Positions 1 to 64,000 of a stretch of DNA of 64,000 nucleotides are shown here, in pieces. The stretch spans positions 7,464-71,463 of the forward strand of contig CALYOH010000001.1 of the NCBI GenBank assembly GCA_945228905.1, written 5' to 3'. The stretch is from an uncultured Bacillales bacterium (GTDB taxonomy: Bacteria; Bacillota_I; Bacilli_A; RF39; UBA660). Position 1 is the stretch's first letter. Each line of letters starts with the position of its first letter. The translations under genes were made by a program, and so were the position numbers. A model generated the notes under the pieces. That model had not been told where the DNA came from. It did not search any database and saw nothing but the letters and a program-made list of their open reading frames with translations.

Positions 1-767
1 TAAATCAAAAAGGTGGCGTTGGAAAGACAACAACAAGTATTAATCTTTCTGCATCATTAGCAGTATTAGGTAAAAAAGTTTTATTAATAGACTTAGATCC
101 TCAAGGAAATACAACTACTGGTGTAGGAATTAATAAAGGGGAAATAGATAAAAGTATATATGATGTTTTAATTGGAGAATGTACAGTAACAGAAGCAATA
201 ATTAAAACAAAGTATGATAAATTATTTGTCCTTCCAGCAACATTAAATTTAGCTGGATTAGAAGCTGAATTTTTAGAAAAAAGTAAAACACAAAATGGAT
301 TTAAAAAAGGGGAACAATTAAAAAATTGTTTAAATGAAATAAAAGATAATTATGATTTTATAATTATTGATTGTCCTCCATCTTTAGGAGTTATTACAAC
401 AAACGCTTTAACAGCATCAAATTCAGTAATAATTCCAGTACAATGTGAATTCTTTGCTCTAGAAGGAATAACACAATTACTAAAAACAATAATGTTAGCT
501 CAAAAGAGTTTAAATCCAACATTAGATATAGAAGGAGTTCTATTAACAATGTTAGATTCTAGAACTAATTTAGGCTTTGAAGTAGTAGAAGATATAAGAA
601 GATTCTTTAAAGAAAAGGTATATAATACAATAATACCAAGATTAGTAAGATTGACAGAGGCTCCATCACATGGAGAACCTATAATTGCATATGATCCAAA
701 AAGTAGAGGATCAGAAGCATATCTCAATCTAGCAAAGGAAGTGATTGAAAGAAATGGAAACGGGTAA
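1..767 (+). CDS. soj: ParA/Soj chromosome-partitioning ATPase (5' end cut by window edge)
   Basis: The window opens in frame inside the deviant Walker A 'NQKGGVGKTT'. ParA-type sequence follows through 'PSHGEPIIAYDPKSRGSEAYLNLAKEV'. It lies directly upstream of and overlaps parB. Confidence 0.9.
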   Translation, partial: NQKGGVGKTTTSINLSASLAVLGKKVLLIDLDPQGNTTTGVGINKGEIDKSIYDVLIGECTVTEAIIKTKYDKLFVLPATLNLAGLEAEFLEKSKTQNGFKKGEQLKNCLNEIKDNYDFIIIDCPPSLGVITTNALTASNSVIIPVQCEFFALEGITQLLKTIMLAQKSLNPTLDIEGVLLTMLDSRTNLGFEVVEDIRRFFKEKVYNTIIPRLVRLTEAPSHGEPIIAYDPKSRGSEAYLNLAKEVIERNGNG

Positions 768-1665
768 TATTCAAGAAAGCGGAATACCAAAAAGAAGAGC
801 TCTAGGAAAGGGATTAGAAGAACTATTTAATAGTGAAATACTAGACTATAGTACAGTAGAAGAAAAAATAGTAGAATCTACTCCAAAAGATGAAATAGTA
901 AATGTTCCATTAAATGAACTTAGAAGTAATCCATACCAACCAAGAAAAATATTTGATGAAGAAGCATTACAAGAATTAGCAAGTTCAATTAAAGAACATG
1001 GAGTATTTCAACCAATTATTGTTAAGAAATCTATAAAAGGTTATGAAATAATAGCAGGAGAAAGAAGAGTAAAAGCATCTCAAATGGCTGGTTTAACTGA
1101 AATACCAGCAATCATTAGAGATTTCAATGATACTCAAATGATGGAAATAGCTCTATTAGAAAATCTACAAAGAGAAAATCTTACTGCTATAGAAGAAGCT
1201 CAAGCATATAAGAAATTAAAAGAAACATTAAATCTAACACAAGAAGAATTAGCTAATAGGCTAGGAAAGAGTAGAAGTCATATAACAAATATGTTAGGAT
1301 TATTGAATCTTCCAGAACCAATACAAGAAGATATTAATTCTAAAAAGATTTCTATGGGACATGCCAGAGTATTAAGTAAGTTAGATAATGTAGAACAACA
1401 AAAAGAATTAGAGAATATTATTATCAATAAAGGTATAAGTGTAAGAGAATTAGAAACATTAACACAAGAACCGGAAATAACTAAAACAAATCCTCAAAAA
1501 CAAAAAAGAAATAAAACAAATGAATATGCTTATTTACAAAATGAATTAAGTGAAAAGCTAGGAACTAAAGTAGTAATAAAGAAAAATAAAATAGAAATAA
1601 GTTTTGTAAATGATAACGATTTAAGTAGATTATTAGAAATAATGAATATAGAGGTTGATAGATAA
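745..1665 (+). CDS. spo0J: ParB/Spo0J chromosome-partitioning protein
   Basis: ParB N-terminal box 'NPYQPRK' and 'IIAGERRVKAS', HTH 'TQEELANRLGKSRSHITNMLGLL'. Follows parA. Confidence 0.9.
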   Translation: MKEMETGNIQESGIPKRRALGKGLEELFNSEILDYSTVEEKIVESTPKDEIVNVPLNELRSNPYQPRKIFDEEALQELASSIKEHGVFQPIIVKKSIKGYEIIAGERRVKASQMAGLTEIPAIIRDFNDTQMMEIALLENLQRENLTAIEEAQAYKKLKETLNLTQEELANRLGKSRSHITNMLGLLNLPEPIQEDINSKKISMGHARVLSKLDNVEQQKELENIIINKGISVRELETLTQEPEITKTNPQKQKRNKTNEYAYLQNELSEKLGTKVVIKKNKIEISFVNDNDLSRLLEIMNIEVDR

Positions 1666-2480
1666 TGAAAATAAATATATTAAACTTATCTTTCGATATT
1701 ATGAAAATATTAACTCCAATTATCTATATAATCTTAGGTGTAGTAATATTCAAAATAATAAAAGGTATTATAAAAAAGACAAGATTTGCATCTAATAGAT
1801 TGAAAGCGTCTCAAAGACAAAGAATAGATACAATAAAAAGTCTAATTATTAATATCATTAAATACATTATAGTAATATTAGTTATATTAGCTATACTTTC
1901 AAGTTTTGGAGTAAATGTTAATAAAATATTAGCTGGTTTAGGTATAGGAACAGCAATAATAGGTTTAGCATTCCAAGATCTTGCGAAAGACATAATAGCA
2001 GGATTCTCTATAATAGCAGAAGGAGAATATGAAGTAGGAGATACAATAGAAATCGAAGGATTTATGGGAGAAGTTGTTTTTATAGGATTAAGAACAACAC
2101 GTATCAGAAACTTCAAAGGAGCAACTAAGATAATATCTAATAGATATATGGATAATATCATAAACTATAGTGATAATAATTCATTAGCAGTTGTTGATGT
2201 AGGAATTGCTTATGAAAATAATGAAGAAGAAATAGAAGAAACATTTAATAATTTATTTAAAAGACTTAACGGAAATATCCCTCATGCTACAAAAGATCTA
2301 GAATTATGGGGAGTTAATTCCTTAGGAGATTCATCTGTTGTATATAGAGTTGTTGTAGAAACAGAGCCAATGCAACACTTTGCAACAGAGAGATTCTTAA
2401 GAAAAGAAATAAAAAAAGAGTTTGATAAATCAGGAATAAAGATTCCATATCAACAAATAGAGATTCACAATGGAAAATAA
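1665..2480 (+). CDS. MscS-family small-conductance mechanosensitive channel
   Basis: N-terminal TM helices followed by 'GDTIEIEGFMGEVVFIGLRTTRIRNFKG', typical of the MscS beta-domain. TAATG overlap with the parB stop. Confidence 0.8.
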   Translation: MKINILNLSFDIMKILTPIIYIILGVVIFKIIKGIIKKTRFASNRLKASQRQRIDTIKSLIINIIKYIIVILVILAILSSFGVNVNKILAGLGIGTAIIGLAFQDLAKDIIAGFSIIAEGEYEVGDTIEIEGFMGEVVFIGLRTTRIRNFKGATKIISNRYMDNIINYSDNNSLAVVDVGIAYENNEEEIEETFNNLFKRLNGNIPHATKDLELWGVNSLGDSSVVYRVVVETEPMQHFATERFLRKEIKKEFDKSGIKIPYQQIEIHNGK

Positions 2481-2667
2481 TAATAACTATAAGTTAGGCT
2501 CTAAAGTAATTATGAAAAAACAACATCCATGTGGAACTAATGAATGGGAAATAGTTAGAGTTGGTGCAGATATTAAGATAAAATGTCTAAATTGTGGAAG
2601 AACAATACTAATTCCTAGAATAGAATTTAATAAAAAACTGAAAAAAGTATTAGAGGAGGAACAATAA
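2470..2667 (+). CDS. DUF951-like small protein with CxxC...CxxC-type cysteines
   Basis: 65 aa, 'KKQHPCGTNEWEIVRVGADIKIKCLNCGR'. Family assignment is from memory of DUF951 near ychF in Firmicutes. Confidence 0.55.
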   Translation: MENNNNYKLGSKVIMKKQHPCGTNEWEIVRVGADIKIKCLNCGRTILIPRIEFNKKLKKVLEEEQ

Positions 2668-4262
2668 TGTTTGAGAAAAAGAAACTTAGACTTAAAAAAT
2701 TTTATTTTCATCCAGTAACAGTTTTCTTAGTTTTAATATTCTTAACAATTATATTAAGTGGAATACTATCATTACTACAAACACAAGCAACATATAGTGT
2801 AGTAAATCCAAATACATTAGAACTAGAACCAACATTAGTTACTGTAGAAAATCTTTTCTCATTTGATGGAATAAAATTTATTATTAGTAATGCCGCTAAA
2901 AACTTTTTAAGTTTTGCACCTTTAGGAACACTATTAATATCATTAATTGGTTTAACGGTAGCAGAAGCTACAGGATTCATTGAAATGTTAACAAGAAGAC
3001 ATATTAGTAAATTTAATAAATATGTTGTTACATTCTTAGTAATATTTATATCTATAGTTTCATCGCTAATTAATGAAGTTGGTTATGCAATACTAATTCC
3101 ATTAATGGCACTAGTATACTTTATTAACAATAGAAATCCTATTTTAGGTATAGTAACAGCATTCTGTGGTGTATCATTTGGATGTGGAGTATCAATATTT
3201 GTAGGATCTACAGAAGTAGCATTAATAAATTATACAAAATTAGCTGCTCAATTAATTGATGAAAATGCTCATATTGCATTATCTTCAAACTTAATATTTA
3301 TAATAGTTGCAAGTATTATATTATCAATTGTTGGAACTATTATAATTGAAGCGTTAATAGCACCAAGAATAGGTAAATATAAGAAAGATGAAGAATTTGC
3401 AAAAACTGAACAATATAATGTATTAGCAGTTGAAGAAGAAGAACAACAAGAATTAGAAAAAGAAAAATATGAAAAAAGAGGACTTACTTATGCACTTATC
3501 GTAAGTATAGTTGTTCTATTCATAGTAATATATTCATTAATTCCAAATCTACCATATTCTGGTATGCTACTAGATATGAAAGAGATAACATATTTAAATC
3601 AATTGTTTGGAGATAATGCATATTTCCAAGATGGATTTACATATATGGTTTCATTATTCTTTATACTAGCGGGTATAGCATATGGAATAGGTAGTAAGTC
3701 ATTAAAAAATGATAAAGATTTAATAGAAAAAACAGGTAAAAAATTCAATAATATTGGTAGTATTATAATCCTAATATTTGTAGTATCTCAATTTATAGCA
3801 GTATGGAGAAAAACAAATATAGGAACAATAATAACAATATGGTTAACAAACTTATTAGAACAAATGCAATTAAGCGGAGTACCACTATTAATAGTAACTT
3901 TACTATTTATAGCGGTAGCAAACTTATTCTTAACATCTCCAGCAAGCAAATGGGCGATATTCTCACCAGTTGTAGTACCAATGTTTATGCAATCAAATAT
4001 ATCTCCACAATTTGCTCAAATAGTAATGAGAGCAGGAGATTCAATGACTAAAGGATTTACACCTTTACTAGCATCATTCGTAATATATATAGGATATTTA
4101 AATATCTATAATTTACATAAAGATAAACCATTTACTATAAGAAAATCATTACAATTAGTAACACCATACTTCTTACTTATATCAGTAGCATGGATAGTAC
4201 TAGTAGTATTATGGTATATAGTAGGTCTTCCAGTAGGACCTGGAGTAAGTCCAACAATATAA
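2667..4262 (+). CDS. AbgT-family (p-aminobenzoyl-glutamate-type) transporter
   Basis: 531-aa polytopic membrane protein; N-terminal 'FHPVTVFLVLIFLTIILSG' and overall architecture resemble AbgT/MtrF. Confidence 0.7.
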   Translation: MFEKKKLRLKKFYFHPVTVFLVLIFLTIILSGILSLLQTQATYSVVNPNTLELEPTLVTVENLFSFDGIKFIISNAAKNFLSFAPLGTLLISLIGLTVAEATGFIEMLTRRHISKFNKYVVTFLVIFISIVSSLINEVGYAILIPLMALVYFINNRNPILGIVTAFCGVSFGCGVSIFVGSTEVALINYTKLAAQLIDENAHIALSSNLIFIIVASIILSIVGTIIIEALIAPRIGKYKKDEEFAKTEQYNVLAVEEEEQQELEKEKYEKRGLTYALIVSIVVLFIVIYSLIPNLPYSGMLLDMKEITYLNQLFGDNAYFQDGFTYMVSLFFILAGIAYGIGSKSLKNDKDLIEKTGKKFNNIGSIIILIFVVSQFIAVWRKTNIGTIITIWLTNLLEQMQLSGVPLLIVTLLFIAVANLFLTSPASKWAIFSPVVVPMFMQSNISPQFAQIVMRAGDSMTKGFTPLLASFVIYIGYLNIYNLHKDKPFTIRKSLQLVTPYFLLISVAWIVLVVLWYIVGLPVGPGVSPTI

Positions 4263-4284
4263 AAACACCATTTGGTGTTTTTTA
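4261..4284. terminator. Bidirectional rho-independent terminator between the AbgT gene and the AraC gene
   Basis: aaaaacacc-attt-ggtgttttt hairpin with an A-tract on one side and a T-tract on the other. Confidence 0.75.
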
Positions 4285-4749
4285 TTTGAATATTGATAAT
4301 ACTTTAACAGTACTTTTAGGCGGAACATTATTAATATAATTATCTATTCTACGATAATCATAATCAATTTTAGAAATACTATTCTGAATAATTTCAGTAT
4401 CTTTAATACTTACAAAACTTCTTGAATTAATAAATTTATAATATGTAGAAGGAGGTACTCCAATAATTTTATGAAACATCTCACAATAATACTCCTGTGA
4501 ATAAAATCCATAATTTATAGAAATATTCAATATAGATAAATCAGTATATATATAAGACTTTAAAGAATTATAAATTCTTTTCGTATTAATATAATTAGTA
4601 ATAGTATAACCAATCTCTCTTTTAAATAATCTCATAATATAATCCTTATTATAGTGAAATATATTAGATAATTCATCAATAGGAATCTTCTTATATAAAT
4701 TATTATCTATATAATTCAATATTTTAATGACTAATTCATTAGAAAACAT
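4282..4749 (-). CDS. Small AraC/XylS-family transcriptional regulator (HTH domain only)
   Basis: 155 aa. AraC-type double HTH 'IDELSNIFHYNKDYIMRLFKREIGYTITNYINTKRI...ISINYGFYSQEYYCEMFHKIIGVPPSTY'. Divergent from the VirD4-like gene. Confidence 0.75.
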   Translation of the reverse strand: MFSNELVIKILNYIDNNLYKKIPIDELSNIFHYNKDYIMRLFKREIGYTITNYINTKRIYNSLKSYIYTDLSILNISINYGFYSQEYYCEMFHKIIGVPPSTYYKFINSRSFVSIKDTEIIQNSISKIDYDYRRIDNYINNVPPKSTVKVLSIFK

Positions 4750-4843
4750 TTAATCACCAAAACCATTATAACATAGAAAGTCGTTATTGTTTAAATCTTA
4801 ATTATAATTGTATGTTTTAATGTAAGTGGAAGGGGGAATAATA

Positions 4844-6193
4844 ATGAATTATTCAAAATGGGCAACAAGAGATGAAATGCATCAAAGAACAATACCAGTT
4901 AATTTAAAAACTGGAGTTGAAAAATCTGGTTTACCAGTAATGTATGATGATAATTATTTATACATTGATACTAATGAAGCACATAACTTATTAATAGGAT
5001 GTACAGGAAGTGGAAAAACTCAAGTAGTAATTCTACCGATCCTAAGATTAGCAATGAAAGCAAAAGAATCAACTGTTATTAATGATCCAAAAGGAGAAAT
5101 CTATAAAAAGACAGCTAATCAATTTAAAAAAGAAGGTTATAATGTAATAGCAATAGATTTTAATGATTCACGTTATGGAAATAGTTGGAATCCACTAGAA
5201 TTAGCATATAGACAATATAAAGAAGGAAATAAAGATAAAGCATTAGATTTAATAGAGAATTTAGGATATTATTTATTATCAGATAGTAACAATAATAATT
5301 CTGATCCATTTTGGATTAACTCAACAATTAATTATTTTACTGGATTAGTACTATACTTATTTGAAAATGCTAAAAAAGATGAAATTAACTTATCAAGTGT
5401 TATGGCTTTAGCTAATTCACTTCAAAAACCAGAAAATTATAAAGAGTTGCTTGATAAATTAGATAAGAATTCAGTTATATATATTAAATTAATAGGTACT
5501 TTATTAGCACCTACTGAAACAAAAGGAAGTATATTATCTGTATTCAATCAAAAAATAGAAAGATACTTATCTAAAGAAAATCTAGCTAATATGCTATCTA
5601 ACAATGATTTTGATTTATCAATGTTAACAAAAGAACCAACAGTTATATTTATAGTAAGTGGAATTAGTCAACAATATCGTAACTTAATACCATTATTTGC
5701 TAATCAAGTAATAGATGCAGTAGATATATATGGAGATCATAAGAGTAGATTAAATTTATTATTAGATGAATTTGATTCAATGATACCTATTAAAGATTTT
5801 GCATTAAAGTTAGGATTCTGTAGATCTATTAATATTAGAATTACAGTAACAATTCAAAGTTATGTACATTTAGCAAATATGTACTCTAAAGAAGATGTGG
5901 AAATATTAAAAATGTGCTTTGGTAATACTATTTATCTATTATCTGAAGATATTTATACATTAGAAGAAATGTCTAATAGATGTGGAACTCAATTAGTAGA
6001 TGGAAAAGAAGAACCATTAATATCTGTTTCTGAATTAAAAACATTTGGATATTTTGAAGCAGTAATATTAATGCCAAGAATGATGCCATTTAGAACAAAA
6101 ATGTTACCAGACTATAAAATAGACTGGGGTTATCAAGATGAAGAAATTGAAATACCAATGAGAAATAAGAATAATATCAACATATATAGTTAA
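4844..6193 (+). CDS. VirD4/TraG/TraD-like type IV coupling-protein-family ATPase, no TM segment, orphan
   Basis: Walker A 'GCTGSGKTQ', Walker B-like 'LLLDEFDS', 'DPFW' motif typical of T4CPs. ATG 4844 preferred over GTG 4826 because the RBS ggaaggggg lies just upstream. Confidence 0.75.
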   Translation: MNYSKWATRDEMHQRTIPVNLKTGVEKSGLPVMYDDNYLYIDTNEAHNLLIGCTGSGKTQVVILPILRLAMKAKESTVINDPKGEIYKKTANQFKKEGYNVIAIDFNDSRYGNSWNPLELAYRQYKEGNKDKALDLIENLGYYLLSDSNNNNSDPFWINSTINYFTGLVLYLFENAKKDEINLSSVMALANSLQKPENYKELLDKLDKNSVIYIKLIGTLLAPTETKGSILSVFNQKIERYLSKENLANMLSNNDFDLSMLTKEPTVIFIVSGISQQYRNLIPLFANQVIDAVDIYGDHKSRLNLLLDEFDSMIPIKDFALKLGFCRSINIRITVTIQSYVHLANMYSKEDVEILKMCFGNTIYLLSEDIYTLEEMSNRCGTQLVDGKEEPLISVSELKTFGYFEAVILMPRMMPFRTKMLPDYKIDWGYQDEEIEIPMRNKNNINIYS

Positions 6194-6196
6194 GAA

Positions 6197-6228
6197 AAAT
6201 AATACCTTAGGGTATTATTTTCTTTTTA
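6197..6228 (+). terminator. Rho-independent terminator after the VirD4-like gene
   Basis: aaataatacc-ttag-ggtattattt stem followed by tcttttt. Confidence 0.8.
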
Positions 6229-6262
6229 TTATGTTATAATAAGTGAAGAAAAGAGGGATATT

Positions 6263-7363
6263 ATGAGTTTAACAGCAGGAATTGTAGGATTACCAAATGT
6301 AGGAAAATCTACATTATTTAATGCAATTACAAATCAAAAAATATTAGCAGAAAATTATCCTTTTGCTACAATAGAACCTAATGTAGGAGTAGTAACAGTA
6401 CCAGATGAAAGAATGGATAAATTAAAAGAAATGTATGATCCAAATAGATTTATACCAACTGCATATGAATTTACTGATATAGCAGGACTTGTAAAAGGAG
6501 CATCTAAAGGAGAAGGATTAGGAAATAAATTCTTAGCTCATATAAGAGAAACAGACGCTATAGTAGAAGTAGTAAGATGTTTTGATGATGGAAAAATAAT
6601 CCATGTAGAAGGTGGAATAGATCCAATAAGAGATATAGAAACAATTAATCTTGAATTAGCAATAGCAGACTTAGATGTAATTAATAGTAGATTAGAAAGA
6701 GTTGCTAAAAAAGCAAGAACTACAAAAGATAAAGATGATATTTTAGAAACAGAAGTATTAGAAAAATGTAAGAAAGCATTAGAAGAAGAGAAACCATTAA
6801 GACAATTAGATTTAACAGATGAAGAAAAGAAAGTAATTAAATCATATAGTTTCTTAACTCTAAAACCAATTATCTATTTAGCAAATATCAAAGAAAGTGA
6901 GCTAGGAAATCCAGATAATGAATATGTACAAAAAGTAAAAGAGTACGCATCACGTGAAAATGCAAGAGTAGTAAGCTTATGCGCAAAAGTAGAAGAAGAC
7001 TTAAGTGAACTAAATCAAGAAGAAAAACAAGAAATGTTAGAAGCTTTAGGTTTAGATGGAAGTGGATTAGATAAACTAATTAAAGCAACATATGATATCT
7101 TAGGTTTAGCAACATATTTTACTGTAGGAAAAGATGAAGTAAGAGCATGGACATTTAGAAAAGGAATGAATGCTAAAGAATGTGCTGGAATTATCCATAC
7201 AGATTTCGAAAAAGGATTTATACGTGCAGAAGTAATTTCATATGATGATCTTATAGAATACGGTAGTGAATTAAAAGTAAGAGAAGCAGGAAAGGCTAGA
7301 GTAGAAGGAAAAGACTATCTAATGCAAGATGGAGATATCTGTCACTTTAGATTCAATGTTTAA
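6263..7363 (+). CDS. ychF: Ribosome-binding ATPase YchF
   Basis: 'GIVGLPNVGKSTLFNA' P-loop, 'FTDIAGLVKGAS', C-terminal 'DGDICHFRFNV'. Full-length, 366 aa. Confidence 0.95.
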   Translation: MSLTAGIVGLPNVGKSTLFNAITNQKILAENYPFATIEPNVGVVTVPDERMDKLKEMYDPNRFIPTAYEFTDIAGLVKGASKGEGLGNKFLAHIRETDAIVEVVRCFDDGKIIHVEGGIDPIRDIETINLELAIADLDVINSRLERVAKKARTTKDKDDILETEVLEKCKKALEEEKPLRQLDLTDEEKKVIKSYSFLTLKPIIYLANIKESELGNPDNEYVQKVKEYASRENARVVSLCAKVEEDLSELNQEEKQEMLEALGLDGSGLDKLIKATYDILGLATYFTVGKDEVRAWTFRKGMNAKECAGIIHTDFEKGFIRAEVISYDDLIEYGSELKVREAGKARVEGKDYLMQDGDICHFRFNV

Positions 7364-8130
7364 TGAAATCACAAATAGTAATATTTGAAGGAAATATGAA
7401 AGATGGCCTTTTTTCAAGATCAAAGAAATTTTATCCAGAAAATTATACTGAAGAAGATATATATGAAGCATATAAAAAAGATAGAATTAAACTTGGAAAC
7501 AAGCATGGTTTTTCGGGACTAAAAATGTTCCATACAAGACAAAAAATGGAAGATAATGACGTTTATCCTGATGATAAAGCAGTAATTTTAGATGAAACTA
7601 AAATGCAAAAAAAAGACTATTTTAATGAACTAATAGAAGCAGATATTTTAATAATATCTAATAAATACCCTAAAGTAGCAGTAACACATAATATGGCAGA
7701 TTGTCCTATATTAATAGCAGAAGATAGAGAAAAAGGAGTTACTGCATTAGCACATTGTGGAATTTATCACATAAATAGAGGATTACCTAAAGCATTAATT
7801 AAATCCTTAATAGACAAATGTGGAAGTAATCCAGAGAATATATATTTATATATTGGAAGCCATATATGGAAAGAAAGTTATATATATGATAAATATCCAC
7901 CACAAGCAACAAATAAAGAGATATGGGCAAATGCAATAGAAAAAGAAGAAAATGATTATCATATAAATCTATTACAGGCAATAAAGAATCAGTTAATAGA
8001 TTATAACCTTGCTGAAATAAAAGTAAGTAATATAAATACATATACTGATCCAGATTATGCATCCCATAGAGCAGCAAGTATAAATAAAGACAAAGTTGGT
8101 CAAAATATAGTAGGTTTTTATTATAAATAA
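7363..8130 (+). CDS. YfiH/PgeF-family (DUF152, laccase-domain) protein
   Basis: 'MADCPILIAEDREKGVTALAHCG' resembles the ADCxP...AHxGWRG signature of the family. Confidence 0.65.
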   Translation: MKSQIVIFEGNMKDGLFSRSKKFYPENYTEEDIYEAYKKDRIKLGNKHGFSGLKMFHTRQKMEDNDVYPDDKAVILDETKMQKKDYFNELIEADILIISNKYPKVAVTHNMADCPILIAEDREKGVTALAHCGIYHINRGLPKALIKSLIDKCGSNPENIYLYIGSHIWKESYIYDKYPPQATNKEIWANAIEKEENDYHINLLQAIKNQLIDYNLAEIKVSNINTYTDPDYASHRAASINKDKVGQNIVGFYYK

Positions 8131-8156
8131 AAATCTACTTTTTTTAATTAGTACAC

Positions 8157-8185
8157 TTGCATCAAATAAAGATATTTGTTATAAT
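8157..8185 (+). promoter_or_regulatory. Sigma-A-type promoter of the rpsF-ssb-rpsR operon
   Basis: TTGCAT (8157-8162), 17-bp spacer, TATAAT (8180-8185). Confidence 0.6.
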
Positions 8186-8246
8186 ACGTTCGAGTATTTT
8201 AAATACTCCTTACTATTCGTATGAATAGTCATAAGTCCAAAAGGAG
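8186..8246 (+). promoter_or_regulatory. Structured rpsF 5' leader (possible S6:S18-binding leader)
   Basis: Two adjacent hairpins, gagtattt/aaatactc and actattc-gta-tgaatagt, just upstream of the RBS aaggagg. Confidence 0.4.
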
Positions 8247-8255
8247 GTGCAAATA

Positions 8256-8543
8256 ATGAATAAATATGAAATTATGTTTGTAGTAAGACCTGATATGGAG
8301 GAAACTGAAATCAAAAAGACAGCTGAAGAAATGAAAAAGGTTTTAACAGACGCAAAAGTAAAAGTTTTAGACGAAAAAGCAATGGGACAAAAAGAATTAG
8401 CTTATGAAATTAAGAAATTTAATACTGGTTACTATTTCTTATTAACAGTTGAAGCATCAAAAGAAGCAGAACAAGAATTTAACCGTGTTGCTAGAATCAA
8501 TGAAAGTCTACTTCGTCATATTGTTGTAAGAGTAGAAGACTAA
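8256..8543 (+). CDS. rpsF: 30S ribosomal protein S6
   Basis: 'MNKYEIMFVVRPD...' S6 N-terminus. ATG 8256 is 7 nt after aaggagg. Sits in the rpsF-ssb-rpsR operon. Confidence 0.92.
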   Translation: MNKYEIMFVVRPDMEETEIKKTAEEMKKVLTDAKVKVLDEKAMGQKELAYEIKKFNTGYYFLLTVEASKEAEQEFNRVARINESLLRHIVVRVED

Positions 8544-8559
8544 GAAAAAGAGGTAAGTT

Positions 8560-9036
8560 ATGAATAAAGTTTTTTTAATAGGAAGACTAACAAGAGATCC
8601 AGAATTAAGATATACAGGAAATAATACTGCAGTTGCTTCATTTTCAATTGCAGTAAATAGAAATTTTGCAAATGCTCAAGGAGAAAGAGAAGCAGATTTT
8701 ATCAATATAGTTGTTTGGAGAAAACAAGCAGAAAATGTTAAAAATTATCTATCTCAAGGTAGTCAAGTTGCAATAGATGGAAGAATTCAAACTAGATCTT
8801 ATGATGATCAAAATGGTCAAAAAAGATATGTTACTGAAGTAGTAGCAGATAACGTTGAATTCTTAGGATCTAAAGGTTCATCAACTAATACTAATAGTTT
8901 TGCTGAGAAGAGTGCAGAACCAACACCTTATGATTTTGGAGATGCTCCAGAACCAAAAGGAACTGATGTAGATAGTAATCCATTTGCTGATTTCGGCTCA
9001 AGTATTGAAATTAGTGACGATGAATTACCATTCTAA
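8560..9036 (+). CDS. ssb: Single-stranded DNA-binding protein
   Basis: 'MNKVFLIGRLTRDPELRYT' OB-fold N-terminus and acidic tail 'DDELPF'. Confidence 0.95.
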   Translation: MNKVFLIGRLTRDPELRYTGNNTAVASFSIAVNRNFANAQGEREADFINIVVWRKQAENVKNYLSQGSQVAIDGRIQTRSYDDQNGQKRYVTEVVADNVEFLGSKGSSTNTNSFAEKSAEPTPYDFGDAPEPKGTDVDSNPFADFGSSIEISDDELPF

Positions 9037-9055
9037 TTTAAGAAGGAGGTAAATT

Positions 9056-9271
9056 ATGGCAGAATTCAATAGAAGAAAGAAAAAAGTATGTGCTATGTGT
9101 ACTGGAAAAGATGTTGACTGGAAAGATACAGAAACACTTAAAAAATATACAAACGAAAAAGGTAAAATTTTACCAAGAAGAGTTACTGGAAACTGTGCTG
9201 AACATCAAAGACATATATCTAAACAAATTAAAAGAGCGCGTGCAATAGCATTAATGCCTTATACAAGATAA
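9056..9271 (+). CDS. rpsR: 30S ribosomal protein S18
   Basis: '[35 protein letters not shown]', S18 signature. Confidence 0.95.
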
Positions 9272-9274
9272 TAG

Positions 9275-9297
9275 AAGGATAGCAATATCCTTTTTTA
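9275..9297 (+). terminator. Rho-independent terminator after rpsR
   Basis: aaggata-gcaa-tatcctt followed by tttt. Confidence 0.8.
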
Positions 9298-9353
9298 TTT
9301 TACTTTAAATCGATATTATATTATAATAAAAATGGGGGTTTATAGGAGGAATT

Positions 9354-10340
9354 ATGGGGATAATTAAAGAAAGAAGAAAACTTAATAGTGCAATACGTAA
9401 TGCTAAAACTATATTCTTAATGGCTCATAAGAATCTAGACCTAGATGCCATAGGAAGCCAAATTGGAATGTATATGGTATTAAAAAGAAAAAAGAAGAAT
9501 TGCTATATAATAATTGATGATAAGAATCATGAATTAGGAGTTCAAAAAATATTAAGAGAGCTTGAAGGATGTATTGATATTATTCGCAGTGAAAATATTG
9601 AAGAATACTTATATCCAAGAAGTTCAAAGAATTTATTAATTGTATTAGATACTAATAAAACTGAATTAGTTCAAAATAAAGATGTATTAAATAAAATAGA
9701 GAAAAAATTAGTAATAGATCATCATGATTTAGGAAAAACTACAATTAAGAATGCAACTATTATTGATGATACTAAAACATCTAGTACATGTGAGATGATT
9801 ACAAACTTAATAGAATACTATGATGTAGAACTAGAATCATATTATGCAACAATACTATTATCAGGAATAGTTTTAGATACTAATAACTTTACTTTAAATA
9901 CATCTGCAGAAACATATTATTCAGCTTATTATCTTGCTAGTTTAGGTGCAAGTGCAAAAAAAGTTCAATATTTATTAAAACAAGATATTGAAGAATATAC
10001 CGAAAGACAAAAATTAATGGCTTCAATTGAAACAATTGATGGTAAAATAGCATTTACAAAGTCAACTCCGTATACACAATACAGAAGAGAAGATCTTGCT
10101 AAAGTGGCAGATACATTATTATTCTTTAATAATATAGAAGCATCTTTCGTAGTTGGTAGAATTGGAAAAGATACTATAGGAATAAGTGCAAGAAGTTTAG
10201 GAAACTATGATATAAGTAAGATTCTATCTAAGTTAGGTGGAGGAGGAGACCAAACAGCAGGAGCAGCAACATTTGAAGATACAACAATCAGTAAAGTAGA
10301 ACAAGAATTAAAGAAAATATTAAAAGAAGAAGGAGAATAA
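9354..10340 (+). CDS. DHH/DHHA1-family phosphoesterase (short GdpP-position homologue without a sensor domain)
   Basis: 'DLDAIGS', 'VIDHHD', 'GGGGDQTAGA' (DHHA1 GGGH-like). Occupies the yybT/gdpP slot between rpsR and rplI. Confidence 0.75.
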   Translation: MGIIKERRKLNSAIRNAKTIFLMAHKNLDLDAIGSQIGMYMVLKRKKKNCYIIIDDKNHELGVQKILRELEGCIDIIRSENIEEYLYPRSSKNLLIVLDTNKTELVQNKDVLNKIEKKLVIDHHDLGKTTIKNATIIDDTKTSSTCEMITNLIEYYDVELESYYATILLSGIVLDTNNFTLNTSAETYYSAYYLASLGASAKKVQYLLKQDIEEYTERQKLMASIETIDGKIAFTKSTPYTQYRREDLAKVADTLLFFNNIEASFVVGRIGKDTIGISARSLGNYDISKILSKLGGGGDQTAGAATFEDTTISKVEQELKKILKEEGE

Positions 10341-10341
10341 A

Positions 10342-10782
10342 ATGGAAGTAATTTTTATCAAAGATTTAAAAAATCAAGGTAAAAAGGGGCAAATCAAAAA
10401 TGTAAAAGATGGCTACGCAGAAAATTTTCTTATTAAGAATGGTTATGTCGTAAGAAAAACAAAAGAGAATTTATCTAAATTAAATCATGAGTTAGAAAAA
10501 AAGAAACAAGAAGATGAAAATAATAAAAAAGAAGCTATCAAACTAAAAGATGACCTTTCAAAAGTAACTCTAGAATTCAAAGTAAAAACAGGAGAAGGAG
10601 ACAAAGTCTTTGGAAGTATTAGTGTAAAACAAATAAAAGATGAATTACAAAAACAAGGATATAAAATAGATAAAAACCAAATAGATATTAAAAATTCAAT
10701 ATCTTCTTTAGGTTTTCATAATGTAAATATTAATTTATATCCAGAAATAACAACACAAATAAAAGTACACGTTATAAAATAG
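10342..10782 (+). CDS. rplI: 50S ribosomal protein L9
   Basis: 'MEVIFIKDLKNQGKKGQIKNVKDGYAENFLI', L9 N-domain. Confidence 0.92.
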   Translation: MEVIFIKDLKNQGKKGQIKNVKDGYAENFLIKNGYVVRKTKENLSKLNHELEKKKQEDENNKKEAIKLKDDLSKVTLEFKVKTGEGDKVFGSISVKQIKDELQKQGYKIDKNQIDIKNSISSLGFHNVNINLYPEITTQIKVHVIK

Positions 10783-10792
10783 AGGTGATAAT

Positions 10793-12151
10793 ATGCCAGT
10801 AAGAGCATTACCTAACAATTTAGAAGCAGAAGAATCAGTTTTAGGATCATGCTTTTTATCAAAATATGCATTACAAAAAGCAACAGAAACATTAACCTCT
10901 GAATCCTTTTATAATGAAAAGAATGCTAAAATCTTCCAAGCAATGGTAGATTTACAAGAAGAAGCAACTCCAATAGATATAACGACAGTAACAAGCTATT
11001 TAAAAAACAGAAAAGAGTTAAATGATGTAGGAGGAGTTGAATACTTAACAGAAGTATTAAACTTTGTACCAACTGCCTCAAATATAGACTACTATATTAA
11101 AAGTGTTGAAGAATCAGCTCTTTTGAGAAGTCTAATTGAAACAGCAGAGGAGATTGCATCAGATGGTTATAGAACTGATGAAACAGTTAATGAAATATTA
11201 GATAATTCAGAAAAGAAAATCTTAAATATTGTTAAAAATAGAAAAGCTAGTGAATTTAGAAGCATAAAAGATATTATCAAGAAAGCCCAAAGTGATCTAG
11301 AAAGATTATCTGAAAATAAAGGTGAAATAACAGGATTAGCAACAGGATGGTATGATTTTGATAGATTAACAACTGGTCTACATCCAAATGAGTTAATAAT
11401 TATTGCAGCAAGACCTGCTATGGGAAAAACAGCATTTGCCTTAAATCTTGCTACTCATGCTGCTATGACACAAGCTAAATCAGTTGCATTATTCAACTTA
11501 GAGATGAGTGCTGAGCAATTAGCAATGCGTATTTTAGCATCTTTAGGTCAAATTGATGGATTTAAGTTAAGAACAGGTAACTTAATGAATCAAGATTGGA
11601 AAAGAATTAATGAAGCAGCAAGTCAATTATCAAATACAAACCTTGTTATGGATGATACTCCTGGTATAACAATTGGAGAAATTAGAGCAAAATGTAGAAG
11701 ATTAGCAAGTAGTGAAAAAGGACTATCTTTAGTAGTAATCGACTACTTACAGTTAATATCTGGTGGAAAAAATTATGGTTCTAATAGACAACAAGAAGTA
11801 TCAGACATTTCAAGAAGTTTAAAGACACTTGCAATGGAGTTAGGTGTTCCAGTAATTGCCTTATCACAATTATCCAGAGGTGTTGAAGCACGTGAAGATA
11901 AGAGACCATTAATGAGTGACTTAAGAGAATCAGGTTCTATTGAACAAGATGCCGATATAGTAGCATTCTTATATAGAGATGATTACTATAATAAAGAATC
12001 TAGAACAGAAGATAATAACAGTATAAGTGAATTAATAATAGGAAAGCATCGTAATGGACCAACCGCTACAATAGAATTATTATTTAAGAAAAATACATCA
12101 ACTTTCTTAAATTTAAGAAAAGATAAAAGTGAAGAGGAAGGTAATAATTAA
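10793..12151 (+). CDS. dnaB: Replicative DNA helicase DnaB (DnaC in B. subtilis naming)
   Basis: 'PNNLEAEESVLGS', Walker A 'ARPAMGKTAF', 'VIDYLQLI', 'SQLSRGVE', 'LRESGSIEQDADIV'. Confidence 0.96.
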   Translation: MPVRALPNNLEAEESVLGSCFLSKYALQKATETLTSESFYNEKNAKIFQAMVDLQEEATPIDITTVTSYLKNRKELNDVGGVEYLTEVLNFVPTASNIDYYIKSVEESALLRSLIETAEEIASDGYRTDETVNEILDNSEKKILNIVKNRKASEFRSIKDIIKKAQSDLERLSENKGEITGLATGWYDFDRLTTGLHPNELIIIAARPAMGKTAFALNLATHAAMTQAKSVALFNLEMSAEQLAMRILASLGQIDGFKLRTGNLMNQDWKRINEAASQLSNTNLVMDDTPGITIGEIRAKCRRLASSEKGLSLVVIDYLQLISGGKNYGSNRQQEVSDISRSLKTLAMELGVPVIALSQLSRGVEAREDKRPLMSDLRESGSIEQDADIVAFLYRDDYYNKESRTEDNNSISELIIGKHRNGPTATIELLFKKNTSTFLNLRKDKSEEEGNN

Positions 12152-13662
12152 TGAAAAAGAAATATAAAATAATCACAATATTATTACTAATACTATCAAT
12201 ATTTATTACTACAGGTTTTACTAAAATATCAAGTACTCCTAAAACTTTATATAGAGTATATATAAAAGGAGAATCTTTAGGTTTAATAAAATCCAAAATA
12301 GAATTAGAAAACTATATTGATAAGAAACAAAATGAAATAAAAAAGAAATATAATGTTGATAAAGTATATGTTCCAGAAGAACTAGATATAGTAAAAGAAA
12401 AGACATATGATCAAAGTATTAAAACAGTAGAAGAAATATATGAAGAGATAAAAGATATTTCTCCATTTGCTATAAGTGGATATGTAGTAAAAATAAAAGG
12501 CTTAAATACTAAATCAGAAACAGGTAAAGTTATAAAAGGAACTACACAAAAGATATATGTAATAGAAAAAAATGTATTTACAAATTCTGTTGAAAATACA
12601 GTAAAATCATTTATTTCTGAAGAAGATTATGAAAATTATGCAAATAATACTCAAAAAGAAATAGAAGACGTAGGCAAATATATTGAAGATATAAGTATTA
12701 AAAATAAAATAACTATTAAAAAGACTAAAATTCCAGTAAATAAAAAGATTTATTTAAATGAAGATGAATTAAGTAAATATTTATTATTTGGTACTACTAA
12801 AGATCAAGCAAAATATACAATAAAACTTGGAGATACAATTCCAGATGTAGCTTTTAATAATAAGATATCTACACAAGAATTATTAATTGCTAATCCTGAA
12901 TTACAAGATGAAAACAGTTTATTAGCTGAAGGACAAGTTGTATCTTTAGGTATGATTAAACCACAATTTAATGTTGTAGAACAAGATACAGTAGTATTTA
13001 GAGAAGAAAAGAATTATAGCACAGAAACTAGATATGATGATAATAGATATGTAGGAGAAACAGAAGTAATTCAAGCTGGAGTAAAAGGAGAAAATAAAGT
13101 TACTCAAGAAGTTCTAAAAGTAAATGGAGAAATAACTAGTAGAACTCCTATTACTACAGAAGTAATAAAAGAACCTATAACTGAAATAATAGTTAAAGGT
13201 GGTAAACAAAGAAATTACTATGGATATGGATCTGTTGTTCCAACTGTAGGAGAATGGGGATGGCCAGCAACTTGTGCATCTATTTCAAGTTCATATGGAT
13301 GGCGTGGAGGATATTTCCATGATGGAACAGATATTGCAGGTTGTGGATATGGATCAAATATATTCGCTGCACAGGCAGGAACAGTAGAAGTATCAATGAA
13401 GAAAACAGGATATTATTCAGGTGGATATGGAGATAATGGAGAATACATAATAATTAACCACCACAATGGTTGGTATTCATTATACGCACACATGTGTCCT
13501 GGATGTAGATATGTTCAAGCAGGAGACTACGTTGAAAAAGGTCAAGCAATTGGTGGTATGGGTATGACAGGAGCCGCAACAGGAGTACACTTACATTTCG
13601 CAATCTGGCATGGTTTCCCTTATAGGGGAGGAACATCATATAACGCTATGGCGTTCTATTAA
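12151..13662 (+). CDS. Secreted M23 metallopeptidase with LysM-like and G5 domains
   Basis: Signal/anchor N-terminus. G5-like 'ETEVIQAGVKGENKVTQEVLKVNGE'. M23 motifs 'HDGTDIA' and 'GATGVHLHFAI'. Confidence 0.8.
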   Translation: MKKKYKIITILLLILSIFITTGFTKISSTPKTLYRVYIKGESLGLIKSKIELENYIDKKQNEIKKKYNVDKVYVPEELDIVKEKTYDQSIKTVEEIYEEIKDISPFAISGYVVKIKGLNTKSETGKVIKGTTQKIYVIEKNVFTNSVENTVKSFISEEDYENYANNTQKEIEDVGKYIEDISIKNKITIKKTKIPVNKKIYLNEDELSKYLLFGTTKDQAKYTIKLGDTIPDVAFNNKISTQELLIANPELQDENSLLAEGQVVSLGMIKPQFNVVEQDTVVFREEKNYSTETRYDDNRYVGETEVIQAGVKGENKVTQEVLKVNGEITSRTPITTEVIKEPITEIIVKGGKQRNYYGYGSVVPTVGEWGWPATCASISSSYGWRGGYFHDGTDIAGCGYGSNIFAAQAGTVEVSMKKTGYYSGGYGDNGEYIIINHHNGWYSLYAHMCPGCRYVQAGDYVEKGQAIGGMGMTGAATGVHLHFAIWHGFPYRGGTSYNAMAFY

Positions 13663-13663
13663 A

Positions 13664-14419
13664 ATGAAAGTAAGAACAATTGCTAGTGGATCAAAAGGAA
13701 ATTGTACAATAGTTATATGTAATGAAACTAAATTAATAATTGATATGGGAATTTCCTTCCTAACTTTAAAAAAGAGTTTAGAAGAAAATTCCCTTTCTTT
13801 TAATGATTTTAGTGGAATATTAATAACACATTGTCATAATGATCACACTAAGGGTTTGGCTTCCCTAATAAAAAAGACCAATTTAAATGTATATATACCA
13901 GAAGAAATGTATGAAAGTTTAAAAGAACTTGTACCATATCCAAAATGTATAATGATAGAAGATAAATTTAATATAAATGATGTAGAAATAGAACTTATAC
14001 ATACATCACATGATGCTCCATATTCAGTAGGATTTATTATAAAACAAGATGATAAAAGTATGGTCTATGTAACAGATACAGGATATATTAATAGAAAGTA
14101 TCTAAATAAAATGGTTAATCATAACTTATATGTAATAGAAAGTAATCATGATGAAACAATGTTAATGGATGGACCATATCCAAGATTTTTAAAAGAAAGA
14201 GTAATTAGTGATTCAGGTCACTTATCTAATACAACAACAGCTAAATACTTAAAGAAAATAATTGGAGATAAAACAAATACCATAATATTAGCTCACTTAA
14301 GTGAAACTAATAATACTCCAGATAAGGCCTTAGAAGCTATAAAAGAACAAAATTTACCAGAAAAAATAAAAGTATTAATCGCAGACCAATATGAAGCAGG
14401 ACCAATGATTAAAGTATAA
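13664..14419 (+). CDS. MBL-fold metallo-hydrolase (YycJ/WalJ-like)
   Basis: 'ITHCHNDHTKG' (HxHxDH). ATG 13664 chosen because the longer ORF start overlaps the M23 gene in another frame. Confidence 0.8.
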   Translation: MKVRTIASGSKGNCTIVICNETKLIIDMGISFLTLKKSLEENSLSFNDFSGILITHCHNDHTKGLASLIKKTNLNVYIPEEMYESLKELVPYPKCIMIEDKFNINDVEIELIHTSHDAPYSVGFIIKQDDKSMVYVTDTGYINRKYLNKMVNHNLYVIESNHDETMLMDGPYPRFLKERVISDSGHLSNTTTAKYLKKIIGDKTNTIILAHLSETNNTPDKALEAIKEQNLPEKIKVLIADQYEAGPMIKV

Positions 14420-14420
14420 T

Positions 14421-14714
14421 ATGGAAAAAACATCAATAGAAGAAGTAGATGAAGAAAGTTTATTTCGTTTTACTGAGAAAGATAATTTAGAAATAATTGA
14501 AGAAGAAAGAATAAAATCTGCTATTGGATAAAATAATAAAGGAATAGAAAAAACTAAAAAGATATTTTTTAGTAGAGGCAACTTAGGAATAATAAAAGCA
14601 AATGAAGTATGGTTAAGATGGCTAATGAATAGAATATTCATTTAGAGAGATAGATTTGGAATGTTTCAAAATGAAACACAAGAGAAATCCAGAAGAAATG
14701 ATTCAAGAAGGTGA
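14421..14714 (+). pseudogene. Possible nonsense-decayed small gene (one frame, two internal in-frame stops)
   Basis: A single reading frame of 97 codons is interrupted only by TAA 14529 and TAG 14643 in AT-rich DNA where stops should be frequent. No RBS. Confidence 0.3.
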
Positions 14715-14719
14715 AAAAG

Positions 14720-15175
14720 ATGATCAGAATAATTTCAATAGGAGCTATTAAAGAAAAGTATTTAAAAGATGCAATAGATGAATATAAAAAAAGAATTAGT
14801 AAATATACTAATCTTGAAATAATAGAATTAAAAGATGAAGGACTAGTAGAAGAATCTAAATCAATAAAATTAGAAGGAGAAAAAATAGAAAAACATCTAA
14901 ATGATAAAGACTATATTATTACTTTAGAAATAGAAGGAAAAGAATATAAATCAGTGGAATTCGCAGAAAAACTAAGAAATATACAAATAGAAAATAGTAA
15001 TATAGTATTTATCATAGGAGGAAGCTATGGTTTAGCAGACTCAATAAAAGAAAAAGCAAAAATGCACTTATCTTTTTCTAAAATGACTTTTCCACATCAA
15101 TTATTTAGAGTTCTCCTTTTAGAACAAATCTATAGAGCATATAAAATAAATAATAATGAAAGTTATCATAAATAG
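14720..15175 (+). CDS. rlmH: 23S rRNA (pseudouridine1915-N3)-methyltransferase RlmH
   Basis: SPOUT-type 'IVFIIGGSYGL...SFSKMTFPHQLFRVLLLEQIYRAY'. Confidence 0.9.
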   Translation: MIRIISIGAIKEKYLKDAIDEYKKRISKYTNLEIIELKDEGLVEESKSIKLEGEKIEKHLNDKDYIITLEIEGKEYKSVEFAEKLRNIQIENSNIVFIIGGSYGLADSIKEKAKMHLSFSKMTFPHQLFRVLLLEQIYRAYKINNNESYHK

Positions 15176-15183
15176 GAGAAATA

Positions 15184-15798
15184 ATGAAAAATATAATATT
15201 TGATTTTGGTAATGTAATAGTTACTTTTGATGAGAAAGAAATAGTATCACACTTCTCAGATAATATAGAAATTCAAGAATTTTTAATAAAGAATGTAATA
15301 AATTCCCCAGAATGGAATACATATGGACTTATAGATTCAGGATTTATTACAAATGAAGAAGTATGTAGTCTAGTAAATGATAGAACAAATAATATTTATA
15401 AAAACTTAGTAGAAAACTTTATGAGAAACTATTATAAATATATGTATATTCAAAAGGAAGTTATAGAAGTAATAAAAAAATTAAAAGAAAAAGGATATAA
15501 TATATATTTATTATCTAATACTAATGATTTTATGTATGAAAAGTTTATTAAAGATATAGAATATTTATTTGATGGAATGATATTATCATATAGAAATCAT
15601 ACTATAAAACCACATGACGCAATATATAAACGTATAATTGAAAAATATAGTCTAAATCCAGAAGAGTCATTATTTATAGATGATAGAGAAGATAATATTA
15701 AAACTGCTAATAAGTTTGGTATTAAGGGTAGAAGTGTTAAACCAAATGATGTTAATGATATAAAATCAGTATTAAAAGAATATGGAATAGGTGAATAA
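15184..15798 (+). CDS. HAD-superfamily hydrolase (subfamily IA-like)
   Basis: Motif I-like 'IIFDFGNVIV', 'LLSNTN', 'KPHDAIY', 'LFIDDREDNI'. Confidence 0.75.
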   Translation: MKNIIFDFGNVIVTFDEKEIVSHFSDNIEIQEFLIKNVINSPEWNTYGLIDSGFITNEEVCSLVNDRTNNIYKNLVENFMRNYYKYMYIQKEVIEVIKKLKEKGYNIYLLSNTNDFMYEKFIKDIEYLFDGMILSYRNHTIKPHDAIYKRIIEKYSLNPEESLFIDDREDNIKTANKFGIKGRSVKPNDVNDIKSVLKEYGIGE

Positions 15799-15799
15799 T

Positions 15800-16462
15800 A
15801 TGATTGGAAATGGTTGGGATGAATTACTAAAAGAAGAATTTAATAAAGAATACTTTAAAGATCTAATAGAGTTTATAAAAAAAGAATATAAAGAGAAGAC
15901 AATATATCCAAAACAAAACGAAGTATTTAATGCGTTTAGATATACAGATATATCTAATTTAAAAGTAGTTATTTTAGGTCAAGATCCATATCATGGACCA
16001 AATCAAGCAGAAGGATTATCTTTCTCTGTAAGTAATGAAGTATTAAAACCACCTTCATTACAAAATATATTTAAAGAGCTAGAAAGTGATTTGAAAATAC
16101 CATTTCCGAAACATAACTCACTTAAACCATGGACAAAACAAGGGGTATTATTATTAAATGCAGTACTTACAGTAGAAGAACATAAACCAACTTCACATAA
16201 AGATAAAGGATGGGAAACATTCACAGATGACGTTATTAAGATAGTTAATCAAAAAGAAGAACCCGTAGTATTTATATTATGGGGAGCATATGCGAGAAAT
16301 AAAAAATCCTTAATAACAAACCCAAAACATTTAATAATAGAGTCTGCTCATCCATCTCCATTTTCCGCAAGAAATGGATTCTTTGGTAGTAAACCATTCT
16401 CTAAAACAAATGAATTTTTAAGAAAGAATGGAATAAAAGAAATAGATTGGAGAATAGAATAA
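15800..16462 (+). CDS. ung: Uracil-DNA glycosylase
   Basis: 'VILGQDPYHGPNQAEGLSFSV', 'GVLLLNAVLTV', 'SAHPSPFSA'. Start is ambiguous (GTG 15791 or ATG 15800). Confidence 0.92.
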   Translation: MIGNGWDELLKEEFNKEYFKDLIEFIKKEYKEKTIYPKQNEVFNAFRYTDISNLKVVILGQDPYHGPNQAEGLSFSVSNEVLKPPSLQNIFKELESDLKIPFPKHNSLKPWTKQGVLLLNAVLTVEEHKPTSHKDKGWETFTDDVIKIVNQKEEPVVFILWGAYARNKKSLITNPKHLIIESAHPSPFSARNGFFGSKPFSKTNEFLRKNGIKEIDWRIE

Positions 16463-17217
16463 TGAAAAAGTTTTTAGATAAACTTACAAATATATATATT
16501 ATATTCTGTATATATGCACTTATTGGATGGTTATATGAAGTACTATGGATGTGGTTTGTAGTACCTCCAAAACATTTTATAAATAGAGGAGTATTAATTG
16601 GACCATTCCTACCAATATATGGATTTGGAATGCTTATACTATTATTTTTACTTCATAAATTTATGTCAAAGAAACGTGAATTACAAAAACCAATGAATTT
16701 AATAGTATCAATATCAACAATAACAACATTTATTTATACAACAATAATAGAGTATACTACAACTCCAAAAATACTAAGTGTAGTAGAATATCTCCAAAAA
16801 TTTGGAATAGGCTTATTATTAGCAAATATTATCTGTATAGGCATAGTATTCTTAATACTAAAATTATCAAATAATAAAAAATTAAAAGAACTAAATATAA
16901 CAATAGTCTTAGTATTCTTAGCAATCTGGATAATAACAACCATAATAGAGTATGTATCTCACTTCGCAATAGATAAATTAACAGGCAATCTATTATGGGA
17001 TTATACAAAAGATTTCTTAAATATAAATTCAAGAGTTAACTGGGATGCCTCAAGAAACTTTGCAATAGGAGGAACATTCCTATTATATACAGTTCAACCA
17101 TTAATAAATAAGTTATTACCTAAATTAAAATTTAATAAAAAAATAATAATAACATGTATTATAGGAATACCTATGTTATTAGATTTTATATTTCATGTAA
17201 TGCTTAAAATGATATAA
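16462..17217 (+). CDS. Polytopic membrane protein (resembles the 'putative ABC-transporter type IV' PF06541 family)
   Basis: 'YALIGWLYEVLWMW...NRGVLIGPFLPIYGFG' N-terminal signature recalled for that family. Confidence 0.5.
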   Translation: MKKFLDKLTNIYIIFCIYALIGWLYEVLWMWFVVPPKHFINRGVLIGPFLPIYGFGMLILLFLLHKFMSKKRELQKPMNLIVSISTITTFIYTTIIEYTTTPKILSVVEYLQKFGIGLLLANIICIGIVFLILKLSNNKKLKELNITIVLVFLAIWIITTIIEYVSHFAIDKLTGNLLWDYTKDFLNINSRVNWDASRNFAIGGTFLLYTVQPLINKLLPKLKFNKKIIITCIIGIPMLLDFIFHVMLKMI

Positions 17218-17283
17218 TCCACAAAAAATGTGGATTATATTTTTTTATAAATAAAAAATCCACAATATTTGTGGATTAAAAAT

Positions 17284-18279
17284 TTAATTATTTTGTACTT
17301 GTACTGCAGTAATAGCAACTACACCAACAATATCATTAGAACTACATCCTCTAGATAAATCATTAACAGGAGAGGCAATTCCTTGAGTAATTGGTCCATA
17401 TGCTTCAGCTTTAGCAAGTCTTTGAACTAATTTATATCCAATATTACCTGCATCTAAATCAGGGAAGACTAATACATTAGCATGACCTGCAACAGTACTT
17501 TCAGGAGCCTTAGATTTAGCAACTTCAGGTACAATAGCAGCATCTAATTGTAATTCACCATCAATCTTATATGATGGATATTTTTCTTTAGCAATCTTAA
17601 CTCCTTCTACTACTTTATCTACATCAGCATGAGATGCACTTCCCATAGTAGAATGTGAAAGCATTGCAACTATTGGTTCTTCTTGAACTAATAATTTAAA
17701 ACTATCTGCAGAACTAGCAGCAATAGCAGCTAACTTTTCAGGATTTGGATTTTGCTCTAATCCACTGTCTGCAAATATAAACGTACCATTTGCTCCATAT
17801 TCACAGTTAGGAACAACCATTAAGAAAAATGCTGAAACTAAAGCAACACCAGGCTTAGTTTTAATTATTTGTAATGCAGGTCTTAAAGTATTAGAAGTAG
17901 AATGACATGCACCTGATACAGCACCATCAGCTCTTCCAGTCTTAACAAGCATACAAGCATAATACATATAATCTTCTAAAAGTAATCTTCTAGCTTCTTC
18001 TAAAGTCATACCTTTTTCCTTACGTAATTCATATAATTTATTAACTAATTCATCAGTTAATTCAGAAGTGTTAGGATTAATAATAGTAGCATCATTAATA
18101 TCAAGGCCTTCACTATTTTTATTAATTTCTTCAGGAGTACCTATAATTATAATATCAGCTATACCTTCTCTTAAAATAGTATCAGCAGCTTCAATAGTAC
18201 GTCTATCCATACTCTCTGGAAGAACAATTCTCTTTTTATCCTTTTTAGCTCTTTCTTTTACACTTTCTATAAAATTCAT
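17284..18279 (-). CDS. pta: Phosphate acetyltransferase
   Basis: 331 aa, 'RIVLPES.D.R...A', 'ADGAVSGACHSTSNTLRPALQIIKT', 'VNDLSRGCS'. Confidence 0.92.
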   Translation of the reverse strand: MNFIESVKERAKKDKKRIVLPESMDRRTIEAADTILREGIADIIIIGTPEEINKNSEGLDINDATIINPNTSELTDELVNKLYELRKEKGMTLEEARRLLLEDYMYYACMLVKTGRADGAVSGACHSTSNTLRPALQIIKTKPGVALVSAFFLMVVPNCEYGANGTFIFADSGLEQNPNPEKLAAIAASSADSFKLLVQEEPIVAMLSHSTMGSASHADVDKVVEGVKIAKEKYPSYKIDGELQLDAAIVPEVAKSKAPESTVAGHANVLVFPDLDAGNIGYKLVQRLAKAEAYGPITQGIASPVNDLSRGCSSNDIVGVVAITAVQVQNN

Positions 18280-18292
18280 AATAGCCTTCTTT

Positions 18293-18820
18293 CTATTTAT
18301 TTAAAATTTCAAATATTTCTCTTTTTTCATTACTATAGAACTCTTTCTTCTTATATCTTCTAAATAAAGAAATAATATTAGAAGGAAAAGATACAACTAA
18401 ATGGTTATATACTACAACAGTATCATTATAAAACTTAATTGAACCAATAATATTTTCTTCATTATTATTAAGTTCTTCAATAATAGATACTAAAGTATCA
18501 CTCTTCATCAATTTATCATTCTCATCAATTACTTTAAATAATTCATTATAAGCAGTTCTTAAATTATCATTTTTTTGAAAATAATCCATTTCTCCATAAT
18601 TATTATCTAATGCATCTAGAAAAGTTTCTTTCTTTAATTCTTTTTTAATAATAGGTCTAGTTCTATCTAATAGATCTTTTTTCTTTTGTAGATAAATATC
18701 TATATCTTCTTCAGCTTTCTCAATCTTAATAATTGCTAATTTAAATTTATTACTTAATATTGTAAGTATCAAAAGAATAATACTAACTACTACAATAATA
18801 CTAATTATAATCTCTAACAT
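18293..18820 (-). CDS. LemA-family membrane-anchored protein
   Basis: N-terminal TM, then 'YNDTVVVYNHLVVSFPSNIISLF' (LemA YN..V..YN...FP motif). Confidence 0.65.
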   Translation of the reverse strand: MLEIIISIIVVVSIILLILTILSNKFKLAIIKIEKAEEDIDIYLQKKKDLLDRTRPIIKKELKKETFLDALDNNYGEMDYFQKNDNLRTAYNELFKVIDENDKLMKSDTLVSIIEELNNNEENIIGSIKFYNDTVVVYNHLVVSFPSNIISLFRRYKKKEFYSNEKREIFEILNK

Positions 18821-18856
18821 AAATTAACCTCCATATCATATAAATTATAACAAATA

Positions 18857-19355
18857 TCATATAAATATACAATAAAACAAAAAACAGAAATAATTATTTA
18901 ATTTCTGTTTTTTTAGTATCATTTTATCATTAGATTGATCATATAAAAAGTAATTATCAGATATACCATACATTGAAGCAGTAGATAGAACATAATTTCT
19001 TAAATCATCATATAATTCAGGTCTACCTTCAAATATAGTAAATGTATTTTCTCTAATTACATCACATATAAGATTTGTATTTAAAGTTAAATTAGTTTTA
19101 GAATAAGTAAAATTAATATACTTAATGGTATTAGTACTTAATTGTTCTAATAAAGACTTCCTTACTAATACTAGTAATATTATTCTTCCATACATTAAAA
19201 GTATAAGTATAAAAATTATTACTATTATCATTATATAGATCTTCATTATCATCTTCATAGATATCATTCATAACAAGATATTTATAAAAATTAAAATTAT
19301 ATGAATCTGAATATAACTTAACAATTCTTCTTATATCATTTTCATAGTATTTCAC
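18857..19355 (-). pseudogene. Hypothetical gene split into two frames by an imperfect 16-nt tandem duplication
   Basis: Minus-strand ORFs 19355..19131 and 19267..18857 join into one frame if ACAATTAAGTACTAAT (next to ACCATTAAGTAT) is removed. 'TIKY' is encoded twice, 16 nt apart. Confidence 0.3.
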
Positions 19356-19457
19356 CGACTGAATATTATATTCAAAATCTAAAGAAAATCAAATATTTAT
19401 AACAATTTTATACATTTTATGTTATAATCATTTCATAAATTTGAAGTGGGTGGTATT

Positions 19458-19805
19458 ATGCCTAAAATTAATATTAAATATTCTCTCCATCATGAAGAAT
19501 TTGATACAGTTAAAGAATTAACTGGAATATATCAAGATGGTGTATTAAAATATATAGAGGATAAAGATACAAAAGTATCTCTAGATTATAATAATAAGAC
19601 ATTATTAAGAGATACAAATGATCTCCGGATGTTCTTTGATTTTAATAAGAATATAATTAAAATTAATTATAAAGAACTTGATATGGATATGGAAATGAAA
19701 ATAAATACAAATAGAATAGATATAGATAATAAAAACTTTGAAGTAGAATATGAAGTTCTTGAATCTGAAGAAAAATTTATATATAGAATAGAGGAGTTAA
19801 AATGA
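19458..19805 (+). CDS. DUF1934-like (YwiB-like) small protein upstream of argS
   Basis: About 115 aa, overlaps the argS start. Position and size are typical of DUF1934; assignment from memory. Confidence 0.5.
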   Translation: MPKINIKYSLHHEEFDTVKELTGIYQDGVLKYIEDKDTKVSLDYNNKTLLRDTNDLRMFFDFNKNIIKINYKELDMDMEMKINTNRIDIDNKNFEVEYEVLESEEKFIYRIEELK

Positions 19806-21550
19806 GTTTATTAAAAGAATTTGAAGAAAGTTTAAAAACTATAGTTAAAAATGCAGGCTATGAAGTAGAAAATCTATCTTTAGAGACTTCTAATAGAAAA
19901 GATCTTGGAGAATATCAATTAAATGATGCTATGCAATTAGCTAAAACTTATCATAAGAATCCAAGAGAAATAGCAGAAGAGATAGTAAAAGAAATAGAAA
20001 AAGATGATAGATTTACAAATATTAATATAGCAGGGCCTGGATTTATCAATATTAGTTTAAGTAATAAATATAAATTAGAAATATTAAATAAAATGAATAA
20101 AGATGTTCATTCTAATATTGATAAGAAAGAAAAGAAAAGAATAATTATAGATTACGGTGGAGCAAATGTTGCTAAAGCATTACATGTAGGACACTTAAGA
20201 AGTGCAAATATTGGAGAAGCTCTTAAAAGATTAGCAATATTGTTAGGATATGATGCTTTAGGAGATGCTCACTTAGGAGATTATGGAAGACCTTTAGGAT
20301 TTGTAATTAAAGAAATAAAAGAAATGTATCCAGAACTACCATATTTTGATGAAAATTATAAAGGTGATTATTCAGAAGTAGAACTACCAATATCTAATGA
20401 AGATCTAGAAAAGATTTATCCATTAGCAAGTCAAAAAGCTAAAGAGGATGAAGCATATCTAGAAGAAGGAAGAATAATTACAGTAAAAATACAAAGTCAT
20501 GAAAGAGGATATTATGATTTATGGAAAAAAATAGTAGATATTTCTAAAGCTGATATTAAAGCAACATATGAAGATTTAAATGTTAGTTTTGAAATATGGA
20601 ATGGTGAAAGCGATGAAATGGAATACTTCGAAGAATTAAAAGATATATATGAAAAAAGTGGAGTATTAAAGAGTAGTGAAGGTGCTCAAATAATAGAAGT
20701 TGCTAAAGAAGATGATAAAGCACCAATGCCACCATTACTATTTATTAAATCTAATGGATCAGCATCTTATGAAACAACAGATTTAGCAACAATCTTAGAA
20801 AGAAAAAAGAATTATGATCCAAAAGAAATATGGTATGTAGTTGATGGAAGACAATCTTTACATTTTGACCAAATTTTTAGAGCAATAAGAAAAGTAAATA
20901 TATTATCAGATGACGTAGTATTAGAACATATAGGTTTTGGTACAATGAATGGAAAAGATGGTAAGCCATTTAAAACAAGAGATGGCGGAGTAATGAATCT
21001 AAAACAATTAATTGATTTAGTTTATCAAGAAACATATAAAAAGATAACTAATGAATCAATTAAAGAAGAAGAAAAACCAGAAGTTGCTAAAAAAGTAGCA
21101 ATTGCAGCATTAAAATATGCAGATTTATTACCATATCGTGGAACAGATTATGTATTTGAAGTTGAAAAATTCGCAGACTTAGAAGGAAAAACTGGTCCAT
21201 ATTTACTTTATTCAACTATAAGAATGAAATCATTATTAAATAAAGCAAATCATATAGATACAGATGAAGCTAAAGAGATTAAAGGAGATTCTGAAAAAGA
21301 AATAATTCTTACTTTGTTAGAATTACCAAGAATATTAAACAAATCAATAGATTCTAAATCACTAAATGATATAGCAGAATATCTATATAATTTGACAGCT
21401 TTATATAATAAATTCTATTCTGAAAATAAAGTATTAACAGAAGAGAATAAGGATCTTCAAGAATCATGGTTAGTTCTAACAGATACAGTTTATAAAGTAA
21501 ATAAATTACTTTTAGATGTTTTAGGAATTAATATACCTGAAAAAATGTAA
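19802..21550 (+). CDS. argS: Arginine--tRNA ligase
   Basis: HIGH-type 'ANVAKALHVGHLRS', 'GRQSLHF', C-terminal anticodon-binding (DALR-like) region. Confidence 0.95.
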   Translation: MSLLKEFEESLKTIVKNAGYEVENLSLETSNRKDLGEYQLNDAMQLAKTYHKNPREIAEEIVKEIEKDDRFTNINIAGPGFINISLSNKYKLEILNKMNKDVHSNIDKKEKKRIIIDYGGANVAKALHVGHLRSANIGEALKRLAILLGYDALGDAHLGDYGRPLGFVIKEIKEMYPELPYFDENYKGDYSEVELPISNEDLEKIYPLASQKAKEDEAYLEEGRIITVKIQSHERGYYDLWKKIVDISKADIKATYEDLNVSFEIWNGESDEMEYFEELKDIYEKSGVLKSSEGAQIIEVAKEDDKAPMPPLLFIKSNGSASYETTDLATILERKKNYDPKEIWYVVDGRQSLHFDQIFRAIRKVNILSDDVVLEHIGFGTMNGKDGKPFKTRDGGVMNLKQLIDLVYQETYKKITNESIKEEEKPEVAKKVAIAALKYADLLPYRGTDYVFEVEKFADLEGKTGPYLLYSTIRMKSLLNKANHIDTDEAKEIKGDSEKEIILTLLELPRILNKSIDSKSLNDIAEYLYNLTALYNKFYSENKVLTEENKDLQESWLVLTDTVYKVNKLLLDVLGINIPEKM

Positions 21551-21660
21551 AAAAAGGTTGCGTTAGAATAATATATATGTTATAAATTTATTGGTCATTT
21601 TATTGTACCAATAAAATTAATAAACAAATCAAAGCAATTTGTATATTTAGGAGGGCTATT

Positions 21661-22107
21661 ATGAGTCTTAAAATGAAAAAAGAAGAATTAGAATTATTAT
21701 CAAACAAGGATATAGCTGCATTAATTTTAGATGATAGTAAGAGAATACTAAATACTGCAGATTTATATAAAAAAATTATTAAACTACTAGAATTACCAGA
21801 ATCAACTTTTGAAAGCAAAATTGCTGATTTCTATACAGCTTTAGCGACAGATAAAAGATTTATCTTATTAGATAATGGTAAATGGGATTTAAGAAGTAAT
21901 CATACATCTGATAAAGTAGTTAAAATTATCTCTGATGATGAAGAAGATGAAGAGGAAGAAGAAGATGAAGATCTATCATCACAAGATGACGAAATCGAAG
22001 AAGATAGTTTTGACGATACAGAAGATGAAGAATATGATGATGAAACAAACGAAGAACTTAAAGATTTAGTAGTTATCGATGAAGATGAATTAGAATTAGA
22101 ACAATAA
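21661..22107 (+). CDS. rpoE: DNA-directed RNA polymerase delta subunit
   Basis: N-terminal HARE-HTH-like 'LSNKDIAALILDD...FYTALATDKRFILLDNGKWDLR' plus a long Asp/Glu tail. Confidence 0.8.
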   Translation: MSLKMKKEELELLSNKDIAALILDDSKRILNTADLYKKIIKLLELPESTFESKIADFYTALATDKRFILLDNGKWDLRSNHTSDKVVKIISDDEEDEEEEEDEDLSSQDDEIEEDSFDDTEDEEYDDETNEELKDLVVIDEDELELEQ

Positions 22108-22131
22108 AAGCAGGATTCCTGCTTTTTTTTA
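22107..22131 (+). terminator. Rho-independent terminator after rpoE
   Basis: aaagcagg-att-cctgcttt followed by ttttt. Confidence 0.85.
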
Positions 22132-22179
22132 AAGTAAAATGTGATATAATAGGACTGTTTAAAGAAATGGGTGAAAAAT

Positions 22180-23247
22180 ATGATAGAAAGATTAGAAGCA
22201 ACTCTTGCTAAGTATAATGAACTACAACAAGAATTAACTAAACCTGAAGTATTAAATGATATTAAAAAGACAAAAGACTATTCTAAGCAACTTGCAGAAT
22301 TAGAAGATATAGTTACTTGCTATAAAAAGTATAAAAGAGTACTTGAAAATATAGAAGGAACAAAAGAAATGACTAAAGATCCAGATTTAGGAGAAATGGC
22401 AAAAGAAGAATTGAAGGGTTTAGAAGCAGAAAAAGAAGAATTGGATAAAGAACTAGAAGTATTGTTAATACCAAAAGATCCTAATGATTCTAAGAATGTA
22501 ATTATGGAAATAAGAGGAGCTGCAGGTGGAGACGAAGCAAATATATTTGCAGGAGACTTATTTAGAATGTATACAAGATATGCAGAGAAAAAAGGATTCT
22601 CATATCAAGTATATAACTCAGTAGAAGGAACTGCAGGAGGATTTGCTCAAATAGAATTAATTATTAAAGGTAAAGGAGCTTATTCATTATTAAAATATGA
22701 ATCAGGTTCACATAGAGTACAAAGAGTTCCAGTAACAGAATCAAATGGTAGACTTCAAACTTCAACTGCAACAGTATTAGTAATGCCTGAAGCAGATGAT
22801 GACGTTGAAATAGAAATCAATCCAAATGATTTAAGAATTGATATTTATAGATCATCAGGTTGTGGAGGACAAGGAGTAAATACAACAGATTCAGCAGTAA
22901 GAATAACACACTTACCTACAGGATTAGTTGTAACTTGTCAAAATGAAAGAAGTCAAATTCAAAATAAAGAACAAGCTATGAAAGTATTAAAATCACGTCT
23001 TTATGAAATGCAAGAACAAGAAAAAGCAGAAAGAGAAGGTAATGAAAGACGTAGTAAGATAGGTACTGGAGATAGAGCTGAAAAGATTAGAACTTATAAC
23101 TATCCACAAAATAGAGTAACTGATCATAGAATTGGTTTTACTACTAATAACTTAGATAGAATTATGGATGGAGCACTAGATGAAATAATAGATGCTTTAG
23201 TTCAAGAAGATCAAAAGAGAAAACTAAGTGGAGAAATAAGTGAATAA
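22180..23247 (+). CDS. prfA: Peptide chain release factor 1
   Basis: 'RVPVTES' (PxT), '[23 protein letters not shown]' (GGQ). Confidence 0.95.
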
Positions 23248-23488
23248 AAAAACAATCAAAACTGATTTAATTTGTCCAGAATGCGGTAGTGTTTTCCCTA
23301 TTATGAGAAAACAAAGTAAACAAAAGAAAACTTTTCATCGTAAATGGTTATTTTGTCCTAAATGTAAAAAAGAAACAAATCATATAGAAACAAAAGAATT
23401 AGAATTATTATTAGAAGAAATAACAATAAAAGAAGAATATCAAAGAACTGAAGATGAAAAGAAGGTATATGCACTAAGAAGAAGGTGA
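23240..23488 (+). CDS. Lys-rich zinc-ribbon small protein inserted between prfA and prmC
   Basis: GTG start 6 nt after ggaga. 'CPECG...CPKCK' four-Cys ribbon. No family recognised. Confidence 0.4.
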
Positions 23489-23494
23489 GATTAG

Positions 23495-24319
23495 ATGACT
23501 ATAGAAGAATTATTAGTCTATGGAAAACAACATATTCACTCTGATCATGCCAAAATCTTATTAGCAGAACTAATAAACAAGAATCCATTAGAATTATTAA
23601 CTTGTTTAAATGAAACAGTAGATATAAAAACTGCTCAATTGTATAAAAAAGAAGTTTTAGCACTAGAAAGTGGTAAACCACTACAATATGTATTGGGTAA
23701 TGTAAATTTCTATGGAAATAAGTTCTATATAAATGAAAATGTACTTATCCCAAGATTTGAAACAGAAGAACTAGTAGAAAATACAATAAAACTTATTAAT
23801 GAATTATTCACAGAACCTGTGGATATAATAGATTTGGGAACTGGTTCAGGTGTAATAGGACTTACTTTAGAAAAGAAAGTTTCCACAAAAACTGTGGATT
23901 TAATTGATATAGATAAAAAAGCACTAGAAGTTACCCACAAAAACTGTGAATTATTAAATTCAAAAGCAAATATAATAGAAAGTGATTTTTTAAGTAATAT
24001 ACCAAATAAAAAATATGATGTAATAATAAGTAATCCTCCATATATCAAAGATAATGAAGAAATAGAAGATATAGTAAAAAATAATGAACCACATATAGCA
24101 TTATATGCTGGTGTAGATGGATTGGATTGTTATGAAAAGATATTAAGAGAAGTAAAAGATTATATGAAAGAAAAATGTCTTATAGCTTTTGAAATAGGAT
24201 ATACTCAAAGTGAAGATGTTATTAAACTTGCTAATAAGTACTTAGATAATATAAAAATAAGTGTAAAGAAAGATTTATCTGACAAAGATAGAATGTTATT
24301 TATAATAAGGGATTTATGA
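23495..24319 (+). CDS. prmC: Release-factor glutamine methyltransferase PrmC/HemK
   Basis: 'DLGTGSGVIG' SAM motif and 'SNPPYI' (NPPY). Confidence 0.9.
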   Translation: MTIEELLVYGKQHIHSDHAKILLAELINKNPLELLTCLNETVDIKTAQLYKKEVLALESGKPLQYVLGNVNFYGNKFYINENVLIPRFETEELVENTIKLINELFTEPVDIIDLGTGSGVIGLTLEKKVSTKTVDLIDIDKKALEVTHKNCELLNSKANIIESDFLSNIPNKKYDVIISNPPYIKDNEEIEDIVKNNEPHIALYAGVDGLDCYEKILREVKDYMKEKCLIAFEIGYTQSEDVIKLANKYLDNIKISVKKDLSDKDRMLFIIRDL

Positions 24320-24454
24320 TATAAATCCCTTTTATTTGACACTAAAATATGTAATATAATGTTATATTAATTGACTAAAAACAGTAATTAAACTATGATT
24401 AAGTTGAGTAAGTATCTAAATTAATAAAATTTTATATATATTGGAGGAATGAAA

Positions 24455-25708
24455 ATGAAAATAATGGAAATAGAAGGGGCAAGAGAGTTATCAGGAACTA
24501 TTAGAATCAGTGGTGCTAAAAATGCTACTGTTGCATTAATTCCAGCAGCTATTTTAACTGATGAAGAAGCAACAATTTGTAACATTCCAGAAATTACAGA
24601 TACTGATGCATTATGCGATATATTGGAAGCATTAAATGTAGAAGTAAAAAGAGCAAGTGAAAGTATAATTATTAATCCAAAAAACATGAAAAATATTGAA
24701 ATTGAAGAACAATATTCAAAAAAATTAAGAGCATCTTATTACTTTATGGGTGCATTACTTGGAAAATATCATAAAGCATCAATGTATTTCCCTGGAGGCT
24801 GTTCTATAGGAGCAAGACCAATAGATCTACATTTAAAAGGATTTGAATCTTTGGGAGCAACTGTTACTAATGAAGGCAATAAATATATAGTAGAAGCAGA
24901 AGAACTACATGGAGCAAATATTTATTTAGATATAGCTTCGGTAGGAGCAACTATTAATATTATGTTAGCTGCTGTAAGAGCAAAAGGAAGAACAGTAATT
25001 GATAATGCTGCAAAAGAGCCAGAAATAGTTAATGTAGCAACATTCTTAAATAATATGGGTGCTAAAATATCAGGAGCAGGAACATCAACAATAAAAATAG
25101 ATGGAGTAGATCACTTACATAAATGTTTCCATGAAGTAATACCAGATAGAATAGAAGCAGGAACATATATTATTATTGGAGCATTATGTGGAAATATGTT
25201 AAAAATTGATAATGTAATTCCAGATCATATAGATGCACTTTTATCTAAATTAGAAGAAATGGGAGTAGAACTAGAAATTGGTGCTGATTATGTTATTGTA
25301 TCTAAAAAAGATAAATATAAAGCAACTGATATAAAAACAGCTGTATTCCCTGGATTTGCAACAGACTTACAGCAACCATTTACAGTATTACAAACACAAG
25401 CAACTGGTAAGTCTAAAACTACAGAAACTATTTGGGAAAATAGATTTATGCATATCTCATACTTAAGAGAGTTAGGAGCAGATATTACAGTAAAAAATCA
25501 AACTGCTACTATTATTGGACCAACTAAACTTAAAGGTGCAGAAGTAGTTGCAACAGATTTAAGAGCAGGAGCTGCTATGGTAGCAGCAGGATTAACTGCT
25601 GAAGGAAAAACAACTATAACTAACGTAGAACATATATTAAGAGGATATGAACAAATAGTAGAAAAACTTACAAATGTAGGAGCAAAAATAAATTTAAAAG
25701 AGATTTAA
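24455..25708 (+). CDS. murA: UDP-N-acetylglucosamine 1-carboxyvinyltransferase
   Basis: 'ISGAKNA', 'GGCSIGARPIDLHL', 'FPGFATDLQ', 'ATDLRAGAAMV'. Start is ambiguous among ATG 24449/24455/24464. Confidence 0.95.
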   Translation: MKIMEIEGARELSGTIRISGAKNATVALIPAAILTDEEATICNIPEITDTDALCDILEALNVEVKRASESIIINPKNMKNIEIEEQYSKKLRASYYFMGALLGKYHKASMYFPGGCSIGARPIDLHLKGFESLGATVTNEGNKYIVEAEELHGANIYLDIASVGATINIMLAAVRAKGRTVIDNAAKEPEIVNVATFLNNMGAKISGAGTSTIKIDGVDHLHKCFHEVIPDRIEAGTYIIIGALCGNMLKIDNVIPDHIDALLSKLEEMGVELEIGADYVIVSKKDKYKATDIKTAVFPGFATDLQQPFTVLQTQATGKSKTTETIWENRFMHISYLRELGADITVKNQTATIIGPTKLKGAEVVATDLRAGAAMVAAGLTAEGKTTITNVEHILRGYEQIVEKLTNVGAKINLKEI

Positions 25709-25815
25709 AATCTCTTTTTTGTTGAAAATGCTTGAAAATAATAGAAAACTTTGATATATTAATAACGCATTTATTACTATGACAAGCAATTTGTCATGGC
25801 GGAAGGAGAGATAAT

Positions 25816-26031
25816 ATGAAAAAAGAAATACATCCACAAAACTATGATTGTACAGTAACATGTGCTTGTGGAAATACATTTACAGTAAAATCAACAAAAC
25901 CAGAAATAAATGTTGAAATTTGTTCAGCTTGTCATCCATTCTATACAGGAAAACAAGCAAGAGCTTCACGTGCAGGACGTGTAGATAAATTCAACAAAAA
26001 ATATGGATTTGATAAAAAAGAGGCTGAATAA
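25816..26031 (+). CDS. rpmE: 50S ribosomal protein L31 (Cys-containing type A)
   Basis: 'MKKEIHP...[12 protein letters not shown]'. Confidence 0.95.
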
Positions 26032-26083
26032 TATTCAGTCTTTTTTTTAACTATGATATAATTAGAATGAAAAGAGGTTAAGT

Positions 26084-26527
26084 ATGAAAATAGGATTTGC
26101 AAGTGACCATAGAGGATTTAATTTAAAAGGACAATTAATAGCAGAATTAACAAAAAGAAATTTTGATGTTACAGATTTCGGTACAAATAGTGATAAATCT
26201 ACTGATTATCCAGATTATGCATTTCTTTTAGGAGAAGCAGTAAGAGATGGAAAAGTAGACTTTGGAGTAGCTATTTGTGGATCAGGAATAGGAATAAGTA
26301 TTGCTTGTAATAAAGTAAATGGAGTACGTTGTGCTAAGGTATCTACTAAAGAAGAAGCAGTAGTAACAAGAAATGATAATAATTCAAATATAGTTGCTTT
26401 TGGAGAACAAATTCCATTAGATAAAGCATTTGAAATAGTAATTAACTTTATTAGTACACCATTTTCTGATGAAGAAAAACATCATAGAAGAGTAGATAAA
26501 ATTACTGAATATGAAGGAAAAAGATAA
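26084..26527 (+). CDS. rpiB: Ribose-5-phosphate isomerase B
   Basis: 'MKIGFASDHRGF', 'GVAICGSGIGISIACNK'. Confidence 0.9.
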   Translation: MKIGFASDHRGFNLKGQLIAELTKRNFDVTDFGTNSDKSTDYPDYAFLLGEAVRDGKVDFGVAICGSGIGISIACNKVNGVRCAKVSTKEEAVVTRNDNNSNIVAFGEQIPLDKAFEIVINFISTPFSDEEKHHRRVDKITEYEGKR

Positions 26528-26727
26528 TGACAGCTAAATTTATGTTATATTTTGTAGTAACAATGATAGTTATATGGGCAATGCAATCAGTAAATATAAA
26601 CTCATTATTTAAAAAGAATTGTAACCCATTACAAGCAAGAATTATGTACTTTCTAATGGGACTATCTATGATATATTTAATAACTAATTTTATATTAGAT
26701 GTTGTATCATCAGTAAAAATATTATAA
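26527..26727 (+). CDS. Small two-TM membrane protein (DUF1146/YwzB-like)
   Basis: 66 aa, two hydrophobic helices, TAATG-coupled to rpiB. Confidence 0.45.
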   Translation: MTAKFMLYFVVTMIVIWAMQSVNINSLFKKNCNPLQARIMYFLMGLSMIYLITNFILDVVSSVKIL

Positions 26728-26797
26728 AAGAAGATTTTCTTCTTTTTTTATTGGAAAATAATCATAATATGATAGAATAAAAAAGGGAGGTAATATT

Positions 26798-27796
26798 ATG
26801 TTAACAAAAGATATTGGAATAGATTTAGGAACAGCTAACGTACTTATTTATATTAAAGGTAAAGGCGTAGTTTTAAATGAACCAAGCGTTGTAGTAATAG
26901 AAAAAGAAACAAAAAAAGTGATAGCTGTAGGAAAAGAAGCTTATGACATGATAGGAAAAACTCCTGAAAAAATAGAAGCAATAAGACCATTAAAAGATGG
27001 AGTTATTGCAGATTTTGAATTAACAGAAATAATGTTAAATTACTTTATAAATAAAATAAAGGCTAGAAGATTATTTGCAAGACCAAGAATACTAATATGT
27101 TGTCCAACTAATATTACTCCAGTGGAAAAAAATGCTATTATAGAAGCAGCAGAAAGAACAGGAGCAAGAAAAGTATATATAGAAGAAGAACCAAAAGTTG
27201 CTGCTATAGGAGCAGGAATGGATATATCTAAACCAACTGCTAATATGGTATTAGATATTGGTGGAGGAACTACTGATATTGCAATACTTTCACTAAATGG
27301 AATAGTAGAATCAGAATCTATTAGAATAGCAGGAAATACATTAGATAAAGATATAATTAAATATATTAGAGAAAAATATAAATTACTAATAGGAGAACAA
27401 ACAGCAGAAGATATAAAAATAAATTTTGCTAATATATATAAACCAAAGAAGTCTGAAAAAAGAGAAATAAAAGGTAAGAATCTATTAACAGGATTACCAG
27501 ATTCAATTACAATTACACAAGATGAAATAAAAGAAGCACTTAAAGATGATGTTAATAGAATAATAAAAGCAACTAAATCAGTATTAGAACAAACACCTCC
27601 AGAATTATCAGCAGATATAATAGAAAAAGGAGTAATTCTAACAGGTGGAGGAGCAATGCTTACAGGACTTCTAGATGTATTTGAAGAAGAATTAACAATA
27701 CCAGTTTTAATAGCAGAAACACCATTAACATGTGTAGCTGAAGGAACAGGAATACTATTGAATAATATTAAATTATTAGAAAAAGACCAATCATAA
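26798..27796 (+). CDS. mreB: Rod shape-determining actin homologue MreB/Mbl
   Basis: 'IGIDLGTANVLIY', 'LDIGGGTTDIAILS', 'GVILTGGGAML'. Confidence 0.92.
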   Translation: MLTKDIGIDLGTANVLIYIKGKGVVLNEPSVVVIEKETKKVIAVGKEAYDMIGKTPEKIEAIRPLKDGVIADFELTEIMLNYFINKIKARRLFARPRILICCPTNITPVEKNAIIEAAERTGARKVYIEEEPKVAAIGAGMDISKPTANMVLDIGGGTTDIAILSLNGIVESESIRIAGNTLDKDIIKYIREKYKLLIGEQTAEDIKINFANIYKPKKSEKREIKGKNLLTGLPDSITITQDEIKEALKDDVNRIIKATKSVLEQTPPELSADIIEKGVILTGGGAMLTGLLDVFEEELTIPVLIAETPLTCVAEGTGILLNNIKLLEKDQS

Positions 27797-27860
27797 GATT
27801 GGTTTTTATTTGTATTTATTTATGAAAATGGTATAATTTTGTTAGAAAGAAGTGAAATAA

Positions 27861-28949
27861 ATGAAATTACAATTATTAGAAGCTTCTAAAATAGTATTAG
27901 CTACATTTATATTTTCAGTAATAATAATGTTCCTAATGAGAAAAGTAGCAGTACATATAGGAGCAATGGATAAACCAAGAGAAGAAGAAGAACATAGACA
28001 TATACATAAAGTAGCAACTCCAAAACTTGGAGCGGTAGGAATATTCTTATCATTCTTGCTTGGATATATGTTATTTGGAGAACAATCAGTAAGAATGAAT
28101 TCAATTCTTATAGGAAGTTTTATAATTATATTATGTTCAATAGTAGATGATATTAATCCTATAAAAGCAATGCATAAATTTATAGTTCAAATACTAGCAG
28201 CATCAGTAATAGTTTTCTATGGTGGAATATTACTAGATTATATAAGTGCATTCGGATATGCAATTAACTTTGGAATATTAGCTTATCCAATAACTATACT
28301 ATTTATAGTAGCTTGTTCAAATATAATAAATCTTATAGATGGATTAGATGGACTAAGTGGAGGTATTTGTAGTATTTTCTATATTACAATAGCAATCATA
28401 GGATTCTATCAAGGAAGATTTGGTAGTTTAGTAATGATATTAACTCTTATAATGTTAGGATCTACTTTAGGATTTCTATTCCATAATTTTCATCCAGCAA
28501 AGATATTTGCAGGAGACGGAGCTACTTTTGAAGGATTTATAATAGCAGTAATAACATTATTAGAATTTAAAGGACCTGCACTTATATCATTCTTCGTACC
28601 AGTAACAATCTTAGGAATACCAATTCTAGATACATTATTTGCAATAATAAGAAGATTATTAAAAGGACAACCACCATTCCAAGCAGATAAACAACATCTA
28701 CATCATCAATTGTTAGGAATGAACTTTTCGCAAACAGCAACAGTACTAATAATCTATGCAGTAGACTTACTTTTTGCCACAGCATCAATACTTTATACAG
28801 TATATGCTACAAGAATGTGGCAATTAATATATATAATAATTGCAATACTAGTAATATGGTTTGTATTCCATACATCAATAATTTCAGACAAGAATCCTAA
28901 GTTAGAAAAGAAAATATTAAATAAATTAAAAATACATAAAAATAAATAA
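27861..28949 (+). CDS. MraY/WecA-family (GT4) undecaprenyl-phosphate sugar-phosphate transferase, TagO-like
   Basis: Polytopic. 'NLIDGLDGLSGG', 'FAGDGATF', 'HLHHQLL'. Confidence 0.8.
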   Translation: MKLQLLEASKIVLATFIFSVIIMFLMRKVAVHIGAMDKPREEEEHRHIHKVATPKLGAVGIFLSFLLGYMLFGEQSVRMNSILIGSFIIILCSIVDDINPIKAMHKFIVQILAASVIVFYGGILLDYISAFGYAINFGILAYPITILFIVACSNIINLIDGLDGLSGGICSIFYITIAIIGFYQGRFGSLVMILTLIMLGSTLGFLFHNFHPAKIFAGDGATFEGFIIAVITLLEFKGPALISFFVPVTILGIPILDTLFAIIRRLLKGQPPFQADKQHLHHQLLGMNFSQTATVLIIYAVDLLFATASILYTVYATRMWQLIYIIIAILVIWFVFHTSIISDKNPKLEKKILNKLKIHKNK

Positions 28950-29013
28950 CTACTAAACTTTTAGTAGTTTTTTATTTTATTGTGTTATAATAATAATAAG
29001 AAGGAGGGATTTT

Positions 29014-29556
29014 ATGGAAACTAACATTCGTGGAGAAAAAATTAAAATTACTGAATCTATGAAAGACTACGTAAACGAAAAACTAGAAAAGTTAGATAAA
29101 TATTTTGATAATATTAATGAAGTACGTGCAAACATCATAGTTAAAGTAAATAACAACCATGAGCAAAGAGTAGAAATAACAATACCATTAAAATCATATA
29201 TTCTAAGATCTGAGGAAACACAAGAAGATTTCTATGCTGCTGTTGATAAGACAATCGATAAGCTTGAAAGACAAGTTAGAAAGAATAAGACAAGACTTAT
29301 GTCTAAGAAAGTAAAACCAAGCTATGATTTTAACTTTGCAGAAATAGAATTACCAGAAGAAAAAGAAGAAAAGGAAACTCATAAAATAGTTAAGAGAAAG
29401 ACTATTGAAGTAAAACCAATGAACGAAGAAGAGGCAATACTTCAAATGGAACTTCTTGGTCATCAATTCTTTATGTATAAAGATGCTGAAACTAATCAAC
29501 CAGCAGTTGTATATAAGAGAAATGACGGCAACTATGGAGTTATGGAGTCTGAATAG
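29014..29556 (+). CDS. hpf: Ribosome hibernation-promoting factor (long form)
   Basis: N-terminal S30AE domain and C-terminal dimerisation domain 'KPMNEEEAILQMELLGHQFFMY'. Confidence 0.9.
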   Translation: METNIRGEKIKITESMKDYVNEKLEKLDKYFDNINEVRANIIVKVNNNHEQRVEITIPLKSYILRSEETQEDFYAAVDKTIDKLERQVRKNKTRLMSKKVKPSYDFNFAEIELPEEKEEKETHKIVKRKTIEVKPMNEEEAILQMELLGHQFFMYKDAETNQPAVVYKRNDGNYGVMESE

Positions 29557-29636
29557 AGATACAAAAAGAGAGAAATACTTTTATTTCTCCTTTTTTTTTG
29601 GTAAAATAGTATCTTGAAGGACAAGGAGGCCGAGAA

Positions 29637-32135
29637 ATGGCAATTAAAATATTAAAAAAGATCTTTGATCATGAATATAAAGAATTAAGAAGATTTGCTA
29701 AAATAGCAGATGAAGTAATGGCTCTAGATGAAGAATATTCAAAGTTAACAGATACAGAACTACAAAATAAAACAAATGAATTCAAAGAAAGATTAGCAAA
29801 TGGAGAAACATTAGAAGATATCTTAGTAGAAGCATTTGCAACTGCAAGAGAAGCATCATTCCGTGTAATAGGAGAAAAACATTTCTATGTACAAATTTTA
29901 GGTGCTTTAGCAATACATTATGGTAATATTGCTGAAATGAAAACAGGTGAAGGTAAAACTTTAACTTCTGTATTACCAGCATACTTAAATGCATTAACAG
30001 GAGAAGGAGTACATATCATTACAGTTAATGAATACCTAGCAGGCCGTGATGCTGAATGGATGGGTGGAATTCATAGATTCTTAGGATTAACTGTAGGAGT
30101 AAATGGAAGAGAATTATCACCACAAGAAAAACAAGAAGCATACAACTGTGATATCTTATATTCAACAAATAATGAAGTTGGATTCGACTACTTAAGAGAT
30201 AACATGGTAGTAAGAAAAGAAGATAGAGTACAAAGAAAATTAAACTTTGCAATTATCGACGAAGTAGACTCTGTACTTATAGATGAAGCAAGAACACCAT
30301 TAATTATTTCTGGTGGAGAAATGAAAAACCAAAATCTATATTTAAGTGCAGATAAATGTGTAAAAAGTCTAAAACAAGAAGAAGACTATATACATGATGA
30401 AAAAGTAAATGCAGTTAACTTAACTGAAAAAGGTGCAGATAAAGTAGAAAAAGCATTCCATATAGATAATCTATATGCAGTAGAAAATGCAACATTACTA
30501 CATTTTATTAATCAATCATTACGTGCAAATTATGCGATGAAAAATGATGTAGATTATGTAGTACAAGATGGAGAAATAGTAATAGTTGATCAATTTACTG
30601 GACGTTTAATGAAAGGTAGAGCTTACTCTGATGGATTACATCAAGCAATAGAAGCAAAAGAAGGAGTAAACATCAATGAAGAAACTAAGACATTAGCAAC
30701 TATTACATTCCAAAACTTATTCAGAATGTATAAGAAATTATCAGGTATGACTGGAACTGCTAAAACAGAAGAAGAAGAGTTTAGAGAAATTTATAACATG
30801 TATGTTATAGAAATCCCGACTAATAAACCAGTTATCCGTATTGATGAAGCAGACTTAGTATATGCAACAAAAGAAGCTAAATATGCAGCAATTGTAAGAG
30901 TCGTTAAAGAAAAATATAAAGCAGGACAACCAGTACTTATAGGTACAATTGCAATTGAAACAAGTGAATTAATAAGTAGTTTATTAAAAAAAGCAGGAAT
31001 ACCTCATGAAGTATTAAATGCTAAGAACCATGCACGTGAAGCAGAAATTATTTCAAAGATTGGTTTAGGTAAATCAGTAACAATCGCAACAAATATGGCT
31101 GGTCGTGGTACAGATATTAAACTATCAGACGAAGTAAAAGCTTTAGGTGGATTATGTGTAATTGGTACTGAAAGACATGAATCACGTCGTATCGATAACC
31201 AATTACGTGGGCGTTCAGGACGTCAAGGAGATCCAGGATATACACAATTCTTCGTATCAATGAAAGATGATTTAATGATTAGATTTGGATCAGATAGAAT
31301 CGCATCAATGATGGAAGGAATGGGTATTGGAGATCAAGCTATTAGAAGTAAAGCGTTCACAAAATCTATTGAATCAGCTCAAAAAAGAGTTGAAGGAAAT
31401 AACTTCGATATAAGAAAGAATTTACTACAATATGATGATGTTATGAATAATCAAAGAACATTAATCTATGAAAAGAGAAATAAAATATTAGATAATGACT
31501 CAATTCATGAAATGGTTCTAACTACATTCAGACATCACGTAGAAGACTTAGTTAAATCACATTTAGCACCAAATGGAGTATTAGATGATGAAGACTATGC
31601 AGATATTGTAGAATTCACAAATGAAAACTTATTAAGAAAAGATATTAAAGTAAAAGATATAGAAGGATTATCAGATAGTGAAGTAATTGATCTATTAAGT
31701 AAAAAAGTAATAGATGAGTATGAATCTAAACTAAAAGGTATTCCACAAGAAGTAACAAATGAATTCGAAAAAGTAATTACACTACAAGTATTAGATAATT
31801 ATTGGATGGAACATATTAATACAATGTCTCACTTAAGAGAAGGTATTCACTTAAGAGGATATGCCCAAGAAGATCCATTAAGAGCTTATACTATGGAAGG
31901 TTATGATATGTTCGAATCTATGTTACAAAAGATAGATAAAGATGTCGCAATCTTCTTACTAAAAGCAGAAATAAGACAAAATATAGAAAGAAAAGAACCA
32001 TCTAAAAAGATGATTACAAACGATTCAGAAGCTGCTGAAGTAAAGAAAAAGCCAGTAAGAAAACAAAAGATTGGTAGAAATGATCCATGTCCATGTGGCA
32101 GTGGAAAAAAATATAAGCAGTGCTGCGGAAAGTAA
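29637..32135 (+). CDS. secA: Preprotein translocase ATPase SecA
   Basis: 'EMKTGEGKTL', 'DEVDSVLIDEARTPLIISG', 'MAGRGTDI', C-terminal SEC-C zinc motif 'CPCGSGKKYKQCCGK'. Confidence 0.97.
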   Translation: MAIKILKKIFDHEYKELRRFAKIADEVMALDEEYSKLTDTELQNKTNEFKERLANGETLEDILVEAFATAREASFRVIGEKHFYVQILGALAIHYGNIAEMKTGEGKTLTSVLPAYLNALTGEGVHIITVNEYLAGRDAEWMGGIHRFLGLTVGVNGRELSPQEKQEAYNCDILYSTNNEVGFDYLRDNMVVRKEDRVQRKLNFAIIDEVDSVLIDEARTPLIISGGEMKNQNLYLSADKCVKSLKQEEDYIHDEKVNAVNLTEKGADKVEKAFHIDNLYAVENATLLHFINQSLRANYAMKNDVDYVVQDGEIVIVDQFTGRLMKGRAYSDGLHQAIEAKEGVNINEETKTLATITFQNLFRMYKKLSGMTGTAKTEEEEFREIYNMYVIEIPTNKPVIRIDEADLVYATKEAKYAAIVRVVKEKYKAGQPVLIGTIAIETSELISSLLKKAGIPHEVLNAKNHAREAEIISKIGLGKSVTIATNMAGRGTDIKLSDEVKALGGLCVIGTERHESRRIDNQLRGRSGRQGDPGYTQFFVSMKDDLMIRFGSDRIASMMEGMGIGDQAIRSKAFTKSIESAQKRVEGNNFDIRKNLLQYDDVMNNQRTLIYEKRNKILDNDSIHEMVLTTFRHHVEDLVKSHLAPNGVLDDEDYADIVEFTNENLLRKDIKVKDIEGLSDSEVIDLLSKKVIDEYESKLKGIPQEVTNEFEKVITLQVLDNYWMEHINTMSHLREGIHLRGYAQEDPLRAYTMEGYDMFESMLQKIDKDVAIFLLKAEIRQNIERKEPSKKMITNDSEAAEVKKKPVRKQKIGRNDPCPCGSGKKYKQCCGK

Positions 32136-32173
32136 GTAATTACAAGGGCTTGCGGGATTTTGAAATTAATTTA

Positions 32174-32190
32174 TAGGGAAGAATAGGGAA
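32174..32190 (+). repeat. Two TAGGGAA iterons at 10-bp phasing, abutting motif pair R1
   Basis: tagggaa at 32174-32180 and 32184-32190, read directly. Confidence 0.85.
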
Positions 32191-32209
32191 TTAGATACCT
32201 TTTAGATAC
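32191..32209 (+). repeat. R1: tandem TTAGATAC-ctt-TTAGATAC, 55 nt after the secA stop
   Basis: Exact 8-mers at 32191-32198 and 32202-32209. Confidence 0.95.
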
Positions 32210-32227
32210 CCTGAAAATTTAATTTTT

Positions 32228-32262
32228 GACACATTATATTTTGCTATGATGTGTCTTTTTTA
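32228..32262 (+). terminator. Rho-independent terminator of secA (downstream of R1)
   Basis: gacacat...atgtgtc stem followed by ttttttat. Confidence 0.8.
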
Positions 32263-32304
32263 TAAAATAGTATGCTATAATTATTAAAGATAGGGAGTAG
32301 TAAT

Positions 32305-33426
32305 ATGTACTCAAACTTTGATGAAATAATACAAAATATGATAACACCAGAAATGAATAGTGAGGAATTCTTAAAACTATTATTAACATCTGAAATGGAT
32401 CCAGTAAAAGGTAAATTAATGTTAACTAAGAATTTTAATTATGATTTAAATTCAAATCATAGTGAAGATTTAAGTTTTTTTGTAAATAATGTTAAATTTA
32501 AAGCAGAAATATTTTTAAAAAGTATAGAAAAATTACCATTAGAAATAATTCAAGAAAACCAAAATGGAATAACTAATAAGACATTTATTTCGTTTATGAA
32601 GTTTTTATCAACAATCTCTCCAGAAAAGTATTGGGAAATGGTAAATTTGAAAAGAGATAAAAATGTTGGAGATGAAAATAAGAAAAAAAGATTTATTGGA
32701 TACTATGAAAGACTACTTGGTGATAAACATGGTTTTGATTTTGATCCAACTTCTATGGCCTGGTATTATTTTAGAAGCTATACAATGTCTCCGGCAAATA
32801 ATGAAAGTTTTCATACAGATGATGTAAAACATAGATTGTATATTGCAATAAATTATGATCAATTAATGAGTTTTACAACAGATTTTATAAGTAAATTAGA
32901 AGAAGTTAATCAACCGTATTTATTAAAAATCAAAAGCTGCAGACCCAGCGGAAAGTGTCCAGAAAATGATATGTTGGTTATTTATGCTGATACTGAAGAA
33001 AGAGTATTAAAATATGTTAATATATTAAATGAAATGATAAAAGGTAACCAAGAATATGAACAGTCAATTCATATTCCATCATCGCATTTAGGAATTATTG
33101 ATGGTAAAATTGGGTATGGTAGAGAATTTGGAAAAGAGTCATCATATTCAGGTGTTGTTGGTGAAATTGGTGGTAAAGTAATAAGAACAGCCTTACGTGA
33201 TGTGTATTATGGAAGAGGACAATCTAGAGATTATTCTAAAAAGGAGATGTTTGAGGTTATACAACATATGAAAATATCATTATCAAGTAGAGATGTTTTT
33301 GAAAATTTTAAAGAAAATTTTTGGGATGAGTTTTATAAAATATGTGAACAAAGAGGATATAATATGGATGAATCTATTTGCGTTGGTGAGAGAGAAGAGC
33401 ATAAAATAGATAGAAAACGGAACTGA
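32305..33426 (+). CDS. Orphan 373-aa cytoplasmic protein, family not confidently recognised
   Basis: Own extended -10 (tgcTATAAT 32273-32281) and RBS agggag. The segment 'HRLYIAINYD...YLLKIKS...NDMLVIYAD' faintly recalls HopA1/LanKC-N-lyase-like proteins (unverified). Confidence 0.6.
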   Translation: MYSNFDEIIQNMITPEMNSEEFLKLLLTSEMDPVKGKLMLTKNFNYDLNSNHSEDLSFFVNNVKFKAEIFLKSIEKLPLEIIQENQNGITNKTFISFMKFLSTISPEKYWEMVNLKRDKNVGDENKKKRFIGYYERLLGDKHGFDFDPTSMAWYYFRSYTMSPANNESFHTDDVKHRLYIAINYDQLMSFTTDFISKLEEVNQPYLLKIKSCRPSGKCPENDMLVIYADTEERVLKYVNILNEMIKGNQEYEQSIHIPSSHLGIIDGKIGYGREFGKESSYSGVVGEIGGKVIRTALRDVYYGRGQSRDYSKKEMFEVIQHMKISLSSRDVFENFKENFWDEFYKICEQRGYNMDESICVGEREEHKIDRKRN

Positions 33427-33438
33427 AGATAGAGAAAT

Positions 33439-33458
33439 TTAGATACCTTATTAGATAC
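33439..33458 (+). repeat. R2: tandem TTAGATAC-ctta-TTAGATAC, 12 nt after the stop of the 373-aa gene
   Basis: Exact 8-mers at 33439-33446 and 33451-33458. Confidence 0.95.
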
Positions 33459-33506
33459 TTTGTTCACTATAAATCCCTATTTATACACATTTCTTCATAG
33501 TGCTTA

Positions 33507-33533
33507 AAGGGAATTATAGGGAAAATAAGGGAT
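33507..33533 (+). repeat. Three (A/T)AGGGA(A/T) iterons at exact 10-bp phasing (plus an inverted TCCCTA at 33474-33479)
   Basis: aagggaa 33507, tagggaa 33517, aagggat 33527. Confidence 0.85.
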
Positions 33534-33587
33534 AAAATATAAAGAAATAAAACAAATTAAAGATTTATAGTGATTGAAATAGTAAAA

Positions 33588-33641
33588 GACACATGTCCAT
33601 GTGGCTCAGGAAAAAAATATAAACAATGCTGTGGTAAATAA
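33588..33641 (+). other. secA' : displaced copy of the secA 3' end (SEC-C motif 'DTCPCGSGKKYKQCCGK*')
   Basis: The 13 terminal codons encode the same peptide as secA 32097-32135 and differ only at synonymous positions. No plausible full gene sits around it. Confidence 0.9.
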
Positions 33642-33697
33642 CAGGAAAACCCGATTTTTGAGCTTTTTATAATATAACATAAACTAAAAAGTTAAAA

Positions 33698-33717
33698 TTA
33701 GATACAAATTTAGATAC
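33698..33717 (+). repeat. R3: tandem TTAGATAC-aaat-TTAGATAC, 56 nt after the secA' stop
   Basis: Exact 8-mers at 33698-33705 and 33710-33717. Confidence 0.95.
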
Positions 33718-33735
33718 ATTTTTTTGAGATTTTTT

Positions 33736-33754
33736 GTATCTAATTTGTATCTAA
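33736..33754 (-). repeat. R3inv: inverted tandem GTATCTAA-ttt-GTATCTAA, forming a 19/20-bp palindrome with R3
   Basis: Reverse complement of R3 minus one spacer T; 18-nt loop between the arms. Confidence 0.95.
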
Positions 33755-33844
33755 AAATATTTTAAAACTATAAAAGTATTGAAAAACAAGGAAAATTTAA
33801 GTTAAGTGACCGCTTTCGCTTTGGTAGTGGTCATTTGTTAATAT

Positions 33845-33873
33845 TTGAAAAATTAAGTAAAATATGTTATAAA
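33845..33873 (+). promoter_or_regulatory. Promoter of the ABC exporter unit
   Basis: TTGAAA (33845-33850), 17 bp, TATAAA (33868-33873) with upstream TG (extended -10). Confidence 0.55.
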
Positions 33874-33905
33874 ATAAGCAATTGAATTTTAAAGGGGGAA
33901 ATAGA

Positions 33906-35672
33906 GTGAAAAAGAATAATTTAACAAAAGTATTGAAAAAAATATATAAATTGTTAGATACAAAACAAAAATTAAGATTTATTTTAATAATTATTATAAT
34001 GATAGTTTCTGCTGCACTTGCTCAAATGACACCCAAAGCAATTGGATGGCTTACAGATGATATATTAACTAAAAACGAAATATCATTCAATAAAGTTATT
34101 CCATTTTTAGTATTTATATTAGTAGTAAATGTAGTAAATGAAGTAATAAAGATATTTAGAAGAGTATTAGTTGAAGATACAGCGACAAGAACAGAAAAGA
34201 AAGCAAGAGGAATGGTAATAAAATCATTATTGATGGCACCATTATCTTATTTTAGAAAAAATATGACTGGAAATATTCATGGAAGGCTTAATAGATGCTT
34301 AGATGGAACTATTAAATTAGAAAAATTATTATTTATGGATTTTGCTCCAGCTATATTTAATGCAGTTGCTGCAATTATAACCATATTCTTAACATTACCT
34401 ATTACACTTGCATTACCAATGTTATTAGTTATTCCAATAGGAGTATATATTGTTTTAAAACAAATTAAGAGTCAAAAAGGTATAAGAGTAGAACTCTTAG
34501 AAAGCAAATCAGGAATGGATGGAACTATTGTTGAACTAATAAATGGAATAGAAGTAATAAGAATTTGTGATAGTTTAGATTTCGAAACGAAAAGATTTGA
34601 CGACAAAGGTGAATTTTTAAGAGCAAAAGAAATGAAACATCATAAAGCCATGGCAATGTATGACTGTTTGAAATTTATTAACCAAGCTATATTTACAGTT
34701 TTAGTAATTGGAATTTCTACATATTTAGCAACTAAGAATATAATATCAGTTGGTGCTGTATTAACTGCATATCTATGTTTCAATCAATTGCTAAGACCAT
34801 TAGAAGAATTGCATAGAATATTTGATGAAGTTTCTGAATGTACAGTTTTAGCAACAGATTTCTTTAAAATGGTAGAAATAGAAAATGACTTTTCATATTT
34901 ACCAATAAATAAAGAATCAGAGAATAAATCAACAAATGAGATTATAAACATGGAAAATATAACTTTCCATTATTCTGAAAATGAAGATAAGATTATTTTA
35001 GATAATTTTAATATTGATATAGAAAAGGGAATGTATCTTGGAATTGCTGGACCATCAGGTTGTGGAAAATCTTCATTGATAAAATCAATTTGTAAATTTG
35101 AAAAAGCTAATGGAACAATAATTGTTGATGATAAAAATATTGATAATTTAACAAGAAAAGATTTATCAAAATTAATAGCATTAGTACCTCAAAGTCCATT
35201 CTTAATTGCAGGAACAATATTTGAAAATATAACATATGGAATTGATAGAGAAGTTTCTATTGAAGAGGTTGAGGAAGCAGCTAGAAGAGCATATATTTAT
35301 GATTATATAAATGGACTTCCAGATAAATTTGATTCACTGGTTTCTGAAGGAGGAAATAATCTATCAGGTGGGCAAAGACAAAGAATTGCTATTGCAAGAA
35401 TATTCTTAAGAAAACCTAAAATACTAATTTTAGATGAAGCAACATCAGCTCTTGATAATACATATGAAAAATATATTCAAGCTGAAATAGAAAAAATGAA
35501 ACAGGAAAATAATACAACAATTATTGCAATTGCACATAGATTAACTACATTGAAAAATTGTGATAGAATTATTGTGCTTAATAAAGGTAAGATTGAAGAA
35601 GATGGAAAATTTGATGATCTTATAGAACAAAATGGAATGTTTAGTGACATGTATTACGGAAAGTTGAATTAA
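33906..35672 (+). CDS. Fused TMD-NBD ABC exporter (MsbA/bacteriocin-exporter type, no C39 peptidase domain)
   Basis: Six-TM N-terminal half. Walker A 'GPSGCGKSS', signature 'LSGGQRQRIAIAR', Walker B 'ILILDEATSALD'. GTG 33906 preferred (RBS aaggggg); TTG 33882 is possible. Confidence 0.88.
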   Translation: MKKNNLTKVLKKIYKLLDTKQKLRFILIIIIMIVSAALAQMTPKAIGWLTDDILTKNEISFNKVIPFLVFILVVNVVNEVIKIFRRVLVEDTATRTEKKARGMVIKSLLMAPLSYFRKNMTGNIHGRLNRCLDGTIKLEKLLFMDFAPAIFNAVAAIITIFLTLPITLALPMLLVIPIGVYIVLKQIKSQKGIRVELLESKSGMDGTIVELINGIEVIRICDSLDFETKRFDDKGEFLRAKEMKHHKAMAMYDCLKFINQAIFTVLVIGISTYLATKNIISVGAVLTAYLCFNQLLRPLEELHRIFDEVSECTVLATDFFKMVEIENDFSYLPINKESENKSTNEIINMENITFHYSENEDKIILDNFNIDIEKGMYLGIAGPSGCGKSSLIKSICKFEKANGTIIVDDKNIDNLTRKDLSKLIALVPQSPFLIAGTIFENITYGIDREVSIEEVEEAARRAYIYDYINGLPDKFDSLVSEGGNNLSGGQRQRIAIARIFLRKPKILILDEATSALDNTYEKYIQAEIEKMKQENNTTIIAIAHRLTTLKNCDRIIVLNKGKIEEDGKFDDLIEQNGMFSDMYYGKLN

Positions 35673-35675
35673 ATT

Positions 35676-35695
35676 TTAGATACAAATTTAGATAC
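35676..35695 (+). repeat. R4: tandem TTAGATAC-aaat-TTAGATAC, 3 nt after the ABC exporter stop, running into its terminator stem
   Basis: Exact 8-mers at 35676-35683 and 35688-35695. Confidence 0.95.
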
Positions 35696-35725
35696 CTTGA
35701 AAAAGAACAATCAAGGTCTTTTTTT
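35694..35725 (+). terminator. Rho-independent terminator of the ABC exporter
   Basis: accttga-10 nt-tcaaggt followed by cttttttt. The stem begins inside R4. Confidence 0.8.
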
Positions 35726-35805
35726 GAAAATATAATTGCATGTATCTATACATTTAAATAAAATAATTGTATAATTAAAATGTAAAATAGAAAGGAGTAA
35801 TTTAA

Positions 35806-36315
35806 ATGGAAGAAAAGAAAAAGAGTAATGTTGGATTAATCGTACTTGTAGTTATTTTATTGCTAGCATGCATAGGAATGGGATGTTATATTGGATATGA
35901 TAAACTATTAAGTGATAATAAGTGTATAATAGAAGAAGATTCAAAGAGTGAAACTAATTCAAAAAATGAAAAACAAACAATCACAGAACAAACACAAACA
36001 AATGAAGAAAGCAATACCACTTCAAGTAAGGTAAGATGTTATGGAACATATTATGTAAATGGAGATAAAAATAGCGGAGTATACACACTAAAAGAAGATG
36101 GCACATGGAATGTTGAAAATGGTGAACAATATGGAGTATTTACTATAAATGAAAATACAATTACTATGATCGAAGAAAAACATACAGTTGGTCCTAGAGA
36201 AGAAGATCCATATTATTATAATCCAAAGAGTTATTTAATCTCAGATGATTGTTCTAAAATAAGATTAACTGAATCTGGAAGTCATACATCTGCTACTCTA
36301 AATAAAGTAAATTAA
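35806..36315 (+). CDS. Small membrane-anchored/secreted protein, unknown function
   Basis: 169 aa. N-terminal TM 'VGLIVLVVILLLACIGMGCYIG', Ser/Thr/Glu-rich linker, then a globular C-terminus. RBS aaaggag. Confidence 0.55.
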   Translation: MEEKKKSNVGLIVLVVILLLACIGMGCYIGYDKLLSDNKCIIEEDSKSETNSKNEKQTITEQTQTNEESNTTSSKVRCYGTYYVNGDKNSGVYTLKEDGTWNVENGEQYGVFTINENTITMIEEKHTVGPREEDPYYYNPKSYLISDDCSKIRLTESGSHTSATLNKVN

Positions 36316-36328
36316 AAAACAATTAAAT

Positions 36329-36353
36329 AAAGACTATTTTAAATAGTCTTTTT
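36329..36353 (+). terminator. Rho-independent terminator of the small membrane protein gene
   Basis: aaagactat-tttaa-atagtcttt followed by tt. Confidence 0.75.
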
Positions 36354-36359
36354 AGATAA
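36352..36359 (+). repeat. Single degenerate motif copy TTAGATAA (7/8)
   Basis: Immediately follows the terminator stem. Confidence 0.5.
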
Positions 36360-36414
36360 CTATATTGTTCAAAAAACGAAAAACATTGCAAAATATATGA
36401 AGAATACAGCAGTT

Positions 36415-36453
36415 GGCAGTGGAAAAAAATATAAACAATGTTGTGGTAAATAA
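36415..36453 (+). other. secA'' : second displaced, shorter copy of the secA 3' end ('GSGKKYKQCCGK*')
   Basis: 13 codons encode a peptide identical to the secA terminus with only synonymous differences. The upstream CPC codons are lost. Followed by the hairpin atctcgt...acgagat. Confidence 0.85.
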
Positions 36454-36534
36454 TCTCGTTTTTCCTTATAATAAAGGAATTACGAGATTTTTCTTTGCTC
36501 AACATTATGTGAAATTTTTACCAAAAAAAGGCGG

Positions 36535-36553
36535 TTAGATACGTTTTAGATAT
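36535..36553 (+). repeat. R5: tandem TTAGATAC-gtt-TTAGATAT, 81 nt after the secA'' stop
   Basis: 8/8 at 36535-36542 and 7/8 at 36546-36553. The second copy runs into the palindrome atatgtttttt/aaaaaacatat. Confidence 0.9.
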
Positions 36554-36588
36554 GTTTTTTCTTAAAAAACATATTAAATCGTCTAAAT

Positions 36589-36608
36589 AAAATAACAAAC
36601 GTTATTTT
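36589..36608. promoter_or_regulatory. Putative TetR operator 1 (AAAATAAC-aaac-GTTATTTT)
   Basis: 20-bp site with 8-bp inverted arms, identical to the copy at 36643-36662. Lies just upstream of the -35. Confidence 0.6.
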
Positions 36609-36612
36609 TACA

Positions 36613-36641
36613 TTGACAAATATTGTAAAGTAGTGTATATA
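36613..36641 (+). promoter_or_regulatory. Promoter of the TetR-methyltransferase operon
   Basis: TTGACA (36613-36618), 17 bp, TATATA (36636-36641). Confidence 0.65.
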
Positions 36642-36642
36642 C

Positions 36643-36662
36643 AAAATAACAAACGTTATTTT
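36643..36662. promoter_or_regulatory. Putative TetR operator 2, covering the predicted transcription start
   Basis: Exact repeat of the 20-bp site at 36589-36608. Confidence 0.6.
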
Positions 36663-36684
36663 ATATATTTTTGAGGTGATGTTT

Positions 36685-37239
36685 ATGGCGAGAACTATTA
36701 AATTTTCTAAAGAAGATATATTGGAAAAGAGTGTTGAATTTATAAAGAAAAAAGGTTACTCTAATCTAACAGTTAGAGAACTTGCTAAATATATAGGATG
36801 TTCAACACAGCCAATATTTAAAAATTATGAAAACTTTGATATGTATAAAGAGAATCTTAAATTCTATTTAAGGAAAGATTACTCATCATTTATTCGTAAG
36901 TATATAGATATAAAAGATTATTTATATACAATAAGTTATGCATATGCTTTTTATGCAAAAAAAGAACCAAATGTATTCTTTTCATTATTTATGGCAGATC
37001 TTGCTGGTTCTAGAACAGTAAGTGAAGTATTAAATACTGATAGAAACAAGGAAACTATTAATGCAATGGTAAAACAATATAAAATATCTTTAGAAGATGC
37101 AAAAAAAATATACCGTGAAGTAAGATTCTATACTCATGGTATCGCAACACAATTATGTGTTAATAGTATTAAATTAACTGATAAAGAAATCAAAGATTTA
37201 ATTAAAAATAATATAGAAATTAACTTAAGGGGGATATAA
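36685..37239 (+). CDS. TetR/AcrR-family transcriptional regulator
   Basis: N-terminal HTH 'GYSNLTVRELAKYIGCSTQPIFKNY'. ATG 36685 lies 7 nt after gaggtg. Confidence 0.8.
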   Translation: MARTIKFSKEDILEKSVEFIKKKGYSNLTVRELAKYIGCSTQPIFKNYENFDMYKENLKFYLRKDYSSFIRKYIDIKDYLYTISYAYAFYAKKEPNVFFSLFMADLAGSRTVSEVLNTDRNKETINAMVKQYKISLEDAKKIYREVRFYTHGIATQLCVNSIKLTDKEIKDLIKNNIEINLRGI

Positions 37240-37241
37240 TT

Positions 37242-37877
37242 ATGAATTTATATGAAAGAAATCAAAAACAAAGAACATTCTTTAATGAAAAGATAGATTC
37301 TTATGATGATGTACATAGTACATATGTAGAAACTAAAAAAACATTAGGAGATAGCCTAGATAAAGAAACAAAAAAAATATTAGACTTGGGTGCAGGTACA
37401 GGACTAGAATTAATTCATGTATTTGAATTATTCCCAAGTGTTGAAGTAACAGTCATAGATATTACCGAAAATATGCTTGAAGAATTAAAAAAAAGAAGTT
37501 TTGCAGATAATGTAACTACTATATGTGGCGATTTCTTTGAAGTAGAATTTGGAGATAGTTATGATGCAGTTATATCTACATCAGCACTTCACCATTTTAA
37601 ACCAGAAGAAAAAATAAAACTATATAAAAAAATATATAATTGTTTAAAAGACAATGGTCAGTTCATAAATTGTGATAAAATAGCTCTAACACAAGAAATA
37701 GAAGATGGTCAATTATATGAGCTAGAAAACAATATAGAAAATTATAAACATATAGATACGCCACTTACTGTAGAACATGAAATAGAAGTATTAAAAAATG
37801 TTGGCTTTCAAGAAATAACTTCGAGCAATGTAGATAAAGATGATTATAGTCTATTTAAGGCTAGAAAAATGAAATAA
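37242..37877 (+). CDS. Class I SAM-dependent methyltransferase
   Basis: Motif I 'ILDLGAGTGLE', 'VIDITENML', 'DAVISTSALHH'. Begins 2 nt after the TetR stop. Confidence 0.8.
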   Translation: MNLYERNQKQRTFFNEKIDSYDDVHSTYVETKKTLGDSLDKETKKILDLGAGTGLELIHVFELFPSVEVTVIDITENMLEELKKRSFADNVTTICGDFFEVEFGDSYDAVISTSALHHFKPEEKIKLYKKIYNCLKDNGQFINCDKIALTQEIEDGQLYELENNIENYKHIDTPLTVEHEIEVLKNVGFQEITSSNVDKDDYSLFKARKMK

Positions 37878-37878
37878 T

Positions 37879-37897
37879 TTAGATACTTTTGAGATAC
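37879..37897 (+). repeat. R6: tandem TTAGATAC-ttt-TGAGATAC, 1 nt after the methyltransferase stop
   Basis: 8/8 at 37879-37886 and 7/8 at 37890-37897. An inverted GTATCTAg copy at 37920-37927 (7/8 match to GTATCTAA) allows a hairpin gatacgtt...aacgtatc. Confidence 0.9.
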
Positions 37898-37944
37898 GTT
37901 GTGAGACAGTGTCTAAAACGTATCTAGAGAGAAAATTAAATAAG

Positions 37945-37970
37945 AAAAGCATAGTATTTTCAATGCTTTT
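37945..37970 (+). terminator. Terminator-like hairpin after the TetR-methyltransferase operon
   Basis: aaaagcat-10 nt-atgctttt. The U-tract lies mostly inside the stem, so this is weaker. Confidence 0.5.
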
Positions 37971-38087
37971 AGAGGATTTGAACCGTTGTCATAGTGATAT
38001 GGGTGATTTCTGTTCCTATATTGATAAAAATAGTATAAGATGATAAAATACATTTGACAAAATTGCTTGTATAAGGAGTTTGATTAT

Positions 38088-39113
38088 ATGAATTATTTAG
38101 AAAGCGTGGATAAGAGAATAATAGAATATTTCAACATATTAGAACCAGAATTTCCTCTATGGCTTAATGATTACATAAATACTAAAGATTTATTATCTCA
38201 AAAATATATAAGCGTAACCTGCGGTACTATTTATTCTAATTTGTTTGAAAGCAATTTTTTCTTTTCTAGTTTAGATCATGCTGTTGCAGTAGCATTAATT
38301 GTTTGGCATTTTACTAGAGATAAAAAACAAACTTTATCTGGATTATTTCATGATATTGCGACTCCAGCTTTTAAACATTGTGTTGATTTTTTGAATGGAG
38401 ATTATATGACACAAGAATCAACAGAAGATTTAACAACAGAAATAATAAAAAATTCTAATGAAATAGTAAAACTATTAGAAAGAGATAATATTAAAATATC
38501 AGAAATATATAATTATCATATTTATCCGATTGCAGATAATGATACCCCAAGATTATCTGCTGATAGGTTAGAATATTCTTTATCAAACGCACTATTTACT
38601 TATGGATTATTAGATATAGAAAGTATTAAAGAAATTTATAATGACATAGAAATTCAAGAAAATTCGGAAAATGAAATGGAATTAGGATTTAAAACAAAGA
38701 AAATAGCAAGAAATTTTGTAAAAGTTACGAGTAGATTATCTATAATTTATAGGGAGGATAGAACTAGATATTCTATGCAATTTATTGCAGATATTTTGAA
38801 AAAATTAAATAATGAACATAAAATTTCAAAACAGGATTTATATAATCTAAAAGAAAGTGAAGTAATAGATATCATAGAATCATCTAAATATAAAGATATT
38901 TTTAATCTTTGGAAGAATGCTACAAAAGTAAAAACTTCAAAAGAAGAACCTAAAGATGTCTATTATGTTCATCATGGTGCAAAGATAAGATATATTGATC
39001 CATTAGTTAATGGCGAGAGGATATCGGTGCTTTGTAAAATAGCTAATAGCATGATAAATAAAAATTTATCATATGATATGAATAATTATGTTTATTTAGA
39101 TTTTAAATTTTAA
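38088..39113 (+). CDS. HD-domain protein (paralogue of 50138..51058)
   Basis: 'LDHAVAVALIV...LSGLFHDIATPAFKHCVDF...DTPRLSADRLEYS'. ATG 38088 follows RBS aaggag. Aligns along its length with the 50.1-kb paralogue. Confidence 0.75.
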   Translation: MNYLESVDKRIIEYFNILEPEFPLWLNDYINTKDLLSQKYISVTCGTIYSNLFESNFFFSSLDHAVAVALIVWHFTRDKKQTLSGLFHDIATPAFKHCVDFLNGDYMTQESTEDLTTEIIKNSNEIVKLLERDNIKISEIYNYHIYPIADNDTPRLSADRLEYSLSNALFTYGLLDIESIKEIYNDIEIQENSENEMELGFKTKKIARNFVKVTSRLSIIYREDRTRYSMQFIADILKKLNNEHKISKQDLYNLKESEVIDIIESSKYKDIFNLWKNATKVKTSKEEPKDVYYVHHGAKIRYIDPLVNGERISVLCKIANSMINKNLSYDMNNYVYLDFKF

Positions 39114-39120
39114 TAATATT

Positions 39121-39140
39121 TTAGATACATAATTAGATAC
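39121..39140 (+). repeat. R7: tandem TTAGATAC-ataa-TTAGATAC, 7 nt after the HD gene stop
   Basis: Exact 8-mers at 39121-39128 and 39133-39140. Confidence 0.95.
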
Positions 39141-39208
39141 GTTCTGCTAGTGAAGCGGAGTGTAACTGAGTGTATAAAAGAGCAAATATACAGGATAAAA
39201 TGCTTTAA

Positions 39209-39440
39209 AGTAGAGCACATTTTGATAGAATAGCCGATCCAGAAAATGACACTATCTTAATGGTTAACATAAAAAAATGGAATTGATAATTATGTAGGAC
39301 CAAATAGTTTCGCAGAAATAGCTTTTGGATTTTATTTTAGGAAAAAAGTATATTTATTAAATGATATTTATGAACCATTTAAAGATGAAATAATTGGTTG
39401 GAATATAACTCCTTTAAAAGGTGACTTAAATAAATTATGA
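39209..39440 (+). pseudogene. 5'-truncated and frameshifted gene remnant at the distal edge of the array
   Basis: Frame A reads '...FDRIADPENDTILMVNIKKWN*'. It shifts in the A7 run (39271-39277) to frame B 'KNGIDNYVGPNSFAEIAFGFYFRKKVYLLNDIYEPFKDEIIGWNITPLKGDLNKL*'. No start codon or N-terminal half. Confidence 0.45.
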
Positions 39441-39447
39441 AAATAAT

Positions 39448-39473
39448 AAAAGACTAGAAATGGTCTTTTTTTT
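39448..39473 (+). terminator. Rho-independent terminator closing the array
   Basis: aaagacta-gaaa-tggtcttt followed by ttttt. Confidence 0.75.
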
Positions 39474-39518
39474 AATATATAATTCTATAGAGGACAAAAC
39501 AAAAGGAGTGATTACAAT

Positions 39519-40751
39519 TTGAAGAAATTAATAGTTGGACAATCAGGAGGACCTACTGCTGTTATTAATGGTAGTTTAGCAGGAGTATATGAGTCAGCTA
39601 AAAAACAAGGATTTAAAGTATATGGTATGCTTAATGGTATAGAAGGATTATTAAATGATCAAATAGTAGACTTAGATGAATATTTAAATAAAGAAGAAAG
39701 TCTTGAATTATTAAAAAGAACGCCATCAAGTTTTCTTGGTACTTGTAGATTTAAGCTGGGTAAAGTAGAAGAACATGAAGACTTATATGAAAAAATATTT
39801 GAAATACTAGATAAACATTCAATAGATTCATTTATCTATATAGGTGGTAATGACTCTATGGATACAGTAGAATCTTTATCTGACTATGCAAAAGAACACA
39901 ATAAACATCAAAACTTTATAGGAGTACCTAAAACTATAGATAATGATTTACCAATAACTGATCATTGTCCTGGATTTGGTAGTGCCTGTAAATATATAGC
40001 AACCACATTAAAAGAAGTAATATTAGATAATGCTTGTTACGGAGATACAAAGAAAACAGTAGCAATAGTAGAAATTATGGGTAGACATGCAGGATGGTTA
40101 ACAGCGTCAGCTGCTTTAGCAAAAGATGAAACATGTCCAGGAGTAGATGCAATCTATTTACCAGAAGTAGCATTTAATATAGATGATTTCGTAAAAGAAA
40201 CAGAAGAACTATTAAAGAAAAAATCAAATATAGTAATAGCTGTATCTGAAGGAATAAGAACAGAAGATAGAAGATTTGTATGTGAATTATTAGATACAAA
40301 CCTACAAACAGATGCTTTTGGTCATAAAGAATTAGTTGGATGTGCCGATGCTTTAGGTAGAATCCTAAGAGATAAGCTTGGTATTAAAACAAGACCAATA
40401 ACTCTATCAACATTACAAAGAGCAGCATCTCATTTAGCATCAAAAACAGATTTAGATGAAGCAATTGAATGTGGAAAGCTAGGAGCAGAGTTAGCATACA
40501 AAGGCGAATCAGGTAAAATGGTTATTATGACTAGAGAACCTGGAAATAAATATAATATTAAATATGAAGTGTTTGATGATATTCATAAAATTGCTAACGT
40601 AGAAAAGAAAATACCACTAGAATGGATAGATGTAGAAAATAACTACGTTAAACAAGAATTAATAGATTATATGAAACCACTTATTCAAGGAGAAATAAAA
40701 CAAATATATAAAGACGGTATACCTCAACATATAATATTAAAAAAAGATTAA
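39519..40751 (+). CDS. pfp: 6-phosphofructokinase family, long (PPi-dependent-like) type
   Basis: 'GQSGGPTAVINGSL', 'IGGNDSMDT', 'GVPKTIDNDL', 'VEIMGRHAGWL'. TTG start after aaaggag. Confidence 0.85.
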   Translation: MKKLIVGQSGGPTAVINGSLAGVYESAKKQGFKVYGMLNGIEGLLNDQIVDLDEYLNKEESLELLKRTPSSFLGTCRFKLGKVEEHEDLYEKIFEILDKHSIDSFIYIGGNDSMDTVESLSDYAKEHNKHQNFIGVPKTIDNDLPITDHCPGFGSACKYIATTLKEVILDNACYGDTKKTVAIVEIMGRHAGWLTASAALAKDETCPGVDAIYLPEVAFNIDDFVKETEELLKKKSNIVIAVSEGIRTEDRRFVCELLDTNLQTDAFGHKELVGCADALGRILRDKLGIKTRPITLSTLQRAASHLASKTDLDEAIECGKLGAELAYKGESGKMVIMTREPGNKYNIKYEVFDDIHKIANVEKKIPLEWIDVENNYVKQELIDYMKPLIQGEIKQIYKDGIPQHIILKKD

Positions 40752-40809
40752 TAATAGTCTTTTTTCTTTTATGTTATACTAATTGTAAGAAACAATATAA
40801 GGAGTAAAT

Positions 40810-41571
40810 ATGATAGAAATAAGGAAAGTATCAAAAGAATTTGAAAAAAACATTAGTAAAAATAAAAAGATTAAATTTTATGCAGATAAAGATATATCTT
40901 TTGATGTAAAAGATGGAGAAATTTTGGGACTTCTTGGTCCAAATGGAGCGGGTAAAACAACATTATTAAGAATAATTGCTGGTATAATGAAACCAACAAA
41001 AGGAGAAGTTATAATCGATAATAAAGATTATAAAAAAGAAGAATTAGAAATAAAGAAAAGAATTTCTTTTCTATCTGGTAATACTAAATTATATAAAGAT
41101 ATATCATGCGTAGAATTATTAAAGATGTGTTCTGAATATTATGATATGGATAAAAATATAGTAGATAAAAGAATAAATGAAGTAGTTAAAAGATTTGATA
41201 TGGAATCTTTTAAAGATCAAAGAATAGGAAGTCTATCTACTGGTCAAACTCAAAGAGTAGGAGTTGCCAGATGTGTATTACATGATCCTCATAATTATAT
41301 ATTGGATGAAGCTACATCAGGATTAGATATTATTTCAAGTCAAGTTATTCTAGATTTTATAAAAGAAGAAAAAAATAAAGGTAAATGTATTATATATTCT
41401 ACTCATTATATGGAAGAAGCAGAAAATATCTGCGATAGAGTAGTATTAGTAAATAAAGGAGAAGTAATCGCAATAGGAACGCCTAAAGAAATAGAAAAAC
41501 AAACTGATACAACTAATATAAGAGATGCATTCTTCAAATTAATTGGAGGTAATAAAAATGAAATGGAATAA
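40810..41571 (+). CDS. ABC transporter ATP-binding protein (NatA-like)
   Basis: 'GPNGAGKTT', 'LSTGQTQRVGVAR', 'ILDEATSGLD'. Confidence 0.9.
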   Translation: MIEIRKVSKEFEKNISKNKKIKFYADKDISFDVKDGEILGLLGPNGAGKTTLLRIIAGIMKPTKGEVIIDNKDYKKEELEIKKRISFLSGNTKLYKDISCVELLKMCSEYYDMDKNIVDKRINEVVKRFDMESFKDQRIGSLSTGQTQRVGVARCVLHDPHNYILDEATSGLDIISSQVILDFIKEEKNKGKCIIYSTHYMEEAENICDRVVLVNKGEVIAIGTPKEIEKQTDTTNIRDAFFKLIGGNKNEME

Positions 41572-42703
41572 TATTAAAACTACCATCTTTAAAGAATTAA
41601 GAGGGGTAATTAGAGATAAAAAATCATTACATAAACTAATTGTTTATCCATTAATAATACCAATTATAATATTATTATTTGGTTTCCTGTTTGATTCAAT
41701 GAATGAATCCGATTATTTAATAGGTACTAATTATGAACCAACTAAAGAAGAAAAATTAATAATAAAAGAAATAGATAGTATTAAAACAAAAAAATATGAT
41801 GATAAAAAGTCATTAGAAAAGGCATTTAAAAATAATGAAATAGATGGATATATTACTAAGAATAATAATACATATAAAATATATGCAGATGATTCACAAA
41901 ATAGTGGAGCCTTTGTATTATCATATGCAACTACATATTTAGAATCTTATAATAAACTTTTAGGTAGTAAAGAATTATTATTAAAAAATATAGATCCAAA
42001 TACAGTATTTAATAAATTAAATATAGAAATAAAATCTCTAAAAAGTGAAAATGAAAATTTAATGACTACAATAATATTTAGTTTAGTAATAACATACTTA
42101 ATAATGATAGTAGTTATGGTATGTGTTGTAGTAGTAACAGATGCAACTTCTGGAGAAAAAGAAAGAGGTACATTAGAGACAATACTTACATTCCCAGTAA
42201 GAAGTTCAGAACTTGTTCTTGGTAAGTATCTAGCAACTTCTATTTTAGGATTTGTTGTAGGTTTAGCTTCATATATATTATCTATTCCTACAGTAATTAT
42301 AGGAAGTAAACTATTTGTATCATATAAAGATATGATAATATCTACAAAATTAGAATCAATATTACTTGTAGTATTAGTAATATTCTTAACATCACTTCTA
42401 GCCTCAGGTATATGTATGGCTCTTGCTGGAAATGCAAAAACATATAAAGAAGCTCAATCATCATTACAATTTATATCATTATTGCCAATGATTCCATATA
42501 TATTACAAATGCTAGAAATAGATAATGAAATATTTAATCTAATCCCAATCGCAAACTGTGGATCATTATTAAATGAAATAATTGTAAATAATATAAATTA
42601 CAATACAATATTCACTGTTATAGCAACTACAATACTATATACAGTAGTAATAATATTTTATATATCTAAACAATATAAGAAAGAAGAAACTTTATTTTCA
42701 TAA
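41558..42703 (+). CDS. ABC-2-type permease (NatB-like)
   Basis: N-terminal TM, large extracytoplasmic loop, then five C-terminal TMs with 'EKERGTLETIL'. ATG 41558 follows ggaggt. Confidence 0.75.
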   Translation: MKWNNIKTTIFKELRGVIRDKKSLHKLIVYPLIIPIIILLFGFLFDSMNESDYLIGTNYEPTKEEKLIIKEIDSIKTKKYDDKKSLEKAFKNNEIDGYITKNNNTYKIYADDSQNSGAFVLSYATTYLESYNKLLGSKELLLKNIDPNTVFNKLNIEIKSLKSENENLMTTIIFSLVITYLIMIVVMVCVVVVTDATSGEKERGTLETILTFPVRSSELVLGKYLATSILGFVVGLASYILSIPTVIIGSKLFVSYKDMIISTKLESILLVVLVIFLTSLLASGICMALAGNAKTYKEAQSSLQFISLLPMIPYILQMLEIDNEIFNLIPIANCGSLLNEIIVNNINYNTIFTVIATTILYTVVIIFYISKQYKKEETLFS

Positions 42704-42761
42704 AAGACATCAAAGATGTCTTTTTTTATAATATGATATAATTTAATTAGAGGTGACTATT

Positions 42762-43415
42762 ATGAATATAATAAGAGAAATAGTAAATGATTTAGGAATT
42801 AAAGATAAAAAGTACCAACAAGAAGAAAATTTAAGAAAAATAAGAGAAATAAAAGCTCTATTATCTGAAATGTCTTTTAAAACTAATGTTGCTAAATACT
42901 TATATGATTTAGATCATATTAAATATATAGAAGAAAATATTAATAGTCTTAGTAATGAAGAAAGAATAATAAAAGAAAGAGAATTATCTTTATTAAGACA
43001 TGATATTAGAAGATTAAAAAATAATAGAGATGTAATTGATTGTGAAAAATTATTAAATGAATTACATAGACTAGAATATGAATGTAATGATTACTATAGA
43101 GCGATACAAATAGATTTTAGAAGAGAATTATTAGAACAACCTTTACCAGATATATATTTATATCAAGGAGATATTACAGTAAATCCAAAATATAAAATAG
43201 CAAGTCATATAATTATACCTGGAATAGTTCAAATGTATACAGAACCTGAATTAAAAGAAACTATGATATACCCAGCAAATGAAATAAGATCAAGAAGAAA
43301 ACTAAGAAGTTTCTATAATAAAACAAGTTTTAGATACTTAGAACAATTATCTGAAGATTATGATTATAGTTTAGAATCAAAAGACTTAGGAAAAGTTAAA
43401 ATATATAAAAGATAG
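42762..43415 (+). CDS. Hypothetical coiled-coil-rich cytoplasmic protein
   Basis: ORF with RBS agaggtga. No recognised motif. Confidence 0.5.
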   Translation: MNIIREIVNDLGIKDKKYQQEENLRKIREIKALLSEMSFKTNVAKYLYDLDHIKYIEENINSLSNEERIIKERELSLLRHDIRRLKNNRDVIDCEKLLNELHRLEYECNDYYRAIQIDFRRELLEQPLPDIYLYQGDITVNPKYKIASHIIIPGIVQMYTEPELKETMIYPANEIRSRRKLRSFYNKTSFRYLEQLSEDYDYSLESKDLGKVKIYKR

Positions 43416-43423
43416 GTAAAAAT

Positions 43424-43621
43424 ATGAAATTTATTATTCAAAAAGAAATTTTTGATAAAATAGATAATAGTAAAGAATATAAAAGAATTTGTGATTTATT
43501 TGAAGAATCATTAAATAACGCAGAAAAACTATATTTAGATAAAAAAGTAAAAGAAGAAATAGAATCACAACGTGAAAAATGTAATAAATTAATAAGTAAA
43601 ATAGTTAGTAAAAAAATATAA
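43424..43621 (+). CDS. Hypothetical 65-aa helical protein
   Basis: Starts 8 nt after the previous stop. Lys/Glu-rich. No family recognised. Confidence 0.35.
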   Translation: MKFIIQKEIFDKIDNSKEYKRICDLFEESLNNAEKLYLDKKVKEEIESQREKCNKLISKIVSKKI

Positions 43622-43962
43622 ACATATTTAAGTGAACTAAATGCTCATTATCAAGCATACTTAAAGTTAAAAAGTCAAAAGGCAACAGCTGAATCAAATT
43701 TATCAAATGTTAGAAGAAGTTTATCTTATGAACAATAAAACAAGAACCAAGCAGTACTAGAATAAGTGAACAATATTTAGACATAAATTATTTTGAAGGG
43801 CAAGTTCAAACTTATGATGCAGAAGTTACTAGTTATGAAGCAAGTAAAATATCATAACCAGATGGGCAATAGGTAATTGGATAAAGATACTAAATAAATA
43901 GTATCTTTTTATATTTCATGATATAATTAAATAGTAAATTAAGAATAGAGGATGGTGCAGTG

Positions 43963-44802
43963 ATGTATAAAATATTGAAACATGAACAATTAAGTTCCAA
44001 TTCATATCTATTAGAAATAAAAGCTCCATTAGTAGTAAAAAATGCTAAACCAGGACAATTTGTAATAGTTATGGCAAAAGAAGATAGTGAAAGAATCCCT
44101 TTGACTATATATGATATAGATAAAGAAAATGGAGTTTTATCTTTAATATACCAAGTAATAGGAGCTTCTACTGAAGAAATGACTACAATTAAAGATGAAA
44201 TATTCGCAGTAGCAGGACCTTTAGGAAATGAAAATGAAATTTGTAAAAATCCAGAAGAATTTAAAGGTAAAAGAATTGTATATATAGCTGGAGGTGTAGG
44301 AATTGCACCAGTTTATCCACAAGTAAAATACTTAAATGAGCATGGATTTAAAGTAGATGTAATCTATGGCTCTAGATCAGAAGACTTATTATTAATAAGA
44401 GATAAGATAGAAAAGGTTGCAAATAATGTTTATTATGCTACAGATGATGGGTCATTTGGACATAAAGGATTTGTAACAGATATTCTTAATGAACATTTAA
44501 ATGATTATGATATCTGTGTTGCAATAGGACCAGTAATAATGATGAAAAATGTAGTTGGAATCACAAAAGAACTTAATATTAAGACAATAGTTAGTATGAA
44601 TCCATTAATGGTAGATGGTAGTGGTATGTGTGGAGCATGTCGTTGTGAAATAGATGGAAAACCTAAATTTGCATGTATACATGGACCAGAATTTGATGGA
44701 TTCCAAGTAAACTTCGATTTAGCACTTAAACGTATGGGTATCTATAAAGAAGAAGAAAAGAAAAAACTAGAAGAAATGAATGAAATGCTAGGAAAGAAAT
44801 AG
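43963..44802 (+). CDS. NfnA-like sulfide/dihydroorotate-dehydrogenase-like FAD/NAD-binding subunit
   Basis: FNR-like 'PGQFVIV...ERIPLTI', 'IAGGVGIAPV', C-terminal 'GSGMCGACRC' 2Fe-2S cysteines. Paired with a GltD-like gene. Confidence 0.8.
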   Translation: MYKILKHEQLSSNSYLLEIKAPLVVKNAKPGQFVIVMAKEDSERIPLTIYDIDKENGVLSLIYQVIGASTEEMTTIKDEIFAVAGPLGNENEICKNPEEFKGKRIVYIAGGVGIAPVYPQVKYLNEHGFKVDVIYGSRSEDLLLIRDKIEKVANNVYYATDDGSFGHKGFVTDILNEHLNDYDICVAIGPVIMMKNVVGITKELNIKTIVSMNPLMVDGSGMCGACRCEIDGKPKFACIHGPEFDGFQVNFDLALKRMGIYKEEEKKKLEEMNEMLGKK

Positions 44803-44812
44803 GGGTGATACA

Positions 44813-46177
44813 ATGGAAGGAATGGAAAAAGTAGAAATGAGAGTCCAAAATCCTATAGAAAGAAGTAAAAACTTCAATGAAGTAGAGTTAGGATTTAATA
44901 AAGAAGAAGCAATAAAAGAAGCAAGCAGATGTCTACATTGTAAAATACCTAAATGTGTAGAAGGATGCCCAGTAAATATAATGATTCCAGAATTTATTTC
45001 TGCAATAAAAGAAGATGATTTAGAAAAAGCATATAACATTATTTTAGAAACATCTTCATTACCAGCAATTTGTGGAAGAGTATGTCCTCAAGAAAAACAA
45101 TGTGAAGCTAAATGTATAAGAGGAATTAAAGGAGATTCAATCGCAATAGGATCTCTAGAAAGATATGTTGCTGATGAAGCAATAAAGAATAACTTTAAAT
45201 CATTAGTTAAGAAAAAGAAAAATGGTAAAAGAGTTGCTATTGTAGGAAGTGGACCATCAGGACTAACTTGTGCAGGAGATCTTGCTAAAGAAGGTTATGA
45301 TGTAACAATATTTGAAGTATTACATAAAGCAGGTGGAGTATTAACATATGGTATACCTGAATTCAGACTTCCAAAAAGTATTGTAGATAATCAAGTAGAA
45401 AGTCTAAAACAGTTAGGAGTAAGAGTAAAAACTAATGTACCAATTGGAAATGCAATATCTCTAGAAGAATTAAGCAAAGAATATGATGCTGTATTTGTAG
45501 GATCAGGAGCAGGACTTCCTAAATTTATGGGAATTGAAGGAGAAGATGCAGACGGAGTATTCTCAGCAAATGAAATACTTACAAGAATTAATCTTATGGG
45601 AGCATTTAAAGAAAAAGCAAAAACTCCAATTAAAGAAGCAAAAGCAGCTTATGTTATAGGTGGAGGAAATGTTGCAATGGACTCTGTAAGATCTCTAAAA
45701 AGATTGGGTGTAGAAACACACTTAATGTATCGTAGAGGAGAAGAAGAGTTACCAGCAAGATTAACTGAAGTAAGACATGCTAAAGAAGAAGGCATAATAT
45801 TTGATTTATTACAAAACCCACTAAAAATACTAGTAGATGAAAATAACAATGTTACAGGTATGGAAGTAGTAAATATGGAATTAACTGAACCAGGAGAAGA
45901 TGGAAGAAGATCAGTTAAAGAAATAGAAGGTTCAAATCATGAAGTAAAATGTGACGTGGTAGTAATGGCTCTAGGAACAGGACCAAATCATGAAGCGTTA
46001 AAAGATAGTAATATTAAACTAACAGATAGGGGTTTAATAGAAGTTGAAGGAACAAAGACTTCTATGAAAAATGTATTTGCTGGAGGTGATGCTGTAACAG
46101 GAGCTGCAACAGTTATTTTAGCTATGGAAGCTGGTAAAAAAGCAGCAAAAGATATAATGGACAGCATAGGAGTGTAA
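44813..46177 (+). CDS. NfnB/GltD-like NADPH-dependent oxidoreductase (glutamate synthase small-chain family)
   Basis: 'RCLHCKIPKCVEGCPV', 'CGRVCPQEKQCEAKC', 'VAIVGSGPSGLTCAGDLA', 'VFAGGDAVTGAATVI'. Confidence 0.85.
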   Translation: MEGMEKVEMRVQNPIERSKNFNEVELGFNKEEAIKEASRCLHCKIPKCVEGCPVNIMIPEFISAIKEDDLEKAYNIILETSSLPAICGRVCPQEKQCEAKCIRGIKGDSIAIGSLERYVADEAIKNNFKSLVKKKKNGKRVAIVGSGPSGLTCAGDLAKEGYDVTIFEVLHKAGGVLTYGIPEFRLPKSIVDNQVESLKQLGVRVKTNVPIGNAISLEELSKEYDAVFVGSGAGLPKFMGIEGEDADGVFSANEILTRINLMGAFKEKAKTPIKEAKAAYVIGGGNVAMDSVRSLKRLGVETHLMYRRGEEELPARLTEVRHAKEEGIIFDLLQNPLKILVDENNNVTGMEVVNMELTEPGEDGRRSVKEIEGSNHEVKCDVVVMALGTGPNHEALKDSNIKLTDRGLIEVEGTKTSMKNVFAGGDAVTGAATVILAMEAGKKAAKDIMDSIGV

Positions 46178-46203
46178 AATAAACAGTAAATTTACAAAAA
46201 AAA

Positions 46204-46232
46204 TAGACAACAAATGTCTAAAATGATAATAT
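46204..46232 (+). promoter_or_regulatory. Candidate promoter of the WXG100 cluster
   Basis: TAGACA (46204-46209), 17 bp, TAATAT (46227-46232) preceded by TGa (extended -10). Confidence 0.45.
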
Positions 46233-46301
46233 TAAAATAAGCAAGGTAGAAAACTTTGCATATAACAAGGCATATAAAATTTGATAGAAAGGAGTGATCA
46301 T

Positions 46302-46607
46302 ATGCCACAAATGGAAGGACAAGTATTTCAAGATAGTGAACAAATGGGTGCAATCGCAACAGATATAACTAGCGATTCAACTACATTATCAGGAATTATC
46401 GACGAAATGTATAAAACTCTAAACGACGAACTTGGAGAAGAGGATACTGGAAATAGAGCTTGGTTTGGACCAAAAGCAACAGTATTCTTAAATAACATTG
46501 AAGCAAAACATGAAGATTTCAATAACGCTGTAAAAAATATTGCAGCTGTAGGAACTAACCTACAAGATCAAGCAGATGCATGGAACACTTTTGAAAATGC
46601 TGCATAA
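46302..46607 (+). CDS. WXG100-family (EsxA-like) small helical protein
   Basis: 101 aa with central 'AWFGPKA' (W-x-G at residues 54-56). RBS aaaggag. ATG 46302 preferred over TTG 46281. Confidence 0.8.
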   Translation: MPQMEGQVFQDSEQMGAIATDITSDSTTLSGIIDEMYKTLNDELGEEDTGNRAWFGPKATVFLNNIEAKHEDFNNAVKNIAAVGTNLQDQADAWNTFENAA

Positions 46608-46639
46608 TAGATAATAAAATAAGATAGGAGGAAATAAAT

Positions 46640-46945
46640 ATGGCAAAATCAGGAATGAGATACCAAAAAATGTTAAATTTAGTGTCAAAAATGGAAGAAT
46701 ACCAAACTAGAATGACTACAGTAATGGACACATTACAAAACGAAAGATCTACTTCAGTAGCAGCTGTATATGGTGGTGAAGCTGCAGATAATTTCAAAAC
46801 AAATATGAAAACAATTGCTGATAATTTAGATAAACAAATTAAAAGTATTATTAAGCAATTAAACGAAGAAGCTCAAACACAACATGACAACTATCAAAAA
46901 CAAGAAGCTGCCTTAAAATCTGGACCAGCTGCTGCAACAGATTGA
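46640..46945 (+). CDS. Second WXG100-like protein with a degenerate motif (YGGEAADNF)
   Basis: 101 aa, helical. Central 'VYGGEAADNF' sits where WxG-AA-xF is expected. RBS taggagg. Confidence 0.6.
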   Translation: MAKSGMRYQKMLNLVSKMEEYQTRMTTVMDTLQNERSTSVAAVYGGEAADNFKTNMKTIADNLDKQIKSIIKQLNEEAQTQHDNYQKQEAALKSGPAAATD

Positions 46946-47068
46946 AAACTTGTTGGTGGCGGAATGGCAATGATGACAAAATAAAGAAATTACTTGTGTA
47001 ATTTCTTATTAGTGCGGACTAAAATTGTTAGTCCTTACTAATAAGCAATTAATAAAGGAGGAAATAGT

Positions 47069-47917
47069 ATGGGAGAAGAACAAACAGTTGTTAATGTTGG
47101 TATGGATGACTTAGAAACCTTTATGAAAAATAGCAGTGCATCAAATATTGAATATGCTAAATCGGAAGGAATTAATTTACCGGATGCGTTGGCATTAATA
47201 GATAAAGCTACAGGTGGGGTTCCAACAATTACAGATAATATAACTACTAATATAAGCTCAATATTAACAGCATTAGGTAATACCGGCGATTCTAAACAAT
47301 TTAATTCAGGTGATACTTCACTTGAATATCAAGCTAATTGGGGATCTATGAATACAAATTCAATAGATATAGATACCACAATTGAAACACTTAAGGGACA
47401 AAGAGACACTATTGGAGAAGCAATTGCCCAATATAATAGAGATTTAAAAGAACTAAAGAAAAGGTCTAAACTTAGAGCATTGCAAAAACATGTTGATAGT
47501 ATAAATGGAACAGAAGTCGATTCATGGAATGACAAAATGACAATTACATACACGGCTGATGGATATCAAACTGGTTGGCTACCATCAAGCGAAAGAAGAG
47601 AAGGAAATTATAAGATTTATGCTTCGGCCAAACAAATTTCATCATCAAATGATGATTTTGGGGGATATAAGGCAACATATTCGATTCATTATTCAAAAAA
47701 AGTAGCAATAGACTATGATTCATTGATACCAAGTAATGTAGACACTGGTGGATTTTTTTCATGGCTTATGAAATGGCTTGATGATGACTATGAGGAGCTA
47801 TTCGGTAAAGTAGCTGGAGTTGCAGAATCATATCCTGGACATGGAATTGAATATACTAATCAAATAGATGATTCAGAACCAATAGATGAATGGTGTACTT
47901 ATACACCTGTTCAATAG
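47069..47917 (+). CDS. Hypothetical 282-aa protein in the WXG100 cluster
   Basis: RBS aaaggagg. N-terminal helical region, central coiled coil 'IAQYNRDLKELKKRSKLRALQKH'. No family recognised. Confidence 0.55.
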   Translation: MGEEQTVVNVGMDDLETFMKNSSASNIEYAKSEGINLPDALALIDKATGGVPTITDNITTNISSILTALGNTGDSKQFNSGDTSLEYQANWGSMNTNSIDIDTTIETLKGQRDTIGEAIAQYNRDLKELKKRSKLRALQKHVDSINGTEVDSWNDKMTITYTADGYQTGWLPSSERREGNYKIYASAKQISSSNDDFGGYKATYSIHYSKKVAIDYDSLIPSNVDTGGFFSWLMKWLDDDYEELFGKVAGVAESYPGHGIEYTNQIDDSEPIDEWCTYTPVQ

Positions 47918-47932
47918 TATAAGGAGGTATTT

Positions 47933-50074
47933 ATGGGAGCAAAATACGACTTTTTAGAATTAAATGGGGCATCATCAACAGTCAAAGATGTAAATGATGA
48001 TGCTAAAGCTCTTAAAGCGCTAATTGATGAATTGCTCGGTATTGATAGTAGAGTAAAAGACAAATATCCCGTTTTTTCAGAACTAAAGACAGTAAATGAT
48101 AAACTTGCACAAAACATTGTAACAGATGGAGATAGTCAATCATGGCTTGATAACACAATTGCTGGAGCTCAGGCTGTAGAACAACAAAACCAACAAAGAG
48201 ATCCAGGCTTTACTGACATAGGAGATGGAGTAGGAACTGGCGGAGGAACAGGTTCAGGAACCTCATTAGATACAACAATATTAACTGACGACTTCACTGA
48301 TGGGGAAGGGAACATTTTACCAATAGATTTTGGAATTAGTCCGGAAGAATGGTCTAAACTACCTCCTGGAGAAAAAGAGGCAATTGTAAAAAAATTAAAA
48401 GAACTTGGTTTCACAGATGATGAAATTAAGAGAATTATAGATGGAGAGCCTATAGTTCCTAAACTAATTGTAGAGAACGTATCAGGAGATTTAGAAGAAT
48501 TATACAAAAAAAATCCATCACTTAGACAAAAATTAAAAGATTTATATGGGTTTGATATATTTAATGATGATGGAACAATTAATAAAGATAAATTAGCAAT
48601 CGCATTATTAATAGATAAAAAGAATCCAAATGATCAATATGATTTACAAACAATGATCCAAAAGTTAAAAAAACCTTTAACAGTAAATCCGGTAGATGGA
48701 GATGTAAATTTTACACCAGATCCATCACCTTCTACAGAACCTGGTTTAGATACAACACCTATTAGCACCATTGTTTCAGGTGGCGGAGCAGCAACAGGTA
48801 CTATGGGAGCAGCAAACGCTGCAGAAGCAGTTGCAGATGCTATTGCAACAGAACAAGAAAAAGATCTTGCAGGGCTTCTAGGAGATTTAACTGGAAGTGT
48901 TGGAAAGATTGGAAAGGCAATTGCACCTACAGGTGGAGTAATTCCAACAAACCAAAGTGGAGCTGGAATTATTGCAGGAGCTGGACTTGCAGCAGCAGGA
49001 GCTCTTGGTGGTGGAGGTCTTTATGCTCACCATAATTTAATAAAACTTACATTTAGTCCAGATGATTTCTATGCATTAGATGATGATGATCAAAATGCTA
49101 TCACCAATGACATGAAAAAAGCTGGTTATACAGAAGATGAAATTGCTAAGTTTAAAGAGAGTGATTTCAGCGTAGACGATTCATTTATTTCAGATATTGT
49201 TAAAGCAGTTAAGAAGGCTGCAGAAATTAATGATGATGTTAAGAGTCAAATTAGAGATGCATATGGTTATGATTTACTAGATGCATTAAGCAAAGTAGAT
49301 AAATATAAATTATTTGCTACTGCACTTATCGATGGTAAAAATGCATCAGATGACTTTAACTTATTTAACATATTAAATCCATTTCTTGCAGATACAGATT
49401 TAACAAACTTAACATATTTTGGAACAATAATGGAAGAAGTTTTACTTACTGAAGAAGTTGCTAAGAGATTAGGAGTTTTTGATAAGTTAGGAAAAACTTA
49501 TAAATTTACTGAAGCAGATTATGAAAATCAAGATGACTATACTAAGTCTGCAATAGTAAGTACTTTAACAGCAGCAGGATTGAATTCAGAAGAAATAGAA
49601 AAAATGAAAACTGCTACATTTAAAGTTAAGACTTCAATAATGAATCCAATTATTAATGTCTTAGAAGATATTAATAAAGTTCAATCTAACTTCGCACAAA
49701 AATTAACAGACTTATATAAATATAGTCTAATTGATGCTGAAGGAAAAGTGGATAAATATAGATTATTTACTGCAATGATTATTGATGGATATTCTTTAGT
49801 AGATGACTATAATATTTATAAAGTAGTAGTAGAAGCTACTGGAGATGAAAAGAAAAGTGATCCTAACTATGATGGATTAAAGATTGAAGATGTCATAGTT
49901 GATAAAGAAAAAGAAGAAGAAATCTCTGAAGCAGAAAATCTAGGACATTTAAATGTTACTGAAGATGAATTATTAGATGATGGAATGAGTGTTGCAGAAG
50001 CAGCAGTTCAAGAAATGAAAGATTCAAATCCAACAACAGAAAAAGATTGGCTAAAGGATTTAGGAATTCAATAA
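47933..50074 (+). CDS. 713-aa single-pass membrane protein: helical N-domain, Gly-rich linkers, three ~110-aa repeats
   Basis: RBS aaggagg. N-terminal ~90 aa are helical with 'ELLG' (LXG-like, unverified). Gly/Ala-rich TM 'GAGIIAGAGLAAAGALGGGGLY'. Repeats at aa 134-243, 373-482 and 524-632. Confidence 0.6.
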   Translation: MGAKYDFLELNGASSTVKDVNDDAKALKALIDELLGIDSRVKDKYPVFSELKTVNDKLAQNIVTDGDSQSWLDNTIAGAQAVEQQNQQRDPGFTDIGDGVGTGGGTGSGTSLDTTILTDDFTDGEGNILPIDFGISPEEWSKLPPGEKEAIVKKLKELGFTDDEIKRIIDGEPIVPKLIVENVSGDLEELYKKNPSLRQKLKDLYGFDIFNDDGTINKDKLAIALLIDKKNPNDQYDLQTMIQKLKKPLTVNPVDGDVNFTPDPSPSTEPGLDTTPISTIVSGGGAATGTMGAANAAEAVADAIATEQEKDLAGLLGDLTGSVGKIGKAIAPTGGVIPTNQSGAGIIAGAGLAAAGALGGGGLYAHHNLIKLTFSPDDFYALDDDDQNAITNDMKKAGYTEDEIAKFKESDFSVDDSFISDIVKAVKKAAEINDDVKSQIRDAYGYDLLDALSKVDKYKLFATALIDGKNASDDFNLFNILNPFLADTDLTNLTYFGTIMEEVLLTEEVAKRLGVFDKLGKTYKFTEADYENQDDYTKSAIVSTLTAAGLNSEEIEKMKTATFKVKTSIMNPIINVLEDINKVQSNFAQKLTDLYKYSLIDAEGKVDKYRLFTAMIIDGYSLVDDYNIYKVVVEATGDEKKSDPNYDGLKIEDVIVDKEKEEEISEAENLGHLNVTEDELLDDGMSVAEAAVQEMKDSNPTTEKDWLKDLGIQ
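48332..48661 (+). repeat. Intragenic protein repeat A ('SPEEWSKL...GFTDDEIKRI...LKDLYGFDIFNDDGTINKDKLAIALLID')
   Basis: Aligned by eye with repeats B and C. Confidence 0.8.
49049..49378 (+). repeat. Intragenic protein repeat B ('SPDDFYAL...GYTEDEIAKF...IRDAYGYDLLDALSKVDKYKLFATALID')
   Basis: Aligned by eye with repeats A and C. Confidence 0.8.
49502..49828 (+). repeat. Intragenic protein repeat C ('TEADYENQ...GLNSEEIEKM...LTDLYKYSLIDAEGKVDKYRLFTAMIID')
   Basis: Aligned by eye with repeats A and B. Confidence 0.8.
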
Positions 50075-50080
50075 TTAAAG

Positions 50081-50108
50081 AAGTGATATTTATCACTCCT
50101 TTTTTTTA
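50081..50108 (+). terminator. Rho-independent terminator after the WXG100 cluster
   Basis: aagtgata-ttt-atcactcc followed by tttttttt. Confidence 0.8.
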
Positions 50109-50137
50109 TGTTATAATATCAAGTGCTGGAGGGTATT

Positions 50138-51058
50138 ATGTTTAAAGAATATTATTTAAAATTACTAAATTATGATAATGTACCAGATTTCTTAAAAAGA
50201 TATTTAGAGGTACCAACTCTACAAAGATTAAAAGAAATAGGTTATTTTTGTGGAATGGATTATGCATCAAAGAATATATATAATTTTAAAGAGTATATTT
50301 CAAGATATGATCACTCTCTAACTGTTGCATTATTAGTATATAAATTAACTGAAGATAAGACCGCAACAATTGCAGGACTATTTCATGATATAAGTACTCC
50401 TTGTTTTTCTCATGTAATTGATTATATGAATAAAGACTATAATAAACAAGAAAGTACAGAAAAAAATATGCTTAAAGTTATAGAAAGTGATTCAACACTA
50501 CTAAATTTATTACGAGAGGACAAAATAAAAGCAGATGAAATAGTAGAATTTAAAGAATTCACTATAGTTGATAATGATAGACCAAAATTATGTGCTGATA
50601 GGTTAGATGGTATTATTCATACTGGATATAACTGGACTAAAGAAATAGAACTAAGTGATATTAATGAGATAATTAATAATATAGAAATATATAAAAATGA
50701 AGATGAAGAAGCTGAAATAGGATTTAAATCAAAAGAAGTCGCAAACAAAGTGTATGAATTTTCTGAAACTATAAATAAAGTATGTCATTCTAGTGAAGAT
50801 AACTATATGATGGAGCTACTTGCTAAAATAACTAGATATTCTATTAATAAAGGTTATATTACATATGATGAGTTATTCACATCTACTGAGGAAAAAATAT
50901 TTAATAAATTTGATAGTAAGAAAGATACATTCTTAAAAGAGTTACTAAAAGAATTTAGAACAATAGAAGCATCTTCAATACCATATATTGAATTACCTAA
51001 CTTAAAAGTAAGAGATATAAATCCATTAGTAAATGGAAAAAGATTAAGGAATGAATAA
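50138..51058 (+). CDS. HD-domain protein (paralogue of 38088..39113)
   Basis: 'YDHSLTVALLV...IAGLFHDISTPCFSHVIDY...DRPKLCADRLDG'. ATG 50138 follows ggaggg. Confidence 0.75.
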   Translation: MFKEYYLKLLNYDNVPDFLKRYLEVPTLQRLKEIGYFCGMDYASKNIYNFKEYISRYDHSLTVALLVYKLTEDKTATIAGLFHDISTPCFSHVIDYMNKDYNKQESTEKNMLKVIESDSTLLNLLREDKIKADEIVEFKEFTIVDNDRPKLCADRLDGIIHTGYNWTKEIELSDINEIINNIEIYKNEDEEAEIGFKSKEVANKVYEFSETINKVCHSSEDNYMMELLAKITRYSINKGYITYDELFTSTEEKIFNKFDSKKDTFLKELLKEFRTIEASSIPYIELPNLKVRDINPLVNGKRLRNE

Positions 51059-51059
51059 T

Positions 51060-51896
51060 ATGAAAACATATAAAGATATTGAAAAGAGTATTATTACTAC
51101 ATATAGAAAAGATATATGGTCTAAATTTATTAAAGCAGTAATTGATTATAAATTAATAGAAGAGAATGATAATATAATGGTTTGTATAAGTGGAGGAAAA
51201 GATTCATTTTTATTAGCTAAATTAATTCAAGAAGTACAAGCTCATGGTAAATATCCATTTAATGCTCATTATGTAGTAATGGATCCTGGATATAAGAAAG
51301 AAAATAGAAATCTTATAGAAGAAAATGCTAAAAATTTAAATATACCTATAGAAATATATGAAAGTGATATTTTTGAAGTAGTAGATAAAAACTTTAAAGA
51401 TATTCCTTGTTATATGTGTGCAAGAATGAGAAGAGGATTTCTATATGCCAAAGCAAAAGAGTTAGGATGTAATAAGATAGCTTTAGGACATCATTTTGAT
51501 GATGTAATAGAAACTACACTATTATCAATGTTTTACGCATCAGAAGTTAAAACAATGTTACCAAAACTACATTCAGATAACTTCCCAGGAATAGATCTAA
51601 TAAGACCAATGTATCTTGTTAAAGAATCCGCAGTACTTGCTTGGAAAAAACATAATGAATTAGAATTTTTAAATTGTGCATGTAAATATACAGAACAAGA
51701 TCAAAATCATGAACTTGTAAGTAAACGTAGAGAAATTAAAGATTTAATAAAAGAATTAAAGAAAACTAATACAAATATTGATAATCATATTTTTAAAGCA
51801 CTAGATAATGTAAATATAGATTGTGTGTTAGGATATACTAAAAATAGAGAGAAACATTCTTTTTTAGAAGAATTTGACAAAGATAAGGACATATAG
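51060..51896 (+). CDS. PP-loop ATPase, TtcA-like tRNA thiolation enzyme
   Basis: 'VCISGGKDS' PP-loop, 'CYMCARMRR', 'IALGHHFDD'. Confidence 0.8.
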   Translation: MKTYKDIEKSIITTYRKDIWSKFIKAVIDYKLIEENDNIMVCISGGKDSFLLAKLIQEVQAHGKYPFNAHYVVMDPGYKKENRNLIEENAKNLNIPIEIYESDIFEVVDKNFKDIPCYMCARMRRGFLYAKAKELGCNKIALGHHFDDVIETTLLSMFYASEVKTMLPKLHSDNFPGIDLIRPMYLVKESAVLAWKKHNELEFLNCACKYTEQDQNHELVSKRREIKDLIKELKKTNTNIDNHIFKALDNVNIDCVLGYTKNREKHSFLEEFDKDKDI

Positions 51897-51944
51897 TCCT
51901 TTTTATGTTAAAATTATGTTGATAATAAATAAAGTGGTGATTTT

Positions 51945-53043
51945 ATGGAAATAAAAGAATTAAAAAAAGAAATTAACAAAAATAATGAAATAATTAATAA
52001 TCTATGGAGGTCACTTTGACATAGATTCTAAAAAGAAAAAAATAGAAGAATTAGAAAATAAAACTAAAGATCTTAATTTTTGGAATGATAGAGATAATGC
52101 TGAAAAAGTATTAAAAGAAATAAATGATTTAAAAGATACAATATCAAAAGTAGAAGTAATAAAAAATGATATTAATTCTAATTTAGAAGTATTAGATTTA
52201 CTAGAAGTAGAAGAAGATAAAGACTTATATAATGAAGTATCTGATAATATAAATGAGATAAGTAAAAGAACTGAAGAATTAAATTTATTACTATTATTAA
52301 ACGGTCCATATGATAAAAATGACTGTATATTAGAAATACATCCAGGAGCAGGTGGAACAGAGTCTTGTGACTGGGCTAGTATGCTTTATAGAATGTATTT
52401 AAGATGGTGTGAAAGAAAAGGATATAAAGTAGAATTACTAGATTATCAATCAGGAGATGAAGCTGGTATTAAGAGTGTTTCTATAATGGTAAAAGGAAAA
52501 AATGCCTATGGTTATCTTAAAAATGAAAAAGGTGTACACAGACTAGTAAGATTATCTCCATTTGATTCTAATAATAGACGTCATACATCATTCGCATCAG
52601 TAGAAATAACACCAGATATAGATAAAGATGTAGACATAGAAATAGATGAAAAAGACTTAAAGATAGATGTATATCGTTCAACAGGAGCAGGAGGACAAGG
52701 AGTAAATACAACAGATTCAGCAGTAAGAATAACACATCTACCTTCAAAGATAGTTGTTACTTGTCAAAATGAAAGAAGTCAAATACAAAATAAAGAACAA
52801 GCTCTTCGAGTATTAAAAAATAAATTATTATTAATAAAAATAGAAGAGCAAGAAAAAGAATTAAATAAAATTAAAGGAGAACAATCCAATATAGAATTTG
52901 GATCTCAAATAAGAAGTTATGTTATGCATCCATATTCTATGGTAAAAGATCATAGAACTAATGTAGAAACAAGTAATGTATCAAAAGTTATGGATGGAGA
53001 CATAGATATGTTTATAGAAGAAAATCTAAAAAGGGGCTTGTAA
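51945..53043 (+). CDS. prfB: Peptide chain release factor 2, requiring a programmed +1 frameshift at 52014-52020
   Basis: Frame 0 'MEIKELKKEINKNNEIINNLWRSL' stops at TGA 52017. Frame +1 from 52018 is open and continues 'DIDSKKKKIEEL...GAGGTESCDWASMLYRMY...SPF...[16 protein letters not shown]'. Confidence 0.92.
52006..52020 (+). promoter_or_regulatory. prfB autoregulatory frameshift site (internal SD GGAGG + CTT TGA C)
   Basis: ggagg-tca-CTT-TGA-C read directly. Matches the canonical RF2 recoding signal. Confidence 0.9.
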
Positions 53044-53044
53044 A

Positions 53045-53923
53045 ATGAATAGTTTTTCTAAAAGTAAATACTTAGTATTAGAAAACAAAATTAATAAACT
53101 AAATATTACAAGATTAATCCAATTTGTAATTGGATGTTTTATAGTGGCCTTATCTTATAATATATTTATAGCTCCAAATGATTTAGTACCTGGAGGAGTT
53201 GGAGGAATAGCAGTTATTATAAATAACTTATTTAATATACAAAACTCTACTACAATATTTACATTAAATATATTTTTACTAATACTTAGTTACTTTACTT
53301 TAGGAAAAGAAAAAACAAAAGCTTCTATTTTAGGGTCTATTATATTTCCAATGTTTGTAAGAGCAACAGAACATATTAATATATGGTTACAAGTAGATAC
53401 ATCTAAAGTATTATTATCAGCACTTTGTGGTGGAATAATGTTTGGTTTTGGTGCAGGATTAATATTTAAAGCAGGATTTACTACAGGTGGAACTGATATT
53501 ATTAATCAAATAATATCTAAATATGCCAATATGAGTATGGGAAAGAGTATGTTATGTAGTGATGGATTAATAGTCTTATCAAGTGCAGTATTCTTTGGCT
53601 TTAATAGTATGTTATATTCTATTTTAATACTATATTGTATTAGTTTAATTGCTGATAAAGTAGTATTAGGTATATCAGATAATAAAATGTTTTATATAAT
53701 AACCGAAAAAGAAGATGAAATAAAAGACTTTATAATGAAATATCTTCATCATGGAGTAACTATATTTAAAGCAAAAGGTGGATATAAGAGAAAATCAGAA
53801 AATGTATTAATGACAGTTCTTCCTACCAAAGACTTTTATAAGTTAAGGGAAGGAATAGAAGAAATAGATGAAGAAGCATTCTTCATAGTAACAGATTCAT
53901 ATGAATTATTTGGAGGTGAGTAA
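53045..53923 (+). CDS. YitT-family membrane protein (DUF2179 C-terminal domain)
   Basis: 'LVPGGVGGIA', 'GFTTGGTDII', C-terminal 'ITEKEDEIKDFI...FFIVTDSYELFGG'. Confidence 0.8.
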   Translation: MNSFSKSKYLVLENKINKLNITRLIQFVIGCFIVALSYNIFIAPNDLVPGGVGGIAVIINNLFNIQNSTTIFTLNIFLLILSYFTLGKEKTKASILGSIIFPMFVRATEHINIWLQVDTSKVLLSALCGGIMFGFGAGLIFKAGFTTGGTDIINQIISKYANMSMGKSMLCSDGLIVLSSAVFFGFNSMLYSILILYCISLIADKVVLGISDNKMFYIITEKEDEIKDFIMKYLHHGVTIFKAKGGYKRKSENVLMTVLPTKDFYKLREGIEEIDEEAFFIVTDSYELFGGE

Positions 53924-54781
53924 ATGGAATCAATTGCAAGAAAAGTAATGAAAAAACATAAAGTATTTAGATTAATACTATTATTTATATCAATAATTTT
54001 ATCAGCAGTTATTTATAATATTTTCTTACTACCTCTAAGCTTAGTTACTGGAGGATCAGGTGGTATTGCAACTATAACATATTATTTATTTGATATAGAT
54101 CCAGCAGTAATGGTTTTATTAATATCAATCGCAACAGCATTAATAGGTTTAATGTATTTAGGTTATAGAAAGACAATTGGTTCTATTGTAGCAAGTATTA
54201 TATATCCAATAATGATTCAATTAACTCTACCATTATCTAATATTATTAAACCAAATGAAGTAGATATACTTTTAATGGTTATATTTGCAGGAGTACTAAG
54301 TGGAGTAGCTAATGGATTAATGTATAGAACTGGTTATAATCAAGGTGGATTTTCTACTATAAGTCAAATATTATATGAACATAAAAAAATATCAGTAGCT
54401 AAATCTACATTAGTATTAAATGTAATAGTAGTACTTTTAGGAACATTCTTCTTTGGAGTAACTAATGCATTATATGCAATAATATTACTTTATATTAATA
54501 GTTTAGTAATGGATAAGGTTCTTTTAGGAATATCTAATAATAAAGCATTCTATATTATTACTGAAAAAGATTCTGAAGTAAAAGAATATATTATTAAAAC
54601 TTTAGGCCATGATATAACAACATTTGAAGTAAAAGGTGGCTTTATGGAGAAGAATAGAAAAGTAATGTTGACAGTTATACCATCAAGAGAATATTACAAA
54701 GTTACAGAAGGAATTAAGGCCATAGATAAGGACGCGTTCTTCGTAGTAACAGATTCATATCAAGTAGAAGGTGGAAAATAA
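53924..54781 (+). CDS. YitT-family membrane protein, tandem paralogue
   Basis: Same architecture ('LVTGGSGGIA', 'ITEKDSEVKEYI...FFVVTDSYQVEGG'). Confidence 0.8.
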   Translation: MESIARKVMKKHKVFRLILLFISIILSAVIYNIFLLPLSLVTGGSGGIATITYYLFDIDPAVMVLLISIATALIGLMYLGYRKTIGSIVASIIYPIMIQLTLPLSNIIKPNEVDILLMVIFAGVLSGVANGLMYRTGYNQGGFSTISQILYEHKKISVAKSTLVLNVIVVLLGTFFFGVTNALYAIILLYINSLVMDKVLLGISNNKAFYIITEKDSEVKEYIIKTLGHDITTFEVKGGFMEKNRKVMLTVIPSREYYKVTEGIKAIDKDAFFVVTDSYQVEGGK

Positions 54782-54860
54782 AGGAAAATCAAAGCTTTTC
54801 CTTTTTTTTTACTAAATTTATGTGTTATAATATAAATACTAAGGTGGTGAAATAGATAAG

Positions 54861-55559
54861 ATGGATTTAATAAGAGTAAAAAACGTTGAAAAGAAATATA
54901 AAAACGGAGTTACAGCTATCTATGATTTGAACTTAGCAATTGAAAAGGGATCATTTGTATTTATAATTGGTGGTTCAGGAAGTGGAAAATCTACACTAAT
55001 TAAAATGTTATATAGAGAAGAAAAACCAACTAAAGGACAAATAATAGTTGGAGGAAGAGATGTAGCAAAACTACGAGATAGAAAAGTCTACTTAATAAGA
55101 AGAAAAATGGGAATTGTATTTCAAGATTATAGATTATTACCAAAATTAACAGTATATGAAAACGTTGCATTCGCACTAGAATGTATTGGTGAAAAGAAAG
55201 ATGAAGTAAGAAGAAAAGTTTTAAAAGCATTAGAAGATGTTGGATTAAAGAATAAAATACATAATTATCCAGATCAATTATCAGGAGGAGAACAACAAAG
55301 AGTTGCAATTGCAAGAGCAATTGTTAATGACCCAAAATTATTACTTTGTGATGAACCTACTGGTAATCTAGATCCAAAGATGAGTATGGAAATAATGAAA
55401 GTATTAGATGATATTAATAAACAAAGAGGAACAACTATTATTATGGCTACACATGATGAAAAAATAGTTAATAAAATGAAAAAACAAGTTATTGCATTAA
55501 AAGATGGACACTTAGTAAATTTTAAACAGAAAGGAACTTATAACAATGAAGCTATTTAG
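54861..55559 (+). CDS. ftsE: Cell-division ABC ATPase FtsE
   Basis: 'GGSGSGKST', 'LSGGEQQRVAIARA', 'LLCDEPTGNLDP'. Followed by ftsX. Confidence 0.9.
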   Translation: MDLIRVKNVEKKYKNGVTAIYDLNLAIEKGSFVFIIGGSGSGKSTLIKMLYREEKPTKGQIIVGGRDVAKLRDRKVYLIRRKMGIVFQDYRLLPKLTVYENVAFALECIGEKKDEVRRKVLKALEDVGLKNKIHNYPDQLSGGEQQRVAIARAIVNDPKLLLCDEPTGNLDPKMSMEIMKVLDDINKQRGTTIIMATHDEKIVNKMKKQVIALKDGHLVNFKQKGTYNNEAI

Positions 55560-56445
55560 AATGTTAGGTAGAAGTATCAGAGATGCTTTTAAAAGTGTAA
55601 TAAGAAACTTCAGTCTGTCTTTAGCATCAATATCATGTATAACAATAACTTTAATAATTGTTGCCATTGCAATAATCGCAACGTTTAATGTTCAAAACTT
55701 CACTAAAGAAATAGAAAAAGATATGACAATAGTCGTATTCTTAGATGGAGATGCTACAGAAGAAGATGTGGAAAATGTAAGAGATGAATTAGATAAAATA
55801 AGTAATGTAGAAAAATATACATATCAAACAAAACTAGAAGTAAAAGAACAAATGCAAGCAGAATCAGAAGTGTTTAATACAGTACTATCTAATTTTGATG
55901 AGAATGAGTCTCCATTAAAAGATACATTCCAAGTAAAAGTAAAAGAAATAGAAAAAATTAAACCTACAGCTGAGAAAATAGAAAAACTAGATAAGGTTTC
56001 AGTAGTAAGATACGGAGAAGGTATGGTTGATAAAATGATAGCGGCCTTCGATTCAATAAAGAAAGTAACTTACGGAATAGGAGCAGCGTTAGTATTAGTA
56101 ACAATCTTCTTAATAGTTAATACAATTAAATTAACTATATCATCAAGAAAGAAAGAAATAGGAATAATGAGACTTGTAGGAGCAAGTAATTTTACAATAA
56201 AAACTCCATTTATTATAGAAGGTATGATTTTAGGAGCATTTGGATCAATTGTTCCAATTGCAATAACAACATTTGGATATATGGCTTTCTATAGACACTT
56301 TAATGGTTATTTATTCTCAGAATTAATTAAATTAATTCAACCAGAACCATTTATATATCAAGTATCATTAATAGTTTTAGGTATAGGTATTTTAGTAGGT
56401 ATGATAGGTAGTGCAGGAGCAGTAAGGAGATTCTTAAAGATCTAA
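55546..56445 (+). CDS. ftsX: Cell-division permease-like protein FtsX
   Basis: N-terminal TM, extracellular domain, three C-terminal TMs with 'IGIMRLVGASNFTI'. Confidence 0.87.
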   Translation: MKLFRMLGRSIRDAFKSVIRNFSLSLASISCITITLIIVAIAIIATFNVQNFTKEIEKDMTIVVFLDGDATEEDVENVRDELDKISNVEKYTYQTKLEVKEQMQAESEVFNTVLSNFDENESPLKDTFQVKVKEIEKIKPTAEKIEKLDKVSVVRYGEGMVDKMIAAFDSIKKVTYGIGAALVLVTIFLIVNTIKLTISSRKKEIGIMRLVGASNFTIKTPFIIEGMILGAFGSIVPIAITTFGYMAFYRHFNGYLFSELIKLIQPEPFIYQVSLIVLGIGILVGMIGSAGAVRRFLKI

Positions 56446-57572
56446 TGAAGAAGAGATATCTATTACTACTAATATTATTATCAATATTTATAGTACCAAA
56501 TGTACACGCAGTTACACTTCGTGAATATGAAAATCTAGTTACTAAATATACCAATGAATTAAATGATACCAATTATGGAATAAGTCAAAGTAGAGCAGAA
56601 TTAGAAGCTATTCAAAAGAAGATAGCTGAATATTCTAAACAAATAGAAGAAGCACAAAAAGAAATAGAAAAACTAGAAGAAGAAATACAAAAGAGTAATG
56701 AAGAAATAAAAGAAAAGAAAAAAGAATCTAAAAGTTTAATTGAATATTACCAAATCTCTAATGGAGAAAATATTTACTTAGAATATGCTTTTGGTGCAAG
56801 TGATATTACTGATATGATTTATAGACTATCTATTGTAGAACAATTAACAGACTATAATGATAAAGTAATGAAGGAATTAAAAAGATTAATAAAAGAAAAT
56901 CAACAAAAACAAAAAGACTTAGAAGCTAAAAAAGTAGAATTAAATGAATTAACTAAAAAGATGAGAGCAGAAGCTGAAAAAGTAAAAGGTGATATTTCAA
57001 GTATGTCAGCAATGCTTCCTGATATAAAGAACCAATTATCTAATTATCAAAATAGAGTAAATTACTATCGTAGGATAGGATGTCAACCAGATGATGTAAT
57101 TGGTGTAGATTGTGATAAAGGAAATAATGCCTATGGCTTTGTTAAACCATTAACGGGAAGTTATTGGATATCAACTTACTATTATTGGAATGGTTCATCA
57201 GGACATAAAGGAATAGACTATGCCCAAGGATGTGGAAATCCAGTAAGAGCAGTTGCAAATGGAAGAGTATACTATGTAGGTTCTCATAAAGATATTTATG
57301 GAGCAAAAATGATTTTAATGGTTCATAACTATAATGGAAGAAAGATATTTTCACAATATACACACCTTTCAGGTTATGCCGTAAGAGAAGGACAAGACGT
57401 TACTGCAGGACAAGTAATTGGTTATGTAGGAACAACAGGATGGTCAACAGGATGCCACTTACACTTAGAAATGTCAGTAGATGTAGGATGGGATTATGAT
57501 GATCCAGGTAACTATTACAGATCATATGTAGGTCATATAGTTAACCCATTTAATTATGTTCCAAAAGGATAG
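56445..57572 (+). CDS. Secreted coiled-coil + M23 peptidase (PcsB/EnvC-position partner of FtsEX)
   Basis: Signal peptide, ~200-aa coiled coil, M23 motifs 'HKGIDYA' and 'STGCHLHLEM'. TAATG-coupled to ftsX. Confidence 0.8.
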   Translation: MKKRYLLLLILLSIFIVPNVHAVTLREYENLVTKYTNELNDTNYGISQSRAELEAIQKKIAEYSKQIEEAQKEIEKLEEEIQKSNEEIKEKKKESKSLIEYYQISNGENIYLEYAFGASDITDMIYRLSIVEQLTDYNDKVMKELKRLIKENQQKQKDLEAKKVELNELTKKMRAEAEKVKGDISSMSAMLPDIKNQLSNYQNRVNYYRRIGCQPDDVIGVDCDKGNNAYGFVKPLTGSYWISTYYYWNGSSGHKGIDYAQGCGNPVRAVANGRVYYVGSHKDIYGAKMILMVHNYNGRKIFSQYTHLSGYAVREGQDVTAGQVIGYVGTTGWSTGCHLHLEMSVDVGWDYDDPGNYYRSYVGHIVNPFNYVPKG

Positions 57573-57637
57573 AATAAAAGCATTTAAATAAATGCTTTTT
57601 ATATTGAATTATGATAATATATAGTAGAGGAGATAAT

Positions 57638-57997
57638 ATGATAATAAAAATATTATTAATAGCATATTTAGTATCATTATACTTATCACTTCCAGGATTA
57701 TTATCTAAAGCAGGATATAATGGATTAAAAGGATTAATACCATTTTATAATGTTTATTTATTAATAGAAATATTAGAAATAAATCCATTACTATTAATAT
57801 TATTATCTTTAGGATTAATATTTTTACCAATAAGAGGATATTTAGTAACATTAGTATTCATATTTATCCCTTTCTTAATAGCAGATGCATATGATAAGAA
57901 ACCATTTATAGGTTTAATTACATGTATTCTACCATTTATAATGTTCCCATTTATTTCATATTTCTCTGGAACATATAGATATGATATGGAGGACTAA
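57638..57997 (+). CDS. Small polytopic membrane protein (DUF5684-like, unverified)
   Basis: 'GLKGLIPFYNVYLLIEIL' motif recalled from DUF5684. ATG 57638 follows agaggag. Confidence 0.4.
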   Translation: MIIKILLIAYLVSLYLSLPGLLSKAGYNGLKGLIPFYNVYLLIEILEINPLLLILLSLGLIFLPIRGYLVTLVFIFIPFLIADAYDKKPFIGLITCILPFIMFPFISYFSGTYRYDMED

Positions 57998-57998
57998 T

Positions 57999-58880
57999 AT
58001 GAGATTTTTTAAAAGACATAAATTATTAACAATAATATTAGTTCTATTATCTATATTTGTATATATAAATTATACAAGTATGTTAGAAGTAAGTGTTGAT
58101 AGAACAAGTAAATATTATACTAATGATATCTATATATCAGATCAAAGAATATATAATAATTATTTAGATAAATATGAAAAGAAAGCTTATGATGAATTAT
58201 TGGATTCTATTAAAGAAAGAAAAAAACACATAAAAGTAAATTTAAATAATTATGATAATAAAGATTCTAGTATAATAGCTGGATATTTTGATACTGCTAA
58301 TAGAGCAATGATGTTAGATCATCCAGAATTATTACAATATGGTTATATTAGTTATGGATATGGAGAAAATAGAGTAGATATAAGTATTCATTATTCAATA
58401 GATAATCCAGTACTAGAAGAAGTAAATACTTTAAGAATTAGAAAAATAATTAATGATATAAGACTACATACAATTAATATGTCAGATAAAGATAAAATAA
58501 AATATGTATATGAATGGATAGGAGAAAATACTAAATATGATTATACATTTACATATTTAGCAAAGAACCAGTCTATTTATAATGTATTTATAAAAGGAAA
58601 TGCAGTATGTGCAGGATTTGCTAAAGCGTCTCAAGTAGTATTTCAAAATATAGGTATAGAATCCATGACTGTAGAAGGAGAAACAAGTGGTCCACATATG
58701 TGGAATATTATTAAATATAATGGAAAATACTATTTTTATGATTCCACAGTCGCAGCGTGTAGAGAAAAAGGTAAATCAGGATTCTATGATGGATTAAAAC
58801 AAGTAGAAATGAAAGACCATATAATTAGTAATAAGGAATGGTATCCTAAAATAGAAGAAATAAATGCTTTATATGAATAA
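57999..58880 (+). CDS. Membrane-anchored transglutaminase-like cysteine protease-fold protein
   Basis: N-terminal TM. 'GNAVCAGFAKASQVVF...GPHMWNIIKYNGKYYFYDST' (Cys-His-Asp core). Confidence 0.7.
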   Translation: MRFFKRHKLLTIILVLLSIFVYINYTSMLEVSVDRTSKYYTNDIYISDQRIYNNYLDKYEKKAYDELLDSIKERKKHIKVNLNNYDNKDSSIIAGYFDTANRAMMLDHPELLQYGYISYGYGENRVDISIHYSIDNPVLEEVNTLRIRKIINDIRLHTINMSDKDKIKYVYEWIGENTKYDYTFTYLAKNQSIYNVFIKGNAVCAGFAKASQVVFQNIGIESMTVEGETSGPHMWNIIKYNGKYYFYDSTVAACREKGKSGFYDGLKQVEMKDHIISNKEWYPKIEEINALYE

Positions 58881-58919
58881 AGCATTTTTATGTTATAATA
58901 ACCGAGAGGAGGGAATAAT

Positions 58920-60869
58920 ATGTTTAATTTAGTATCTAAATATTCTCCATCAGGAGATCAACCAGAAGCAATAAAAGAATTAGTACAAGGAATAAAAGAT
59001 GGTAAGAAAGAACAAGTACTTTTAGGAGCAACAGGTACAGGTAAAACATTTACTATTGCAAATGTAATAAAAGAAGTAGATAAACCTACTTTAGTACTTG
59101 CACATAATAAAACTTTAGCAGGACAGCTTTATTCTGAATTAAAAGAACTATTTCCGGAGAATAGAGTAGAATACTTTGTGTCTTATTATGATTACTATCA
59201 ACCAGAAGCATATGTTCCTTCAACAGATACATATATTGAAAAAGATTCATCTATTAATGATGAAATAGATGAACTTCGTCATGCCGCAACATCTGCTCTT
59301 ATATCAAGAAGAGATGTAATAGTAGTATCAAGTGTATCTTGTATATATGGTATAGGAGAAGTAGAAGAATATAAAAGTAAAATGTTAACTCTTACTGTAG
59401 GAGAAGAAATAGAAAGAGACCAAGTATTAACAAAATTAGTAGAAATGTTATATGAAAGAAATGATCTAGACTTTAAAAGAGGAACATTTAGAGTAAGAGG
59501 AGATGTATTAGAATTAATACCTGCTTATCAAAATCAAACTGGATATAGAATAGAATTCTTTGGAGATGAAATAGATAGAATATCTGAAATAGACGCTCTT
59601 ACAGGTAAAGTAACAAATAACTTTAAAAATATATCTATCTTTCCAGCAAGTCACTTCGTAGTAAGTGATGATAAATTAAAAGCAGCTATTGAAAGAATAA
59701 AAATAGAATTAAAAGATAGATTAAAAGAACTAAAAGATAATAATAAATTATTAGCGGCAGAACGTCTAGAACAAAGAACTAATTACGATATAGAAATGTT
59801 AGAAGAAACAGGATTCTGTTCTGGAATAGAAAATTATTCAGCTCCAATGGCAGGAAGAGCTCCAGGAGAAACACCAACTACATTAATGGACTTCTTCCCA
59901 GATGATTATTTATTAGTAGTAGATGAATCACATGTTACTCTTCCACAAGTAAGAGGAATGTATAATGGAGATAGAGCAAGAAAACTAAATCTAGTAGAAT
60001 ATGGATTTAGACTTCCAAGTGCTCTAGATAATAGACCATTAAAATATGATGAATTTGAATCGAAAATAAATCAAGCAATCTATGTATCAGCAACTCCAGG
60101 AGATTATGAATTAGAACATACTAATAATACATATGTAGAACAAATAATAAGACCAACAGGTCTATTAGATCCAACAATAGAAGTAAGAAAAACAGAAGGA
60201 CAAATAGATGACTTAGTTGGAGAAATAAATGAAAGAATTAATAATAATGAAAGAGTCTTAATAACAACACTAACTATTAGAATGGCAGAAGAGTTAACTA
60301 ATTATCTAAAAGAATTAGATATTAAAGTAGCATATCTACATAGTGAAGTAAAAACTCTAGAAAGAATGCAGATAATACATGATATACGTACAGGTAAATA
60401 TGATGTATTAGTAGGAATAAATCTATTAAGAGAAGGATTAGATATACCAGAAGTAAGTTTAATTGCTATATTAGATGCAGATAAAGAAGGATTCTTAAGA
60501 AGTGAAAGAAGTTTAATTCAAACAATTGGTAGATGTGCAAGAAATGCAAATGGACATGTAATAATGTATGGAGACTCTATTACAGATTCAATGTCCAAAG
60601 CAATAGAAGAAACTAATAGAAGAAGACAAATCCAAACTAAATATAATGAAGAACATGGTATAGTACCAAAAACAATTATTAAAGAAATTAGAGATGTTAT
60701 TTCAAACAATGCAATAGTAGAAGATAAGAAAGAAAAAAAGATGTCTAAGAAAGAAATAATCAAGAATATAGAAACACTAGAATCTGAAATGAGAGAAGCA
60801 GCAAGAAACTTAGATTTCGAAAGAGCTATGGAATTAAGAGATATCTTATTTGAATTAAAATCAGAATAA
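58920..60869 (+). CDS. uvrB: Excinuclease ABC subunit B
   Basis: '[10 protein letters not shown]', '[10 protein letters not shown]', 'DESHVT', C-terminal UVR domain '[15 protein letters not shown]'. Confidence 0.97.
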
Positions 60870-61702
60870 TGAAAAAGTATAGAAAAATATACATAGAAAT
60901 AACAAATAATTGTAATTTAAATTGTTCTTTTTGTAGTAAAGTAACAAAAAAAAGAAGATATTTGTCTTTAGATGAATATAAAGAAATACTAGATAAGATT
61001 AAAGACTATACTGATTATATTTATCTACATGTTAAAGGAGAGCCATTATTACATCCAGATATTATAAAATTTATTAATCTAGCAAATACCTATAATTTAA
61101 AAGTAAATTTAACAACAAATGGAACTTTATTTAATAAATATAGTAAAGAATTGGGATTATGTACTAATCTAAATAAAATAAACTTTTCACTTCATTGTGA
61201 AAATAATAAAGAAAACTTTTTAGAAGATATATTTGATAATATTAAAGATTTAAATATAAAGACAACTGTTATTTATAGATTATGGACTCTAAGCAATAAT
61301 GAGTTGGATGAAAAATCCACAAAAATAGTGGATAAAATAAAAGAATATTATAATTTATCCCCAGAAGTAGTGGATAAAATTAAAAATGAAAATAATATTA
61401 AAATAAATCCACAAATTTATGTGGATAAAGATAATGAATTTGAATGGCCTACTGTTAATAACTATAATAGTAATGGTTACTGTTATGCATTAAAAACACA
61501 GATTGCAATATTAGTAGATGGAACAGTAGTACCTTGTTGTCTAGATTCAAATGGAATAATAGATTTAGGTAATATTTATAATCAAGATTTAGAAGAAATA
61601 ATAAATTCAGATAGATGTAAAAAATTAAAAGAATCATTTCAAGATAGAAAGCCATGTGAAAAATTATGTAAATCATGTACCTTTAAAGAAAGATTGAACT
61701 AA
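60869..61702 (+). CDS. Radical SAM enzyme with a Cys-rich SPASM/twitch-like C-terminus
   Basis: 'CNLNCSFC' (CxxxCxxC) at residues 15-22. C-terminal 'VPCCLDSNG...CEKLCKSC'. Its ATG overlaps the uvrB TAA (TAATG). Confidence 0.8.
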   Translation: MKKYRKIYIEITNNCNLNCSFCSKVTKKRRYLSLDEYKEILDKIKDYTDYIYLHVKGEPLLHPDIIKFINLANTYNLKVNLTTNGTLFNKYSKELGLCTNLNKINFSLHCENNKENFLEDIFDNIKDLNIKTTVIYRLWTLSNNELDEKSTKIVDKIKEYYNLSPEVVDKIKNENNIKINPQIYVDKDNEFEWPTVNNYNSNGYCYALKTQIAILVDGTVVPCCLDSNGIIDLGNIYNQDLEEIINSDRCKKLKESFQDRKPCEKLCKSCTFKERLN

Positions 61703-61746
61703 TTAATAAAATATGTTATTCTTATATTGAGGGTAAGGTGATATTT

Positions 61747-62001
61747 ATGGCGGAAGCATATGACTTTGTAGGTATGGGACAAAAATATGCCGAAGATTTT
61801 TATAAAGATAGTAGTAAATTTGCAGATAGATTAGAAAAAGACTTTGGAGAAATAGCAAAAATTAAGTTTCAATATGGAATGTCTAAAAGAATGGCAGAAG
61901 TTGCGAACAGTGTATTTGAAGAGTCAATGAAAGAAGCAAGTACAGTAACAAAGAAAACTCCAAAGAAACAAACAAGTACAAGAAAAAGAGTAAGTAAATA
62001 A
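61747..62001 (+). CDS. Hypothetical 84-aa protein with a Lys/Thr-rich tail
   Basis: RBS gagggtaaggtg. No Cys. No family recognised. Confidence 0.4.
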   Translation: MAEAYDFVGMGQKYAEDFYKDSSKFADRLEKDFGEIAKIKFQYGMSKRMAEVANSVFEESMKEASTVTKKTPKKQTSTRKRVSK

Positions 62002-62050
62002 CTTATTCTTTTTTTATATATTTATGATATAATATGACGTAGGTGATTTT

Positions 62051-64000
62051 ATGGACAAAATAATAGTTAAAGGAGCAAGAGAAAATAATCTACGTAATGT
62101 AGATATAGAACTACCAAAGAATAAACTCATTGTAATGACAGGTTTATCGGGATCAGGTAAAAGTTCTCTAGCATTTGATACAATTTATGCGGAAGGTCAA
62201 AGAAGATATGTAGAAAGTCTGTCAGCTTATGCCAGACAATTTTTAGGTGGAACAGAAAAACCAGATGTAGATTCAATAGAAGGTTTATCTCCAGCTATAT
62301 CTATAGATCAAAAAACTACAAATAATAATCCAAGATCAACAGTTGGTACTGTAACTGAAATATATGATTACTTAAGATTAGTATTTGCTCGTGTAGGAGT
62401 TCCTTATTGTCCTAATCACAATATACCAATAACTTCTCAAAGTGTAGAAGAAATGACTAATAAAGTACTTGAGTATCCTGAAGGAACTAAAATAGTTATA
62501 ATGTCACCAGTAGTTCATGGTGAAAAAGGTACACATAAAGACTTATTAGATAATTTAAGAAAAGAAGGATATGTAAGAGTAAGAGTAAATGGAGAAATGC
62601 ATGATTTAGACCAAGAAATTACTCTAGATAAAAATAAAAAAGATAATATAGAAGTAGTAATAGATAGATTAATAGTAAGATTAGAATCTAGAAGTAGAAT
62701 ATTTGAAGCTTTAGAAACAGCAACAAAATTATCAAAAGGAAAAGTAGTAATAGAAATATTAGGAGAAAATCATAAAGAATTAGTATTCTCAGAATCATTT
62801 GCTTGTCCATATTGTGAATTCTCACTTCCAGAATTAGAACCAAGACTATTTTCATTTAATGCCCCATATGGAGCATGTCCAGTATGTAATGGTTTAGGAA
62901 TGAAACAACAAATAGATGTAAATTTACTTATACCAGATGAAACTAAATCATTAAGAGATGGATGTATAAAAACATTAACAGATGATCCAGAAGCAATAGA
63001 ATTTATGGAATTAGAATGTTTATGTGATCACTATAAAATAGATATGTCTAAACCATGGAAAAAGCTTTCTAAGAAAGATCAAGAAATAATACTTTATGGA
63101 AGCACTGAACCAATAAGAATAAAATATTCAACAAGAGGTGGAATAAAAAGAGATAAAATGGACTTCTATGAAGGAATAGTAAATAGACTAGAAAGAAGAC
63201 ATATGGATACAAGCTCTAATTGGATTAGAGAATGGCTCGATAATTACATGGTAGAACATACATGTGATGCATGCCATGGAGCAAGATTAAATGATGATGT
63301 TTTAGCGGTAAAGTTAGGTGGAAAGAATATCTTTGAAGTAACACAAATGTCTATTAAAGAATTAATGCCCTTCTTTACAAATTTAAAATTATCAGAAGAA
63401 AAAGAAGAAATCGCGAGATTAGTAATAAAAGAAATACTAGATAGGTTATCGTTCTTATCAAATGTTGGATTAGAGTATCTGACACTAAGTAGAAATGCAG
63501 GAACGCTATCGGGTGGAGAAGCACAACGTATTAGACTAGCAACACAAATAGGTTCTCATTTAACAGGAGTATTATATGTATTAGATGAACCATCTATTGG
63601 TCTACATCAAAGAGACAATGAGAGATTAATAAACTCATTAAAAGAAATGAGAGATTTAGGTAATACTTTAATAGTAGTAGAACATGATACAGATACAATG
63701 CTTGCAAGTGACTACTTAGTAGATATTGGTCCAGGCGCAGGAGATTCAGGTGGAAAAGTAATAGCAGCTGGTACTCCAGAAGAAGTAATGAAATGTGAAG
63801 ATAGTATTACTGGACAATATCTAAGTGGAAAGAAAAAAATAAATGTACCAGAAAAAAGAAGAAAAGGTAATAAAAAATACCTAAAGATTAAAGGTGCTAA
63901 AGAAAATAACTTAAAGAATATAGATGTAGATATACCTTTAGGAACATTTACATGTGTAACAGGAGTATCTGGATCAGGTAAATCATCACTAGTAAATGAA
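62051..64000 (+). CDS. uvrA: Excinuclease ABC subunit A (3' end beyond the window)
   Basis: 'MDKIIVKGARENNLRNVDIELPKNKLIVMTGLSGSGKSSLAFDTIYAEGQRRY'. Open to the window end, so absent from the ORF track. Confidence 0.95.
   Translation, partial: MDKIIVKGARENNLRNVDIELPKNKLIVMTGLSGSGKSSLAFDTIYAEGQRRYVESLSAYARQFLGGTEKPDVDSIEGLSPAISIDQKTTNNNPRSTVGTVTEIYDYLRLVFARVGVPYCPNHNIPITSQSVEEMTNKVLEYPEGTKIVIMSPVVHGEKGTHKDLLDNLRKEGYVRVRVNGEMHDLDQEITLDKNKKDNIEVVIDRLIVRLESRSRIFEALETATKLSKGKVVIEILGENHKELVFSESFACPYCEFSLPELEPRLFSFNAPYGACPVCNGLGMKQQIDVNLLIPDETKSLRDGCIKTLTDDPEAIEFMELECLCDHYKIDMSKPWKKLSKKDQEIILYGSTEPIRIKYSTRGGIKRDKMDFYEGIVNRLERRHMDTSSNWIREWLDNYMVEHTCDACHGARLNDDVLAVKLGGKNIFEVTQMSIKELMPFFTNLKLSEEKEEIARLVIKEILDRLSFLSNVGLEYLTLSRNAGTLSGGEAQRIRLATQIGSHLTGVLYVLDEPSIGLHQRDNERLINSLKEMRDLGNTLIVVEHDTDTMLASDYLVDIGPGAGDSGGKVIAAGTPEEVMKCEDSITGQYLSGKKKINVPEKRRKGNKKYLKIKGAKENNLKNIDVDIPLGTFTCVTGVSGSGKSSLVNE

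Follow-up and report, generated by a model that had tools for sequence, protein, structure and literature searches.

Mobile elements are known to accumulate in tandem at the 3' ends of genes. In Escherichia coli, prophage e14 and phage 21 integrate at the 3' end of icd and bring an alternative end of this essential or housekeeping gene, which replaces the host's own end upon integration and differs from it mostly synonymously. In staphylococci, SCCmec, pseudo-SCC and composite SCC are inserted serially at the 3' end of rlmH (orfX), with repeats that contain the gene end. These units of 10-60 kb rely on large serine recombinases (Ccr), their short repeats have no arm sites, and there are SCC units that lack recombinase genes, the recombinases then coming in trans. 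Small recombinase-free modules that lie between recombination sites and accumulate in tandem are found among the IMEX elements and pdif modules, which depend on the host XerC/D and on 28-bp dif-like sites and show neither gene-end replacement nor arm sites. Accretion at a gene's 3' end has also been described for ICESt1, ICESt3 and CIMEs at fda of Streptococcus thermophilus (PMC5704250).

Here, we analysed a 64-kb stretch of DNA from an uncultured Bacillales bacterium (the window), in which secA is followed by about 7 kb of cassettes without an integrase (32136 to about 39211). We consider it very likely, with a probability of roughly 85%, that this region is a tandem array of small integrase-free mobile cassettes, built by repeated site-specific recombination at the secA 3' end. 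Both secA as a target and integron-like cassette arrays of this kind appear to be undescribed.

Three secA ends and the cassettes between them

The last 13 codons of secA had been noticed three times in the window. Indeed, a degenerate pattern for GSGKKYKQCCGK* (the asterisk denotes the stop codon) matched only at 32097-32135, 33603-33641 and 36415-36453, all on the plus strand, compared to 0 matches in shuffled sequence and a chance expectation of none. A nucleotide profile of native secA ends, scanned over 32-52 kb, revealed these three cores and no others. The second copy, described before as longer and encoding DTCPCGSG..., was extended by a repeat search to 33584-33641, where it is 81% identical to 32078-32135. 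The copies differ pairwise at 8, 6 and 4 nucleotides and encode the same peptide each time, confirming that all differences are synonymous; the same numbers of random substitutions kept the peptide in fractions of 0, 1e-5 and 7e-4 of 100,000 trials. The sequence-only reading had seen a former functional secA end in each copy. The peptide-preserving differences need not imply service in this genome, since elements that replace the end of an essential gene must carry a coding-competent end in any case. In copy 3 the CPC part, which is the CxC half of the zinc motif, is absent and two of the four zinc ligands are missing.

Thus, direct repeats of the secA 3' end bound the inserted DNA, and with three co-oriented cores and an intact secA the reading frame is restored. 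Serial events had been proposed before, at least two in number; the three cores in the window raise this to at least three insertions. The array is also not confined to 32082-36453, the limits given initially, and continues to about 39211 (Table 1). An integrase homologue was found nowhere in the 64-kb window.

Table 1. secA and the features of the array in the window. Core and arm assignments are putative.
Feature	Position	Strand	Basis or remark
secA, target gene, 832 aa	29637..32135	+	ORF list
Core copy 1 (attL core), working secA end CPCGSGKKYKQCCGK*	32088..32135	+	profile match
P' arm of cassette 1: TAGGGAA twice (32170-32190), TTAGATAC pair 32191-32209	32136..32212	+	pair 55 nt past secA stop
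Intrinsic terminator, supplied by cassette 1, would terminate secA	32228..32255	+	predicted
Cargo of cassette 1: 373-aa protein	32305..33426	+	95% identical to L054 16185-17291
P arm of cassette 1: TTAGATAC pair 33439-33458, spacer with TAGGGAA-like repeats	33439..33587	+	pair start 161 nt before the core's second Cys codon
Core copy 2, displaced secA end (DTCPCGSGKKYKQCCGK*)	33588..33641	+	pattern, repeat and profile searches
P' arm of next unit: TTAGATAC pair 33698-33717, inverted pair 33736-33754	33642..33754	+	56 nt past copy 2 stop
Cargo: fused permease/ATPase ABC exporter, MsbA/bacteriocin-exporter type	33882..35672	+	Pfam ABC_membrane and ABC_tran; NCBIfam
Orphan TTAGATAC pair, no core adjoining	35676..35695	+	3 nt past ABC exporter stop
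Cargo: 169-aa protein, N-terminal membrane anchor	35806..36315	+	homologues in cassettes of L057, L075
Core copy 3, displaced, 5'-shortened secA end (GSGKKYKQCCGK*)	36414..36453	+	pattern and profile searches
P' arm, long-spacer type: hairpin, then pair TTAGATACgttTTAGATAT at 36535-36553	36454..36556	+	81 nt past copy 3 stop
Cargo: TetR-family regulator 36676-37239, SAM-dependent methyltransferase 37242-37877	36676..37877	+	family search
Orphan pair TTAGATACttttGAGATAC	37879..37897	+	1 nt past methyltransferase stop
Cargo: 348-aa protein, 33% identical to HD-domain protein at 50123-51058	38067..39113	+	sequence comparison
Last P arm: pair 39121-39140 and first ~70 nt of 'gttctgctag...' spacer type	39121..39211	+	sequence comparison
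3' half of a chromosomal gene, intact in L001 (13666-14048)	39212..39441	+	blastn, 82% identity

In cassette 1 (32136-33641), two arms and two cores enclose the cargo gene alone, and there are no recombinase or transfer genes; the cassette carries its own promoter-like sequences and terminator. Its 373-aa protein had no match in Pfam, NCBIfam, PADLOC or PHROG. The type of its P' arm was found in many metagenome loci, and the P-arm pair, spacer and core together were also present in three other loci (L259, 82.5%; L280; L303). For the 169-aa cargo protein further downstream no family match was obtained in Pfam or NCBIfam. The arm behind copy 3 resembles (about 75% identity) the one that separates secA from a prophage integrase in L261 and L272, and two operator-like 20-nt repeats lie 5' of the TetR gene (36588-36662). 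The two orphan pairs at 35676 and 37879 likely represent collapsed junctions; at the former, the DNA from a P-arm pair to the P'-arm pair following it would have been deleted. In L227, the pair of 35676 and the following 200 nt (87% identical) stand directly behind native secA. The last P arm is cut off and consequently lacks its core; full versions of this arm precede cores in L054 and L040. The gene remnant that follows probably marks the right edge of the array, as created by a deletion.

Repeat pairs, relatives and integrases at the secA end

The window contains 25 copies of TTAGATAC, compared to 4.5 +/- 2 expected, and all pairs lie within 32-39 kb. In every arm, two TTAGATAC(n)TT sites stand in the same orientation, with one helical turn between them. 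The similar spacing of the pairs behind copies 1 and 2, which had been reported from the sequence, was reproduced and belongs to a general geometry: P' pairs cluster at 55-56 and 81-82 nt from the core, and P-arm pairs at 130-131, 148 and 160-162 nt, distances that were not included in the search pattern. A pair on one arm of a cassette tends to go with a pair on its other arm (39/36/7/66, odds ratio about 10), and only 11 of 216 pairs were located away from any core. In other element families at the secA end, both arms carry different repeated motifs, such as TTTGTCCAC or TGTGCAC. We read the TTAGATAC pairs as probable arm-type binding sites of a tyrosine integrase of the lambda/Tn916 type.

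We compared the window with 200 related loci of uncultured Bacilli from the gut and rumen, including 80 related genomes with secA; metagenome loci were chosen by the presence of a TTAGATAC junction. In the closest relative (L001, SecA 96% identical), secA is followed by a terminator and other genes, the right flank is shared with the window, and no secA-end copies or TTAGATAC pairs were present behind secA. The last 48 nt of the two secA genes differ at 8 positions (mean 3.5). In the window, secA and prfB are about 19.8 kb apart; in the 15 loci that extend as far as prfB, this distance ranges from about 1.3 to about 9 kb. Serial insertion at the secA 3' end, as suggested by the sequence-only reading, is therefore supported by an empty site, and the comparisons that it had proposed all turned out positive. 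Displaced copy 2 matches the native secA end of L049 at 46/47 positions and copy 3 that of L012 at 33/33, and the sequence now 3' of copy 3 directly follows native secA in many metagenome contigs. One of these is L229, in which the TetR/methyltransferase cassette is 82.5% identical over 1280 nt, starting at the pair.

Displaced secA ends, intact to decayed, were abundant in the survey, with about 200 in the 200 loci, all downstream of secA in its orientation and up to 5 per array. The profile search counted 142 native, 167 intact displaced and about 30 decayed ends, and 357 of 360 matches were on the secA strand. At least two copies were seen in 19 of the 80 related genomes, and the junction of a secA end with a pair in >120 metagenome contigs. 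Across 156 distinct displaced copies conservation begins abruptly at CCATGTGG and shows third-position wobble like native ends. MAG contigs end exactly between CCATGT and GG. Among core-to-core segments, 137/148 had no integrase and these measured 1.66 kb in the median, in loci of at most 22 kb, which biases these values towards small units. The ORFs of the segments are mostly on the secA strand (262/269), and cargo is diverse, with 192 clusters from 266 cargo ORFs.

Window positions 32089-33461 match L054 15969-17341 at 95.4% identity, against 80.3% for the secA bodies of the two. Identities of 96-97% were seen for other cassettes, which occupy different array positions in genomes with secA bodies of 80-88%. 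Near-identity of small cassettes despite diverged secA genes shows horizontal transfer and argues that they moved recently as small units. Core copy 1 from about 32114 (TATAAGCAGTGCTG...) rightwards is, judged from this alignment, part of cassette 1, since near-identity to the L054 cassette begins there and the secA body is at 80%. The homology ends right past the P-arm pair and short of the next core, which would not be expected of a simple core-to-core element; deletions between pairs would account for it. No parent element was identified for any window cassette.

Tyrosine integrases of at least three families, one of them a prophage integrase, were found inside or adjoining the secA-end repeats of relatives. 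In L080 a full integrase (Arm-DNA-bind_4, SAM_3 and Phage_integrase) is located in a 4.5-kb element bounded by secA ends. Integrases of a second family (L011 type) lie immediately 3' of secA in about 12 genomes. Three prophages (L261, L272 and L308) show the order secA end, TTAGATAC pair, integrase and CI-like repressor, the pair thus standing between secA and the integrase gene and, in L272 and L308, directly against the 3' end of the latter; in L261 genes for Erf, SSB and a DnaD-like protein are annotated after the repressor. A free phage or circular form with this attP was not found in IMG/VR or among GenBank phages. These data support the view that phage-type integrases dock at the secA end in one group of uncultured bacteria from the gut.

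Proposed array formation and rival readings

The recombination core would comprise the final ~45 nt of secA; this stretch begins at CCATGTGG, ends with the stop codon and encodes the SEC-C zinc finger. Every element would bring a coding-competent secA end between two arms, with one pair starting about 130-160 nt 5' of the core and the other 55 or 81-82 nt 3' of it. Integration would then join the element's end copy to secA and displace the previous end downstream; secA stays intact because the copy is fused to it, and its reading frame would be preserved by the end that the element supplies. Repeated integration would stack the cassettes. Deletions between directly repeated pairs may have removed two junctions and left the orphan pairs, and a further deletion may have taken the last core and adjoining genes of the chromosome. 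The cassettes could be moved in trans, by an integrase that recognises the same arms, or in cis, if they were excised jointly with an integrase-bearing neighbour element; a prophage of the L261 type is a possible source of the integrase.

It is highly improbable that the downstream copies are independent small genes for SEC-C-motif peptides. A GTG and an ATG lie 6 codons 5' of copies 2 and 3, respectively, and the peptide sequence is conserved. However, ORFs at these copies reach 23 and 18 codons at most and have no Shine-Dalgarno sequence of their own, the zinc motif of copy 3 is incomplete, and many copies in relatives are preceded 1-3 codons upstream by in-frame stops (KICN*IPCGSG, NTWIS*TCGSG). 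Conservation furthermore starts exactly at CCATGTGG regardless of the preceding sequence, and the copies are confined to the downstream side and strand of secA. A more serious, still improbable, reading takes the TTAGATAC pairs as transcription-factor operators or as recombination sites of another enzyme, so that cassettes would be exchanged at the pairs and not at the core. In three cases a cargo homology edge falls exactly at a pair (right of the 373-aa ORF, left of the 169-aa ORF and left of the TetR-methyltransferase cargo), direct repeats 11-12 nt apart would also suit response-regulator boxes, and Pfam detected no arm-binding domain in the L261-type integrase that is linked to the pairs, whereas it did so in two other integrase families. 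Against this stand the constant spacing between pair and core (55/82 nt on one side, 130/148/160 nt on the other), the position of the pair in the three prophages, the different motifs that other families hold in the same positions, and the scarcity of pairs away from a core. Direct repeats are also, to our knowledge, unlike the crossover sites of tyrosine or serine recombinases.

The cassettes might also be wreckage, left when whole prophages or integrative elements inserted serially at secA and then lost nearly everything by deletion except accessory genes near their ends and their att sites; the units would no longer be mobile. We regard this as unlikely, more plausible though than the two readings above. 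Integrase fragments in 9/148 segments, the decayed cores and the deletions in the window itself (orphan pairs, truncated right edge) would fit, and the CIME concept derives such units by decay (PMC5704250). Yet a 1.3-kb cassette with both arms is shared at 95% between genomes whose secA is at 80%, others at 96-97% occupy different array positions, and the 137 segments lack phage genes but retain intact cores, often with both arm pairs; it is moreover difficult to see how the ends of a few element families could have given rise to 192 cargo clusters. Beyond the tandem array itself, we tentatively suggest that the secA-end arrays may be a working cassette-exchange system and not debris, in which minimal elements, made up of cargo and a complete attP with arm sites and a coding secA end, are excised and inserted in trans by integrases encoded by temperate phages or by other elements with a shared arm code, and are carried from species to species by those phages as small passengers. 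If true, this would work like an integron in uncultured gut and rumen Bacilli, with the end of an essential gene as platform and a borrowed integrase.

Comparison with known systems

The ICEs, IMEs and CIMEs at fda share with the secA arrays a tyrosine integrase at the 3' end of a housekeeping gene and the replacement end that is brought along, as well as integrase-free units between att sites, entry of newcomers into a resident's att site and possible composite excision (PMC5704250). Cassette 1, att-flanked and devoid of recombinase and transfer genes, corresponds in structure to a CIME. However, the secA units are much smaller, with a median of 1.7 kb and mostly a single gene, are more numerous, with up to 5 in an array, and have hyperdiverse cargo. 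The partner seen to bear an integrase together with TTAGATAC arms is a prophage, and conjugation genes were not noticed among the annotated ORFs, for which no dedicated search was made. The streptococcal ICE/IME literature examined does not mention secA as a target. Compared to e14 and phage 21, which are single prophages, the secA locus holds a cassette array, at another gene and in another host group. SCC elements resemble it in serial insertion at a gene's 3' end, repeats containing that end and recombinase-free units, but differ in their Ccr recombinases, the lack of arm sites and a unit size of 10-60 kb. Likewise, IMEX elements and pdif modules are small, recombinase-free tandem modules bounded by recombination sites, but use XerC/D and dif-like sites and have neither gene-end replacement nor arm sites.

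In tycheposons and tRNA-flanked arrays of Prochlorococcus, repeated integration at one site likewise displaces older, cargo-bearing elements inward and leaves scattered partial target copies and fragmented integrases; the targets there are tRNA genes of marine cyanobacteria and an own integrase is normally present (bioRxiv 10.1101/2020.12.28.424599). Integrons differ from the secA arrays in several respects. The window array is headed by secA and has no intI/attI platform and no integrase in the window, its junctions consist of a coding core and direct-repeat pairs instead of folded attC hairpins, some secA-array cassettes have their own promoter-like sequences and terminators, and the integrases at the secA end are of the lambda/Tn916 type and not IntI. 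Nevertheless, the secA arrays share with integrons many small, co-oriented and mostly single-gene cassettes that have no recombinase of their own, and a diverse cargo in which GNATs, methyltransferases and toxin-like proteins are common.

Copies of the secA end in the window and in related loci

The sequence-only reading of the window had described three copies of the secA 3' end that differ only at synonymous sites and had taken them for the outcome of at least two successive insertions. Our analysis confirms the copies and supports serial insertion, but the number has to be raised: at least three elements were inserted one after another behind secA, in an array that is now integrase-less and partly eroded. 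A degenerate pattern search with the last 13 secA codons gave three matches on the + strand, compared to none in 100 shuffles. In a repeat search copy 2 reached back to 33584, with 81% identity to 32078-32135 across 58 nt, and copy 3 begins only at the GSG codons. The copies differ pairwise by 8, 6 and 4 nucleotides, and all encode GSGKKYKQCCGK. With equal numbers of random substitutions this peptide was kept in 0, 1e-5 and 7e-4 of 100,000 trials. The last 45 nt or so of secA, here called the core, are centered on AAATATAA. A nucleotide profile based on 105 native secA ends detected just the three copies between 32 and 52 kb, and no further decayed core at orphan pairs (see below) or beyond 39140.

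Features of the secA region (window coordinates)
Feature	Position	Strand	Remark
secA	29637-32135	+	
Copy 1 of last 13 secA codons	32097-32135	+	degenerate pattern search
Copy 2	33603-33641	+	degenerate pattern search
Copy 3	36415-36453	+	degenerate pattern search
TTAGATAC pairs	32191, 33439, 33698, 35676, 36535, 37879, 39121		
prfB	51945-53043		second reading frame 52381-53043; 19.8 kb downstream of secA

Scanning one genome per species with SecA yielded 80 loci, all from uncultured gut or rumen Bacilli (one named Candidatus Faecimonas). At 19 of these loci two or more secA ends lie on the same strand, with a maximum of five (locus L057). A metagenome scan for a secA end followed after 53-83 nt by a TTAGATAC pair returned at least 120 contigs, with up to five copies per array among the matches listed. 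Across all 201 sequences, a profile search identified 142 native and 167 intact displaced ends, along with about 30 that had decayed through missense, nonsense or frameshift changes, and 357 of the 360 matches were on the secA strand. These ends form the decaying series that had been predicted. Several MAG contigs (L010, L023, L029, L036, L050) stop exactly at CCATGT|GG within the secA 3' end, as is typical where assembly fails at a repeated core. Such breaks are systematic in MAG assemblies of the clade, which is of practical relevance to assembly work. Searches for exact protein matches returned none for the window SecA or for ORF373, the cargo protein of the first cassette, and only short contigs for Hpf. 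At L068 an IS110-family transposase gene (12938-14131) lies on the opposite strand within the first cassette behind secA.

Two other origins of the copies were considered. One is that the fragments are small independent SEC-C genes. Open reading frames across copies 2 and 3 reach at most 23 and 18 codons, respectively, with no Shine-Dalgarno sequence, and the CxC half of the zinc motif is missing from copy 3. Many copies in relatives have in-frame stop codons 1-3 codons upstream, and 156 distinct displaced copies show an abrupt onset of conservation at CCATGTGG, irrespective of the preceding sequence. We therefore rejected this explanation. The other, duplication without site-specific recombination, is rejected because the identical junction architecture in hundreds of unrelated contigs is incompatible with it.

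Serial insertion also predicts that the displaced ends and their neighbors occur elsewhere, and that related genomes exist with an empty site. Indeed, copy 2 matches the native terminus of L049 at 46 of 47 positions and copy 3 that of L012 at 33 of 33. In many contigs, what lies to the right of copy 3 stands immediately behind native secA; an example is L229, where the cassette with the TetR and methyltransferase genes has 82.5% identity over 1280 nt. An unoccupied site was found in L001, the closest relative, with a SecA 96% identical to that of the window and ending in QCHGK. Here a terminator stands directly after secA and ordinary genes follow, with neither copies nor pairs. The last 48 nt of the window secA differ from L001 at 8 positions (mean 3.5, top 5% of windows) and are near-identical to an L054 cassette from TATAAGCAGTGCTG onward. 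This excess divergence, together with the match to L054, indicates that cassette 1 donated the working secA end. In the SEC-C motif of the window SecA, Cys serves as the fourth zinc ligand (QCCGK, 32120-32128), and in the closest relatives His takes this place (QCHGK; L001 12484-12492). With the replacement end, a metal ligand of the essential protein SecA is exchanged.

Putative arm pairs and integrases at the site

The motif TTAGATAC occurs 25 times in the window, compared to an expectation of 4.5 +/- 2, and direct pairs with 11-12 nt spacing are confined to 32-39 kb. The distances of 55 and 56 nt originally reported between copies 1 and 2 and their pairs are correct; behind the third copy the pair follows after 81 nt. 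Intact junctions in the window, in L054 and in L040 are all built in the order pair, spacer, core, spacer, pair. Among the matches listed, the distance from the stop to the start of the downstream pair is 55-56 or 81-82 nt across all loci. For the upstream pair, which was absent from every search pattern, the start precedes the second Cys codon by 130-131, 148 or 160-162 nt. Pairs on both arms of one segment co-occur (counts 39/36/7/66 among the matches listed). In elements that lack TTAGATAC, other short motifs recur at the same places, such as TTTGTCCAC in L040, with three occurrences in one arm and a single one in the other, or TGTGCAC in another element. In three prophages a pair is placed between secA and the gene for the integrase, and in two of them it abuts the 3' end of the integrase gene. 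Arm-type sites in attP of the lambda, L5 and Tn916 types have this two-sided arrangement. Based on the fixed geometry, the co-occurrence, this similar layout and the position in prophages, we conclude that the TTAGATAC pairs are putative integrase arm sites.

Two further features accompany the pairs. The pair at 33698 forms a 57-nt palindrome (33698-33754) with an inverted pair at 33736-33754, and such extra inverted pairs were seen at 13 places in related loci, for example at L054 12692. Beside the pairs, both arms of cassette 1 also contain repeats of (A/T)AGGGAA (32170-32190 and 33508-33535), to which an accessory factor such as excisionase may bind.

Integrase genes were found at the same site in relatives. 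L080 carries a 4.5-kb element between two secA ends, encoding a kinase, a complete tyrosine integrase with Arm-DNA-bind_4, SAM-like and catalytic domains, an ORF6N-like protein and a Fic protein. The same element is present in L016 and L064 with a broken integrase gene. Integrases of a second family, 37-39% identical to that of L080, start about 230 nt past the secA stop in about a dozen genomes. L261, L272 and L308 show the order native secA end, TTAGATAC pair, integrase on the opposite strand and CI-like repressor, and downstream genes in L261 encode Erf, exonuclease, SSB, NinB and DnaD-like proteins; this element is a temperate phage. Its integrase has 25-30% identity to the other two families, and the nearest solved relative is the Tn1549 integrase. 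At least three integrase families with 25-39% mutual identity have converged on the same 45 nt. Pfam detected no arm-binding domain at E <= 10 in the N-termini of the L261- and L308-type integrases. IMG/VR gave no match to the junction of pair and secA end, and bare TTAGATAC pairs gave only single, chance-like matches there. The GenBank phage collection gave no DNA match to the junction, and the best integrase relatives in it were only about 30% identical. The 64-kb window has no integrase homologue of any of the three families.

Cassettes, their movement and the probable history of the array

Among the matches listed, 137 of 148 core-to-core segments contain no integrase-like sequence, nine contain a fragment and two a full gene. 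These segments have a median length of 1.66 kb (range 0.26-8.1 kb); one ORF of 100 aa or more is present in 79 and two such ORFs in 38, and 262 of 269 ORFs are co-oriented with secA. Their 266 cargo ORFs fall into 192 clusters, the commonest being GNAT acetyltransferases, ABC transporters, SAM methyltransferases, parts of type I restriction-modification systems, HTH regulators and Fic proteins. Cargo of the window comprises a 373-aa protein without assignment, an ABC exporter, a 169-aa membrane-anchored protein, a TetR regulator with a methyltransferase, and a 348-aa HD-like protein. PADLOC and PHROGs gave nothing meaningful for the unassigned proteins, and Rfam no known RNA within 31.5-40 kb. 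The HD-like protein (38067-39113) has 33% identity with a chromosomal HD-domain protein encoded 11 kb downstream (50123-51058). Large proteins with five to seven DUF4379 treble-clef zinc-finger repeats recur as cargo directly behind secA (L067 12767-14683, L054 12769-14241). The 20-nt near-palindrome AAAATAACAAACGTTATTTT is present twice within 36581-36667, just upstream of the TetR-family gene at 36676, and the two copies are probably its operators.

Comparison of cassettes with their host genomes shows transfer. Window 32089-33461 and L054 15969-17341 are 95.4% identical, compared to 80.3% for the secA bodies, and this cassette is first in the window array and third in that of L054. Cassettes shared by L040 and L049 (96.7%; secA 80%), L037 and L040 (97%; secA 81%) and L052 and L061 (96%; secA 88%) behave alike, the latter two at differing array positions. 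As these identities show, cassette units have moved between genomes.

The homology of cassette 1 with L054 stops three bases past the upstream-arm pair and not at the next core. Likewise, homology of the cassette with the 169-aa protein to L227, and of the TetR/methyltransferase cassette to L229, starts exactly at the pair. Since all pairs in the array are direct repeats, deletions between pairs would swap spacers among cassettes. Deletion between an upstream-arm pair and the next downstream-arm pair would take the core and leave a single orphan pair between two cargo genes. Such orphans make up 11 of 216 pairs among the matches listed, three of them in the window, and we infer that those at 35676 and 37879 arose by core-removing deletions of this kind.

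Behind the pair at 39121 come about 70 nt of the spacer type seen in L054 and L040, and then a truncated chromosomal gene. L001 has an intact version of this gene (13666-14048), of which window 39212-39472 is the 3' half. The array therefore extends from 32136 to about 39211, and at its right edge a deletion has likely removed the original secA end. A phosphofructokinase gene comes next in both genomes. Between the shared gene and this gene, L001 has a block (14083-16345) that is absent from the window, a separate indel in the same interval, with glutathione peroxidase-like, MarR-like, thioredoxin-like and thioredoxin reductase-like genes, named from the translated sequence and not by family search. 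In Bacillota, prfB usually follows secA. The distance between them is about 1.3 to about 9 kb in relatives whose loci reach prfB, compared to 19.8 kb here. Because this distance varies, the whole secA-prfB interval is a variable island and offers a ready-made marker of strain variation.

Comparison with known accretion systems

These arrays let accessory genes, including those for GNATs, transporters, methyltransferases, restriction-modification parts and Fic proteins, circulate in poorly known uncultured gut and rumen Bacilli as one- or two-gene units that need no recombinase of their own. The cassettes may be actively exchanged in trans by phage integrases, and if they are mobilized in this way, genetic tools for low-GC Firmicutes could draw on a compact attP/attB pair of natural origin. 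The finding should be of solid interest to researchers working on mobile elements. With it, secA, essential and universally conserved, joins the short list of protein-coding genes with 3' ends that serve as integration hot spots. The literature searched contained no paper on secA as an attachment site; matches concerned SecA2, phytoplasma typing and SecA biochemistry, and the streptococcal ICE and IME papers found do not mention secA.

A classical integron is alike in outcome, but the secA arrays fail every structural criterion, and we rejected this assignment. The mechanism is the same as in the accretion model worked out for streptococcal ICEs, IMEs and CIMEs (PMC5704250). Insertion at the secA end also resembles that of e14 and phage 21 at icd, and the arrays resemble SCC arrays at rlmH and the tRNA-flanked island arrays of tycheposons (10.1101/2020.12.28.424599). 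While the mechanism is known, two things differ from these systems: the target gene, secA, and the composition of the arrays, which consist mostly of one- or two-gene cassettes with no integrase and hyperdiverse cargo.

Follow-up and report, generated by a model that had tools for sequence, protein, structure and literature searches.

In the 64-kb window (the whole stretch of DNA that was analysed), the interval between secA and pfk is occupied by five modules (M1 to M5), whose cargo genes share one strand and are accompanied by pairs of the 8-mer TTAGATAC and by two copies of the secA 3' end. In the following list R1 to R7 are the direct pairs, a-arm denotes the pair that follows a secA end or copy, and b-arm the pair that precedes the next copy.

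29637..32135, plus strand: secA (832 aa), the target gene; Pfam SecA_DEAD, P-loop_SecA, SecA_SW and SEC-C
32091..32135, plus strand: core (attL), the last 45 nt of secA, CCATGTGG through the stop
32191..32209, plus strand: R1, a-arm (P'-type) of M1; TTAGATACC, 11-bp spacing, 55 nt past the stop
32228..32255, plus strand: intrinsic-terminator-like hairpin in M1, upstream of the cargo promoter region
32305..33426, plus strand: M1 cargo, 373-aa protein
33439..33458, plus strand: R2, b-arm (P-type) of M1; spacing 12 bp, 138 nt upstream of secA copy 1
33597..33641, plus strand: displaced secA 3'-end copy 1; reads PCGSGKKYKQCCGK*
33698..33754: R3, a-arm region of M2; direct pair (33698-33717) and inverted pair (33736-33754)
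33882..35672, plus strand: M2 cargo, ABC exporter (596 aa); Pfam ABC_membrane and ABC_tran
35676..35695, plus strand: R4, collapsed junction; M2 b-arm fused with M3 a-arm, the core between them lost
35806..36315, plus strand: M3 cargo, 169-aa protein whose N-terminus has a membrane or signal segment
36339..36359, plus strand: degenerate b-arm of M3; TTAAATAG-N5-TTAGATAA, ~50 nt before copy 2
36409..36453, plus strand: displaced secA 3'-end copy 2; first 8 nt degenerate, GCAGTTGG replacing CCATGTGG
36535..36553, plus strand: R5, a-arm of M4; 11-bp spacing, 81 nt past copy 2, one mismatch
36676..37877, plus strand: M4 cargo; TetR-like regulator (36676-37239) and class I SAM methyltransferase (37242-37877)
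37879..37927: R6, collapsed junction and M5 a-arm region; direct pair (37879-37897, one mismatch) and inverted pair (37909-37927, two mismatches)
38067..39113, plus strand: M5 cargo, 348-aa protein without a family match
39121..39180, plus strand: R7, b-arm of M5 (12-bp spacing) and start of the conserved P-arm spacer
39212..39472, plus strand: remnant of an ancestral 127-aa gene

The M1 cargo protein has no match in Pfam, NCBIfam, PADLOC or PHROGs, and the same four collections gave no family for the 348-aa M5 protein, so that the label 'HD protein' given to it in the first-pass annotation finds no support in Pfam, NCBIfam or PHROGs. The M2 exporter has MsbA-like matches in NCBIfam, all sub-threshold, and in M4 Pfam identifies TetR_N (under the curated cut-off) and Methyltransf_25. 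A 181-aa protein related to the M3 cargo (cluster 12) turns up repeatedly in the arrays of related genomes. The view that each unit has its own promoter and terminator is not established: the hairpin at 32228..32255 is the sole terminator-like match in the region, and promoter-like matches in the array are not above shuffle background. Several pairs sit just 5' of hairpins.

Distribution of the 8-mer pairs

The 8-mer occurs 25 times in the 64 kb against an expectation of 4.5 ± 2.05, with 15 of the 25 copies falling in 32191-39140. The scan for exact pairs spaced by N2-6 found six, compared with none in shuffles: five direct (32191, 33439, 33698, 35676 and 39121) and one inverted (33736-33754), the latter as first described. 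When mismatches were allowed, R5 (36535-36553) and R6 (37879-37897) completed a set of seven direct TTAGATAC-N3/4-TTAGATAC pairs, and a degenerate pair appeared at 36339-36359. All seven pairs of the first-pass annotation are therefore present, although R5 and R6 each carry one mismatch and are not exact as had been implied. Start-to-start spacing is 11 bp in R1, R5 and R6 and 12 bp in R2, R3, R4 and R7; the recorded distances were likewise recovered, namely 12, 3, 1 and 7 nt from stop codons and 55, 56 and 81 nt from the real or copied secA end. All seven direct and both inverted pairs are confined to the secA-pfk interval, and exact and mismatch scans found no comparable pair (up to three mismatches) outside 32191-39140 in the 64-kb window, in line with the original observation, so the repeat is not generic.

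Direct repeats at 11-bp spacing look like winged-helix response-regulator boxes, and this resemblance, together with the hairpins 3' of several pairs, would fit a regulatory or RNA element of a generic kind, for instance an OmpR-type response-regulator operator or a 3'-UTR or terminator repeat. That reading is refuted as far as the data go: there are no further pairs among the ~60 window genes, the region has no Rfam match, and pairs in the relatives occur only around secA-derived cores, with a sequence that switches with the integrase lineage. In one related genome (L174) the a-arm also comes only after the terminator located 3' of the secA stop or copy, and therefore lies outside the secA transcript.

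Unit boundaries in related genomes

Sequences from 80 relatives and over 120 metagenome contigs were compared with the array. The closest relative, L121 (secA 96% amino-acid identity, pfk 95.6%), is collinear with the window through secA (92% identity) exactly up to the stop at 32135, and its 3.9-kb secA-pfk interval contains neither pairs nor secA copies. By this comparison L121 has an empty site, and the block is not invariant among relatives. The remnant at 39212..39472, first reported as a truncated terminal gene, is 82% identical to a 127-aa gene of L121 (13812-14083); it marks the right edge of the array, an edge formed by deletion.

M1 has a counterpart in the fourth module of L174, cargo gene included. 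Homology between the two (95.4%) begins at 32089 and stops at 33461, though the remaining secA is only 80.3% identical, a likeness that shows horizontal sharing. The last 45 nt of secA in the window are accordingly element-derived and were brought in with M1. Conservation starts exactly at CCATGTGG in 131 displaced secA copies, and holds only onward from there; the start of the repeated block (secA residues 818-820) is the end point of 7 of the relatives' contigs, and 21 of the 80 relatives' MAG contigs end within 150 nt of the secA stop. Both copied secA ends of the first-pass annotation were confirmed: copy 1 is intact, with synonymous differences from the real secA end, and serves both M1, as attR core, and M2, as attL core, and copy 2 is degenerate in its first 8 nt.

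Homologous modules in different arrays match core to core, with 1.5 kb of flank available on each side. The module shared by L160 and L220 (96.4% identity) starts at +1 and ends at -1 relative to the cores, that of L211 and L214 (99.3%) at +18 and -3, and the L174/L316, L247/L291 and L202/L267 modules behave likewise. Judging from these alignments, the mobile unit runs from one 45-nt secA 3'-end copy to the next; these copies, and not the pairs once taken to close each unit, are its limits. Unit polymorphism among relatives is as predicted. Several homology breakpoints do fall at pairs and not at cores (33461, 35676 and 36535), so the arms themselves also join in rearrangements.

Such breakpoints, and the two places (R4 and R6) where nothing but a pair separates one cargo block from the next, could suggest that the pairs are crossover sites of attC/attI type, with cassettes inserted pair to pair. 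We regard this as disfavoured and very improbable. Among 197 exact comparator pairs with a judgeable position, 191 lie at fixed distances from a secA-derived core (a-position 138, b-position 53), leaving 6 orphans; module homology runs core to core; every intact module has its own secA 3' copy; and in prophages the pair is 61-84 nt away from the secA end instead of at the junction itself. The pairs are also direct repeats, without the imperfect inverted-repeat structure of attC.

The geometry around the cores is regular. The spacer is 3 nt in the a-arm of 27 of 30 modules and 4 nt in the b-arm of all 30, and the distance of the a-arm to the stop is bimodal (55-56 and 80-82 nt). An a-arm thus has 11-bp spacing and lies 55 or ~81 nt past the secA stop, and the matching b-arm, with 12-bp spacing, precedes the next secA copy by ~105-140 nt. 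The a-arm region of integrase-bearing elements, and that of L174, is usually arranged as at R3, with an inverted copy after the direct pair. The two arms of one module are of the same class in 55 of 68 modules, and within the TTAGATAC class the 2 nt past the 8-mer agree in 28 of 30 modules versus 14 of 31 comparisons across a core (Fisher p = 6e-5). The arms belong to the module, not to the core beside them.

R4 and R6, which directly follow stop codons without a secA copy, are collapsed junctions, a type that is rare elsewhere (6 of 197 pairs). The L235 counterpart of the R4 pair is an a-arm after a secA copy, homology to L235 and L134 begins at 35676/35687, and homology to L237 (82.5%) begins exactly at 36535. 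The distal core after R7 is deleted as well; what remains there is the P-arm spacer (gTTCTGCTAG..., with GAGTG repeats phased at 10 bp), and the same 'TTCTGCTAG' spacer is found 3' of b-arms in L174, L344 and L085. Three cores are missing from the array, those at R4 and R6 and the one after R7, and only M1 (32136-33641) keeps a complete attL and attR.

Tyrosine integrases at the secA site

A tblastn search with the relatives' secA-site tyrosine integrases found none in the 64-kb window, in agreement with the first reading as far as integrases of this kind go. In ~15 relatives, a tyrosine integrase starts 150-245 nt past the secA stop. The IME integrases at this site contain PF00589, PF14659 and PF14657 (Arm-DNA-bind_4), and each lineage has its own repeat (TTGTCCAC, GTTCGCA, TGTGCACA or TTGTGTGC); altogether the repeat falls into at least 12 classes, which follow the integrase lineage of the element. 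When the arms of two lineages differ, their integrases are 48-63% identical over the N-terminal 58 aa and 56-79% over the rest, the N-terminus being the less conserved part in 18 of 21 such comparisons, and same-arm lineages show no such gap.

Next to the TTAGATAC arms lies a tyrosine integrase of 373-377 aa, which belongs to temperate phages that integrate at this secA site, so the pairs do co-occur with a recombinase gene. The a-arm is followed by a minus-strand phage-type integrase in nine cases (L260, L278, L290, L201, L321, L323, L345, L347 and L096), with L096 carrying the window's C subclass, that of R1. The same pair lies beside the integrase in L324/325 with no secA fragment upstream, and in L344 a related integrase goes with the sister class TTAGATAAG. 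Neighbours of the phage integrase are CI/S24 repressor, Cro, Erf, exonuclease, SSB, NinB and DnaD, and the other prophage end in L085 consists of a GH25-LysM endolysin, R-M genes, a TTAGATAC b-arm (12-bp) and a secA copy. An unintegrated attP of a TTAGATAC phage or cassette and an excision junction were looked for and not found; in L326, a related phage with a different attB, the order lysin, pair, ~190 nt, pair, int is that of a free attP in the same family.

The pairs are most likely docking ("arm") sites of the phage-type integrase. They might instead bind an accessory protein of the helper element (an excisionase/recombination directionality factor or a DNA-bending protein), since lambda Xis sites are also tandem direct repeats about one helical turn apart, the co-variation seen is with the whole element, and the phage-type integrase N-terminus itself has no Pfam arm-domain match, aligning in register but weakly with the IME arm domain (hhalign E = 0.01, probability 4%). 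However, Xis sites lie on one arm only and Int arm sites typically on both sides of the core, and here the same sequence flanks the core on both sides, in both orientations on the a-side. Homologues of the phage integrase contain PF14657, as the site's IME integrases do; where arms differ, the N-terminal domain is the faster-diverging part of the protein; and the phased 10-bp repeat of the P-arm spacer would make a more plausible Xis-type site. Binding of an accessory protein to the pairs is thus improbable.

Proposed origin of the array

We think it probable that the secA-pfk interval consists of five small integrase-less cassettes in tandem, integrated successively at the secA 3' end, with the TTAGATAC pairs as arm sites of a trans-acting phage integrase. 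The first-pass annotation had proposed an accretion hotspot, recombination in trans and 8-mers as recombinase-binding sites, and this is supported because L121, the closest relative, has an empty site, another genome has the same cassette at a different array position, the motif is accompanied by integrases at this secA site elsewhere among the genomes compared, and the motif co-varies with the integrase lineage. The recombination system is not the undescribed one once supposed: a core flanked by arm-type pairs is the classical att architecture of heterobivalent tyrosine integrases of the lambda/Tn916 type. In place of an integron-like mechanism, the unit boundaries, arm classes and integrase-less units indicate tandem accretion of CIME-like integrative cassettes. 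Tandem accretion of integrase-less elements (CIMEs) is known in Bacillota; the process is of a known kind, and its form here is unusually compact and array-forming, in uncultured gut bacteria.

Under this model, attB would be the last 45 nt of secA (CCATGTGG...stop), with crossover presumably within this core, and the circular cassette would carry a lambda/Tn916-type attP in the order b-arm (12-bp), ~105-140 nt, secA 3'-end core, 55 or ~81 nt, a-arm (11-bp, often with an inverted copy). Integration would swap the secA end for the cassette's own copy, so that secA stays intact, and each insertion would push the previous copy downstream, which would account for the displaced ends at 33597 and 36409. 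The pairs would be bound by the N-terminal arm-binding domain of the integrase. The cognate enzyme is probably the 373-377 aa integrase of temperate phages with the same attB and arm sequence; being absent from the window, it would act in trans, and phage integrases presumably serve the cassettes in this manner. Arm-arm recombination and a terminal deletion may later have removed the three cores.

Alternatively, the cassettes could be dead relics of full prophages or IMEs at secA that lost their interior, the array recording decay with nothing mobile today. Accessory (R-M) genes lie directly upstream of the b-arm at prophage attR ends (L085, L048 and L055), where an internal deletion would leave exactly a-arm, cargo and b-arm; truncated integrases occur in five arrays (L136, L140, L181, L184 and L201), and the window array has itself lost cores and ends in a deletion. 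Against this, 84 of 91 TTAGATAC-type (TTAGATA[AC]) units are without an integrase, and the same 1-3 kb cassettes recur core to core at 95-99% identity with different neighbours in hosts whose secA genes are ~80% identical, so that, after any deletion, it was as small units that they spread. Integrase-less units keep the arm sequence and the 11/12-bp geometry near-perfectly, which argues for continued selection for recombination competence. We therefore hold decay alone to be unlikely, if still a serious contender. The cassettes may be mobile at present, and for M1 (32136-33641) the predicted circle is 1506 bp.

Repeat pairs and modules between secA and pfk

The array between secA and pfk corresponds to a tandem accretion of integrase-less units like cis-mobilizable elements (CIMEs), with an architecture that is that of lambda/Tn916-type att sites. 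The 8-mer TTAGATAC occurs 25 times in the 64-kb window (27% G+C) compared with 4.5 ± 2.05 times in shuffles, and 15 of these copies fall within 32191-39140. Exact pairs, 2-6 nt apart, number six (none in shuffles), five of them direct (32191, 33439, 33698, 35676 and 39121) and one inverted (33736-33754), to which a mismatch-tolerant scan added the direct pairs R5 (36535) and R6 (37879) with one mismatch apiece, a second inverted pair (37909-37927) and a degenerate pair (36339-36359). All seven tandem pairs (R1-R7) reported in the first-pass annotation are present, although R5 and R6 are inexact; start-to-start spacing is 11 bp in R1, R5 and R6 and 12 bp in R2, R3, R4 and R7. The same annotation had seen no pairs elsewhere, and this holds for the rest of the 64 kb, where neither exact nor mismatch-tolerant scans found anything comparable. 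This confinement to the array, the lack of an Rfam match in the secA-pfk region and the pairing of such sites around secA-derived cores in every class led us to reject the reading of the pairs as a generic regulatory or RNA repeat. An OmpR-type operator and a 3'-UTR RNA element were also considered for the pairs and rejected.

Pfam matches in the region are secA, an ABC exporter, a weak TetR-like protein, a SAM methyltransferase and pfk. The cargo comprises six genes, none of them a recombinase, and the three proteins of 373, 169 and 348 aa gave no family match. An exact look-up of the 373-aa protein returned no record, and a defence-system scan of the window's cargo gave generic ABC and methyltransferase matches only. 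The Rfam scan also located an L31-Firmicutes ribosomal-protein leader at 25777-25808 (+), upstream of an ORF at 26084-26527, with 37.7 bits (gathering score 33.3).

In the window the secA 3' end recurs as two displaced copies (33597-33641 and 36409-36453). We refer to the 45-nt secA 3' end or a displaced copy as the core, to the pair 3' of a core as the a-arm and to the pair before the next core as the b-arm.

Modules M1-M5, the five integrase-less cassettes of the window
M1 (complete, 32091-33641): core and R1, gene for the 373-aa protein, R2 and copy 1 of the core
M2 (copy 1 to R4): R3 and its inverted pair, gene for the ABC exporter
M3 (R4 to copy 2, degenerate in part): gene for the 169-aa protein, degenerate b-arm and copy 2
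M4 (copy 2 to R6): R5, genes for the TetR-like protein and the methyltransferase
M5 (R6 onward, distal core deleted): gene for the 348-aa protein and R7

Each end of M1 has a core with its arm (32091-32209 and 33439-33641), and M2-M5 are intact in part only. R4 is homologous to an a-arm that sits behind a secA copy in another array (L235; L numbers denote loci or contigs of relatives, metagenomes and viral sets), which makes R4 a collapsed junction of b-arm and a-arm whose core is gone; R6, where M4 is joined to M5, is likewise a collapsed junction. Only the beginning of the usual P-arm spacer remains 3' of R7, and a deletion joins this spacer start to a gene remnant at 39212. The gpx-marR-trx-trxB block of the closest relative (L121, 14141-16364) is absent from the window, lost through the deletion that truncated the array, and the terminator/promoter region upstream of pfk is common to both (39426-39518 in the window, 16345-16434 in L121).

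Unit boundaries and polymorphism in relatives

A SecA search with one genome per species gave 80 loci, all from MAGs of uncultured gut or rumen Bacilli/'Mollicutes'. In the closest relative, L121 (SecA 96%, Pfk 95.6%), collinearity with the window (92% nucleotide identity) breaks off precisely at the secA stop and resumes from 39212/39426. Neither pairs nor secA copies occur in the secA-pfk interval of L121 (3.9 kb), which therefore represents an empty site; the other genes of the interval include an intact 127-aa gene, a remnant of which ends the window's array. A run of N (masked or a scaffold gap) breaks an acetyltransferase-like ORF in this interval (L121 12931-12961).

Among the 80 species-representative contigs, 21 break off no more than 150 nt from the secA stop, and in seven of these the break is at SecA residues 818-820, the start of the repeated 45-nt block. 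This repeat is a systematic cause of assembly breaks in the clade, which explains how frequent they are at the secA end. A tandem 7-mer pair lies within 140 nt past the secA stop in 38 of the remaining 59 contigs, and 19 of the 59 carry additional downstream secA 3' copies. The 353 ORFs found downstream of secA in relatives fall into 228 clusters, making the region hypervariable. Accretion explains such a hypervariable hotspot beside an essential gene in a large clade of uncultured gut and rumen Bacilli.

The repeating unit is clearest in L174, whose secA has 80.3% nucleotide identity to that of the window. There, a secA 3' copy starting from CCATGTGG is followed by a hairpin, an 11-bp-spaced pair, a promoter-like region with the cargo, a 12-bp-spaced pair, a spacer of ~100 nt and the next secA copy. 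The fourth module of L174 is M1 with its 373-aa gene (95.4% identity across 32089-33461), an identity far exceeding that of the host backbone, and the two copies occupy different array positions. The conserved part of 131 displaced secA copies starts precisely at CCATGTGG, with the stop codon ending 45 nt further on, and the 45-nt block recurs at every module boundary. Modules were also compared between arrays with 1.5 kb of flank available on each side.

Extent of module homology between arrays (start relative to the first core start, end relative to the next core end)
L160/L220: 96.4% identity; start +1; end -1
L211/L214: 99.3% identity; start +18; end -3
L247/L291: 94.8% identity; start +13; end 0
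L202/L267: 97.8% identity; start -31; end -7

Since this homology runs from core to core, the unit of inheritance is bounded by the secA-derived cores and not by the pairs, and the core that bounds the element on both sides is common to attP and attB. The first-pass annotation had taken each unit to be closed by a pair, a view that the core-to-core homology displaces. The polymorphism that it had suggested looking for in relatives does exist at the level of units (L121 is empty, M1 is shared with L174), but the shared units end at cores. The same homology disfavours the pairs themselves as crossover sites, as does their placement: among 197 exact TTAGATAC pairs in the comparators with a judgeable position, 191 are in the a-position (138) or b-position (53) and six are orphans. 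A Tn7-like insertion was considered and rejected because the end pairs are direct and not inverted, the boundary repeat is a gene-derived 45 nt and no transposase genes were seen; IS200/IS605 or IS91 ends were set aside given the lack of a transposase and the same gene-derived boundary.

Arm classes and their integrases

Every element class has two pairs: the a-arm, 55-95 nt past the secA stop or copy and in many cases with an inverted copy behind it, and the b-arm, ~130-200 nt before the end of the next secA copy. At least 12 classes of arm repeat were found at one attB.

Arm repeat classes at the secA attB
Classes 1-4: TTGTCCAC, GTTCGCA, TGTGCACA, TTGTGTGC
Classes 5-8: TTGTTTCCA, TGTTTGCA, TTAGATAAG, TTAGATAC
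Classes 9-12: TACATACG, TTAGATCCGA, TTTTACCTCA, TGTCATCCA

The a- and b-arm belong to the same class in 55 of 68 modules. Within the TTAGATAC class, the 2 nt after the 8-mer match between the a- and b-arm in 28 of 30 modules versus 14 of 31 across a core (Fisher p = 6e-5), and the spacer is 3 nt in the a-arm of 27 of 30 modules and 4 nt in the b-arm of all 30. The distance from a-arm to stop is bimodal (55-56 and 80-82 nt). The arm repeats are integrase-specific, differ from the core and flank it at fixed distances. Single arrays mix classes: L160 (12493-22490) combines TTTGTGCAC, TTAGATAC, an integrase-bearing TTGTCCAC module and TGTTTGCAAA, L177 (12490-19872) combines TACATACG, TTAGATAC, TTAGATAAG and TTAGATCCGA, and L220 and L298 are likewise mixed, indicating that one attB serves many integrase specificities.

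Other motifs recur near the arms. One of them, ATAAAATAAGGG(TTTGCGAG), is conserved behind the secA stop or copy of 171 out of 276 distinct cores and was seen just past the secA stops of L123, L131, L133, L137, L161 and L174. Another is a palindrome, CCTTATAAAATAAGGG, which integrase-bearing elements of differing arm classes have between the a-arm pair and the inverted copy of that pair. In the window, related ATAGGGA / ATAAGGGA repeats lie before R1 (32140-32190) and after R2 (33470-33560). The conserved motif and the palindrome might form a hairpin loop or be bound by a shared accessory or bending protein. The spacer between b-arm and core of TTAGATAC and TTAGATAAG modules begins with (g/c)TTCTGCTAG and is richer in G+C; this P-arm spacer has 10-bp phased repeats (GAGTGCTACGGAGTGCT, CCAAGTGCAACCAAGTGC, GCTCCCAAAAGCTCCCAAAA) and is found at 39141-39180 in the window, at 14765-14870 and 17339-17440 in L174, and in L134, L148, L160, L187, L344 and L085. 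The phased repeats are candidate excisionase or bending-protein sites, present in the P arm only.

The 64-kb window has no integrase of the kinds used at the secA site in relatives. In ~15 of these, a tyrosine integrase of the integrative mobilizable element (IME) type begins 150-245 nt past the secA stop, with the domains Phage_integrase (PF00589), Phage_int_SAM_3 and Arm-DNA-bind_4 (PF14657 at 24.3 bits, cut-off 22.3); nearby Mob_Pre relaxases and Rep-like HTH proteins identify these elements as IMEs. Arms and integrases co-vary, each integrase lineage having its own arm repeat. Across lineages that differ in their arms, identity is 48-63% over the N-terminal 58 residues and 56-79% over the remainder, with the N-terminus less conserved in 18 of 21 comparisons; same-arm lineages lack this difference.

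The integrases of the TTAGATAC class are those of temperate phages. In L260, L278, L290 and L201 the a-arm is followed by a minus-strand phage-type integrase of 373-376 aa (270 aa and truncated in L201), 24-28% identical to the IME type and adjoined by a CI/S24 repressor, Cro, Erf, an exonuclease, SSB, NinB and a DnaD-like protein, a gene set that is a temperate-phage early region. The contigs bearing P0001 and P0002, two further integrases of this class, have the same arrangement, as does L096, with the TTAGATACC subclass of the window's R1. In IMG/VR, L321 and L323 have the secA end (whole, or from CCATGTGG) before the pair and the integrase arranged as in L278, and in L324/325 the pair adjoins the integrase with no secA fragment upstream. 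In L344, where accretion with a prophage was seen, the integrase that goes with the sister class TTAGATAAG is 55% identical. The prophage's other end, in L085, consists of a GH25-LysM endolysin, two DNA methylases and uncharacterised genes, a TTAGATAC b-arm (12-bp spacing), the spacer and a secA copy. A search for a free attP of a TTAGATAC phage, or for the b-arm of a long element, gave attL and attR ends on separate contigs only; the free attP of L326, a related phage with a different attB, reads lysin, pair, ~190 nt, pair and int. A metagenome scan for the secA end followed after 53-83 nt by a TTAGATAC pair returned at least 120 matches, all those listed coming from gut or rumen samples. Viral contigs scanned with the bare pair also gave at least 120, nearly all of those listed being chance-type single matches, and among the matches listed only L006, L048, L055, L085 and L096 proved relevant.

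In some prophages (L278 278-742 (+), L345) a small conserved ORF (145-154 aa, ...NAGEYFVAGELERRGF...) separates the TTAGATAC a-arm from the phage integrase. In L201 (8346-9323), ORFs that look transposase-like by eye follow the truncated integrase, which suggests a possible IS insertion into the prophage.

Both integrase types contain PF00589, with the R, H-x-x-R and Y motifs readable in the sequence, and the closest solved relative of the phage type is Tn1549 Int (PDB search, E = 1.5e-12). Many homologues of the phage type, 45-55% identical, carry PF14657, to which the TTAGATAC-associated integrase itself gave no direct match; hhalign placed the two N-terminal domains in register with a weak match that was not significant, and a PDB sequence search with the N-terminal domain profile gave no meaningful match. 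Binding of the pairs by an excisionase-type accessory protein instead of Int is second in weight among the alternatives. We infer that Int itself would bind the pairs. In the model that the data favour, a heterobivalent tyrosine integrase would recombine attP (b-arm, secA-like core and a-arm) with attB (the last 45 nt of secA), the crossover probably falling at the core. This integrase would act in trans, coming from temperate phages in the TTAGATAC class and from IMEs in the other classes. Each integration would restore secA from the element's copy and displace the older copy downstream.

Integrase-less cassettes and known accretion systems

Downstream sequence of 1.5 kb or more was available for 91 TTAGATA[AC] a-arms. 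Behind seven of them lies an integrase, in every case of the phage type, and behind the other 84 there is none. The 114 complete integrase-less modules surveyed (up to 4.6 kb) carry 189 ORFs in 138 protein clusters, 186 of them co-oriented with secA, with one gene in 63 modules and two in 32. Their cargo includes RhuM, type I R-M subunits, DUF4379 zinc-finger repeat proteins, peptidase S51, NTPase I-T and a queuosine salvage protein. Phage satellites (PICI/SaPI-like), with their own integrase, replication and packaging-interference genes, were considered and rejected, as the cassettes carry one to few unrelated accessory genes.

The window cassettes are without integrase, excisionase and transfer genes, and M1 keeps attL and attR akin to those of an integrase-bearing element, its arm sequences being identical to those adjoining the phage integrase in L096. 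A CIME-style origin by deletion (L085) is plausible. That the cassettes are mere relics of decayed prophages or IMEs, which we ranked in weight ahead of an excisionase-type binder, the pairs as crossover sites and a generic repeat, is also plausible as an origin, but leaves unexplained the core-to-core sharing of small units between arrays and the preserved arm geometry. We suggest, tentatively, that the cassettes are possibly not debris and may be mobile today, as self-propagating minimal elements (a promoter, one or two genes and a complete two-arm attP mimic, without a recombinase) that parasitise the integrases of temperate phages, and of IMEs in other arm classes, at the secA 3' end and build integron-like arrays in uncultured gut and rumen Bacilli, at ~12:1 over their helpers and with at least 12 arm specificities at one attB. 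If so, one attB would multiplex many integrases.

CIMEs as defined in PMC5704250, which cites Pavlovic 2004 and Bellanger 2011, are without integration and transfer genes and keep attL/attR. ICESt1/ICESt3-related elements at the fda 3' end of Streptococcus thermophilus exemplify CIMEs and tandem accretion at tyrosine-integrase att sites. Like these, the window-type units stand in tandem at the 3' end of a conserved gene, each bringing a copy of it, and are co-resident with integrase-bearing elements of equal site specificity. Unlike them, the secA units are 0.7-4 kb, mostly with one or two genes, are stacked to five or more, outnumber integrase-bearing ones ~12:1 and recur between differing neighbours; the TTAGATAC-class integrase is that of temperate phages and not of an ICE or IME, and the target is secA instead of fda. 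The literature searched, which covered streptococcal ICEs and IMEs by term match, did not yield secA as an integration site. The choice of secA as target, the use of one attB for many arm specificities, the small units, almost all without an integrase, and the temperate-phage integrases as likely helpers are unusual.

The att sites of lambda Int and Tn916/Tn1549 likewise have a target-shared core and distinct arm repeats on both sides, about one helical turn apart and in both orientations. The integrases used at secA have the RHRY catalytic domain, and an N-terminal Arm-DNA-bind_4 occurs in those of the IMEs and among homologues of the phage type. The secA sites differ in their new arm sequences, with at least 12 classes at a single attB, and in that the majority of units with att sites lack an integrase gene. 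At least 12 arm specificities, with an integrase sequence for each, and the 45-nt core form a testable att set that could provide orthogonal integration tools for organisms now without genetics.

Island arrays flanked by repeated partial target genes are known from ssrA in Dehalococcoides (PMC3146451) and from the tycheposons of Prochlorococcus tRNA genes (bioRxiv 10.1101/2020.12.28.424599). As in the secA arrays, repeated integration at one site pushes older elements inward, partial target copies lie between cargo and degenerate integrase-less remnants accumulate. In contrast to these islands, the secA target is the 3' end of a protein-coding gene, the hosts are uncultured gut and rumen Bacilli and the modules keep a complete two-arm att architecture.

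In outcome the array resembles an integron, with small, mostly one-gene cassettes of unrelated cargo co-oriented at one chromosomal site and a tyrosine recombinase. However, without IntI, attI or attC hairpin it is not an integron, a candidate also rejected because the window has no integrase, the motif is a direct repeat and each unit has a secA-derived core. Recombination would be at this gene-derived core with arm sites, by a recombinase not encoded at the array. If actively mobile, the cassettes would be a Bacillota counterpart, in function, of integron cassettes and a clear case of minimal elements living off phage integrases. Judged from sequence, with promoter-like matches not above background, the cassettes appear to be separate transcription units, each starting from a copy of the secA end and usually a hairpin.
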